Shown here: positions 1 to 64,000 of the stretch, piece by piece | Position numbering within the stretch: position 1 is the first letter of the stretch | Layout of the letters: every line of letters begins with the position of its first letter | From: Nemertoderma westbladi | Taxonomy: Eukaryota > Animalia > Xenacoelomorpha | DNA length: 64,000 bases | Direction: 5' to 3' | Assembly (NCBI GenBank): GCA_032718475.1 | Contig: JAUCBJ010009045.1 | Span: 1 to 64,000 of the forward strand | Program-made: the position numbers and the translations under genes | The notes under the pieces: model-generated | Database searches by the model: none | What the model saw: the letters and a program-made list of their open reading frames with translations, nothing else | Told to the model about the DNA's origin: nothing

Positions 1-738
1 TTAAAACCACGTGCCACTGTAACCTGCCCTTTCCCTAAATTGAGAATTTAACATTGAGGCGGATATTAATTCGCCAAAGCGGGTTTGGCATCTAGCGAAC
101 GATAATTCTTGCAATCTTTGAACGCCTATATCTCAGATATTGTTACATATTTGGAATCCTTGCAACGCAAGCTTTCTAATGATATGATAAAATTACGACT
201 AATGTGAAGAATGGCCACAATATGGAGGGTACGATTTCGCAAAAGACACTTTTATAAAACGCCGATAAAAAAAATTTAAAGGCAAAATCGAAGATTCCCG
301 GCTTCCTGGGTCAACCACGGTGAGTTGAACTAGTTGTGTTTAAAATTTCAAGCAATGATAAAGATTTGTAGAAAAATCTGGGGGGGGGGGGGGGGTGGGG
401 TTCCGTGTCATTAGAAAATGACACTATATTAAGGGTCATGGTGTATGGACGCAATGGACTGCAACTGGACGCAATAAAGATTCATCCCTCTTCAGGGGAA
501 AGTCGACGCAAATAACAGATGATTACTCTCAAAAATAAAACTAACCTATTCTATTGTGCTTAGTTTATTGTTTTGGTTAAAATAACGTGCCACTCTAACC
601 TGCTCCATCCCCTAAATTGAGAATTTAACATTAAGGCGGGATATTAATTCGCCAAGGCGGGTTTGGCGTCCAGCTCCCCCCCCCCCCCCTGTCTCCTCCC
701 CTTAGTGTGTAATGAATAGCTTTTCATTCCCATTAATA

Positions 739-925
739 CGGTGGCCCGCAAGTGCCAGCGCTGCATTCACATACACCACATAATTTGCCTCTGAAATGTG
801 TGTGCAGAGCGGCTTGAAAATATCATGTCGCGGCATGATATTTTCATGCCGCTCCTACACACACATTTATGAGGAAAATCATGTGGTATGTATTTGAGTG
901 CAGCGCTGGCACTTGTGGGCCACCG
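739..925. mobile_element. Foldback MITE, near-perfect hairpin, TA-flanked (Tc1/mariner-type)
   Basis: TA|CGGTGGCCCGCAAGTGCCAGCGCTGCA ... TGCAGCGCTGGCACTTGTGGGCCACCG|TA. The arms pair over nearly the whole element. It lies about 160 bp upstream of the SelL ATG. Confidence 0.8.
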
Positions 926-1082
926 TACATTAAACTGTTGCTGTTGTTTTAACTATTTACATTAAGATTCAACGAGCACACGAGTGTTAGCAAGATTGAC
1001 ATCATACTGGTGAACGGTACGCGGTAGTTACGGTACACTGTGTGTGTACTGCTGTACTGCGCCTCTCTGGTCTGCATCTGCA

Positions 1083-1967
1083 ATGGATGATGTTTTAATA
1101 GTTGAATTAGATAAATTATACGATAGTATTGATGCGACACTCAAGACATTCGATAATTTATCCTCAACAGAACAACGTCAGCAAGTCGGCAAAATATTTA
1201 GTCTGCATTCAAAGTACGCCGACTGCCTGTCTGCGTGTGGATTTAAAACTCGCTCTAGTCTGGAGGAACACATTCAGAAGCGGTTTTCTAACTTGGAGAT
1301 TCAACGTGTTTTTAATAATTGGTTAGATATCGAAAGTGAATGGAACCACCTTTTGGCAGAAATTGAGAAAGAATTCGTCAGCGAAGTAGCCAATTCCCCA
1401 CTGGCCAAGGCAGGTGACACAATCCCTATGAACTTAACTTTAAAATATTGCAACGACCAACGCGAAATTATCGTCCAAGATTTACTCTCGGAAGTTTGTT
1501 CCAACAGCGATACGCGGTTTATTTGGTTGGTATTCCTACGCCATCTCGCTTGACTACCCTGACGAATGCATGTAGGTAGACTTATGTCCCGGGCAGGAGA
1601 CCTGGTGACTAAGTCTATCCGTGTAGTCATAGTTTCTTTTGCAACGCCCACCTGGGCACAACGTTGGGCTAGCGATGTTGGTTATTCCGGGGTTTTAGTC
1701 TGCGATACTGGCAGACAGCTGTACAACGCTTTGGGGCTGTATACCTCTAGCAAAGACACACTAAATGTCGAGTCTATTGTGTTTTACGCGGAACAGTTGG
1801 TTGTGGGCAATCCGCCTTTGCCGCCCTACCACGATAAGGACGACCCCTCGCAAATGGCAGGCGATTATATCGTTAACCGGTTTGGCGAGATATTTGTGGC
1901 CCATCCATGTCTGGCCGGGGTTCAAGATAGAGTGAATGTCGACTATGTTTTAAAGTCATTAGCATAA
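1083..1967 (+). CDS. SELENOL: Selenoprotein L (thioredoxin/AhpC-TSA-like fold, UxxU motif), 294 aa, intronless CDS, Sec at TGA 1551-1553 and 1560-1562
   Basis: ORFs 1044-1553 and 1566-1967 share a frame and are separated only by TGA CTA CCC TGA CGA, giving WLVFLRHLA-U-L-P-U-RMHV. This matches the SelL signature (LRHxxULPUxxH). The downstream part (VVIVSF, DTGRQLYNALGL, DDPSQMAGDYIVN) fits the AhpC-TSA_2/PRXL2 fold. First ATG at 1083; SECIS downstream. Confidence 0.92.
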
Positions 1968-2130
1968 TTTTTGTCTGGTTATTTCCAAAATGTCATTATT
2001 GCGTTTAATACCGTTCCGTTCAGCCGTTTCTTGGTTAGGCCTAGGCCTACCAAACTAGCAACGCGATGTGTAAGACATCTGGAAGGAAGGTTTGTGGCGT
2101 GACGTTACTGCAGCTCGTCCGGCCCTGGTT

Positions 2131-4416
2131 GGGGACTTTAGATCCCATGGGACTTTAGATTTCACCTCGTAAAAAACGAAAGTTTAGATCCCGGAGAAAT
2201 TACCTAACCCACCACTTTGCAACCTCACCCACCACTTTGCAACCACACCCACCACTTCGCAACCTCACCCACCACTTTGCAACCACACCCACCACTTTGC
2301 AACCTCACCCACTACTTCGTAACCTCACCCACCACTTCGTAACCTCACCCACCACTTTGCAACCACACCCACCACTTTGCAACCTCACCTACCACTTTGC
2401 AACCTCACCCACCACTTCGCAACCTCACCTACCACTTCGCAACCTCACCTACCACTTCGCAACCTCACCCACCACTTCGCAACCTCACCCACCACTTCGT
2501 AACCTCACCCACCACTTCGTAACCTCACCCACCACTTTGCAACCTCACCCACCACTTTGCAACCTCACCCACCACTTTGCAACCTCACCCACCACTTTGC
2601 AACCTCACCCACCACTTCGCAACCTCACCCACCACTTCGTAACCTCACCCACCACTTCGTAACCTCACCCACCACTTTGCAACCTCACCCACCACTTTGC
2701 AACCTCACCCACCACTTTGCAACCTCACCCACCACTTTGCAACCTCACCCACCACTTCGCAACCTCACCCACCACTTCGTAACCTCACCCACCACTTTGC
2801 AACCTCACCCACCACTTTGCAACCTCACCTACCACTTTGCAACCTCACCTACCACTTTGCAACCTCACCTACCACTTTGCAACCTCACCCACCACTTCGC
2901 AACCTCACCTACCACTTCGCAACCTCACCTACCACTTCGCAACCTCACCCACCACTTCGCAACCTCACCCACCACTTCGTAACCTCACCCACCACTTCGT
3001 AACCTCACCCACCACTTTGCAACCTCACCCACCACTTTGCAACCTCACCCACCACTTTGCAACCTCACCCACCACTTTGCAACCTCACCCACCACTTCGC
3101 AACCTCACCCACCACTTCGTAACCTCACCCACCACTTCGTAACCTCACCCACCACTTTGCAACCTCACCCACCACTTTGCAACCTCACCCACCACTTTGC
3201 AACCTCACCCACCACTTTGCAACCTCACCCACCACTTCGCAACCTCACCCACCACTTCGCAACCTCACCCACCACTTCGTAACCTCACCCACCACTTCGT
3301 AACCTCACCCACCACTTTGCAACCTCACCCACCACTTTGCAACCTCACCCACCACTTTGCAACCTCACCCACCACTTCGCAACCTCACCCACCACTTCGT
3401 AACCTCACCCACCACTTCGTAACCTCACCCACCACTTTGCAACCTCACCTACCACTTTGCAACCTCACCCACCACTTTGCAACCTCACCCACCACTTTGC
3501 AACCTCACCCACCACTTCGCAACCTCACCCACCACTTCGTAACCTCACCCACCACTTCGTAACCTCACCCACCACTTTGCAACCTCACCCACCACTTTGC
3601 AACCTCACCCACCACTTTGCAACCTCACCCACCACTTTGCAACCTCACCCACCACTTCGCAACCTCACCCACCACTTCGTAACCTCACCCACCACTTCGT
3701 AACCTCACCCACCACTTTGCAACCTCACCCACCACTTTGCAACCTCACCCACCACTTTGCAACCTCACCCACCACTTTGCAACCTCACCCACCACTTCGC
3801 AACCTCACCCACCACTTCGTAACCTCACCCACCACTTCGTAACCTCACCCACCACTTCGCAACCTCACCTACCACTTCGCAACCTCACCTACCACTTCGC
3901 AACCTCACCTACCACTTCGCAACCTCACCTACCACTTCGCAACCTCACCCACCACTTCGTAACCTCACCCACCACTTCGTAACCTCACCCACCACTTTGC
4001 AACCTCACCCACCACTTTGCAACCTCACCCACCACTTTGCAACCTCACCCACCACTTTGCAACCTCACCCACCACTTTGCAACCTCACCCACCACTTCGC
4101 AACCTCACCCACCACTTCGTAACCTCACCCACCACTTTGCAACCTCACCCACCACTTTGCAACCTCACCTACCACTTTGCAACCTCACCTACCACTTCGC
4201 AACCTCACCTACCACTTTGCAACATCACCCACCACTTTGCAACCTCACCTACCACTTCGCAACCTCACCCACCACTTTGCAACCTCACCCACCACTTCGC
4301 AACCTCACCCACCACTTTGCAACCTCACCTGGAACCTAACTCACCAATACGTGTACTTTGCCTAAATCTAACTGTTAATGAAATAATTTATAAATGGGAT
4401 CTAAAGTCATGTGCCC
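2131..4416. mobile_element. Non-autonomous element with short subterminal inverted repeats enclosing an expanded tandem array
   Basis: GACTTTAGATCCCAT (2134-2148) is inverted at ATGGGATCTAAAGTC (4394-4408). CCTAAC-type motifs flank the internal array. Exact ends are uncertain. Confidence 0.55.
2206..4330. repeat. 20-bp minisatellite (AACCTCACCCACCACTTTGC)n, about 105 copies, with a 140-bp higher-order pattern
   Basis: Read directly. Unit endings TTGC/TCGC/TCGT recur in a 7-unit cycle in the central part. Confidence 0.97.
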
Positions 4417-4767
4417 TACCGATAGCGGTAGACGCAGACATTGAAATGGCCATAACAAGGTGCGTTGTTCGATTATTATTTTATTTGAATTAAGTACAAA
4501 CTTTTCATATTTCGTTGTTTCTAATAGCTTGTGCCTTGTCCTTGTGGTGTATTTTTCGAATTCAAAAAATTTCACCAGTGGCTTTTTACATGGGTGACTA
4601 AATAATGAATCACTATTAATGTGTAATTACTAGCCAGTTAACATAATTCCGTAATACTTTAGTAATTATAGTAAATCAAACTTGTTTTGTATTTTCCTAT
4701 TTTGTCACTTTGTAGTGTATAGTTTTTTATAGTTTATCCAATTTTGCCCCCATTTAATATTGATTTT

Positions 4768-4841
4768 TATATTCTCTCTGATGACGTTGTCTGCTGAAAC
4801 TGACAGTAATTCAGATTGCTTATAACTGATTGGAGAGTATA
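4768..4841 (+). promoter_or_regulatory. Eukaryotic SECIS element (form 2) for the SelL mRNA
   Basis: Helix I TATATTCTCT(4768-77)/GGAGAGTATA(4832-41). Core A-TGAC(4781-85)/TGAT(4827-30) forms the non-Watson-Crick quartet with tandem G.A pairs. Helix II is 11 nt (GTTGTCTGCTG/TTGCTTATAAC, with three mismatches). Apical AAA at 4797-99 and mini-helix CTGA/TCAG. AATAAA follows at 4918-4923. Confidence 0.85.
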
Positions 4842-5221
4842 TGATTGTCTATTGTCGTTTAAGTGAATTTTGTTAATGTTAATTTGTTTCTGACATATTG
4901 TATGTTCGTTTAAATATAATAAATATGTGTTGGTTTAAGGTTAAAGCATACTCAATATCACTTTACTGATTGTATATATCCATTGGGATTGTTTGGCTAA
5001 TGGTAATATGTTGTTTTATAGGGTTCTAGTTTGGCAAGGAAAACACTCGTTCGTAAAATTAGTGAATAATATTCACCTTCCAAGTTGTAATAAAATTAAT
5101 AGCATTGCTGTCAAGTCCGTTGAGTTATTATTTATAAACAGCTAAACATTTATCAAAAACAACCAATTATCATTTATTTAACATTTTCATGAAAACGTTG
5201 ATTATAACTTGACTTGCCTGT

Positions 5222-8200
5222 ATGAGCGACTGTGTTGTGAGACTGATATCATCAGACGGGCCGGCAGTAACAAACCATGCGGCGTGTGTGATCAACAACT
5301 ATCTCTACGTCCACGGTGGGGTCATCCAAGGAAGGTCAACTGAACCTGTCTGCTGGTTCAGCCGGTTCAGTTTCGCGTCCAATGCTTGGGAGAACCTTTC
5401 TGGAATATCAGGTTGGCATTTGTAATTTAAATATAAATTTTATTATCTTTCACTCTATGATTTCATCTGGGATAATATTGACAACAACAATTTAGGATTG
5501 TGATGTTTATCCATCCATATCATATAATAATTAAAATGATTGACACCGATCAATTGTTGATAACTACTAGAAAACACATTAATTTTAAGATGGACAGCAT
5601 TATTATTGTAAGTTGGTAGTCGCTCATTCCTTTACCAACACGGTATTTATATTTTCTATCGATATATTTATTATGTATGCTGGACATTTTATACTCACCC
5701 ATATTTTGAATTAATATTTGATTAGGTTCACCCAAGTTGAGTCATCACGCAGTTTATAGCCAGTCGGATCGCTATTTAGTCGTTGTTGGTGGTTGGAACG
5801 GTAGAGCTCGGACCTCGTGCGTCTACGTCTTCGATACTTCGAATTCGAAGTGGCTCAATAATATTTCTACAACCGGGTTCCCTGTAGGAGCAGGTACGTC
5901 ATTGGCTAATCGTACAGGTACGTCATTGGTTAGTCGTACAGGTACGTCGTTGGCTAATCGTACAGGTACGTCATTGGCTAGTCGTACAGGTACGTCATTG
6001 GTTAATCGTACAGGTACGTCATTGGCTAATCGTACAGGTACGTCATTGGCTAGTCGTACAGGTACGTCATTGGCTAGTCGTACAGGTACGTCATTGGCTA
6101 GTCGTACAGGTACGTCATTGGCTAATCGTACAGGTACGTCATTGGCAAGTCGTACAGGTACGTCATTGGCTAGTCGTACAGGTACGTCATTGGCTAATCG
6201 TACAGGTACGTCATTGGCTAATCGTACAGGTACGTCATTGGCTAGTCGTACAGGTACGTCATTGGCTAATCGTACAGGTACGTCATTGGCTAATCGTACA
6301 GGTACGTCATTGGCTAATCGTACAGGTACGTCATTGGCTAATCGTACAGGTACGTCATTGGCTAGTCGTACAGGTACGTCATTGGCTAGTCGTACAGGTA
6401 CGTCATTGGCTAGTCGTACAGGTACGTCATTGGCTAGTCGTACAGGTACGTCATTGGCTAATCGTACAGGTACGTCATTGGCTAATCGTACAGGTACGTC
6501 ATTGGCTAGTCGTACAGGTACGTCATTGGCTAATCGTACAGGTACGTCATTGGCTAATCGTACAGGTACGTCATTGGCTAATCGTACAGGTGCGTCATTG
6601 GCTAGTCGTACAGGTACGTCATTGGCTAACCGTCCAGGTACGCCATTGGCTAATGAATCGTACAGGTACGCCATTGGCTAATCATACAGGTGCGTCATTG
6701 GCTAACCGTACAGGTACGTCAATGGCTAACCGTACAGGTACGTCAATGGCTAACCGTACGGGTAAATCATTGGCTAACCGTACAGGTACGCCATTGGCTA
6801 ATGAATCGTACAGGTACGCCATTGGCTAATAAATCGTACAGGTACGTCATTGGCTAACCGTACAGGTACGTCAATGGCTAACCGTACAGGTACGTCATTG
6901 GCTAATCGTACAGGTACATCATTGGCTAACCGTACAGGTACGCCATTGGCTAATGAATCGTACAGGTACGCCATTGGCTAATAAATCGTACAGGTACGTC
7001 ATTGGCTAACCGTACAGGTACGTCAATGGCTAACCGTACAGGTACGCCATTGGCTAATCGTACAGGTGCGTCATTGGCTAGTCGTACAGGTACGTCATTG
7101 GCTAACCGTACAGGTACGCCATTGGCTAATGAATCGTACAGGTACGCCATTGGCTAATCATACAGGTGCGTCATTGGCTAACCGTACAGGTACGTCAATG
7201 GCTAACCGTACAGGTACGTCAATGGCTAACCGTACAGGTAAATCATTGGCTAACCGTACAGGTACGCCATTGGCTAATGAATCGTACAGGTACGCCATTG
7301 GCTAATAAATCGTACAGGTACGTCATTGGCTAACCGTACAGGTACGTCAATGGCTAACCGTACAGGTACGTCATTGGCTAATCGTACAGGTACATCATTG
7401 GCTAACCGTACAGGTACGCCATTGGCTAATGAATCGTACAGGTACGTCATTGGCTAATCGTACAGGTACGTCATTGGCTAATCGTACAGGTGCGTCATTG
7501 GCTAGTCGTACAGGTACTTCATTGACTAACCGTACAGGTACGCCATTGGCTAATGAATCGTACAGGTACGCCATTGGCTAATCATACAGGTGCGTCATTG
7601 GCTAACCGTACAGGTACGTCAATGGCTAACCGTACAGGTACGTCAATGGCTAACCGTACAGGTAAATCATTGGCTAACCGTACAGGTACGCCATTGGCTA
7701 ATGAATCGTACAGGTACGCCATTGGCTAATAAATCGTACAGGTACGTCATTGGTAACCGTACAGGTACGTCAATGGCTAACCGTACAGGTACGTCATTGG
7801 CTAATCGTACAGGTACGTCATTGGCTAACCGTACAGGTACGCCATTGGCTAATGAATCGTACAGGTACGCCATTGGCTAATCATACAGGTGCGTCATTGG
7901 CTAACCGTACAAGTACGTCAATGGCTAACCGTACAGGTACGTCAATGGCTAACCGTACAGGTACGTCAATGGCTAACCGTACAGGTAAATCATTGGCTAA
8001 CCGTACAGGTACGCCATTGGCTAATGAATCGTACAGGTACGCCATTGGCTAATAAATCGTACAGGTACGTCATTGGCTAACCGTACAGGTACGTCATTGG
8101 CTAACCGTACAGGTACGTGATTTTTTCGTGATTTGACAAAGATTTTGCTGTTGTATTTGCCATCACGTTTGTAGTTGTAGATATATTGACGACTGTTGCA

Positions 8201-11200
8201 TCAGTTACCTGTAAATTAATGTTTATAAATGTATCAGTTTGTAAATTTAAATCGTAAATGTTACAAAGAAATAATTATAAAATAAACTATTTCATATGAT
8301 GGTGAAAAAAAGCAGGCCCGTAGCCAGGGGGGGTTCGTTGGTTCTAACGAACCGCCCTTTTGAGAAAAGTGCCCTTTTATACGAACACATGTTTGGGAAA
8401 TGTGCCCTTTTTATAATCACCTTTTTGAGAAATATTATCCTCACCTATTCGTAATAGTGTCCTTTCCGGCAAAGAAAATATTAAAGTTACATTAGCAGCT
8501 AGAACAGTTAGGATTCACATTATCCCAGCGCTACTGATGAGGCCTGTTAGGCCGAAACGTACGTATAGCGCTGGTTCAACCCCCGGTGACGCGCTTTCTC
8601 ATTTTTTCCACTTCTGAACAAAACCATTTAAATTATTCCAGTGCCAATTTGCTTTAAAAAGTACCCCACACATTTCGTATCGGGCTTCAGATTATCCACC
8701 ACCCCCACCCCCCCCGCCCTATTCCTACCTTAATTTGCTCTGGATAAACCAATGGATATTTGTCATTATTTAGACAAATTAAAAAAATGCAGTTTTTTGA
8801 AAAAAACGAACCGCCCTTTTAAAATCCTGGCTACGGGAGCTTGAAAAGTTGTATCAGTTAGATGTATTATTGGTTGCTGTTTGAGTGAGTAGTGGTTGGT
8901 TGAGATATCACTTCTATACCGGCTCATCTTTATTTCCCTCAACATTGAGTTTCACGAAATACCAGAATACATTATACACATTATAAAATAAATATTAAAA
9001 AACAAACAATACTACACCATGACCCGTATTACAGGGTGTTCGCCAGAATATGTTACGGTTTCATTCTTGAATGACTCTCCTGCGCTTTGACGAAGGTTGT
9101 TCGTTTTGGTTCCGATTGAAGGTCAGGGTGTATAGTCTTGGACTTTGGTGTAATGCCATCGTTGCCATAGCAGCGCTTTAAAATGAAAAGGTTCTAAAAA
9201 AAGGTTCAAACATTAGTTTGAATTAGTTACTGTTGTTAGGTACCAAGTTATATTCCAGACTGACTTATTTTACTATAACAAGTAGTAAGGTTGTGGTTGT
9301 TTTGCGGTTACTTTAAAATAGTCTTGTATAGGTTTCTATTTTCGTGTTATTTTCGTGGTTTTTTGTTGTTATTTTAATGGTGGGGTGGTGTAACAATGTT
9401 TACAGGTGATCAGAAAGTGTTTATAATCAAAACTTATTAGAGACTGGTTCATCTAAGCTAACTGCTTTACAGTTTGGCCATGAATATCCAAACCAATACA
9501 AAACCAAGGCTTAAGAAGGTCCAGGCTGTTGGTGGCTCCCACATCGAAGTATACTGACTTTTAGTCTATAGCTCCACTTTAATTTGTTTGTTTTAAACTA
9601 GTGAAATTCTCTAACTAACTGTTAAGGCATTTAAAAATGAAATTAATTAATTAGAATTAAAAAGCTTGAGTTAATGCAATATAGTGGTACTTATATTTAA
9701 TTGTCGAGCTGTGAAGTAAAAACCATCAAGGTTTTTACTTCACTGCTTGACAATTAAATAAAAGTACCACGAAATTAATTAACTTCGTATCAATATCATA
9801 TTAATATCACATTGATGATCATATCACAATAATGGATTGTTTTTAAGCGTGGCTATGGCAATGATGGCATTCGAGAACCACATCATGTTTTATACCAAAG
9901 TCAAAGTTTATATTCTGGGTTTCAATTGGAGCCGGAATGAACAATTTTCTTCAAAGTGCGGGGGAGTTATTGGGGAATCAAACCGTAGCGTGTTCTGACG
10001 AACACCCTGCATTTCCTGATGACACGGACCCCCCCCCCCCCAAATTTTTCTACAGATCTTTATCATATTGCTTGAAATTTGAAACACAACTAAATTTTAA
10101 TTACACTCACCGTCGATGTCCACATGAAGCCGGAATTTTCGATTTTGATTTCGGTAAATACACAAAATTCATTTTAGTTAGCATCATCATCCACTCCATT
10201 TAGCTTTTTATTTACATAATTTATAATTATATATGATATATATTGTATTACGTATTCTATATTTTATTTACCGTTACAAAGGTGTATATTTTCCTATCTC
10301 TTTTATCCGTTGGATAATTAAACGCTAATTATTATTATTAAATATACAACATTCTTGAAAAAAAAAAAAAAAAAAAACAGGTACATCATTGGCTAACCGT
10401 ACAGGTACGCCATTGGCTAATGAATCGTACAGGTACGCCATTGGCTAATCATACAGGTGCGTCATTGGCTAACCGTACAGGTACGTCAATGGCTAACCGT
10501 ACAGGTACGTCATTGGCTAGTCGTACAGGTACATCATTGGCTAACCGTACAGGTACGCCATTGGCTAATGAATCGTACAGGTACGCCATTGGATAATCAT
10601 ACAGGGGCGTCATTGGCTTACCGTACAGGTACGTCAATGGCTAACCGTACAGGTACGTCAATGGCTAACCGTACAGGTACATAATTGGCTAACCGTACAG
10701 GTACGCCATTGGCTAATGAATCGTACAGGTACGCCATTGGCTAATAAATCGTACAGGTACGCCATTGGCTAATCGCACAGGTACGTCATTGGCTAACCGT
10801 ACAGGTACGTCAATGGCTAACCGTACAGGTACGTCATTGGCTAATCGTACAGGTACATCATTGGCTAATCATACAGGTGCGTCATTGGCTAACCGTACAG
10901 GTACGTCATTGGCTAATCGCACATGTACGTCATTGGCTTACCGTACAGGTACGTCAATGGCTAACCGTACAGGTACGTCATTGGCTAATCATACAGGTAC
11001 ATCATTGGCTAACCGTCCAGGTACGCCATTGGCTAATGAATCGTACAGGTACGCCATTGGCTAATCGTACAGGTATGTCATTGGCTAACCGTACAGGTAC
11101 GCCATTGGCTAACCGTACAGGTACGTCATTGGCTAACCGTACAGGTACGTCATTGGATAATAGTACAGGTACGTTATTGGCTAATCGTAAAGGTACGTGG

Positions 11201-14200
11201 TACGTCATTGGCTAACCGTACAGGTACGCTATTGGCTAATCTTACAGGGTACGTCATTGGCTAATCATACAGATCCGGGGTACGTCATTGGCTAATCGTA
11301 CAGGTACGTCATTGGCTAACCGTACAGGTACGTCATTGGCTAATAGTACAGGTACGTCATTGGCTAATCGTAAAGGTACGTAGTACGTCATTGGCTAACC
11401 GTACAGGTACGCTATTGGCTAATCTTACGGGGTACGTCATTGGCTAATCGTACAGGTACGTCATTGGCTAACCGTACAGGTACGTTATTGGCTAACCGTA
11501 CGCGTACATGGTACGCTATTGGCTAATCGTACAGGTACGCCATTGGCTCATCGTACAGGTACGTCATTGGCTAATCGTACAGGTGCGTCATTGGCTAATC
11601 GTACAGGTATGTCATTGGCTAATGAATCGTACAGGTACGCCATTGGCTAATCGCACAGGTACGTCATTGGCTAATCGTATAGGTACGGGGTACGTCATTG
11701 GCTAAACGTACACTGTACAGATACGGGGTACGTGATTGACTAATCGTACAGGTACGTCATTGGCTAATCGTACAGGTACGTCACTGGCTAATCGTACAGG
11801 TACGCCATTGGCTAATCGTACAGGTACGTCTTTGGCTAATCGTACAGGTACGTCATTGGCGGCAAATCGTACAGGTACGTCATTGGCTAATCGTACAGGT
11901 ACGGGGTACGCCATTGGCTAATCGTACAGGTACGTCATTGGCTAATCGTACAAGTACTACTACTACTACTAGGTCGAGCGAACTCGGACAAGATATCGTA
12001 CAAGTACGTCATTGGCTAATCGTACAGGTACGCCATTGGCTAATCGTACAGGTACGTCATTGGTTAATCGTACAGGTACGTCATTGGCTAATCGTACAGG
12101 TACGCCATTGGCTCATCGTACAGGTACGTCATTGGCTAATCGTACAGGTGCGTCATTGGCTAATCGTACAGGTATGTCATTGGCTAATGAATCGTACAGG
12201 TACGCCATTGGCTAATCGCACAGGTACGTCATTGGCTAATTGTATAGGTACGGGGTACGTCATTGGCTAAACGTACACTGTACAGATACGGGGTACGTGA
12301 TTGGCTAATCGTACAGGTACGTCATTGGCTAATCGACAGGTACGTCACTGGCTAATCGTACAGGTACGCCATTGGCTAATCGTACAGGTACGTCATTGGT
12401 TAATCGTACAGGTACGTCATTGGCTAATCGTACAGGTACGTCATTGGTTAATCGTACAGGTACGGGGTTCGCCATTGGCTAATCGTACAGGTACGTCATT
12501 GGCTAACCGTACAGGTACGTCATTGGCTAATCGTACAGGTACGTCATTGGCTAGTCGTACAGGTACGTCATTGGCTAGTCGTACAGGTACGTCGTTGGCT
12601 AATCGTACAGGTACGTCATTGGCTAGTCGTACAGGTACGTCGTTGGCTAATCGTACAGGTACGTCATTGGCTAATCGTACAGGTACGCCATTGGCTCATC
12701 GTACAGGTACGTCATTGGCTAATCGTACAGGTACGTCATTAGCTAATCGTACAGGTACGTCATTGGCTAATCGCATAGGTACGTCATTGGCTAGTCGTAC
12801 AGGTACGTCGTTGGCTAATAGTACAGGTACGTCATTGGCTAATCGTACAGGTACGCCATTGGCTCATCGTACAGGTACGTCATTGGCTAATCGTACAGGT
12901 ACGTCATTGGCTAATCGTACAGGTACGTCATTGGCTAGTCGTACAGGTACGTCGTTGGCTAATAGTACAGGTACGTCGTTGGCTAATAGTAACGCGTTCA
13001 TAGTATATTATCTTTCTTGACTGATTATATTTCATGAAGTTGAAATAATAAAAACTTTATTGATTAGGAAGCCAGAAAAAAATTTAAACTCATAGCTGCA
13101 GACGTTTTGGTTTAATGTTCACAAAAAAGACTTAAATCCCCCGCTTTTAACCCCTTAGGAATTTTTCTCGGTCGCCGTAAAATAAGGTTCAACTTTCTTA
13201 GCGCAGATTGCTGCTCGATTTTAAAAAATACCCATTGCACGGTTATCTTGTACGTGCTAGCTAGTAGATTACGCATAATATTATCAACATTATTAGGTTT
13301 GTCTTCACATAGCTGTGTACCACTGCGAAATGACGAAGCCCTTATTATTGGTCGGGAAGGTGGTCTTAGAACACAGCGTCGCTATGGAAACTCGTTTTTG
13401 CTTAAAGGATCTCCCAGCAATGGTCGCTATAGTTACACCGAGTACCCAATAGGTAATTGGCCACCAATTTAAGACGTCCCGGGTTATCGGGTAATTATTT
13501 AGGAATTAAAATTTGTGTTCTTATTTATTTAGAAAATGATCTTGGTATTGAGGATTAACACTGCCTGAAGATTTGAGAACCAAGTTTGGGGGATGTAAAT
13601 ATTGTCAACCAACTATATCAGCTATTATGTGTTTTTTGTTTACCTGAGATTACAATAACCCACTTTTTTTAATTAGATATATATAGATATTTTGTTACGT
13701 ATTTGTGATAATTATTTTGCATTGGAATTTATTATTATACATCCGCTCAACAATTAGATATAAACTATTATGAAATCGTTATTTTTCACACCATATTAAT
13801 TATTGTCTCATTCTATTATGGCAGGTGTTTCTTCCCGATCCGGTCACACGTGCAATACCTTATCGGACGGTAGGAACTCTCGCGTCCTCTTAGTCGGCGG
13901 CCGATCCGACAAACTAACCGAACAGTTCTCCGTACCCGCCGCTAAGGGCGTCTCCGGTACTGGTCGTATCCACGAGAAATTCCGAGCGTTAACTCGTCGC
14001 TCCAGACTGGCTGATAGACCCCCACGTTGTAGAGCACACCACGTAGCGGCGAGTGTAGGTAATCTACTCGTACTGCATGGTGGGGACCCGTTTGGGTGCG
14101 GTGTGAGGGTGGAACCCAGCGCCGACTGGTGGCTGTACTGCGCATCGAGTAACAGTCTGGGTTGGTACAGACTGGATACAGTCGGACCCACTGTGCGACG

Positions 14201-14309
14201 TAGTGGCCACGTTGTAGCGATTTACGGGGATTCCATAGTGATTCAAGGTGGTATAACTGATTCTTATGGTAAAGTTAGTGGCGAATTGTACATTCTGGAA
14301 CTAAAGTAA
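5222..14309 (+). CDS. KLHDC9: Kelch domain-containing protein 9-like, 4 exons: 5222-5411, 5726-5893, 13297-13452, 13825-14309 (332 aa)
   Basis: Three GT-AG introns, all phase 1, join to 999 nt in frame. Kelch GG motifs (YVHGG, VVVGGWNG, LLVGG, VLHGG, VIQGG) and KLHDC9-like stretches GSPKLSHH, GLSSHSC, GREGGLRTQRRYG, SRSGH. AATAAA at 14356. Confidence 0.85.
5891..8119. repeat. 24-bp minisatellite (CAGGTACGTCATTGGCTAAYCGTA)n, first block, starting at the KLHDC9 exon 2 donor
   Basis: Read directly. 28-bp variants (TAATGAATCG) appear after about 6650. Confidence 0.97.
8313..8843. mobile_element. MITE with CAGGCCCGTAGCCAGG / CCTGGCTACGGG termini (hAT-like)
   Basis: Terminal inverted repeats at 8313-8328 and 8826-8837. 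AACGAACCGCCCTTTT occurs near both ends. Confidence 0.6.
8525..8574 (+). ncRNA. Minimal type I hammerhead ribozyme
   Basis: CCAGCGCTA-CTGATGA-GGCC-TGTTA-GGCC-GAAAC-GTAC-GTA-TAGCGCTGG: perfect 9-bp stem I, intact CUGAUGA and GAAA core, stem II GGCC(T)/(A)GGCC, palindromic stem III (ACGTACGT) and GUA cleavage triplet at 8563-8565. Confidence 0.9.
9032..10009. mobile_element. Tc1/mariner-type non-autonomous element with about 150-bp degenerate TIRs, inserted into another MITE
   Basis: TA|CAGGGTGTTCGCCAGAA ... TTCTGACGAACACCCTG. The TIRs extend to about 9183 and 9841. It interrupts a copy of the TACACCATGACCCG...GACACGGACCCCC family and contains an internal hairpin at 9684-9770. Confidence 0.7.
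10377..12990. repeat. 24-bp minisatellite, second block (same family as 5891-8119)
   Basis: Resumes directly after a poly(A) run at about 10358-10377; more degenerate in the middle. Confidence 0.97.
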
Positions 14310-15959
14310 ATCATTTCAGGAGGTTAAGGGTTAATCTTTATCTGATATATGAATTAATAAATATTACACCATCTTGAATAGTGTCTTAATTGAATCCGAC
14401 TACAAACGTCAACCCTGCAATAATTGGGGTCAGAGTAAAACGCTGATCCGGATTCTACATTTAACATTGTCCCTACGGAAGTCGATTTTTTTTACATTTT
14501 TATAACTCCCAAAAATAAAACTATAACCTGTTCTATTGACTTTAGTTTATTGTTTTGGTTAAAATAACGTGCCATTGTAACCTGCTCCTTTCCCTTAATT
14601 GATAATTTTGGAATCCGGATCAGGATCCGCGTTTTACACCTACCCCAATAATTGTACATTTGTAATTTTACACTTGGTTATTCAACGTCATTATTACAGT
14701 ATTTATTTTTTGTTATTATATAGTGAAAACTGAAAAGTAAAATGATTGTTAAAGTTTAACTACGAAATTCTTAAGGAAACCCGAAGACTCCCCTCTCTCA
14801 CAATCCTCTCACTATTCATTAAACTCTCTTTATTTAACAAGTAATCCCGCTTGGTGGCGCACTATTTACTTAGCGCTACACCCCTGACAACGTCCAGTAG
14901 GGTAGCAACCTCAGGGAGTACCGGTACAACCTGGGACAACCTGGGATTATCATAGGAGGGGATTTACTTCCTGCTTTATATCCCGCGAGTAAAAACAGTC
15001 TGAGTTTTTGCGCGCCAAAAGTCTAACAACTACGGGGCTATGATTGGCTGTTATCGGGTTTATTTAGAAGATAAATCTTCACATTTTCAACCAATTACAG
15101 CGCGTGAATTAAATACAATAACATTGAGTTTAAACGCCCCCAGCCAATCACTTGGGCAAACATTTATTGTCGTTTTTCGAATATACGCGTTATATTAGCC
15201 AATCATAGTTCGCAAATTAATTTCATATTTTTTTGAGTTATTATGCGTCCCGTATAGTTGAGGGGGTTTAAGCGCGCGAAAAGGTTTTTACGTGAATTGA
15301 TTATCACAAATTTAAACACATTATTTGCAGGAATGTCTAATAGCATTATACCAGTAAGACCAGGAAACAAACACCCATTACTGGTAAAGTTATAATAGAA
15401 AGTTAAAGCGCATGAAACAGACACCCATTACTGGTAAAGTTATAATAGAAAGTTAAAGCGCATGAAACAGACACCCATTACTGGTAAAGTTATAATAGAA
15501 AGTTAAAGCGCATGAAACAAACTCATTCGTAATCTTCTAATAAATAGTGAGTTTGAAAGTTCTAATATTATTTCGATCTGTCTTTATGTAATTCCATCAT
15601 AAAATGTTTATATAAAAATTAATTTTAATTTCCACAGTTCAACCCACAAATTCGAGAGTTTCCTTGACGGCCACAATGACGTCACTTTAATACACGCCAC
15701 CATTGCCATATGGTAATAATAATAAGAATAACTTCAGTATAATATTAAGGGGTGTTAAGGGTTGCCACGGGTGTGCAATCAAAAATATTAATTCAATGAA
15801 ATAACTACAGAATAACTACATCAGATGTATTACTGAGCTAGTTAAATATTTTCGCGACGAAATCAAATTACCCAATAAATTGTTTATACAGTATTACTTT
15901 AACATTTCGAACACAATCTTAGTATATTGACCTAATAAACCCCTCCTTAAACCCATACT

Positions 15960-16421
15960 TACACCATATCCCAGAATATAGTGTCGTAATTCAGTGAAAC
16001 AACCACCCGGATCCGGATCCGGATTCTACATTTAACATTGTCCCTACGGAACCTAATATTTTTATAACTCCCAAAAATAAAACTATAACCTGTTCTATTG
16101 TGTTTAGTTTATTGTTTTGGTTAAAATAACTTGCCACTGTAACCTGCTCCTATCCATTAATTGATAATTTTGGAATCCGGATCCGCGTTTTACACCTTCC
16201 CCCACCAACCCCCGCTCCTAAAAAAATTATTCTACAAATCTTAATAAATGATATTATATGAAATTCGAAACAGCTATAGTTTCATCTCCCTCCTCCTTGC
16301 TCGGTGAGTCAAAAATTTTATTTTCGCTTTCATCGCTACTGTACAAGCGTTTGATCATGATTACAATTGATAAAAAAATTGGATGGCCGTGTTACGACAC
16401 TATATTCCAGGACATGGTGTA
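15960..16421. mobile_element. TA-flanked MITE (CACCAT...ATGGTG termini) carrying an inserted dispersed repeat
   Basis: TACACCATATCCCAGAATATAGTGTCGTAA is inverted at TTACGACACTATATTCCAGGACATGGTGTA. Internal 16010-16200 matches 14445-14640 and, more loosely, 520-660. Confidence 0.6.
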
Positions 16422-17369
16422 CTGAACTACCATATTACAATTAATAATATTCTTACTATTTATTATGTTATTTCTTATTAATTCACCCTCCCATTTCATC
16501 AAATGTTATAGCTAATTCGTATTCCTTATTTATGCAAATATGTTAAAGTAAGAACGAACTCCGTATCACTGAATGCTACCAAAGTTTCTAATGGCTAAGT
16601 TTCTATTGTGCAAAATATAATAACTGGAGAAATAAACTTATATTTCGAGTAATATTTTATTTTGATAGCGATCACATAGAATATATTATATAATTTATAT
16701 TTTTGTATAATTCCTATGCATTTGGATTTTTGCTCAGTTTACAGTTGTGGCGGCTCAAAGCCAAATTAAATCTGTTAATAAATTCACTTTAAATTATCGA
16801 TATACGATTATGATTTAAGGCCTGGCGGTTTTGATTAGGGTTGGGGCCTATCCTGACCGACAAACCCGAACCAAAATAATAAACCAATGATCCCCCCATA
16901 AGACTTTAGACACGAGACCGATGGTTTAGTAAGCCAATCATATTTGGCAGCAGCAGTTGTTGCTGCTCTATATTAAAATGTTCAACAGTAATAGTAGGCC
17001 CTACAGGTTGTAAGACGGATTATGTCGATACAGATCTATGGTCACTGTAGAAATTATACTAGTATTATTTAAAATTATAATATTACATAAAGGCAAAGGA
17101 AAAGCCATTCTTGAGCCAAGTCTAACTACTTATTATATTCATAACGTAGGCCTAATTAGTAATGAGAAAAGATTTCAGCATTTTAGTTAGATAATACTGA
17201 CTGGATAATTGGTTTTGATCACAGTTTCATTGGTAAATTATCAGTTGATTCATTATGGGTGTGGGGGGACAAGGCGCTGGAAAGGATAATTTTTGGTAAA
17301 TTATGTTTCGGTCTGCTTTAAAATGAATTCTTGATGGAACATAACTGCGACCATCGACATTTAGATTAT

Positions 17370-19200
17370 GTTCGGTTATTATTCCAGTTATGATTTGGTT
17401 CTGGTTTCGGTGACGATTAGGTTATGTTTCCGGTTATGATTTGGTTTTGTTTCCAGATATAATTTGGTTTTGATTTCAGATATGATTTATTTTTTAAATG
17501 ATTCTGGTTGTGATTTGGTTATGTTTTAGGTTATGATTGGGTTATGTTCCCGTTATAATTTGGTTATGGTTCCAGTTATGATTTGGTTATGGTTCCAGTT
17601 ATGGAATGGTTATAGTTCCAGTTATGATTTGGTTATTGTTCCAGTTTTGATTTGGTTACATTCCCGTTATGATTTGGTTATGTTCCCGTTATGATATGGT
17701 TATGGTTCCAGTTTTGATTTGGTTATGGTTCCACTTATGATATGGTTCCAGTTATGATTTGGTTATGGTTCCAGTTATGATTTGGTTATGTTTCAGGTTA
17801 TGATTGGGTTATGTTCCCGTTATGATTTGGTTATGGTTCCAGTTATGATTTGGTTATGGTTCCAGTTATGATTTGGTTATGTTTCAGGTTATGATTGGGT
17901 TATGTTCCCGTTATGATTTGGTTATGGTTCCAGTTATGATGTGGTTATGGTTCCAGTTATTATTTGGTTATGTTCCAGTTATGATTTGGTTATGGTTCCA
18001 GTTATTATTTGGTTATGTTCCAGTTATGATTTGGTTATGGTTCCCGTTATGATTTGGTTATGGTTCCAGCTATGATTTGGTTATGTTCGCGTTATGATTT
18101 GGTTATGTTCCCGTTATGATTTGGTTATGGTTCCAGTTATGATTTGGTTATGGTTCCAATAATGATTTGGTTATGGTTCCAGTTATGATTTGGTTATGGT
18201 TCCAGTTATGATTTGGTTATGGTTCCAGTTATGATTTGGTTATGGTTCCAGTTATGATTTGGTTATGGTTCCAGTTATGATTTGGTTAGTTATGGTTCCA
18301 GTTATGATTTGGTTAGTTATGGTTCCAGTTATGATTTGGTTATGGTTCCAGTTATGATTTGGTTATGGTTCCAGTTATGATTTGGTTATGGTTCCAGTTA
18401 TGATTTGGTTATGGTTCCAGTTATGATTTGGTTATGGTTCTAGTTATGATTTGGTTATGGTTCCAGTTATGATTTGGTTAGTTATGGTTCCAGTTATGAT
18501 TTGGTTATGGTTCCAGTTATGATTTGGTTATGTTTCAGGTTATGATTGGGTTATGTTCCCGTTATGATTTGGTTATGGTTCCAGTTATGATTTGGTTATG
18601 GTTCCCGTTATGATTTGGTTATGGTTCCAGCTATGATTTGGTTATGTTCGCGTTATGATTTGGTTATGTTCCCGTTATGATTTGGTTATGGTTCCAGTTA
18701 TGATTTGGTTATGGTTCCAATTATGATTTGGTTATGGTTCCAGTTATGATTTGGTTATGGTTCCAGTTATGATTTGGTTATGGTTCTAGTTATGATTTGG
18801 TTATGGTTCCAGTTATGATTTGGTTAGTTATGGTTCCAGTTATGATTTGGTTAGTTATGGTTCCAGTTATGATTTGGTTATGGTTCCAGTTATGATTTGG
18901 TTATGGTTCCAGTTATGATTTGGTTATGGTTCCAGTTATGATTTGGTTATGGTTCCAGTTATGATTTGGTTATGGTTCCAGTTATGATTTGGTTATGGTT
19001 CCAGTTATGATTTAGTTATGGTTCCAGTTATGATTTGGTTATGGTTCCAGTTATTATTTGGTTATGTTCCAGTTATGATTTGGTTATGGTTCCAGTTATG
19101 ATTTGGTTATGGTTCCAGTTATGATTTGGTTATGGTTCCAGTTATGATTTGGTTATGTTCCCGTTATGATTTGGTTATGGTTTGGTTCCAGTTTTGATTT
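17370..19200. repeat. 23-bp minisatellite (TTATGATTTGGTTATGGTTCCAG)n, degenerate at the 5' end
   Basis: Read directly. The unit is built from two related 11-12-bp halves and the array ends about 200 bp upstream of the DNase I ATG. Confidence 0.95.
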
Positions 19201-19406
19201 GTGTACGGTTTATGTTATGAGATGCTTATTATTTGTTGTTTTGATTATGGTCTCATAATATATTACTGTATGGATAATTAGCATATTTAATAATATCTTA
19301 ATTAGAATATCGTATTTCATTGTTGTAGTAGTTGTGTTTAATGTAAACATATAACTTTTATTGTGCACCCATCCACAGTCAGTAGCCTACATAAATATAG
19401 TTCAAA

Positions 19407-22400
19407 ATGAATGGTCTGTTTGGAAGAATATTATTGGTGGGTGTCTTGGTGGTGATGTTCCCAACACATTCACTAAGTTCTGGTACGAAATCCTGCAAAG
19501 TGTCTTTGAGAAATCTAAAGATCGCATCGTTTAACATCCAAATACTCGGCGAAAATAAAATGTCCCATACAGACGTTGTTGATGTCCTGGTAAAGGTGGG
19601 TATTACGTAATTTATTTTGGTATGCATAACAATAAATGTCAACTTACAAAGTGCAAACCGGTTCCTCATAGTTACACTGTGAGCGTTGATAACAATTAAG
19701 TACATTAGTACTGGGGGTTTTCACTATATACCTGTAATTTGTTTTTGTATAAAATAGGAATAGAATGAGGTTTATTTTTTTCGATAGATATTGAATCGAT
19801 ATGATATCGTGATGATTCAAGAGATAAGGGATAGTTCTCCAAATGAAGCCGCTATCCACAAACTTTTAGATAAAGTGAACGGATACGGTATTTTAAGGAG
19901 GTTCTATACGAGCGCAGTCTACAAAATGGTACTGGGTCCTAGATTGGGACATTCAAACTCCAAAGAACAGTACGCCTACTTATACAGGTGAGAAAATATA
20001 TGTTTGGTGATTAATTACTGTTTACATTATACTAATGCATAAGTTAACACATTACGGTGCACTAATGTGTAAAGTTACATATTACGGTGCACTAATGTGT
20101 AAAGTAACATATTACGATACACTAATGTGTAAAGTAACACATTACGGTGCACTAATGTGTAAAGTAACACATTACGATGCACTAATGTATAAAGTAACAC
20201 ATTACGGTGAACTAATGTGTAAAGTAACACATTACGATACACTAATGTGTAAAGTGACACATTACGGTGCATTAATGTGTAAAGTAACACATTACGGTGC
20301 ACTAATGTGTAAAGTAACACATTTCGGTGCACTAATATGTAAAGTAACACATTACGGTGAATTAATATATAAAGTAACACATTACGGTGTACTAATGTGT
20401 AAAGTGACACATTACGGTGCACTAATGTGTAAAGTAACACATTTCGGTGCACTAATGTGTAAAATAACATATTACGGTGTATTAATATATAAAGTAACAC
20501 ATTACGGTGCTCTAATGTGTAAAGTAACACATTACGGTGCTCTAATGTGTCAAGTAACACATTACGGTGCAATAATGTGTAAAGTAACACATTTCGGTGT
20601 ACTAATGTGTAAAGTAACACATTGCGGTGCTCTAATGTGGAAAGTAACACATCACGGTGCTCTAATGTGTAAAGTAACACATTACGGTGCACTAATGTGT
20701 AAAGTAACACATTACGGTGCTCTAATGTGTAAAGTAACACATTACGGTGCTCTAAAGTGTAAAGTAACACATTACGGTGCACTAATGTGTAAAGTAACAC
20801 ATTACGGTGCACTGTAATGTGTAAAGTAACACATTACGGTGCTCTAATGTGTAAAGTAACACATTACGGTGCACTAATGTGTAAAGTAACACATTACGGT
20901 GGACTAATGTGTAAAGTAACACATTACGGTGCTCTAATGTGTAAAGTAACACATTACAGTGCAAAAAGTAGCACATTACGGTGCTCTAATGTGTAAAGTA
21001 ACACATTACGGTGCTCTAATGTGTAAAGTAACACATTACGGTGCACTAATGTGTAAAGTAACACATTACGGTGAATTAATATATAAAGTAACACATTACG
21101 GTGCACTAATGTGTAAAGTGACACATTACGGTGCACTAATGTGTAAAGTAATACATTACGGTGAATTAATATATAAAGTAACACATTACGGTGCACTAAT
21201 GTGTAAAGTGACACATTACGGTGCATTAATGTGTAAAGTAACACATTACGGTGCTCCAATGTGTAAAGTAACACATTACGGTGCTATAATGTGTAAAGTA
21301 ACACATTACGGTGCACTAATGTGTAAAGTAACACATTACGGTGCTCTAATGTGTAAAGTAACACATTACGGTGCACTAATGTGTAAAGTAACACATTACG
21401 GTGCTCTAATGTGTAAAGTAACACATTACTCTAATGTGTAAAGTAACACATTACGGTGCACTAATTTGTAAAGTAACACATTACGGTGAATTAATATATA
21501 AAGTAACACATTACGGTGCACTAATGTGTAAAGTGACACATTACGGTGTACTAATGTGTAAAGTAATACATTACGGTGAATTAATATATAAAGTAACACA
21601 TTACGGTGCACTAATGTGTAAAGTGACACATTACGGTGCATTAATGTGTAAAGTAACACATTACGGTGCTCTAATGTGTAAAGTAACACATTACGGTGCT
21701 CTAATGTGTAAAGTAACACATTACGGTGCACTAATGTGTAAAGTAACACATTACGGTGCTCTAATGTGTAAAGTAACACATTACGGTGCACTAATGTGTA
21801 AAGTAACACATTACGGTGCTCTAATGTGTAAAGTAGCACATTACGGTGCTCTAATGTGTAAAGTAACACATTACGGTGCTCTAATGTGTAAAGTAACACA
21901 TTACGGTGCACTAATGTGTAAAGTAACACATTACGGTGAATTAATATATAAAGTAACACATTACGGTGCACTAATGTGTAAAGTGACACATTACGGTGCA
22001 CTAATGTGTAAAGTAATACATTACGGTGAATTAATATATAAAGTAACACATTACGGTGCACTAATGTGTAAAGTGACACATTACGGTGCATTAATGTGTA
22101 AAGTAACACATTACGGTGCTCCAATGTGTAAAGTAACACATTACGGTGCTATAATGTGTAAAGTAACACATTACGGTGCACTAATGTGTAAAGTAACACA
22201 TTACGGTGCTCTAATGTGTAAAGTAACACATTACGGTGCACTAATGTGTAAAGTAACACATTACGGTGCTCTAATGTGTAAAGTAACACATTACTCTAAT
22301 GTGTAAAGTAACACATTACGGTGCACTAATTTGTAAAGTAACACATTACGGTGAATTAATATATAAAGTAACACATTACGGTGCACTAATGTGTAAAGTG

Positions 22401-25400
22401 ACACATTACGGTGTACTAATGTGTAAAGTAATACATTACGGTGAATTAATATATAAAGTAACACATTACGGTGCACTAATGTGTAAAGTGACACATTACG
22501 GTGCATTAATGTGTAAAGTAACACATTACGGTGCTCTAATGTGTAAAGTAACACATTACGGTGCTCTAATGTGTAAAGTAACACATTACGGTGCACTAAT
22601 GTGTAAAGTAACACATTACGGTGCTCTAATGTGTAAAGTAACACATTACGGTGCACTAATGTGTAAAGTAACACATTACGGTGCTCTAATGTGTAAAGTA
22701 ACACTTTACGGTGCTCTAATGTGTAAAGTAACACATTACGGTGCATTAATGTGTAAAGTAACACATTATGGTGCTCTAATGTGTAAAGTAACACATTATG
22801 GTGCATTAATGTGTAAAGTAACACATTACGGTGCTCTAGTGTGTAAAGTAACACATTACGGTGCATTAATGTGTAAAAGAAGTTGATGGAAATTTTATTT
22901 GCAAACATCGAAAAGACCGTTGCCAAAGATTCTAACTTTGAAGTTTTATGTCTCCTGGTTACTATGGTCGAACAATTTTTAAAGGCGTTCTAGAATTAGT
23001 TATAAACGCCTTGCATCTGATACACAGATTAGCTTTCATTTCACAGCGAAAGTTATTATTATAATATGACAGCGATAGCTATGGAAATTTACTCCGTTGC
23101 TATTATATTGAGTTGTATGTATTATTAAGAGAATGTAAATTTTCTTCACGGTGATTTTTGAGGACATTTTTCTGAAGTGCTGTTTAGTTGTGAAAATGAC
23201 ATGCGATTGTCAAAACTGCTCACCACATGTAGTCTCTTCTACAAAGTGCAAAATAAAATTAAAAGCTACATAAAGTGAACCTGTGTAGGGCTACACAGTA
23301 CTCACTTGTTGCTACGCATTTAAGACTTTACAGAGCCTTATCGTGGCTTTACTCGGATCATGGCACTGCAAAGTACTATCGCTACGTACAACTGTACTCT
23401 ACAGTTACACACGTAGTAAATATGAGGCCTTAATAGTTATTAAGTAAATTAGAGTTGAGCTTTTAATGAAACTGTAATTAACTTAATGAAATTTGGTTCA
23501 ACCCCCAGTGAAAAAAGAGAAAACGAGGAAGCACGTCACTGGGGGTTGAACCAGCGCTATACGTACGTTTCGGCCTATCAGGTCCCATCTTTACCGCTAA
23601 CCAGTTCAGCCACTTGCCGCTGACACTTACTCTCCCATCTAATCCACCCCAATTTAACAGGCAGTCTTAAGTTGCATATCCTATCTCTAACAGCGGACCT
23701 ACCAGACTCAAGTATGTTAGAGTGGAACAGGAGGAAATTACAAATAAATAAATATTAATATATAGATATATAAATGCACCCCAGTGACGTCCTTCTCATT
23801 TTTTCCATTTCTGAACAAACCATAATATTTGATTATAAATAGTTAGGTATTACCAGGACTTACTACTATAATTATATACTATAATACTACTATAATAATT
23901 CTCTGTACTGTATTACTAACTGTATTACTAACTGTATTACTAACTGTATTACTAACTGTATTACTAACTGTATTACTAACTGTATTACTAACTGTATTAC
24001 TAACTGTATTACTAACTGTATTACTAACTGTATTACTAACTCTACTTATAAGTGATTTCTCAATAATTGTCTGTTAATTTATAAATTACTTCGGTTCTAA
24101 GCCCCTATATTCTTAACTGATAGTTATTATTTTGTGTACCGCTACTGTTTATTTTATAGATCGGATGTCGTCATGGTGAAAGATTCATATACATTCAATG
24201 ACGAAACCAAAGTCTTTCAGCGACCGCCCCTGGTTGCCCGTTTCTATGCAAAGGGTTTCCTTCTCAACGATTTCTTCATTATAGGAATTCACACTCAGCC
24301 GTCCAACGCGCCCAATGAGATCAACGAATTGGTTAAAGTTTACGACGAGGCCGTTCAAAAATTCGGTATAAAGGTGATCCAACAGGCGTGATAAGTTCAG
24401 CTGCCACAAAAATAATAATTTATCTAATAATAAGTTGGAATACTGTAGTTCATTTGTTCTGTCGGCTTTAAAGCACAAACTACTTGGTGATTTGCAAGTG
24501 CAGTGGAGGTGGGCACAGTGCGTTGTGTTCAGGTGAGAGCTGGAGGTACTGTGGGTTAGGGAGGGCGGTGGGTATCAGGTAGGGCCGTCGCAGCAATGTA
24601 TCACTTTGTTGTACAATGTTACTGTAAAAAGGATAATAATAACTATAATCAGCTGCCTACAGGATTTGTATATATTTTTTATTAGGAAGGCATTATAATG
24701 GGTGATTTTAATGGCGATTGTAGTTACGTTACTGCTGTGGAATCCTCTCAAATGAACTTGCGTAGCGATCAGCGATTTCATTGGCTAATTCATGACGACA
24801 TTGACACTACTACTGGACACAGTGATTGCGCTTACGATAGGATTGTAGTGGCAGGTAAAACTAGATTCTAAAGCCAAATGCTGTATATTGGTATTTATAT
24901 TCATATGAACATTCAATTTACTTTAAATTTTAAACCGCCACTAATTGAATGCCACCCCAATTTATATGATTTACATCCAAAAAAAAAATTTAGCACCAAA
25001 TATAATTTTTTGTAGCACCAATTTACATCCCCCAATTTTGAATATCTCTCTCACCAAAAACAATTATTCATCCCCCAAAAACAATTATCCATCCCCCAAA
25101 ATCATTTTTTCATCTCCCAAAAACAATTATTCAATCTCCCTAAAATAATTACTTGTCAACCAAAAACAATTCTTCCAGCACTGTCAAATATTTAATGGAA
25201 AATTTAATTATACAAATTCATTCATTGTTTATTTCCATAAATATAATAAATATAATTTATTCCGACGATCCTTGGGTGAGTACAAAGACCCAATTATAAA
25301 GACCTGAATAATCTTGTAACATGTTATCTTTCGTTTATTGTTTTGGTTCCCCCAACACGCCTTTGTAACCTTTTCCTTTACTAACCTGCTCCTTTAAATG

Positions 25401-28400
25401 GCAATGGGACCAAGCGCTCTTTGGGTCCTAACATTCTTTGGGTCCTAATGCGACTTTACCTCTTTGTTTTGTACAGAACGGGACTCAACTTTGGTCAGAA
25501 CGTTGGTCTTTGTTTTGTAGTCACCCGACGATCCCCGTAACAATAGTCTGCAACTAAGAGTCTGTTTATTTTCGTAGAATATTTGATTATTTTGGGGGAA
25601 TATGTATTTATTTTGGGGGTTTATATTTATTTTGTGGGATTATGCATTTATTGTGGGGGATTATGTATTTAATTTGGGGATTATGTATTTATTTTGGGGG
25701 AAAATGTATTCATTTTGGGAAAATTTGTATTTATTTTGGGAAAATTTTTATTTATTTTGGGGGTTTTGTCCTTTATTTTGGTGTGAATAATTGGTTTTGG
25801 GGACCATTTATTCATTTTGGTGTTGAATCATGACCTACTATAGATACGACACGTTGAGGATAGCGATATTTCTATGGCACGAGAGTTGTTTCGTGACCTT
25901 GGGATACAGGTGAATGGACGTGGAATCGTGAAGGGTACCCGCACTCTTGGGGGATTCGTTGGGGATGCTACTCTTCAGGCGGATTTCATCTCGTTGAAGG
26001 TAGCCAGATGGGAACAGGCAGTAGCTCGACTCTCAGGGGTTGCTGTCAACCATCCTCAGGCAGCGTATGCTGCATTCACCAGGAGCCTCCAATGTGAGAG
26101 GGACTATCTTCAGCGAGTCGTTCCGATTGATACTAGAGAAGCTCCAACACCATATGCAACGATCGAGAAAATGGTAGCAGACACTTTTGTTCCAGCTATC
26201 CTCGGGGGTCCGGTAACGCCTTCAGAGCGAGACTTATTCGCACAGCCAACTCGTTTTGGTGGACTGTCAGTTCGTAATCCGGGTGAGACAGCAGCACAGT
26301 CCTACAAAACCTCACGGGAGGGTACTGCATTGGCAGTTGCAGCAATCAAGGGAGAAATTGAATTCTCATTCACAGACCACCAGAGTTGTCAGAAGACAGC
26401 CCAACACAACCTCCGGCTATGGAAGCATGCAAAATCAGAAGAAGTACATGATAATTTGATTCACAGTTTTACGCCAGAAAGGATCAGAACAATCCAACGG
26501 GCTGCTTCGGAACGCACATCAGGCTGGCTTAAGGTTGCCCCAGTTGCACGCAACCACTTTGATTCGTCTGCCAACGAATTCAGAGATGGTTTGTCCCTCC
26601 GGTATGGACGTCCTCTAGTGGGTGCGCCCGCAAGGTGTGACGGATGCGGCGATGCGTTTTAATTAACACATGCACTCGACTGCAAAAAGGGGGGCTTGGT
26701 GACTCTACGCCATAACGAGGTTAGGGACACCCAGGGGGACCTGTTCGGTTTGGCATTCCCAGAGTCTTGCATCATGAGGGAGCCAGTGATCCGGGAGGCA
26801 AATGAGGAGAATGGTGTGGTGGGTCTGCGGGCTGATCTTTCAGTGAGAGGTTACTGGCAGCCACAGAGAAGGGCGTTATTTGATGTCCGGGTCGTTGACC
26901 CTGACGCCCCCTCGTATGTGGCTCGCTCCATATCATCCATACTAATTGACGCGGAGACTCAGAAAAAGTCAAAATATCATGACGCCTGCACCCTTCGCCA
27001 AGCAGATTTTACCCCGCTCGTGGTGTCGGTGGATGGTGTTCTCGGCCCAGAGTACTCCATGACACTGAAGAGACTGGCTGACAGGCTGTCAACGAAATGG
27101 ATGAAGCCCTACAGCTGTGTCATGGGTTGGGTGAAGGCACGTCTGTCATTTGGCGTCCTAAGGGCTACGTGCGCCTGCTTCAGATCGTCTCGCACCTAAT
27201 GGCGCAGCATTGGGGTTGACGATGGTGCCGGAATTCCTCTAGGAATCTAACTCAATCCGACCCCGGACTTAAACGTTTCCCTAATGAACTTACTTCTCGT
27301 ATATATTTAGATTTATGATTATTATGATGATTATTTTATAAGACTATTAAGTATATGTATGTATGTATTTATTTTTATATAATATGATTTAATAATAAGA
27401 ATATTGTCTTACTATAGATACGACCCGCTAAGCTGCTGCAAAGCCCCTAAATTTAGTGGGCCAGTTATTTCTCTTAGTTATAATCCCTGAAATAATAGGT
27501 CTAGCGCGTCAAAAGTACTTGTCCCTAACTAAAATTATGTCCTCTTTCAGGTGAGGCAAATAAAAATTTAATAGCTCCAGTAGTTTTCGAGATATGAGGA
27601 GTTCCTGGCACCCATACCATATCAGCACCTTTCGGAATAGAAAAAATACTGAAAATACATCACCCTTCAAAGACTTTGGTATAACCATTAATGCATTAAA
27701 CCATACTATGCTTTTTTGGTTTGTTGAATTCGTTATTAGTAATCGAAAGCAAGATTAGAAGCACAAAAGTTTTTATTTTTAATAGACACTAAAACAGCAC
27801 CAAAAGTACAAGTAGCTCAAAATTTTAGAATATCCAAACGTGGTAAATTGGCCACACAGTTTGGCTACTGAGGTTTTAGAATGTGCTGATCTCATTGGCA
27901 AGGTTTATAAGATTTTGCAATTGTCAAAAATGGTACGAAAATGACAAGTTTCATCCATTACAAGCAATTTCATTGCAAACTCATTTCCACAAATGGCGTT
28001 TATTATGTTCAAAGTAATGGAATTTTGTTGCTATTCACTATTTACACATTACTATTCACATTATTCACTTAGTTACAAATAGTTACAAATAGAAAGAGAC
28101 TGAATAATTCCTTTTTTTTTAAGTTGACGAGTTTTAAATTCTTTAATTGTATCCTTCCTAGAGCACTGGGAGTGTTCCTTTGCCACATTTTTTCCAAAGA
28201 CATTGCAGACCGTGGTAAAGACAACTTTAATAGTGTTCTGTATATGTTTATCACAACCGATGCCCATAAATGGGCTGTGTTCGCAAACATGATTCAAAAC
28301 CACTTGCGCAACCTTTCTGTACGGCAATTCTTGTTCTAGAATTACGGTCTCAGCTCGATCCAAAATTACAAAGGCATGTTTTACTAGTTCACGAAGACTT

Positions 28401-31400
28401 TCTGTAGGGAATATTAGCCCGCCCTGATCTAAAAGTTTAAAAAACGGTGTTATTTTAACAGAGTCTTTATGTAACGTGAGTTTGAACTTGCAGTCGTCAC
28501 ATTGATATTTCTTTAGTAACTTGTGTGCTATGTAGCCAGCTACACAAACAGTAGCCTCGGTTGTCGCCTCATCAACATCATAAACAAATTCGATACTATC
28601 TATATTCTCTAAGAGATCAGTGAAATCGAAATCCTGAGATCGCTCTACAATAACGTCATCTAAACGCATTAATGGTTATACCAAAGTCTTTGAAGGGTGA
28701 TGTATTTTCAGTATTTTTTCTATTCCGAAAGGTGCTGATATGGCATGGGTGTCAGGAACTCCTCATATCTCGAAAACTACTGGAGCTATTACATTTTTAT
28801 TTGCCTCACCTGAAAGAGGACATAATTTTAGTTAGGGACAAGTACTTTTGACGCGCTAGACCTATTATTTCAGGGATTATAACTAAGAGAAATAACTGGC
28901 CCACTAAATTTAGGCGCTTTGCAGCAGCTTAGCGGGTCGTATCTATAGTAGGTCATCGTTGAATAATTGTTTTTGGTGTTGAATATTTGTTTTTGGTGTT
29001 GAATAATTGTTTTTGGTGTTGAATAATTGTTTTTGGTGTTGAAAAATCTAGTTTGGTGCTAGAATAATATAATTTGGGGTGACTTTATTTTATTTGGTGT
29101 TGAATAATTTTTTTTGGGTCACATTATTTAAATTGGTGTAATATAATATTTTTGGTGAAATTTTCATTTATTTTGGTTTGACTTTAATTCGTAGCCATTT
29201 TAAACTGACAGTAGGCCCTACTTACTCCAGCCTATTTGTTTTCTATTTCCGCCATTTATCGGCACGAGTAAGGAGCATTCCATAAGAACCACCATAATCA
29301 ACTGTAACACTAAAGTAATACAATTTATTGTTTAACATTTAGTCCTTAAAATTGCCTTTCTTGAAATTTAATAGTTCTATTTTCGATTAAAATTGAATTT
29401 TCAAAGTAAGAATTTGCACTTGTTAAAATATTGATAAATATTGACTTTTGTTGAATTTCAGGTGATGTTCAATCAAAGATTGCGCCAGGAAGTGCCAAAC
29501 CATTTCATTTTGATGCGGCTTACAACTTGGATGAGGTTTTGGTAAGAAATAAAAACTCTGTATCCTATAGTGTACAGCAGGCTTACTGGTGTGGCGCATG
29601 CTACAGTAGAACAACCCACCTATAGAAGTTCCCTCGGGCATTCTACCGTGTTACTCCCCTCCAGGGCATTCTACAATGTCCGCCGGTGAGGTAAAGTAGA
29701 TCATGCAAAACTCTAGGCCTACCCTTCTATCACTCCCTCAAGGTTAATGCCGTCCAAAGTCAGTATTTTTCATGATTTTAACCCTTTACTACTGTACAGT
29801 ATCTTGCAAAATCGTGTAAGACGTGTTAACTTTGGTTTATTATTGTTTTTTTTCCCCATCTTGCCTCTCGCTCCATTACTACACTGCCTACAGTCTCACA
29901 GATACAAATGCAAAATGCAATTACTGTAGGCCTAGTGTTTCTGTGTTTGTGTCTGTGTGTGTACCATAAGAGAAAGGGGAGGGGGAGTTTAATATACAGT
30001 AGGCCTATGCGAGTTTGGGGTTAATTCTACAGAACCATTCCCTTCTGCAATACAGTATATTAAGAAAACGGCTCTAAATTATTTTTCATTATCATACTAA
30101 TAGATATAATTACATTACATTACATACAATGCTAGAATTAGGTGAATTTATTACGTAATGGTTGTATTTATTCGAGTAAATCAAAAAGCCCGACAGAGTT
30201 ACTAGAGTCCACTGTTCCCAGGATAGATGCGGCGTTACCCATTAAGATTGCTATTAACAGCCTCTGCAACAGGAATCCATGGGCTCTAAATTGAATTGAT
30301 CGAATAAAATAAATTCGAAAGTTTGTCTTCTTTGTAAAACTGTAATTTTAGAGCAATGTTTCTTCGACCTTCTGAATTTATTCTTATTACTATTTCGTTA
30401 ATTTTTACTATTACGTTTTTTACGTAATCTTAATTCACAAAGTCGGACAAGATTATACCTTTCTTTTTGTAAAAGGAATTAAAAGGAAAAAGAATGATTG
30501 TAAAAGAAAATAAATCCATATTTCAGCAATTAATTTTAGTAATTTTAGCAATTAATTTAGCACGGTAAACATTGCGTGTCACTGTCAATATTTTTTGTTA
30601 GACGAGACGTGTCAGCGATCACTTTCCTGTTGAAGTAGAACTTCTACCTGAACTAACTCCAGAAATAGAGAAAAGCAACAGAGTAAAGAAAAGCCACATT
30701 GTACAAGACGACACTCCGGTTCTGAAGAATTCAATCAGGTAAACCTGGATTCCTGGTCAACCGTACCATGCTCTGGTTTTGGTTTTTTATTCACATTCTC
30801 ATTTTAGGTTTAACTGAAACCCAAACCAAAAATTATTTCGTGCTAAAATTGGGGCCATACCCCAATTTTTTTATTTAGAAATTTACTGTTCTTAAATTTT
30901 AACTCAATGATTTGTGATCTTTTACAATGGAAACTGACTATGGATAGCTATGTAAACCCGCTTCATCGAAAAATAAAGCCCTTTTTGTGAAATAAATTGT
31001 ATATATTATTTTCATGCTTTTATATGTAAAATATATGATGTAGAAGGATCAGTAATACAGTACCACCAGGGTTGAAGTTCTCAGACCAAGAGTTTGGTAC
31101 AGTGGACTTATAGGGCCTAAATATGCAGGCTATCTTCTGTAAAAATTTCGTAATAAAATTATTGTTTTGAAAACTTTATGGGGGTTGATTATGTTAGGGC
31201 TATATTTTGGGATAGACAAAAGGTAGCAGTTACAAAATCGATTCTAGAACGCCGAAATTATCATGCTTTACAAAAGCAACACTCACGATTGTAGCCCGTA
31301 AGCTGCTGCAAATTTTAATATCTATTTGATGGAAATTGAGTACCGGTATAAAATATATTGAGTATAAATAAAAAAGTAATGTGTTACCACTACGGAATTC

Positions 31401-34400
31401 CGTGAGTAATAATGTCAAAATCGGCAAACTGAGAAAAAGGTTGTTTTATACAGTGAGTCATGAATATCAGACATAAATACTTTTTTTCTTGTTTTCACGA
31501 ATATTATGTGAATTATTGGACTCTGCCATTAACTGGGGTAATTTTTTAAATTTTTCATATTTTATCAATGAAAATATTGAAAATTGCCAAAATTTACGAA
31601 AAAAAATAAAATTTTTTTAAATAAAAATGTAAAAAAATTTTCACAAATTTAAAATTTTGAAAAGTTATTTTTGTGGTGAAAAACCAACCACTCAATAGTG
31701 AAAACCGATGTCACCACATGAAAGCACTTCTTTCAAACTACAAAACATAGATAAAAATTGTTTTTTTTGTAAATTTAACTTACATTTGGGGTAATGGTCC
31801 CCTTAAGTATGCCTACCTAAAGGCCCGATCTCAATTTTTGTCATTTTACAGGAGAAGCAAAAGTTTTTTTATTTTCAATGTAATACCAGCTGCACCAGTG
31901 TCTGCTCCATTGTCAGCACCAGCGTCTGCACCAGTGTCTGCACCAGGTATGTGTACTAGTGTCTGTACCAAAGGTGTCTGTACCAAAGGTGTCTGCACTA
32001 CGTGTCTTCACCAGGTGTCTGCACCAGTATGTCTGCACCAGGTGTCTGCACCAGGTGTCTGTACCAAAGGTGTCTGTACCAAAGGTGTCTGCACTACGTG
32101 TCTTCACCAGGTGTCTGCACCAGTATGTCTGCACCAGGTGTCTGCACCAGATGTCTGCACCAGGTGTCTGCTTAACGTTCACACCTACGCCACGGTAGCG
32201 TTAGTTATGAAATATATGTAGGTTTCTTCCATATAGGGTATATGCTCTTAAATTCATCATTCTATTGATCAATTTTATTAAGTGAAATGTGATATTCTTG
32301 GCCAAAGATGAAATAGTATTCGACTAGGCAAATCGCATACTGAAAGTATTTTACAGTACCCGAATCAGATATTGGTAGTGTCGCATAAACTTTTTGGTAT
32401 GGGTTTTATGCAAGTACCCTACTTAACCTTACTTCTTTAAATGGCCAGCTCTGATGGAAAGCTGGCCATTTAAAGAAGTAAGGTTAAGTAAGGTACTTGC
32501 ATACATACATGCTTTGTACCAACAAACCACGATAAGGTTAACCGCCTCGGACAACGGTACCAGTCTGCCAATACTACTGCTGTACTGCAGTACCGTACTG
32601 AATGGACCGCATATATTCCATCAGGCTATTGTATGTATGTTAGGCCTATCTGGCAGTCTGTTATCAGGTTATAGTAAACCGGTACGGTAGCGGTACTCCC
32701 TACTCCCTGTACTCTGGTACTCTACTGCTCTAGGCCATATATTTTATCGACTACCGGTACCGTATTATTAGCAGATTCTGAGATTGGTGTGTTGTACTGT
32801 AGTACTGGTCGTATTATTTGAACCTGGAAGCGGAAGGGACGTCTAAAATGGATATAACTAATGTTACTATTGATTCCGCCAGCGCCTTGATAATTACAAA
32901 ATCTATGTTCGCGAACATTTGTCTAGAAAACGATTCCTTTGTGCGGACGTTTCTCGAAGAATTCCTGGACTCGAACTCGAGTTTTCTGGACGATTACATC
33001 GTAAAGAAATGTGCGGCCGGTCGTATCACTGATTGGCTGCAGTGTTCGCTTTCCTCTGCGTCTAACTCCACTATAACGCCCTCGACTTTGCCCCACTACC
33101 CGACCCATTCGGGTGCCAGTGCCACTGACCCACCTACCGGGTACCGCGAGACCAGAATTCCGCAGATACCGATGATTACATCGACGTCGACACCACTTAG
33201 GTACCGACTGAATCCCGTAACCCGAATTAGTTACCTTCCGAAAACTCGATACACGAAGCGATGCCTACCCAATAACAGACATAAATCAATCTATACGCAA
33301 CCTCTGATGACGCCACACATCAGCCAGTCAGACCCCCAACAAGAACCCAGATCAACCTCCTTGGAGACAAGACTGGATAAAGTTGAATCTGACCAGACAG
33401 CGTCAAGTTTAAGTTCAACCGACTTATTAACTTATAACACCGACCTCTGTACTCCCACAGTATCCAATGCAGACTCAGTCAATTATTCTACTACTTTAAC
33501 AGAACCGGCAGATGTTAATATTAATACGGAAGGTGAAGTTGACGTTAAACCCTACATAGTTGCGACTGACACCTGTATGGAAGAATATATGAACAGAAAC
33601 AGTACCGGTATAGATGCATGTCTCCCTCCAGACACAGATCAATCTTTGGGCGACTTAAATATCTCTAACATGTACAACATCCGGTTTCTCTACGAATCAA
33701 CCGCATTGTCTGATAGCGGCGGCCACCTTCAGTTGTCTGCGGATCTCAAACTTACTCCAAACGATGACGTAATAACTGAAAGTGCAAATAATTATTTATA
33801 CCAAGCCGCATCTTCTGGTATTGATCCCAATGATATCGCGGAAAGGAGCCTCGATGCATCTGGTAAGGTGTTCGCAAAGAAGGGCGACTTAATTGATCAC
33901 CAACAGAATTATATTGGCAAGAGTGAATGCGACATCTATCACAAACGTTCCCCACCCCTAGGAAACCTAACCGCGCACCAAATAGCGCATATGGGAAAAC
34001 CGCCGTATGAGTGTGACGCATGTGGGAAGATATTTGAGAATATCAGCCACTTCCAGCGCCACAAACGCAGCCACAAAGGGGAGCGTCAACACCAATGCGG
34101 CATTTGCTACAAACGTTTCTTTCATCTCGCCAATCTGACAACCCACCAGCGAATCCACACCGGGGAAAGACCATACTCTTGCGAAACATGCGGGAGATTA
34201 TTTAGACAATTAAACGATCTAAACGCCCACAATCGAACGCACAGTGGCGAGAGACCGTATATCTGCCACTTGTGTGAGAAAAGTTTCACTACTTCCGGAA
34301 ACCTTTGTAGACATCGTCGCATCCACTTTGGAAAATAAATTAGTAAACTTCTTAACTGAACAGCTGAAACAGTTATCCATTATTGATTTAATTATGATTA

Positions 34401-36072
34401 TTTAAGATTTTAATATAACATTGTGAAAGACATAATAAATTAATGTAATTTATTCTTAAAATTTTTAACAACAATTTTAGGATTCATTTGAGAAAATATG
34501 GCACAGTTTTCTTAGATTGGGCCAATTTATTTGTAATGGTTAGAGTGGGAGAGGTTCGCTTAAGGTCATGGGAAGTTTAATTTGGTCTGTTAGAAAATAT
34601 GGGAAAGGATCAGGTTACAGTGGCAGCTATTTTCGAAGCAAACCAAGTCTCGGAATTAAGTCATTAAAATTAAGTAAAGGATCTAATGCGCCAGGACCTA
34701 ACGGCTAACGCTACTGGACCTATTTCCCAATTAGTTAAATGATAAGAAATAAAAATGATAATTAGTTAATTTGAACAGTATGTTGCGTCCAAGATACCGG
34801 GTGCCGATACAGGAACTGAATTACCACAAGTCTAAATAAAAACAATTTCAACAAAATAAAAATTTTCTCTCTAAACATTTCACGATATTTCAGAAATGTT
34901 TATAACGATGTCATGCCAAACTACGATATACATAAATTGTATAAATCAACTGGGGGAGTTGCTATGGTAATAGCAGAGACACCGGTGACAACTGTGGGAC
35001 AAGTTTTACAAGAAGTTCACAAATTTAAAAACAAATATAAAACGGTAAGTTTGTTTGGCATTTTGATGAAACTGAGCCATTTGTAAATTATGTGAGCCAT
35101 TAGTAATGCGGTAAAACTACATTTTAGTCTAATTTTAATCGTTTAATTTTCAGCTTTATAATAAGTTGCAGTGCGGATTAGTAATGTATGAACAATGAAT
35201 TCGTTGGAAATAAATAAAAAAAGTATTATGGTCTCCCCTTTAAGATGTTCTCGCATAAACAGTCCCAATATTCGGTGGCCCACAACAACGGCCACCGATT
35301 TACATGCTGGGCCAACAACTCATATTCTATAGGAAACTGTGAATACTCACTGCCGATTCAATAATTCCGCTAAATTACTCACGGCAAATACTTTCTTAAA
35401 TATAGTAATTTTTGTTATGAAAACGATTGCCGTAAAGTGGGCCACAGTACAAATAGGACAACATAAAATGTTTGCAGTAACAATGGTTAGTTTCCCATCC
35501 TGGTTCATGTTTGAACAGTGAAGTACCAAGTACACCAATATAAAATCGAACTAATAGTAGTAGTAGTAGACGTACAATTGTAATTAATGTTAATGAAAAG
35601 TGGATTGTGTTACAGTTACTCGCACACACGATTGGGCGAGCCACGTACCATAATAATTGAACGAGACCCTTCTTATGTCTGCTATTCGAATGATAGTTGG
35701 ATTTTGATGCAACTTAGTTACAATTTCGGTGAAACTTTGTAGACGATGCGTATCACCGTACTACAGTAGTATGTCCAAGGATTAACAGTAGATATATTCA
35801 ATACCGTAGACCGCCACTAGAGAGCACTGAATGTGTTACACTCTAATGTTGGGGATTAATTAAATTGTTGTGTTTTTTCTTCATTTTTTCTCTGTTTTGT
35901 TTTTCAGCTCGTTACATGTAACCAAGAAGCTTTGCTGGCTAAGCTGTTAGACGATGACGACCTTACGGAGAACGGCGGATCTCTGAGAAATATTCATTCC
36001 CAGAATTACCTGGTTGCGTTTAAATGTTCGCTGACAACTTCTACTGCCTGTGACGTCATCGTGGAACGTTAG
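19407..36072 (+). CDS. DNASE1: Deoxyribonuclease I family protein, secreted. Exons 19407-19595, 19788-19987, 24160-24373, 24686-24854, 29462-29541, 30602-30738, 34894-35044, 35908-36072 (434 aa); alternative stop at 30740-30742 (330 aa)
   Basis: Signal peptide followed by LKIASFNIQ, RYDIVMIQEIRD, LGHSNSKEQYAYLYR, FQRPP, IHTQP, IMGDFNGDCSYV, DTT..DCAYDRIVV and SDHFPVEV, so the catalytic Glu/His/Asp/His motifs are all present. All splice junctions are GT-AG and phase-compatible. Exons 1-6 are secure; exons 7-8 rest on splice sites, phase, open frame and AATAAA at 36109. Orthology within the DNase I family is unresolved. Confidence 0.85.
20030..22878. repeat. 30-bp minisatellite (AAAGTAACACATTACGGTGCACTAATGTGT)n in DNase I intron 2
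   Basis: About 95 copies. Each unit contains the inverted repeat ACACATTA/TAATGTGT. An 865-bp higher-order duplication is marked by the same short unit at about 21426 and 22291. Confidence 0.97.
23909..24040. repeat. 12-bp tandem repeat (TGTATTACTAAC) x11
   Basis: Read directly. It ends about 120 nt upstream of the exon 3 acceptor. Confidence 0.95.
25851..27409 (+). mobile_element. 5'-truncated RLE-type non-LTR retrotransposon (CRE-like), decayed, with a 15-bp TSD
   Basis: One reading frame 25874-27250 with two internal TAA stops (26660, 27197). It encodes the RT C-terminus (PTRFGGL), a CCHC knuckle (CDGC..HALDC), RHNEVRD and a restriction-like endonuclease (RAD..FDVRV..KKSKY..FTPLVVSVDG). 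TSD TACTATAGATACGAC at 25836-50 and 27410-24. Confidence 0.85.
28073..28669 (-). pseudogene. P-element/THAP9-type transposase, C-terminal fragment
   Basis: VAGYIAHK..CDDC..LDQGGLIFPT matches the YxAGY/CxxC/RGGLxxP signature of P transposases. The ORF abuts the right TIR, so the N-terminal part and catalytic core are deleted. Confidence 0.8.
31890..32170. repeat. Short 13-16-bp tandem repeat (GTGTCTGCACCAG)n
   Basis: Read directly. Confidence 0.9.
32848..34338 (+). CDS. C2H2 (Kruppel-type) zinc finger protein, intronless, 496 aa
   Basis: Single long ORF with first ATG at 32848. The C-terminus has one degenerate and four intact CxxC..HxxxH fingers with TGERPY/SGERPY linkers. The middle is Ser/Thr-rich and includes a DVKP motif. 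AATAAA at 34434. Confidence 0.9.
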   Translation: MDITNVTIDSASALIITKSMFANICLENDSFVRTFLEEFLDSNSSFLDDYIVKKCAAGRITDWLQCSLSSASNSTITPSTLPHYPTHSGASATDPPTGYRETRIPQIPMITSTSTPLRYRLNPVTRISYLPKTRYTKRCLPNNRHKSIYTQPLMTPHISQSDPQQEPRSTSLETRLDKVESDQTASSLSSTDLLTYNTDLCTPTVSNADSVNYSTTLTEPADVNINTEGEVDVKPYIVATDTCMEEYMNRNSTGIDACLPPDTDQSLGDLNISNMYNIRFLYESTALSDSGGHLQLSADLKLTPNDDVITESANNYLYQAASSGIDPNDIAERSLDASGKVFAKKGDLIDHQQNYIGKSECDIYHKRSPPLGNLTAHQIAHMGKPPYECDACGKIFENISHFQRHKRSHKGERQHQCGICYKRFFHLANLTTHQRIHTGERPYSCETCGRLFRQLNDLNAHNRTHSGERPYICHLCEKSFTTSGNLCRHRRIHFGK

Positions 36073-36511
36073 GAGGTCAAAATTCCTTATCAATTCGTTT
36101 GCGGGATAAATAAAGTTATATTACGCACTCCACACGTTAGGAAATAATTATGTTGGTTATTGTTTTAGAAGGGTTGGAAACTTTGAAATCACAATAAGTT
36201 GACGTTTTTATATAAAGCTGGGGGGGGGGGGGGGGGGGGGGGGGGTAATAGCTGAGTCGAGTTTTGCCACGGATCTACTTTGCATCAAAAAAGGACAAAT
36301 TGTGAGTTAGTGGACTAGTCAAAACTGGTGTATAAATGTAAGTTTCAAGTTTTTATGTAGTTGAGTTTCCAACCCTTAGTGTTGTTAGTAGTCCTTACTG
36401 AAGTTCGCCATGCTGATAGTTTAGGTGTAAAATAAATGAAGTAGAAGGATACTTAAGTAATCTGTAGATTCACGTTAGTTTTATTAAGTGCAGCTGACGA
36501 AGACTTGTTTT

Positions 36512-38490
36512 GTAGTTCTATTGTTGAACTGTTAGCTATGTAGTACGCTATAGTTCTATTGTTGAACTGTTAGCTATGTAGTACGCTATAGTTCTATTGT
36601 TGAACTGTTAGCTATGTAGTACGCTATAGTTCTATTGTTGAACTGTTAGCTATGTAGTACGCTATAGTTCTATTGTTGAACTGTTAGCTATGTAGTACGC
36701 TATAGTTCTATTGTTGAACTGTTAGCTATGTAGTACGCTATAGTTCTATTGTTGAACTGTTAGCTATGTAGTACGCTATAGTTCTATTGTTGAACTGTTA
36801 GCTATGTAGTACGCTATAGTTCTATTGTTGAACTGTTAGCTATGTAGTACGCTATAGTTCTATTGTTGAACTGTTAGCTATGTAGTACGCTATAGTTCTA
36901 TTATTGAACTGTTAGCTATGTAGTACGCTATAGTTCTATTGTTGAACTGTTAGCTATGTAGTACGCTATAGTTCTATTGTTGAACTGTTAGCTATGTAGT
37001 ACGCTATAGTTCTATTGTTGAACTGTTAGCTATGTAGTACGCTATAGTTCTATTGTTGAACTGTTAGCTATGTAGTACGCTATAGTTCTATTGTTGAACT
37101 GTTAGCTATGTAGTACGCTATAGTTATATTGTTGAACTGTTAGCTATGTAGTAAAATTATAATAATTAGCGCGAATGAAAATAATGCCATAATTAATTAA
37201 GCGGAACGTTTCGATTTATTACATTAAACCATCATCAGCCAATACTACAGTAAGATACATAAAGTTTAAATTACATTCTAAATTATTAATATTACTGCAA
37301 AATATGTGAAAACATTACAATACGAGAAGATATAAGAGCCTAACTACTTGCATACGTAATACTGAATTAAGTAAAATAGTGCACGGTAAAATCATGAAAT
37401 CAGACAACTAAATTGATAATGAGTACAACACCAATATTAATTAATACATACTGTATAATACTGTAGATACGGTCTATGTAGTGTGTGTAGTTTTTAGAAC
37501 AATAGTAAAGGGAATGAGGTGTTGTACTCATTATCAATTTAGTTGTCTGATTTCATGATTTTACCGTGCACTATTTTACTTAATTCAGTATTACGTATGC
37601 AAGTAGTTAGGCTCTTATATCTTATCGTATTGTAATGTTTTCACATATTTTGCAGTAATATTAATAATTTAGAATGTAATAAATCGAAACGTTCCGCTTA
37701 ATTAATTATGGCATTATTTTCATTCGCGCTAATTATTATAATTTTACTACGATTACGTTACCCCACTGGGACTTCAATAACCTCTGTTAGCTATGTAGTA
37801 CGCTATAGTTATATTGTTGAACTGTTAGCTATGTAGTACGCTATAGTTCTATTGTTGAACTGTTAGCTATGTAGTATGCTATAGTTCTATTGTTGAACTG
37901 TTAGCTATGTAGTACGCTATAGTTCTATTATTGAACTGTTAGCTATGTAGTACGCTATAGTTATATTGTTGAACTGTTAGCTATGTAGTACGCTATAGTT
38001 CTATTGTTGAACTGTTAGCTATGTAGTATGCTATAGTTCTATTGTTGAACTGTTAGCTATGTAGTACGCTATAGTTCTATTATTGAACTGTTAGCTATGT
38101 AGTACGCTATAGTTCTATTGTTGAACTGTTAGCTATGTAGTACGCTATAGTTCTATTGTTGAACTGTTAGCTATGTAGTACGCTATAGTTCTATTGTTGA
38201 ACTGTTAGCTATGTAGTACGCTATAGTTATATTGTTGAACTGTTAGCTATGTAGTACGCTATAGTTCTATTATTGAACTGTTAGCTATGTAGTACGCTAT
38301 AGTTCTATTATTGAACTGTTAGCTATGTAGTACGCTATAGTTCTATTGTTGAACTGTTAGCTATGTAGTACGCTATAGTTCTATTGTTGAACTGTTAGCT
38401 ATGTAGTACGCTATAGTTCTATTGTTGAACTGTTAGCTATGTAGTATGCTATAGTTCTATTGTTGAACTGTTAGCTATGTAGTACGCTAT
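36512..38490. repeat. 38-bp minisatellite (TAGTTCTATTGTTGAACTGTTAGCTATGTAGTACGCTA)n, split by an insertion at 37154-37783
   Basis: Read directly; about 17 plus 18 copies. Confidence 0.97.
37148..37783. mobile_element. Foldback insertion, probably a Penelope-like element remnant (inverted pseudo-LTRs)
   Basis: Near-perfect inverted arms at 37148-37432 and 37518-37750. The left arm carries a minus-strand hammerhead-like core CTGATGA-T-GGTTTA..TAAATC-GAAAC-GTT (37238-37205). Confidence 0.65.
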
Positions 38491-39360
38491 ATGTATGTGT
38501 TCACATTACATACTCTTCTAACTCTGATCATTTTAGAAAAAATATTAATATGGTATATTAATAAATATTATTATATTCCGAAATATATAATTGTAATAAA
38601 TTTGCATTTTATTATTGAAATAATCTATCGTAAAATATAATCATAAACTAACACAATATAAGCATAAATTAATATATATTTATTTATTATATATGGCGCG
38701 AACATTTAGGCACATTGGATTACTAAATATCTATTACCGATTCGATTAATATTAGGGAAGGGGAATAAATAGTAATACATTATATACCATAAACAAAATA
38801 TACTTGTACAAAAAATGGTAAGCACAAGGCAACACCGCAACAATCAAACTGTTAACTGTTTATAATTATTTAATATTAATAGTAACTAATACATTACTAA
38901 TATAGCTAAAGTTATTTGGGGGCAATTTACATATATTTCAAGCTCCTGTGTTTCAATCAATTGTATAGGATATATCATCAACATCTATATTTTTCAAAAA
39001 CCAAAACAAAGGTTATAATATTTATTTACTGTCCACATTTATTTCCAGTATTATATATACAGTAAATAAATATAGAAATATATAATTTATTTCCTATATC
39101 TCATGTTATATTATCTGGGAAATAACTTAAAACTCAGTTTTCTGAAGAAAAATGTTTTATTTTAAACTGATGCTAACATGTGAACGCCAGAACTATTTTA
39201 AAACACACAATTAATAAAACGTTAAAATAATTAAGCTTATAATATTTGGCAGCCAATTAATCTAAACAATTTATGGTAACGGTAAACAACTATTTTTTTC
39301 CTTACTGATACACTTAAAAAAACATTTTCACAAATTCTACCTAATTTATTGCATTACTAA

Positions 39361-39404
39361 TACATAATGACCAGTAACATAGTGTCATTTTCTGAGGACA
39401 CGGA

Positions 39405-39436
<32 letters not shown>

Positions 39437-40081
39437 TAAGTTCTACAAATCTTTATCATATTGCTTGAAATTGGAAACACAACTAGTTTGTTAACCTCAC
39501 CGTGTTTGTTACCATAAAGCCGGAATTTTCGATTTTGCATTAAAATCTTTTTTATAGGCGTTGTTTAAAAAAAAGTGTCTTTTGTGAAATCGCACACTCT
39601 TCACATTTTCATATCAAGAGAAAGCATGAGTTGCAAGACAGCAGCGGTAAGCCTATACAATATATCTATTGCGTAGCTATCCATACAACATTGTGTATTT
39701 ATTAAATAGAATAAATGGCCTGCAGCGAACGATAATTCTTGCATTCTTTCAACGCCTATATCTCGGCTGTTTCTCAACGAAGTTCAGATATTGTTACATA
39801 TTTGGAATCCTTGTAACGCAAGCTTTTTAATGATATGATATTTTTAATTACGACTAATGTGAAGAATTGCCACGATACCGAGGGTGCGATTTCACAAAAG
39901 TTTTTTTTATAACCCTTGTAAAACTATTTTAAAGGCAAAATCGAAAATTCCGTCTTAATTAATTGTAACAACAACGGTGAGTTATAAAATGTCAAGCAAT
40001 ACGATAAAGATTTGTAGAAAAATCTGAGGGGGGGGGGGGGGTGTAATCCGAAAATGACACTATATTACGGGTCAAGGTGAA
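39361..40081. mobile_element. MITE with long degenerate TIRs containing poly-C/poly-G tracts
   Basis: ATGACCAGTAACATAGTGTCATTTTC ... GAAAATGACACTATATTACGGGTCA. Homologous partial copies lie at about 95-445 and 9013-10150. Confidence 0.7.
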
Positions 40082-42930
40082 TATTAACGTATTTAAATTA
40101 CCAAAAATCGGCTAATACGCCAAACGTTGGGGACGTGAATGGTGAAATGTGTCATTTTTAAATTTAAGGTGCGCTGTGGTGTAAAATAAGTTTTTAATAT
40201 ATGAAAAATATCAATTTAAAAAAATCCTGAATTAAAGAAAACAATATCTCACTGTACTTTGCAATAGGAAGATGATACGCAAGACAATCACTAAGTTTTG
40301 TTTAAATATTATATGTGCAGTGCATGGTGTCGCGGTGGCCGATGGACTGGCACAGGATGGCCGAAATACAGCGGCTAATCGCCGGTGAGATCGGCCAAGG
40401 ATGATAGGGTCAGGAACCAATGAAGGCCTAATATTTTTTTAAATTGAATGAATGGAACATAACTATAGGCAATATTATGACAAAAATAAGCAAAAACGTG
40501 ATTGTTTTCAAATATATAACAGTTCTCTCGATAATGGACTCTCACAAGCATTGTTTGTCAAAGGGTAAGCCGATTTAGGAAATACCATGATACAATCGAT
40601 CAACATTTCCAGAAATGGTTAGTGTCCAATCAAACAAGAAAGATTAACAAAGTCCGTGGACCATTACACACGAAAGGCAGGTAAACACAGCCTGTGTGCA
40701 GTAAAATAAAAACATAGACAATATAAACGAGGTTGAACAAGTAAAAGATAATCTGACAATCTAGAAAAATATAAGCCGCAAGAAACCTACAATAGTACTG
40801 TACCGGAACCTCGAAGACGGTTCCATTATTATTAACCTAAAACGTTATTGAGAAATAATTACAGTAAAGCAAGCAAACAGTCGCCTGAAGCCGGAGGCGC
40901 CCCGAAGGCTCCTCTTTCGATAGCTGCTACCCGAGGGTAGGGGTGGGCGCTACTCCTATCCAAAGATTTGCTCCCAGTTATTTAACTCCCAGTACCGGTA
41001 CTCATAAAATCATAAACAAAGTAAACTTATATAAAAATATGTTAAAGAGTAAAGAGAGAATAATATGTTAAAATATTAATAATTGTATTTTGATTTAGAT
41101 TAATCAAGCCAGTTAAGTATGCAAATGTTTAGCGATAGGTACGGTAGGACAGATTGAGGAGACACCTAGCGATCGGAGGACTGTCTGATTTCATGGCGAT
41201 GGTGGCGATGGTACTTTACTTAATTTGCTGGATTAATTAAGTAAAACTATAGTTATTAATATAGCAAAATAATAATTATTATTACTAAATAGAGTGAGTA
41301 GTCAATTCGATACAATTGTTTCCTTAATGTTTTCCAAAATAGTAGGATAGCAAGTAGAAAGTACTCTACTTGTACTATAATAGTAATTTTTTTAATTGAA
41401 AAATAATATCAAACTTAGAGAGATAAAATATGCAAAATGAAATATATGCACATAATATATAATAATAGTGTACTGGAATATTATCAATTAATTTAGATAT
41501 TATGTATGTATACATCCATGTGTATGTATGTATGTATACATACTCATGGATATATAACATTTATTTGTGGGTACTTACTGTATGTCGCACTATAATTAGG
41601 CTCAATGCGACCTATTTGCACTGGAAACTGCGTCATTATAATCATAGTCATTGCGACATAAAACATTGACACTATATTTGTTTATGAACATACCGGTACC
41701 CAATTTGTCACTTACAAAATTAAATTATTGAATATATAATTTTATATGAAAATAATATTGGTTTTATTTGAGAATTAACCAAGATCCACCAAAATGGACA
41801 AAAATTTAGCAATAAAATAGACAAGCTTTCGATTTATTATTTATAATTATTTATTAAATGGGAAATAATAGAACCTTTTTTCACTGTTCTCGATGCAATT
41901 TATTTACAGAGCGTCAGCGAGGTTAATGAATGGCCGAGAGAATATTGAAAAAAAATGCTCTTCTGGATACAAAGCAACCCAACCCGAATGTCCCTCCCCT
42001 TGGCAGTTACCTGTAAAAGGGCATGGTGAGTGCCCGCTCCTAACGATGGATGGGCGCGCCAGTTAAGAAAACTTTTTAACTGGCTCGGCACAGGATCGAA
42101 TTCGGCGAAATGAGTTACTGGACACTCTTTAGAAACACAGCCACTTCCTAGAAACGTACCCACAAATAAATAACATCAGATTCAACTTTGTTCATAAGTC
42201 TTAACGATTTTATAAAACTCGTTGTTGTTACTGTTCGGGAATAACATCAGAACAGTTAACATAAAAATTTCAAGCGTATGAACAATGATAAGAAGCTTTA
42301 TTATAGCAAATCTATACTCAAAAATAGTTTAATACTTTTACTATGTACTAAAGGACTACGGCAAATCGGCAAATTTACGAGCTAAAGGCATTTAACAAAA
42401 AGCACGCGCAATAATTTCAAAATAAGCGAATGTTTTCGTAAAATGTTTACAATGTGCGGCTGGTAATGAATTAGATCCGTTTTTGAACAATATTCAAATA
42501 CAAATTATGTAATGTCGAAATTTAGACGTAAACAATGCAACATATTCATGCGCTTTGCGCTGCTTTGTCAAACACAACAACAATAATAGCTGATAATACA
42601 GTAATACAGAATATTCCCAAATTAATCATAGATTGTGCTTACATTAATATACCAGTATACTGTAAAGTACCGATCATACCGGTACACAATAAAAGCACAA
42701 CGAACATTTCAATTTAATTATATAATTTATTACCCTGCCTAGAGGCGGCACAGTAAGCCACCTCCAGTACTCATTATCCTATATTTTACTAAACAACTTA
42801 CCGGAAACGTTAAAAAGGTTAGACAATTTGAATATCATTTAATATAACATAAAATAACAGACTGAGAAGTTGCATTGCAGACGACAGCTGCCGTGCCTCT
42901 ACAAGGAAACAACGTGAAGGTAACACCAGA

Positions 42931-43278
42931 CTAGTTTCCTCCACTCGACTGCGTTGCCCAGACAACAATAATAATTATTAACACGACAACCACACCTCCC
43001 AATATTAACATCATTTTCATATTTTTCCACCAGTATTTTTTCTTTAACTTCCCAGCGGATGTTTCAAACTTCGATGCTCCCGCCTGCAACGCGTCTGCTC
43101 TGTCATCTAGTTCGGAAAGCTTCTGATCTCGTTCGAGAACTCGATCCACGTTGACGCGCATAATATCTACAACTTCGTCGACCTGGGCCTGGGTCTGCTG
43201 TAGACGCTTCGAGCCTCCTTGCCCAGGCTGTTGGACAACAACTGGTTGACCTTGACTAGCTTGAGGATACGAAGACAT
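42931..43278 (-). CDS. VAMP: Synaptobrevin / vesicle-associated membrane protein (VAMP1/2/3-type R-SNARE), 115 aa, CDS in one exon
   Basis: [61 protein letters not shown] followed by a C-terminal TM helix. A splice acceptor (TTGCAG) lies 9 nt upstream of the ATG. Confidence 0.97.
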
Positions 43279-44309
43279 TGCTCAATGCTGCAATATTTGT
43301 ATATTCAAGTATTTAGAGTACCGGTATAAATAGATCTGGTAGGTAGGTAGCTTAGCTGTCTGCTGTTTCAGTGGACTGCTGGGGGGGTTAAAATATACTA
43401 GGGAAAATACACCCCGGGAAAGATAATACACAATGGAATTAAACCGGGGCGGGGAGTGATTTTGCACGGGGAGTGAAAATTCTCTTGTTTACCGGCACAC
43501 GGGACCGAACCGAATTTGAAAAAATTCGGCAAATTCGGTAGGCCTACCGGTACCGTAAGATTAATTTAAATGTATAACATTTGTCAAAAAATTCAGTTTT
43601 TACTAAAAAAAAAAAGGGGGGGGGGGGGAATAGGTAGGCCTACCGTAGGATACAGTAGGCCTACTTCCGGCAGACCGGGTAGCCTACTGTAAGAACTACT
43701 GAACTAAGATTTTTGTGGGTCCATCTACTGATCTAACATTGTTATTCAGTTATTTGTTAGGAAAGTGATTACAGGATTGGATTAGCAGGATTAGGCTGTT
43801 AGGGTAACATCAGAACATTGTTTCGTACTCCATACTTCTTCCAGCCTTCTGCATTCTGTCAGTCTGTCCTTTCTGCCTTTATTACCGTCAGACCGTCAGA
43901 CTGTATTACAGTACAGCAGTACATTTACATAGGTCTACTCTTAAGACAGAGTGACAGTCCACTATCCTATCACTCTATCAGACTATCTGAATCTGATCTG
44001 ACTATGCCAAAATTACCAATATTCAGAATTTAGATATTAGGCCTATCTGATTATGTAAAAAAATAATTCTGTAATTCATAATTGTAGGCCTATAATAATT
44101 ATAATTATCAATCTATAAACAGAGAAACTTTTCTGTCTGCCTGTTATTTCTGTATTTCAGTATTTTCTAGGCCTACATCGAATATTGCAGTATTGGAAGA
44201 TAATGGAGGGTCCTCCTACCACTGTGGGGTATAACTTTTCTAGGATGGCTAAAACGTCTGTCCTTATCTGATCTGACGGTATCTGACACTTGTTCCACCT
44301 TGGTTCAGA

Positions 44310-44590
44310 GCCCACCTTGGTGTAGTGGTTATATTGAATTCACATCTCACGGAGGTTGTGGGTTCAACCCCGGCATGGCTGCATGGGGGCCAAGGTAGTT
44401 TTCGTTTCGTCACGAATGCTTTGAAGGGTTTAGCGAGGCATCTCTGCCTTGCATCCTTAAATGGTAGCTAAATGAGTACTGGAGTTTCTGCCCATCCAGC
44501 CATGTCAGTCAATATAACACCACCCCCCCCCCCCCCCTCTCTGAAACTAATGCTACTAACTAAAAGACTAACTGAAACTAACTAAAATGA
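44310..44590 (+). mobile_element. tRNA-derived SINE
   Basis: Pol III A box TGGTGTAGTGG (44318-28) and B box GGTTCAACCCC (44361-71), a non-tRNA body and an (ACTA)-rich tail. Confidence 0.65.
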
Positions 44591-45499
44591 ATTCCTATAA
44601 AATAAGCTAGAAATTTTAATCTTGTTTTTAGCGGCGGGTGCCAAATTTTGGTGCCAGCCCCAAATTTTGCAATATTTCAATTTTGTAAATTGATTATTTG
44701 AAGCTGTTTTTTCCGCAATAGGTGTTTTAGGCGTTCTAGTCTCGTTGGAATATATATGAATTGCACGAGGCATATCATCAACGTTGTATTTTTCGGTGCC
44801 GTGTGCAAAATTTGGTGCCAGCAAGAAATTTTGAAAATTCATTCAATAGTTCAATTGATTGTGACAACTCATAGTTCTATCTATTGTTTTATTGTTATTG
44901 TCCTAACAACTATACATCTCAAACTTGTATTTTTCGGAAGTATGGGGTTCGGAATTCAATGGAATGTGTAAAAATTGCATAAGAATTCTAAAACTTGTAT
45001 TTTTCGGCGGTGGGTGAAAATTTTCAACAACATCGTTTATTGTTTTGGTTAGAAATTGCCGCCGCTGTAACCTGCTCTTTTCCTTCAATTGGAAGGTAAA
45101 AACATTGTTTGATTCCCACCTTCCCACCCACCTTCCTTCATTGTCTGGGTATATTATTCCTTCATTGTCTGGGTGTATTAAACTCCACTGTATTAGTGGC
45201 AATCAGGGCAATATGGGGAATATTAAAGTGTTTCGCCATATTCGGCAGAAACAGTACTGTACAGAGGTACTGTACTTCTTCCTGCCTTCCCTTTAGCGTA
45301 ACAAACAAACGATAAATATTTTAAATGTAATAGTATCATTATCAGTATCAGTATTAGTATTAGTATCAGTATCATTATTTAATAATATTAATTATAATTA
45401 ATATAATTAACTTTAACTATTAATAAACTATTAACAAGAAAGATTACTAAAATATTGCAGCAAAGGCAGAAAGGCTGTATTGTTTAATGTATGTTTATG

Positions 45500-45900
45500 T
45501 TTAATGTCGACATCCTCCATCCCGGATAGGTAGCGAAATACCTGGATTAGGTCCGCCCTGTGTCGGCGGTATTCCAATGTTGGGAGACCCAATTCTCGCA
45601 ACCGTGTTGGATACGGTTTGCCTCGCATACTCCGGACTAACCTCGTTGCACGGCGCTGCACTGACTCTAATAGCCTGATTTCGCCAATGCGATGTGGAGA
45701 CCAGACTGGGGAGGCGTATTCTAGAATAGGTCTCACCAATGATTTGTATAAGTTAGTAAACATTGTGGAGTCCAGGAGTTTGAAGTGGCGCCATATCAAC
45801 CCCAGAGTTCTATTGGCTTTCTTGGTAATAGTTCCAATGTGCTTCCCAAATGTTAGCGTATTCTGGAACGTCACACCGAGGTCCTTCTCAGTATTGTTTT
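45500..45900 (-). mobile_element. CR1/L2-group LINE, 3' ORF2 fragment
   Basis: EKDLGV..KKANRTLGLI..LYKSLVRPILEYASPVWSPH..LESVQRRATR..LGLPTLEYRRHRADLI. Confidence 0.88.
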
Positions 45901-47416
45901 TAATAAATGATTAATGTTTCAACACCATAACTACATCTGCGAAAGTTGTTTACATCTGAAACTATCCATCTTTGCTTTGGCAATCACAGAACTTTCATAC
46001 CCGCCATCCTTCATCCTACTGTATATCGCATTTTTAACATGCCTTTGCTGCATTGGCTGCATACCGGTATGCCTGAAGGACTACTGCTATGTCATATGAT
46101 GATACCTATATGTAACATGGCAACCTGATCCCCTATTGGCTATTTACCTATATCTCTTTCAGTCTTTCTCCTGATTGGTTATATGATCAGATGCCGTCAG
46201 ATCCAAGGACTACTATACTACAGGACTGGCACTGCCTGATCCGACTTCGCTAGCGAAGTCCATTCATTTCATACTGCAGTACTGCTGTAAGCTGTACTGC
46301 TACCGTAGAATGATTTATTATACAGTTATACCAGTATACTTAACCTACAAACAGACAGCTAGACAGTTCTGCAGTTTACTGAACGTTCGCGCAGTGAAAA
46401 TTCCTCCTGTCGGTGCCAGGTGCCGAACGAGATCAGTGGATCGCCGCGCTACCTGGCTACCTCGACGCAGTGCAGGCAGATGACGGCACTCCGTTCTCCG
46501 TTTAAGTTATGGAAGCACTGCCAACTGCCGTCATTTGTATTCAACATTCTGACATTGGCCAGAGTGTCCCGCGCAGCCGCGGGAATTCCGCACAAGAAAG
46601 TCCCTGGCGGTTCCTTGCGACCAACAATACCTCCATTCTACTTCCCTTATCGTGTGTTCCACCGCGACCCCCCACTCCACGAGAACTCCCTCCCATTGCG
46701 GAACGCCAACTTCAGTTGCTCAACTGCTCAATGAGCGAGATTTAATTGGGGGCTTTTTGCAGCTAACTGAACCCGTTGTTTCTACGTGGCTAAAGGGAAT
46801 CGCAGGATACGGTCGCGATACTGACATTTTTGTGAAGCGATCGGAGTTCCAAGTAACCTATTGCTTTTCTTATTCCATAACGACGAATATACAGGTTTCA
46901 CTTTTGTCAAAGAAGCAACTTACGTTGCCGGATTCCTGCCCTGGTAAAGGTAATCCCAGAGTTAGACATCACAGGTGATATTTTAGAGGAGAATAATATA
47001 TTTATTTACCCAAGCCCTAACTCGTGGTGGATTACAACTTGCTCCTTATGCCTCATCACCTCTTATGATGGACCATGGTGTCGGCTGCGTGGGTGGATGC
47101 TTTACCTAATGGAACTATACGGTGTTACAAACAACTAACTCAAGTAGTGCACATGATTGCGGTCTATTACGGTATCTCCCCACTGCCACCAATAGCTGCT
47201 TGCCGTATCCTAGCAAACACCCTTCTTAATGGAGTACAAAAGCGATCTATGGAAGAAACGGATAGGCAAAAACGGCGCGACTCGCATTCTGGCGATACAG
47301 CTGCACAAACTAAATTAGTAAATTAAATTCCTCCGAATAATGGGAAGTGGACAAAATAAATAAATATTATTGTATACCAGGCCGAAATATGATATCGTTT
47401 CGTATCACGTCAAACT

Positions 47417-48172
47417 GTGAACTGATATATTTCTCTACAGGGGGTCACACGTTGAGTCCGAACCAGGAGAGACTCATAGAAACTGAGATATTTCTCTACA
47501 GGGGGGTCACACGTTGAGGTTGAGTCCGCGCCCGGAGAGACTCATAACAACTGAGATATTTCTCTACAGGGGGTCACACGTTGAGTCCGCGCCCGGAGAG
47601 ACTCATAAAAACTGAGATATTTCTCTACAGGGGGTCACACGTTGAGTCCGCGCCCGGAGAGACTCATAAAAACTGAGATATTTCTCTACAGGGGGTCACA
47701 CGTTGAGTCCGCGCCCGGAGAGACTCATAAAAACTGAGATATTTCTCTACAGGGGGTCACACGTTGAGTCCGCGCCCGGAGAGACTCATAAAAACTGAGA
47801 TATTTCTCTACAGGGGGTCACATGTTGAGTCCGCACCCGGAGAGATTCATAAAAACCGAGATATTTCTCTACAGGGGATCACACGTTGAGTCCGCGCCTG
47901 GAGAGACTCATAAAAACTGAGATATTTCTCTACAGGGGGTCACACGTTGAGTCAGCGCCCGGAGAGACTCATAAAAACTGAGATATTTCTCTACAGGGGG
48001 TCACACGTTGAGTCCGCGCCCGGAGAGACTCATAAAAACGGAGATATTTCTCTACAGGGGGTCACACGTTGAGTCCGCGCCCGGAGAGACTCATAAAAAC
48101 TGAGATATTTCTCTACAGGGGGTCACACGTTGAGTCCGCGCCCGGAGAGACTCATAAAAACTGAGATATTTC
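47417..48172. repeat. 61-bp minisatellite, about 12 copies, resuming for about 1.5 units at 49855-49950
   Basis: Unit AACTGAGATATTTCTCTACAGGGGGTCACACGTTGAGTCCGCGCCCGGAGAGACTCATAAA. Confidence 0.95.
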
Positions 48173-48267
48173 ATATATATTTTCGTATATATATTTTCGT
48201 ATTTCGTATAGTAGTCCTTGGTCAGATCAGATCAGATCAGATAAGGACAGACGTTTTATTCTACCTC

Positions 48268-49329
48268 TTCGCCGTATCCGTATCCGTATGTATGCATTTG
48301 CCGTATCCGTATGTACATACAGACACACGCTTATGTGCCGTACCGGCATGTAATGGATTCCTATGGCTGTATGGGGAATAATCCGTATGTGATTTTTGAG
48401 ATTAGGCATTGTGGACCAGTAAGAAGTGCACAACACACATGCAGACTGAAGACAGGTGCCTACTTAAAGCTAAGTGATTTAAAGAGTGTGGCTGCCGCTA
48501 CCTTTATGTCAAATAAACAATGCAGGACAGGTCCAGGATGAGTGACAGCCGGTGTCCGCCAGCCCCGAGATGCGCCAGCAGTGCAGTACCTACTGTATTA
48601 ACCAGTTAACCCGTCTTGACGCCGCTTGGAAAACTAACCAACCGTGATTTATTTTTGAACTGTTTTTCCACCAACCTGGCTGCCTGGCTATAGAATGTTG
48701 TTGGTTGCTACAGTATATGGCATTACTGCATTAACATAGTATAGACTGATAGAAGCAGCAATGAGAATGCTAAGGGAATAAACATTCGCACAGATATTGA
48801 AAACCGTCGTGTCAGTTTGTCCTTCTTTGTGAATTTATTAACATATAATATACCTTTACTTTCGCCGTTTCGGGGCCAGTATTTAGTTAACCATAGCAGG
48901 CCCTATGCAGCCAAGTGCCAACAAGACCAACCTAGTGCCAGTTAGTCAAACCACGTGTCACGTGTCAGCGAGTGCAACCGGGTGCCAGTAATTAATCTAA
49001 TTTCAACCGGGTGGCAAGGTGTCAGTTAGTACAATAAAACTTTAAGCGCTGTGGCGCATCCCGGGACTGAAGGACATCATCTGTCACTCATCCTGGACCT
49101 ACAATGTTTATTTGACATAAAGGTAGCGGCAGCCGCACTCTTTAAATCACTTAGCTTTAAGTAGGCCTACCTGTCTTCAGTCTGCATGTGTGTTGTGCTT
49201 GTGCACTTCTTACTGGTCCGTAATGCCTAATCTTTAAAATCACATACGGATTATTCTCCATAGGAATCCATTACATACGCGTATGTGCATACGGATACGG
49301 CAAATGCATACGGATGCGGATACGGCGAA
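48268..49329. mobile_element. MITE with about 270-bp TIRs
   Basis: TTCGCCGTATCCGTATCCGTATG..CAGGATGAGTGACAG (48268-48548) is inverted at 49081-49329. Confidence 0.75.
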
Positions 49330-50129
49330 AAGTTATACCCACCACTGTGTACTGCTTCACTGCATAAGGCAAAAACGCTTAACTGAGTTTAAGTCTGTAA
49401 GTGGCCTCGTTTGGCTATATAGCCTAGCCATATGGATATGTACGAAAAGTATAAGAAAAAACGTATCAGAGTATGCTCAATCCAACTGTCCAATGATATA
49501 CCATATACACCGGTATATACAGATATATATATAACACACCCCTAGTACGGTTACGGTACTGCTGCAGTGCTGTACTTTATTATTTCCTTTTAATGCAGGA
49601 CTAGCTCATTTAGTTAAGGATTCTGCGGAGTATTGCAATATTGCCTTCAGAGCGCAAAATGCGCTCGTTAAAACAGGCCGTTACAAGCGATCTCCTCGTG
49701 CAAACTGCGCTAACTAAAGTTCGGAGTAAAACACCATCCATATCAAGATATAACGAGATGAAGGTTATCCCGCAACTCATGTACCAAGGACATAGTTTGT
49801 TCGGGTATGCGATGGACAATCCCTCGGAAATGGCGACAGAGGAGTCATCACATGTCACATGTTGAGTCCGCGCCCAGAGAGGCTCATTAAATAAAACTGA
49901 GATATTTCTCTACATGGGGGTCACACGTTGAGTCCGCGCCCGGAGAGACTCTTTAAACACTTGTCACACTATTTTTGGTTTTATGTTTAATTTTCAGGAT
50001 TGTTACTTAATGCGGGGTCGATCTCCGCTGGTGGCGAATTCATTTTTTCCGCTCCATTTGCTATAGAGTTGGATCATCCTTAGTCCTGTTTAATTACTTA
50101 ATAATTTATAAAGATAATAAGTGTTATAT

Positions 50130-50340
50130 TTCTGATTGCTTACGTATAGCTTTTACACGAGTCCGACTTAGCTCTCATAACCTGAGAGTTGAAAAGGGAC
50201 CCTGCAGCAGGACACCGAGGGACCGCAGAGTGTCACTGTGAAGGGACTTCTGTTCAGGATGAGTGTCATGTCCATTTGAACTGCGCACACTCAGCGCATA
50301 TACGCCGTAAATCCGGAACTAAAATGACAGCGCTACAGGA
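50130..50340 (+). mobile_element. Non-LTR retrotransposon 3' remnant
   Basis: AFTRVRLSSHNLRVEKG, then after a frameshift CHC..VQDECHVHLNC. This is the C-terminal LSSHxLxxExG / CCHC signature of several LINE clades. Confidence 0.6.
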
Positions 50341-51273
50341 TTTATTTTATTTTCTTTACCTTCTGTACCAATGTGTGTGTTGTTTATATACTGTATTTAT
50401 AATGTTATGAAACTAGTATGTGTATGCATGCATGGAGGGTAACGTAATGTACTCTTGCTGTTCACTCTTGTTTATTATTTATTTCGGTTAGGTCGCAGGT
50501 TCAAATGCGACTAAATGATGTAAAAATTTCGCATTGTTGTTTCCCTAAGCAAGACACTGCATTATAGGTAACAGCCAAGAGAAAGGAGCATTCCGCAATA
50601 TATCTATTACATATTGTAATATCGTTACCGATCCAATCTCAGAGAATTACCCAGCAATCCAGAGAAATCGATGTGTAAATTTAAAATTACAAATTAAAAT
50701 TGGCTTGACATCATACAACAGTACATTTTTAATCCAGTAATCCAATTTCATTCAATTCCAATACGCCGGTTTAGTTCACTCTGCATGATTGATGCATAAT
50801 AGCATTTTTGAACATGTTTACAATTAATTTAATAAATACAGAATATTGATCAGTTTAAATAAAAACATTCACAAATGAAATAATAAATAAATATATAAAT
50901 TAACAGTACTACAGTAAATAAAAATTACAAATATGGAAAAATTTAATATTCCTTAATAATTGAATAATTAAGCAGCTTTCAAATTCTCTTTTTAAACCGC
51001 ATAACATTACTTGTATGCCTTATAATAATAATAATTAATCAATTATTTATTTCAGTTAATTTTACCTGCATTATTTGAGATATTATTAATTTGGACTAAT
51101 TTTAATAACTACCCTTATCGGCGCTGCAGTATCATATCAGGTGTAATTATGGGTCATTAAAACTATTATTTTATTTTATTAATAATTTAACTTTTAGTCA
51201 ATAATATTAATGTAGGCTAATCTAGATAAATGAAAAATAAATCAACAATTTTATATTATTTCGGAGACGCGAG

Positions 51274-54200
51274 CCCCGATCTCGGGCCCCGGGATATCCA
51301 ACCAATAGGTGCGTTGAGTTATCTCGGGCCCCGAGATATCCAACCAATCAGTGCGTTGAGTTATCTCGGTCCTCGAGATATCCAACCAATCAGTGCGTTG
51401 AGTTATCTCGGGCCCCGAGATATCCAACCAATCAGTGCGTTGAGTTATCTCGGGCCCCGAGATATCCAACCAATCAGTGCGTTGAGTTATCTCGGGCCCC
51501 GAGATATCCAACCAATCAGTGCGTTGAGTTATCTCGGGCCCCGAGATATCCAACCAATCAGTGCGTTGAGTTATCTCGTTCCCCGAGATATCCAACCAAT
51601 CAGTGCGTTGAGTTATCTCGGGCCCCGAGATATCCAACCAATCAGTGCGTTGAGTTATCTCGGGCCCCGAGATATCCAACCAATCAGTGCGTTGAGTTAT
51701 CTCGTTCCCCGAGATATCCAACCAATCAGTGCGTTGAGTTATCTCGGGCCCCGAGATATCCAACCAATCAGTGCGTTGAGTTATCTCGGGCCCCGAGATA
51801 TCCAACCAATCAGTGCGTTGAGTTATCTCGGGCCGCGAGATATCCAACCAATCAGTGCGTTGAGTTATCTCGGGCCCCGAGATATCCAACCAATCAGTGC
51901 GTTGAGTTATCTCGTTCCCCGAGATATCCAACCAATCAGTGCGTTGAGTTATCTCGGGCCCCGAGATATCCAACCAATCAGTGCGCTGAGTTATCTCGGG
52001 CCCCGAGATATCCAACCAATCAGTGCGTTGAGTTATCTCGTTCCCCGAGATATCCAACCAATCAGTGCGTTGAGTTATCTCGTTCCCCGAGATATCCAAC
52101 CAATCAGTGCGTTGAGTTATCTCGTTCCCCGAGATATCCAACCAATAAGTGCGTTGAGTTATCTCGGGCCCCGAGATATCCAACCAATCAGTGCGTTGAG
52201 TTATCTCGGGCCCCGAGATATCCAACCAATCAGTGCGTTGAGTTATCTCGGGCCCCGAGATATCCAACCAATCAGTGCGTTGAGTTATCTCGGGCCCCGA
52301 GATATCCAACCAATCAGTGCGTTGAGTTATCTCGTTCCCCGAGATATCCAACCAATCAGTGCGTTGAGTTATCTCGGGCCCCGAGATATCCAACCAATCA
52401 GTGCGTTGAGTTATCTCGGGCCCCGAGATATCCAACCAATCAGTGCGTTGAGTTATCTCGTTCCCCGAGATATCCAACCAATCAGTGCGTTGAGTTATCT
52501 CGTTCCCCGAGATATCCAACCAATCAGTGCGTTGAGTTATCTCGTTCCCCGAGATATCCAACCAATCAGTGCGTTGAGTTATCTCGTTCCCCGAAATATC
52601 CAACCAATCAGTGCGTTGAGTTATCTCGTTCCCCGAGATATCCAACCAATCAGTGCGTTGAGTTATCTCGTTCCCCGAGATATCCAACCAATCAGTGCGT
52701 TGAGTTATCTCGGGCCCCGAGATATCCAACCAATCAGTGCGTTGAGTTATCTCGGGCCCCGAGATATCCAACCAATCAGTGCGTTGAGTTATCTCGGGCC
52801 CCGAGATATCCAACCAATCAGTGCGTTGAGTTATCTCGTTCCCCGAGATATCCAACCAATAAGTGCGTTGAGTTATCTCGGGCCCCGAGATATCCAACCA
52901 ATCAGTGCGTTGAGTTATCTCGGGCCCCGAGATATCCAACCAATCAGTGCGTTGAGTTATCTCGGGCCCCGAGATATCCAACCAATCAGTGCGTTGAGTT
53001 ATCTCGGGCCCCGAGATATCCAACCAATCAGTGCGTTGAGTTATCTCGTTCCCCGAGATATCCAACCAATCAGTGCGTTGAGTTATCTCGGGCCCCGAGA
53101 TATCCAACCAATCAGTGCGTTGAGTTATCTCGGGCCCCGAGATATCCAACCAATCAGTGCGTTGAGTTATCTCGTTCCCCGAGATATCCAACCAATCAGT
53201 GCGTTGAGTTATCTCGTTCCCCGAGATATCCAACCAATCAGTGCGTTGAGTTATCTCGTTCCCCGAGATATCCAACCAATCAGTGCGTTGAGTTATCTCG
53301 TTCCCCGAAATATCCAACCAATCAGTGCGTTGAGTTATCTCGGGCCCCGAGATATCCAACCAATCAGTGCGTTGAGTTATCTCGGGCCCCGAGATATCCA
53401 ACCAATCAGTGCGTTGAGTTATCTCGGGCCGCGAGATATCCAACCAATCAGTGCGTTGAGTTATCTCGGGCCCCGAGATATCCAACCAATCAGTGCGTTG
53501 AGTTATCTCGTTCCCCGAGATATCCAACCAATCAGTGCGTTGAGTTATCTCGGGCCCCGAGATATCCAACCACTGAGTTATCTCGGGCCCCGAGATATCC
53601 AACCAATCAGTGCGTTGAGTTATCTCGTTCCCCGAGATATCCAACCAATCAGTGCGTTGAGTTATCTCGTTCCCCGAGATATCCAACCAATCAGTGCGTG
53701 AGTTATCTCGTTCCCCGAGATATCCAACCAATAAGTGCGTTGAGTTATCTCGGGCCCCGAGATATCCAACCAATCAGTGCGTTGAGTTATCTCGGGCCCC
53801 GAGATATCCAACCAATCAGTGCGTTGAGTTATCTCGGGCCCCGAGATATCCAACCAATCAGTGCGTTGAGTTATCTCGGGCCCCGAGATATCCAACCAAT
53901 CAGTGCGTTGAGTTATCTCGTTCCCCGAGATATCCAACCAATCAGTGCGTTGAGTTATCTCGGGCCCCGAGATATCCAACCAATCAGTGCGTTGAGTTAT
54001 CTCGGGCCCCGAGATATCCAACCAATCAGTGCGTTGAGTTATCTCGTTCCCCGAGATATCCAACCAATCAGTGCGTTGAGTTATCTCGTTCCCCGAGATA
54101 TCCAACCAATCAGTGCGTTGAGTTATCTCGTTCCCCGAGATATCCAACCAATCAGTGCGTTGAGTTATCTCGTTCCCCGAAATATCCAACCAATCAGTGC

Positions 54201-55607
54201 GTTGAGTTATCTCGTTCCCCGAGATATCCAACCAATCAGTGCGTTGAGTTATCTCGTTCCCCGAGATATCCAACCAATCAGTGCGTTGAGTTATCTCGGG
54301 CCCCGAGATATCCAACCAATCAGTGCGTTGAGTTATCTCGGGCCCCGAGATATCCAACCAATCAGTGCGTTGAGTTATCTCGGGCCCCGAGATATCCAAC
54401 CAATCAGTGCGTTGAGTTATCTCGTTCCCCGAGATATCCAACCAATAAGTGCGTTGAGTTATCTCGGGCCCCGAGATATCCAACCAATCAGTGCGTTGAG
54501 TTATCTCGGGCCCCGAGATATCCAACCAATCAGTGCGTTGAGTTATCTCGGGCCCCGAGATATCCAACCAATCAGTGCGTTGAGTTATCTCGGGCCCCGA
54601 GATATCCAACCAATCAGTGCGTTGAGTTATCTCGTTCCCCGAGATATCCAACCAATCAGTGCGTTGAGTTATCTCGGGCCCCGAGATATCCAACCAATCA
54701 GTGCGTTGAGTTATCTCGGGCCCCGAGATATCCAACCAATCAGTGCGTTGAGTTATCTCGTTCCCCGAGATATCCAACCAATCAGTGCGTTGAGTTATCT
54801 CGTTCCCCGAGATATCCAACCAATCAGTGCGTTGAGTTATCTCGTTCCCCGAGATATCCAACCAATCAGTGCGTTGAGTTATCTCGTTCCCCGAAATATC
54901 CAACCAATCAGTGCGTTGAGTTATCTCGTTCCCCGAGATATCCAACCAATCAGTGCGTTGAGTTATCTCGTTCCCCGAGATATCCAACCAATCAGTGCGT
55001 TGAGTTATCTCGGGCCCCGAGATATCCAACCAATCAGTGCGTTGAGTTATCTCGGGCCCCGAGATATCCAACCAATCAGTGCGTTGAGTTATCTCGGGCC
55101 CCGAGATATCCAACCAATCAGTGCGTTGAGTTATCTCGTTCCCCGAAATATCCAACCAATCAGTGCGTTGAGTTATCTCGGTCCCCGAGATATCCAACCA
55201 ATCAGTGCGTTGAGTTATCTCGTTCCCCGAAATATCCAACCAATCAGTGCGTTGAGTTATCTCGGGCCCCGAGATATCCAACCAATCAGTGCGTTGAGTT
55301 ATCTTGGGTCCCGAGATATCCAACCAATCAGTGCGTTGAGTTATCTCGGTCCCCGAGATATCCAACCAATCAGTGCGTTGAGTTATCTCGTTCCCCGAAA
55401 TATCCAACCAATCAGTGCGTTGAGTTATCTCGGGCCCCGAGATATCCAACCAATGAGTGCGTTGAGTTATCTTGGGTCCCGAGATATCCAACCAATCAGT
55501 GCGTTGAGTTATCTCGGGCCCCGAGATATCCAACCAATCAGTGCGTTGAGTTATCTCGTTCCCCGAGATATCAAACCAATCAGTGCGTTGAGTTATCTCG
55601 GGCCCGG
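51274..55607. repeat. 42-bp minisatellite (GAGATATCCAACCAATCAGTGCGTTGAGTTATCTCGGGCCCC)n, about 100 copies
   Basis: Read directly, with GG/TT variants. Inverted degenerate copies lie at about 56060-56280. Confidence 0.97.
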
Positions 55608-56358
55608 AATTGCAGACTTTTAGGTAAACCAAGATAGTGGATATCTTCGAATATTTAACGCCTTTCTCAAGGAACGCGGTGTTTAGGTGCAGTATCATAT
55701 ACCCAAGAAGCATCACAAACTCGGATTTCGTTGTTAATAAAATTTGCTATTTCACTATTGCTATAGCCTACTGGAATTGTTACGTTATTTTTGAGTCCTA
55801 CTTCAATGAATGAACGGATCCTATGATTTTTCTAATGTGTCTGCTGAAAGTCTGCGTGTACTAAAAGTGCAATAAAACCAAGGTACAGTAATAATGTAGA
55901 ATAGCACAAGTACAAAAACAATGTCATACACATGCCTTATTCTAAAATCCCGTTTTTTCGGTTTTTACATTTCAGAATCAGACAAAAATTGATTGGTTTG
56001 TTATCTCTCTGGTTTGAATTAGTAAGTCAGGTTAGGTCAGGTTAGGTTAGTAAGTTAGGTCAGGAGATAATACAGCTCAATGATTGGTTGGTTATCTCGG
56101 GGCCCGAGTTAGTAAGTCAGGGCCCGAGATAATACAGCTCAATGATTGGTTGGTTATCTCGGGGCCCGAGTTGGTAAGTCAGGGCCCGATATAATACAGC
56201 TCACTGATTGGTTGGTTAACTCGGTGCCCGAGTTAGTAAGTTAGGGCCCGAGATAATTCAACTAACTGATTGGTTGGATCTGTCAAACACAGGCATCACA
56301 TCTGTCAACTATTTTTTCGCGCACCAACCCTATTACGCAATATAATTGTATTATAATT

Positions 56359-56718
56359 AACTACTGTATACACGGTTTGATCCACCCTGCAGTATTCGCT
56401 AACTACTGTAGACGGTTTGATCCATCATGCAGTATTCGCTAACTACTGCACACGGTTTGATACATCCTGCAGTAATCGCTAACTACTGTAGACCGTTTGA
56501 TCCATCCTCCAGTATTCGCTAACTACTGTACACGGTTTAATCAATCCTGCAGTATTTGCTAACTACTGTACACGGTTTGATCCATCCTGCAGTATTCGCT
56601 AACTACTGTACACGGTTTGATCCATCCTCCAGTATTCGCTAACTACTGTACACGGTTTGATCAATCCTGCAGTATTTGCTAACTACTGTACACGGTTTGA
56701 TCCATCCTGCAGTATTCG
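56359..56718. repeat. 40-bp tandem repeat x9 derived from the last coding exon of the LRR gene
   Basis: The unit AACTACTGTACACGGTTTGATCCATCCTGCAGTATTCGCT is the reverse complement of the codons for EYCRMDQTVYSS-stop. Confidence 0.92.
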
Positions 56719-57229
56719 CCTGTATCCAGATTCTTTGCAATCAACTGATTAGGGTCTGCGTTTGGTACTTTATGTTCGATATAGACACGCCCATTACAAC
56801 AATCCTGTATAAAATATAAATAACTACAAAGTAAAGTAATATCAAGTTTGGCATTACAACACAGACCCACTCACCCCGAATCACCCCCCCCCCCCCACAC
56901 CCACTCCCGACTCACACCCACCCACACCAACCCCGACTCATCCCAACCCGGGCCGTCGTGGAAACTAGCTCGGTGTCTGTGGCACCTAGCTCGGGGCCAG
57001 TTAATACTATACTGTAGCTACACCAAAATAATAATACACTTACTTTGAGGTATGTGAGAGCGGCTGTCGTCACTTTCGAGCAGGCCGTAACGTAAAGACT
57101 TTCCAACATATGGCAGTTATTAGCTAACGCAATAACCGACTTGTCAGTCAAACCGTGAATACCACTAAGTACCACGTCCCTCAATTGGGCACATCCACCT
57201 GCTACATCGCAAATACCGGCATTAGAGAC
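56679..57229 (-). CDS. Last two exons (57229-57044, 56804-56679) of a cysteine-containing LRR protein (FBXL/AMN1-like); upstream exons not found in the window
   Basis: VSNAGICDVAGGCAQLRDVVLSGIHGLTDKSVIALANNCHMLESLYVTACSKVTTAALTYLK contains LRR_CC repeats. Junctions TTTCAG| and |GTAAGT, then ATACAG|GAT, are all phase 0. Confidence 0.82.
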
Positions 57230-57695
57230 CTGAAATAAATTAACTTTTATTAATGGAAGAGACAGCCCGCAATTTATTATCTGCCCATATGAAACCAAAG
57301 AACGTCAGCAAAATAATTGTAAGAACCGAGGCGCACTACACTCACACTCACAGATAGATTATACAGTAGTACCAAACGAGTCTAATCGTTAATATATTAC
57401 AATTTAGGACTATTTTAACTAAACAGATATATTTTAGGTATTATAATGAATCTTACGAGCCCAGCTTAAAGGTAAGGGGTGTTTGTTTATTATTAAATGT
57501 TATGGAAGCTTCACGTTGCTGATTAACCTTTAGCGTGCAGTTATTGTACCACGTAACACACGTACAGTACAGATACAAACTTTCATCAAAGTTGGCAGCT
57601 GCGTTGCTGAGATATTGACTTTCAACCATGTAATGCCAGACAGGCGGCTAACGGCGAGCCCATACCCGCACTATGAGGCGCCCTTTGGGCCTTAA

Positions 57696-58470
57696 GGTTG
57701 TAGGGTACCCTAACAATATTTTAAAAAAATGTCGAAAAGGTTTTTTGACTATTTTTAAGATCAAAATTTTTCGAAGATTACAGAAATCGGGTTTTTATAG
57801 GAATAGGATAAGCCTAAGGTGCCCAAATGTCTGTCAGTCGGTCTGTCTGAAAGGTCTGTTAAATCTGAGAGACAGGCAGACCGACAGTCTAGATTTGGTC
57901 AAACTCAAAAACTGACATCAAAAATGAAATCACCGACCAGGAAAACCCCTAGATCGGAATTTTTAGGCAGGTGGAGTACTTACTTATTTTTGACAACCAG
58001 TTTGAATAATTCCTTGTTTTATAAAAAAAATGGCGGGAAGCTTTGAAAACTTGGAATGTCTTTTTCTTGAAAAGTAATTTTTTGTGTTTTTTTTAGACAC
58101 AAAGGTACACTTTTCTGAGGAACTACTGGGTGAAATCTCATGAAATTTTCAGGAAATGTTAACAACAACGATTGGCCTATGCATGACTAGAATGTTGTTG
58201 GATGGGTGCTTTCTTAACAAGTTATTAAGAAAACAGTTGTTGAAATTTCGAATTTGGGTCAAAAACCGGGCATTGTTTTCAAAAATTACTGTAAAAACAA
58301 AAAAAACACAAAAAAATGTAAAAATTTTTAATTTTGTTTAGTCTTACTCTTGTCCGAATGGTTGATACATCTACCTGCAAAATTTCAGGAAATTTTTTCG
58401 GAGTTCTCTCAGAAAGGTACATTTTGTTTAATAGTAAAATATTAAGAAAACCTTGCGGTACCCTACAACC
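57696..58470. mobile_element. Non-autonomous DNA transposon with TTAA TSD (Kolobok-like)
   Basis: TTAA|GGTTGTAGGGTACC ... GGTACCCTACAACC|TTAA. The RR..YY termini fit Kolobok better than piggyBac (CCC). Confidence 0.75.
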
Positions 58471-59189
58471 TTAAAAATATTGCACATAACTTCTAACTTG
58501 ATTGTAGTGTGTGGGCAGTTTAACATTCAAACGAACTTGGTTGTAGTGTGTGTGCAGTTTTGTCAGCTTACATGACCCTCACACTACAAAGAACTTCGTT
58601 GTAGTGGGCAGTTTAACATTCAAACGAACTTGGTTGTTGTGTGTGTGTAGTTTTGTCAGCTTACGTGCCCTCTTACATGACCCTCACCCACACACCCCAA
58701 CGTGTGTGAAAACATTTTTGGAAAATATTGTGGAGTCGCGGAATAATGATACAGCGCCAGCACATATTGTTTGTAGATCCCCTCGGTCGTGCACTTAGTA
58801 GCCCAAACGCCGCCTCATACAATTTCCTTTTTATGCCGCCCCATTTTCGTATATATCTTGATCTTCCTATTGTTGGCTTTGGATAGGAGCGCTCTTAATC
58901 AGTTTAGCGTAGGACTGGTTTTATTTTGAGAAACAGACAGATTGAGTGACAATTTAATGTTTGAATTTCCCTCCACAATATTTCCAAAAATGTTTTCACA
59001 CACTACAACAAAGTTCGTTGTAGTGTTGGGGAGATGATTGACGAGAAACTCCACACACACAACAACCAAGTAGTTTATTGTTGTGAGATATATTTTTGTG
59101 GCCCAAACGGCGCCTCGTCGATACCTGAGGATGTTCAGAGAAAGCTTAGTGAAAATTATCATAGGCGAAATGAAACAATTATCGAAGAC

Positions 59190-62100
59190 ATATCTAATAT
59201 TAATGGTGTTCGAGGTGAGTTGGAGTTGATGCGTAAAGATATAGATCTAATTACAACATATCTAAGATTAATGGTGTACGAGGTGAGTTGGAGTTGATGC
59301 GTAAAGATATAGATCTAATTACAACATATCTAAGATTAATGGTGTTCGAGGTGAGTTGGAGTTGATGCGTAAAGATATAGATCTAATTACAACATATCTA
59401 AGATTAATGGTGTTCGAGGTGAGTTGGAGTTGATGCGTAAAGATATAGATCTAATTACAACATATCTAAGATTAATGGTGTACGAGGTGAGTTGGAGTTG
59501 ATGCGTAAAGATATAGATCTAATTAGAACATATCTAAGATTAATGGTGTACGAGGTGAGTTGGAGTTGATGCGTAAAGATATAGATCTAATTACAACATA
59601 TCTAAGATTAATGGTGTTCGAGGTGAGTTGGAGTTGATGCGTAAAGATATAGATCTAATTACAACATATCTAAGATTAATGGTGTTCGAGGTGAGTTGGA
59701 GTTGATGCCTAAAGATATAGATCTAATTACAACATATCTAAGATTAATGGTGTTCGAGGTGAGTTGGAGTTGATGCGTAAAGATATAGATCTAATTACAA
59801 CATATCTAAGATTAATGGTGTTCGAGGTGAGTTGGAGTTGATGCCGTAAAGATATAGATCTAATTACAACATATCTAAGATTAATGGTGTTCGAGGTGAG
59901 TTGGAGTTGATGCGTAAAGATATAGATCTAATTACAACATATCTAAGATTAATGGTGTACGAGGTGAGTTGGAGTTGATGCGTAAAGATATAGATCTAAT
60001 TACAACATATCTAAGATTAATGGTGTACGAGGTGAGTTGGAGTTGATGCGTAAAGATATAGATCTAATTACAACATATCTAAGATTAATGGTGTACGAGG
60101 TGAGTTGGAGTTGATGCGTAAAGATATAGATCTAATTACAACATATCTAAGATTAATGGTGTACGAGGTGAGTTGGAGTTGATGCGTAAAGATATAGATC
60201 TAATTACAACATATCTAAGATTAATGGTGTTCGAGGTGAGTTGGAGTTGATGCGTAAAGATATAGATCTAATTAGAACATATCTAAGATTAATGGTGTTC
60301 GAGGTGAGTTGGAGTTGATGCGTAAAGATATAGATCTAATTACAACATATCTAAGATTAATGGTGTTCGAGGTGAGTTGGAGTTGATGCGTAAAGATATA
60401 GATCTAATTAGAACATATCTAAGATTAATGGTGTTCGAGGTGAGTTGGAGTTGATGCGTAAAGATATAGATCTAATTACAACATATCTAAGATTAATGGT
60501 GTTCGAGGTGAGTTGGAGTTGATGCGTAAAGATATAGATCTAATTAGAACATATCTAAGATTAATGGTGTTCGAGGTGAGTTGGAGTTGATGCGTAAAGA
60601 TATAGATCTAATTACAACATATCTAAGATTAATGGTGTTCGAGGTGAGTTGGAGTTGATGCGTAAAGATATAGATCTAATTAGAACATATCTAAGATTAA
60701 TGGTGTTCGAGGTGAGTTGGAGTTGATGCGTAAAGATATAGATCTAATTACAACATATCTAAGATTAATGGTGTTCGAGGTGAGTTGGAGTTGATGCGTA
60801 AAGATATAGATCTAATTACAACATATCTAAGATTAATGGTGTTCGAGGTGAGTTGGAGTTGATGCGTAAAGATATAGATCTAATTAGAACATATCTAAGA
60901 TTAATGGTGTTCGAGGTGAGTTGGAGTTGATGCGTAAAGATATAGATCTAATTACAACATATCTAAGATTAATGGTGTACGAGGTGAGTTGGAGTTGATG
61001 CGTAAAGATATAGATCTAATTACAACATATCTAAGATTAATGGTGTTCGAGGTGAGTTGGAGTTGATGCGTAAAGATATAGATCTAATTAGAACATATCT
61101 AAGATTAATGGTGTTCGAGGTGAGTTGGAGTTGATGCGTAAAGATATAGATCTAATTACAACATATCTAAGATTAATGGTGTTCGAGGTGAGTTGGAGTT
61201 GATGCGTAAAGATATAGATCTAATTAGAACATATCTAAGATTAATGGTGTTCGAGGTGAGTTGGAGTTGATGCGTAAAGATATAGATCTAATTACAACAT
61301 ATCTAAGATTAATGGTGTTCGAGGTGAGTTGGAGTTGATGCGTAAAGATATAGATCTAATTACAACATATCTAAGATTAATGGTGTTCGAGGTGAGTTGG
61401 AGTTGATGCGTAAAGATATAGATCTAATTAGAACATATCTAAGATTAATGGTGTTCGAGGTGAGTTGGAGTTGATGCGTAAAGATATAGATCTAATTACA
61501 ACATATCTAAGATTAATGGTGTACGAGGTGAGTTGGAGTTGATGCGTAAAGATATAGATCTAATTAGAACATATCTAAGATTAATGGTGTACGAGGTGAG
61601 TTGGAGTTGATGCGTAAAGATATAGATCTAATTAGAACATATCTAAGATTAATGGTGTACGAGGTGAGTTGGAGTTGATGCGTAAAGATATAGATCTAAT
61701 TAGAACATATCTAAGATTAATGGTGTTCGAGGTGAGTTGGAGTTGATGCGTAAAGATATAGATCTAATTACAACATATCTAAGATTAATGGTGTTCGAGG
61801 TGAGTTGGAGTTGATGCGTAAAGATATAGATCTAATTAGAACATATCTAAGATTAATGGTGTTCGAGGTGAGTTGGAGTTGATGCGTAAAGATATAGATC
61901 TAATTACAACATATCTAAGATTAATGGTGTACGAGGTGAGTTGGAGTTGATGCGTAAAGATATAGATCTAATTAGAACATATCTAAGATTAATGGTGTAC
62001 GAGGTGAGTTGGAGTTGATGCGTAAAGATATAGATCTAATTAGAACATATCTAAGATTAATGGTGTACGAGGTGAGTTGGAGTTGATGCGTAAAGATATA

Positions 62101-64000
62101 GATCTAATTACAACATATCTAAGATTAATGGTGTACGAGGTGAGTTGGAGTTGATGCGTAAAGATATAGATCTAATTAGAACATATCTAAGATTAATGGT
62201 GTTCGAGGTGAGTTGGAGTTGATGCGTAAAGATATAGATCTAATTACAACATATCTAAGATTAATGGTGTTCGAGGTGAGTTGGAGTTGATGCGTAAAGA
62301 TATAGATCTAATTACAACATATCTAAGATTAATGGTGTACGAGGTGAGTTGGAGTTGATGCGTAAAGATATAGATCTAATTAGAACATATCTAAGATTAA
62401 TGGTGTACGAGGTGAGTTGGAGTTGATGCGTAAAGATATAGATCTAATTACAACATATCTAAGATTAATGGTGTACGAGGTGAGTTGGAGTTGATGCGTA
62501 AAGATATAGATCTAATTACAACATATCTAAGATTAATGGTGTTCGAGGTGAGTTGGAGTTGATGCGTAAAGATATAGATCTAATTACAACATATCTAAGA
62601 TTAATGGTGTACGAGGTGAGTTGGAGTTGATGCGTAAAGATATAGATCTAATTACAACATATCTAAGATTAATGGTGTTCGAGGTGAGTTGGAGTTGATG
62701 CGTAAAGATATAGATCTAATTACAACATATCTAAGATTAATGGTGTTCGAGGTGAGTTGGAGTTGATGCGTAAAGATATAGATCTAATTACAACATATCT
62801 AAGATTAATGGTGTTCGAGGTGAGTTGGAGTTGATGCGTAAAGATATAGATCTAATTAGAACATATCTAAGATTAATGGTGTTCGAGGTGAGTTGGAGTT
62901 GATGCGTAAAGATATAGATCTAATTACAACATATCTAAGATTAATGGTGTTCGAGGTGAGTTGGAGTTGATGCGTAAAGATATAGATCTAATTACAACAT
63001 ATCTAAGATTAATGGTGTTCGAGGTGAGTTGGAGTTGATGCGTAAAGATATAGATCTAATTACAACATATCTAAGATTAATGGTGTTCGAGGTGAGTTGG
63101 AGTTGATGCGTAAAGATATAGATCTAATTACAACATATCTAAGATTAATGGTGTTCGAGGTGAGTTGGAGTTGATGCGTAAAGATATAGATCTAATTACA
63201 ACATATCTAAGATTAATGGTGTTCGAGGTGAGTTGGAGTTGATGCGTAAAGATATAGATCTAATTACAACATATCTAAGATTAATGGTGTTCGAGGTGAG
63301 TTGGAGTTGATGCGTAAAGATATAGATCTAATTACAACATATCTAAGATTAATGGTGTTCGAGGTGAGTTGGAGTTGATGCGTAAAGATATAGATCTAAT
63401 TACAACATATCTAAGATTAATGGTGTTCGAGGTGAGTTGGAGTTGATGCGTAAAGATATAGATCTAATTACAACATATCTAAGATTAATGGTGTACGAGG
63501 TGAGTTGGAGTTGATGCGTAAAGATATAGATCTAATTACAACATATCTAAGATTAATGGTGTTCGAGGTGAGTTGGAGTTGATGCGTAAAGATATAGATC
63601 TAATTAGAACATATCTAAGATTAATGGTGTTCGAGGTGAGTTGGAGTTGATGCGTAAAGATATAGATCTAATTACAACATATCTAAGATTAATGGTGTTC
63701 GAGGTGAGTTGGAGTTGATGCGTAAAGATATAGATCTAATTACAACATATCTAAGATTAATGGTGTTCGAGGTGAGTTGGAGTTGATGCGTAAAGATATA
63801 GATCTAATTACAACATATCTAAGATTAATGGTGTTCGAGGTGAGTTGGAGTTGATGCGTAAAGATATAGATCTAATTACAACATATCTAAGATTAATGGT
63901 GTTCGAGGTGAGTTGGAGTTGATGCGTAAAGATATAGATCTAATTACAACATATCTAAGATTAATGGTGTTCGAGGTGAGTTGGAGTTGATGCGTAAAGA
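59190..64000. repeat. 68-bp satellite, about 70 highly homogeneous copies, running off the window end
   Basis: Unit GAGGTGAGTTGGAGTTGATGCGTAAAGATATAGATCTAATTASAACATATCTAAGATTAATGGTGTWC; essentially two variable positions. Confidence 0.98.

What the first reader, a model, noticed from the sequence alone, without database searches (positions are those of the whole stretch)
5891..12990. Intron built from about 200 tandem mini-intron-like units that begin at the real splice donor
Seen: the satellite starts exactly at the KLHDC9 exon 2 donor (GCAG|GTACGT). Each 24-nt unit reads GTACGT-CATTGG-CTAAY-CGTA-CAG, that is a 5' splice site, a branch-point consensus and a 3' CAG, so every junction is CAG|GT like a recursive splice point. 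The unit is a multiple of 3 and the frame stays open for about 32 units (to about 6650). Inference: use of a downstream donor would insert (GTSLA[N/S]RT)n in frame between kelch blades. The spliceosome must choose among about 200 near-identical donors, or remove the 7.4-kb intron stepwise. Caveats: the units lack a polypyrimidine tract and 24 nt is below normal minimal intron size.
Basis: partly seen in the sequence, partly recalled or inferred. Interest (0 to 1): 0.78.

Follow-up and report, generated by a model that had tools for sequence, protein, structure and literature searches.

The report
Splice-donor minisatellite in KLHDC9 intron
In an animal's KLHDC9-like gene, a 24-base piece holding an exon's last three bases and its splice signal is repeated about 190 times in the next intron; this repeat type is already known from lancelets and human genes, and the first signal is likely the one used, so the copies are likely not tiny introns.

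Summary
The array is real and starts at the exon 2 donor of an intact four-exon KLHDC9-like gene. It is not continuous: about 190-195 units lie in two blocks covering 65% of the 7,403-nt intron, split by a 2.25-kb poly(A)-ended insert. The unit is the exon's final CAG plus 21 intron bases, so CAG|GT at each joint follows from copying the donor. The 'branch point' is missing from 15 of the first 32 units and is half of a weak hairpin. All 181 joints have fewer T's upstream than all 8 acceptors compared. The 32 in-frame donors are confirmed, but an open frame is expected 62% of the time and the far block is open too. An insert would sit directly at the near-invariant GLSSH motif (0 of 102 homologs have one). 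This is a donor-spanning ('mirage') minisatellite like human F7 intron 7, where the first donor is used. Donor use here is untested, because no RNA run was available. The scan already noted at least 10 such arrays elsewhere in this genome.

The parts
5222..5411 (+). KLHDC9-like exon 1 (coding part from the ATG)
   Evidence: tblastn and spliced model; Kelch_1 E 6e-8
5726..5893 (+). KLHDC9-like exon 2 (168 nt, phase 1-1); its last three bases CAG are the start of the first repeat unit
5894..13296 (+). Intron 2, 7,403 nt, AG|GT at both ends
   Evidence: spliced model restores the family motif GAG-LSSH across the joint
5891..6637 (+). Proximal block: 31 pure 24-nt units in the exon's frame and stop-free; 32 potential in-frame donors at 5894-6638
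6638..8118 (+). Higher-order block (about 300-nt period) mixing 24- and 28-nt units; the first 28-nt unit shifts the frame, stop at 6679-6681; five AATAAA in 28-nt units
8119..10377 (+). Non-array insert of about 2.25 kb ending in ATTAAA (10337) and A20; likely retroposed, with an 8-10-nt register duplication at its ends; holds nested inverted-repeat elements at 8317-8837 and 9032-10009
   Evidence: sequence, inverted repeats, matches elsewhere in the window; the unit pattern continues across it; retroposition is inferred
10377..12490 (+). Array resumes: higher-order pattern, then degenerate units of 23-38 nt and longer
12491..12991 (+). Distal block: 21 donors at exact 24-nt spacing, stop-free in the unit frame, same unit types as the proximal block
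12992..13296 (+). Unique 305-nt intron tail with the real acceptor
13297..13452 (+). KLHDC9-like exon 3
   Evidence: tblastn E 1e-7 to 7e-12 with 8 of 9 homologs
13825..14309 (+). KLHDC9-like exon 4 to the stop codon

Best explanation
This is a minisatellite whose 24-base unit is the last three bases of exon 2 plus the first 21 bases of intron 2, likely expanded in place by slippage and unequal exchange, and the spliceosome likely uses the first donor and removes the whole 7.4-kb intron in one step. Shown: the gene structure, the unit's make-up, the block structure and the interrupting insert. Inferred: (1) a 24-nt segment spanning the donor was duplicated, perhaps helped by its weak hairpin; (2) it grew from the middle, leaving similar unit types at both ends and a 300-nt higher-order repeat inside; (3) a poly(A)-tailed element and two inverted-repeat elements inserted later; (4) the most upstream donor wins, as in human F7, with at most minor leak to the next copies; (5) transcripts from donors beyond unit 32 would carry an early stop and would likely be degraded. 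The array is likely tolerated rather than functional.
For: Array register starts at the exon's CAG, ends one CAG short of a full unit and runs into unique intron. All three introns of this gene have YAG|GT donors, so CAG|GT needs no special cause. The unit has no dispersed full copy elsewhere in the window. Joints look unlike acceptors: at most 6 T in the 15 nt before the YAG in 181 of 181 joints against at least 7 in 8 of 8 acceptors; 63% of 140 decoy YAGs score above the median joint. Open frame expected by chance (0.62), and the distal block, which cannot be under frame selection, is equally pure and open. Donor 1 restores GLSSH, the second most conserved of 326 five-residue windows, with no insertion there in 102 homologs; motif spacing is 33-37 aa in 108 of 108. 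Donor 1 is the most accessible of 32 in folding with spans of 100 and 200 nt. Precedent: F7 intron 7 uses only the first donor with up to 12 copies, LMNB2 and PDGF likewise (PMC1557585); lancelet mirages do not disturb splicing (PMC3087553).
Against: No RNA evidence for this locus. In human 6-16 and CBS the next two donors are used as well (as cited in PMC1557585). The donor matches the U1 consensus at 8 of 9 positions, and in F7 perfect-consensus downstream sites did compete. The real intron 2 acceptor is the weakest of the 8 (leave-one-out -2.5), below the best array joint (-0.7), and the 8 acceptors are my own calls from a small set. Accessibility gives donor 1 only rank 9 of 32 at a 40-nt span, and the real exon 3 donor is as buried as the decoys. 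The hairpin is modest: 2.9% of end-fixed shuffles and 13 of 333 background GT-starting 24-mers fold as well, and 19 of 150 shuffles in the three-unit test. The unit holds only 3 exonic bases, so an origin by insertion of a ready-made repeat at the donor cannot be excluded from one genome. F7 results come from mammalian cells and at most 12 copies.
Confidence: 0.72

Rival explanations
1. Alternative donor ladder: a sizeable share (over 10%) of transcripts use donors 2-32 and encode KLHDC9 with 1-31 extra GTSLA(N/S)RT octapeptides in the loop before blade 3, as in human 6-16 and CBS but in frame.
For: 32 donors give a full ORF. Donors are identical and strong (8 of 9 U1 matches). 6-16 and CBS use the two nearest extra donors (cited in PMC1557585). 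The site is a loop between blades in the homolog model (G116, strand starts at 121), and in-frame products would escape nonsense-mediated decay.
Against: 0 of 102 homologs have an insertion at this position and GLSSH is 94-100% conserved. The open frame is at chance level and is matched by the distal block. In F7, in-frame downstream sites were not used.
Confidence: 0.17
2. Removal in jumps: some CAG|GT joints act as dual or recursive sites, using the CTAAY of the previous unit as branch point, so the array is cut out in pieces of three or more units rather than one unit at a time.
For: The branch A of the previous unit lies 32 nt before a joint (8 + 24), inside the 19-37-nt range quoted in PMC10078293. 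CTAAY is in 143 of 177 intervals. Tandem AG|GT sites are used as both donor and acceptor in human UBC, and such sites tend to be weak (PMC10809524). The real acceptor is weak.
Against: All 181 joints are poorer in T than all 8 acceptors and score like decoys. Fly recursive sites have unusually strong 3' splice sites and lie in very long introns (PMC6110457). The 2.25-kb insert and 305-nt tail must be removed conventionally anyway. Single 24-nt steps would need a 16-nt lariat loop; introns that small are cited for the ciliate Stentor (PMC9505925), while the three introns of this gene are 314, 372 and 7,403 nt.
Confidence: 0.07
3. The array harms or silences the gene: AATAAA signals in the 28-nt units or the poly(A)-tailed insert cause early cleavage, or long double-stranded RNA blocks splicing, so little full mRNA is made.
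For: 17 AATAAA/ATTAAA hexamers in the intron, 6 of them inside array units. The array folds far better than shuffles as RNA (z -5.3 for 5850-6040).
Against: All four exons are intact and conserved, with one terminal stop. U1 binding is known to suppress early polyadenylation (recalled, not from a call), and here there are many U1 sites upstream.
Confidence: 0.04

Closest known systems
Human F7 intron 7 37-bp VNTR, and the 6-16 (IFI6), CBS, LMNB2 and PDGF arrays it cites (Borensztajn et al. 2006, PMC1557585; read parts 1-4 of 6 of the text; the cited primary papers not seen)
   Same: First unit spans the exon-intron boundary with only a few exonic bases (4 in F7, 3 here), so identical donors repeat down the intron.
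   Different: 5-26 copies there, about 190 here. The unit here is in frame and stop-free for 31 copies, ends in CAG, has a weak hairpin and a higher-order structure, and is interrupted by an insert. Donor use was measured there and not here.
Lancelet 'mirage' minisatellites (Adh3, globins BflGb6/BflGb9, troponin C, PGBD5; PMC3087553 and PMC3902484, passages only; supplements not read)
   Same: Tandem duplication of an exon-intron boundary in an invertebrate; many units keep AG/GT signals; concerted evolution inside the cluster with distinct boundary units.
   Different: The globin and PGBD5 clusters have 2-7 units and carry longer exonic parts; here about 190 units with only 3 exonic bases.
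Dual-specific splice sites in tandem repeats, human UBC (PMC10809524; part 1 of 7 and passages)
   Same: AG|GT at each unit boundary and a unit length divisible by 3.
   Different: UBC units are coding ubiquitin monomers (228 nt, recalled) and use of the sites as both donor and acceptor is shown; here units are intronic, 24 nt, and acceptor use is not shown.
Recursive splice sites of Drosophila long introns (PMC6110457, passages)
   Same: Central AG/GT motif.
   Different: Few, isolated sites with very strong 3' splice sites in very long introns; here about 180 adjacent copies with decoy-level 3' sites in a 7.4-kb intron.

Membership tests
Donor-spanning ('mirage') minisatellite | Tandem array with a unit of minisatellite size | tested here: met
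   Period 24, 90.5 + 104 copies
Donor-spanning ('mirage') minisatellite | First unit spans a real exon-intron boundary | tested here: met
   Array starts at 5891, exon ends at 5893; boundary fixed by homology, not by RNA
Donor-spanning ('mirage') minisatellite | Splice signal reiterated in many units | tested here: met
   183 AG|GT joints in the arrays
Donor-spanning ('mirage') minisatellite | mRNA made mainly from the first donor | not testable with these tools
   No RNA run listed for this gene; no protein above 46% identity among those retrieved
Donor-spanning ('mirage') minisatellite | Copy number varies between alleles | not tested
Recursive splice sites | AG/GT motif at the site | tested here: met
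   but a necessary result of copying a CAG|GT donor
Recursive splice sites | 3' splice site as strong as or stronger than ordinary acceptors | tested here: not met
   181 of 181 joints have at most 6 T against at least 7 in 8 of 8 acceptors; median score below most decoys; small reference set
Recursive splice sites | Saw-tooth nascent coverage, intermediate junctions or internal lariats | not testable with these tools
   No RNA run listed
Minimal (tiny) spliceosomal introns | Organism has a class of introns of about 25 nt | tested here: inconclusive
   The other two introns of this gene are 314 and 372 nt; no genome-wide intron set available
KLHDC9 family (host gene) | Kelch propeller with the family motifs GGWxG, GLSSH, GREGxLRxQRR, SRSGH and best matches to KLHDC9-named proteins | tested here: met
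   best match 40% over 333 aa to a protein named KLHDC9 (P0180); no tree was built

The most novel reading that the evidence does not exclude
The array is a working splice dial: identical, strong, in-frame donors give a ladder of KLHDC9 proteins with 1-31 octapeptide inserts, and the CTAAY of each unit serves as branch point for the joint 32 nt downstream, so the intron is cut out in variable jumps, an intronic counterpart of the UBC dual-site array and an intron-birth intermediate caught in progress.
Probability: 0.08. Interest if true: 0.65.

Novelty: new member of a known kind. Interest (0 to 1): 0.22.

Why it matters
As a single locus it matters little: donor-spanning minisatellites are described in human and lancelet genes, and the scan has noted larger ones in this genome. 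Two points keep some value. The copy number (about 190) is far above the 5-26 copies in the published human cases, so it would test whether first-donor choice holds at that scale outside mammals. And because the first 31 extra donors are in frame, any leak would survive decay and be countable, which makes this locus a clean readout of donor choice among identical sites. The broader question, why this genome seeds so many arrays at splice sites, needs a genome-wide count and not this one window.

Tried and rejected
RNA test: no RNA holder was listed for 13297-14340, so no reads could be laid; this is no evidence either way. No whole genome is held. Protein searches with exon 4 and exon 2 for longer proteins found nothing at E 0.001; the profile search listed 120 of 153 hits; the best identity to the model was 46% among 150 matches out of 280 stored proteins, so no transcript-derived protein of this species was seen. 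Two retrieved proteins hold GTSLA by chance in unrelated contexts. Conserved intron position could not be read from truncated homologs. Rfam: no match in 1-16000. Dispersed element as source of the unit: no full copy outside the arrays in this window. Selection for an open frame: rejected by the distal-block control and the 0.62 chance rate. Hairpin masking as the reason for first-donor use: inconclusive. First spliced model had exon 2 two bases off and was corrected. One search stopped with an error after its first outputs and was completed; 21 of 123 homologs outside 280-420 aa were left out of the alignment and 15 of 123 lacked one motif for the spacing count. ESM Atlas gave no usable hit for the putative exons next to the 38-nt and 68-nt arrays. 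Scan look-ups by sequence, by place and by words were blank. Paper searches for a genome-wide study of such arrays in invertebrates and for recursive splicing in tandem repeats (one paper) found no description of a case like this size; the library lacks most subscription papers.
Full report
What was checked. I checked the array, the gene, each splice-like feature against chance, the effect of an insert on the protein, and the literature. RNA could not be examined.

The gene. Four exons (5222-5411, 5726-5893, 13297-13452, 13825-14309) join into one 332-aa ORF, 31-40% identical to 8 of 8 aligned homologs. Exons 1, 2 and 4 match kelch families in Pfam. Relatives carry the name KLHDC9 in molluscs, a brachiopod, a sponge and sharks; the best match is 40% over 333 aa. 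The organism is an animal; I did not place it further. All three introns are phase 1 and have AG|GT at both ends. Intron 2 runs from 5894 to 13296 (7,403 nt). These boundaries rest on homology, not on RNA.

The array. TRF finds two blocks, 5891-8122 (90.5 copies) and 10377-12991 (104 copies), period 24. They cover 4,844 nt, 65% of the intron. Cutting at unit starts gives 190 segments, a few holding two units. The order is: 31 pure 24-nt units; a higher-order repeat of about 300 nt that mixes 24- and 28-nt units and continues across the insert; a degenerate stretch; and a final block of 21 donors at exact 24-nt spacing with the same unit types as the start. The insert (about 8119-10377) ends in ATTAAA and A20, has an 8-10-nt register duplication at its ends, contains two inverted-repeat elements and shares pieces with four other places in the window. 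It is most likely a retroposed fragment with later insertions (inferred). The window is rich in such arrays: 42 TRF rows, 16 distinct arrays analysed.

Why each unit looks like an intron. The array starts on the exon's last three bases and stops one CAG short of a full unit before unique intron sequence. The unit is therefore CAG plus 21 intron bases, and CAG|GT at each joint follows from copying a donor. The branch-like CTAAY is in 143 of 177 inter-donor intervals, the full stated pattern in 67 of 177, and CTAAY in only 17 of the first 32. Such a motif occurs in 1.9% (CTAAY) to 16.7% (YTRAY) of 3,227 background 18-nt windows, and 7 of the other 15 arrays carry CTRAY at 0.7 or more per unit on one strand; the 68-nt array has AG|GTR, CTRAY and YAG on one strand. 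The unit is also an imperfect inverted repeat: GTACG pairs with CGTAC and ATT with AAT, so the 'branch point' and the bases before the AG mirror the donor half. This hairpin is modest: 1 of 200 dinucleotide shuffles folds as well, but 2.9% of end-fixed shuffles, 13 of 333 background GT-starting 24-mers and 19 of 150 shuffles in a three-unit test do.

Are the joints acceptors? The branch A would be at +16 and 8 nt before the AG. The A of the previous unit is 32 nt before a joint, within the 19-37-nt range quoted in PMC10078293 (passage), so geometry does not exclude longer jumps. The tract argues against it. In the 15 nt before the YAG, 181 of 181 joints have at most 6 T and 8 of 8 acceptors that I called in this window have 7-11; 63% of 140 decoy YAGs outscore the median joint. 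Against my reading, the real intron 2 acceptor is the weakest of the eight (leave-one-out -2.5; best joint -0.7), and pyrimidine counts overlap. Fly recursive sites have 3' splice sites stronger than ordinary ones (PMC6110457, passage). Introns of 15-16 nt are cited for Stentor (PMC9505925, passage), but this gene's other introns are 314 and 372 nt.

The in-frame block. Of 195 AG|GT sites in the intron, 32 (5894-6638) give a full-length ORF; all later ones give an early stop or a frameshift. An open frame is expected with probability 0.62, 6 of 16 arrays have a period divisible by 3, and the distal block is equally pure and stop-free although stops upstream remove any selection on it. So the open frame is no sign of function. 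An insert would sit at Gly120. But it opens GLSSH, the second most conserved of 326 five-residue windows, and 0 of 102 homologs have an insertion after any of residues 114-129. Spacing from GGWxG is 33-37 residues in 108 of 108.

Which donor is used? Not tested here. Folding ranks donor 1 first of 32 in accessibility at spans of 100 and 200 nt but ninth at 40 nt, and the real exon 3 donor is as buried as the decoys, so this is weak. The nearest experiment is human F7 intron 7 (PMC1557585, parts 1-4 of 6 read): a 37-bp unit with 4 exonic bases, in which only the most upstream donor is used with up to 12 copies, the next one takes over if it is mutated, and only perfect-consensus sites compete. 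The same paper cites 6-16 and CBS, where the next two donors are also used, and LMNB2 and PDGF, where they are not. Lancelet 'mirages' are reported not to disturb splicing (PMC3087553 and PMC3902484, passages; their supplements with the alignments were not read). Human UBC shows that tandem AG|GT sites can act as both donor and acceptor (PMC10809524, part 1 of 7 and passages), which keeps the jump model alive at low odds.

Earlier notes of this scan. Ten unchecked notes describe splice-site arrays in other genes of this genome, up to about 2,100 copies, several reporting first-donor use in assembled RNA. I took the term 'mirage' and two paper leads from them and read those passages. I did not check their RNA claims, and they are not counted as evidence.

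Verdict. Observation partly confirmed. The mini-intron reading is not supported; the multiple-donor reading is right in outline and already has a known class. Best explanation: a tolerated donor-spanning minisatellite with first-donor splicing (0.72). Rivals: in-frame donor ladder (0.17), removal in jumps (0.07), gene impaired (0.04). New member of a known kind; interest 0.22.

Noticed in passing
window 1083-1967 (+): Intronless peroxiredoxin-like (AhpC-TSA) ORF with two in-frame TGA codons as U-x-x-U. It looks like selenoprotein L (the UxxU label is recalled; seen as a listing only). No SECIS reached the Rfam threshold.
   Followed up: partly
window 36513-38491 (+): 38-nt array (52 copies) whose unit may be 27 exon bases plus 11 intron bases at a weak TAT|GTAGTA donor after a putative exon at about 36468-36539: a possible second mirage. 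The gene was not identified.
   Followed up: partly
window 59188-64000 (+): 68-nt array (over 70 copies, runs off the window) with GAG|GTGAGT, CTAAT and YAG in each unit, following a 110-aa open frame; a real donor is not shown.
   Followed up: partly
window 8119-10377: Poly(A)-ended insert with nested inverted-repeat elements (12-nt arms at 8317/8837; 89-nt arms at 9032/10009 around a 47-nt-arm hairpin); family not identified.
   Followed up: partly
window 51279-55605 and 56046-56277: 42-nt and 62-nt arrays share a palindromic core and a CCAAT motif; the 42-, 30- and 20-nt arrays fold better than 149 of 150 shuffles.
   Followed up: no
window 19400-24870 (+): DNase I-like gene by its motifs (name recalled; only a weak Exo_endo_phos match), with 30-nt and 12-nt arrays inside one intron that do not start at a splice site.
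   Followed up: partly
window 42931-43281 (-): Synaptobrevin/VAMP ORF without introns over the whole Pfam domain (E 2.5e-34).
   Followed up: no
window 25844-27199 (+), 28073-28675 (-), 32803-34338 (+), 56912-57304 (-): Retroelement-like ORF pieces (by recalled motifs), a THAP9-type transposase fragment, a C2H2 zinc-finger ORF and a leucine-rich-repeat-like exon.
   Followed up: no
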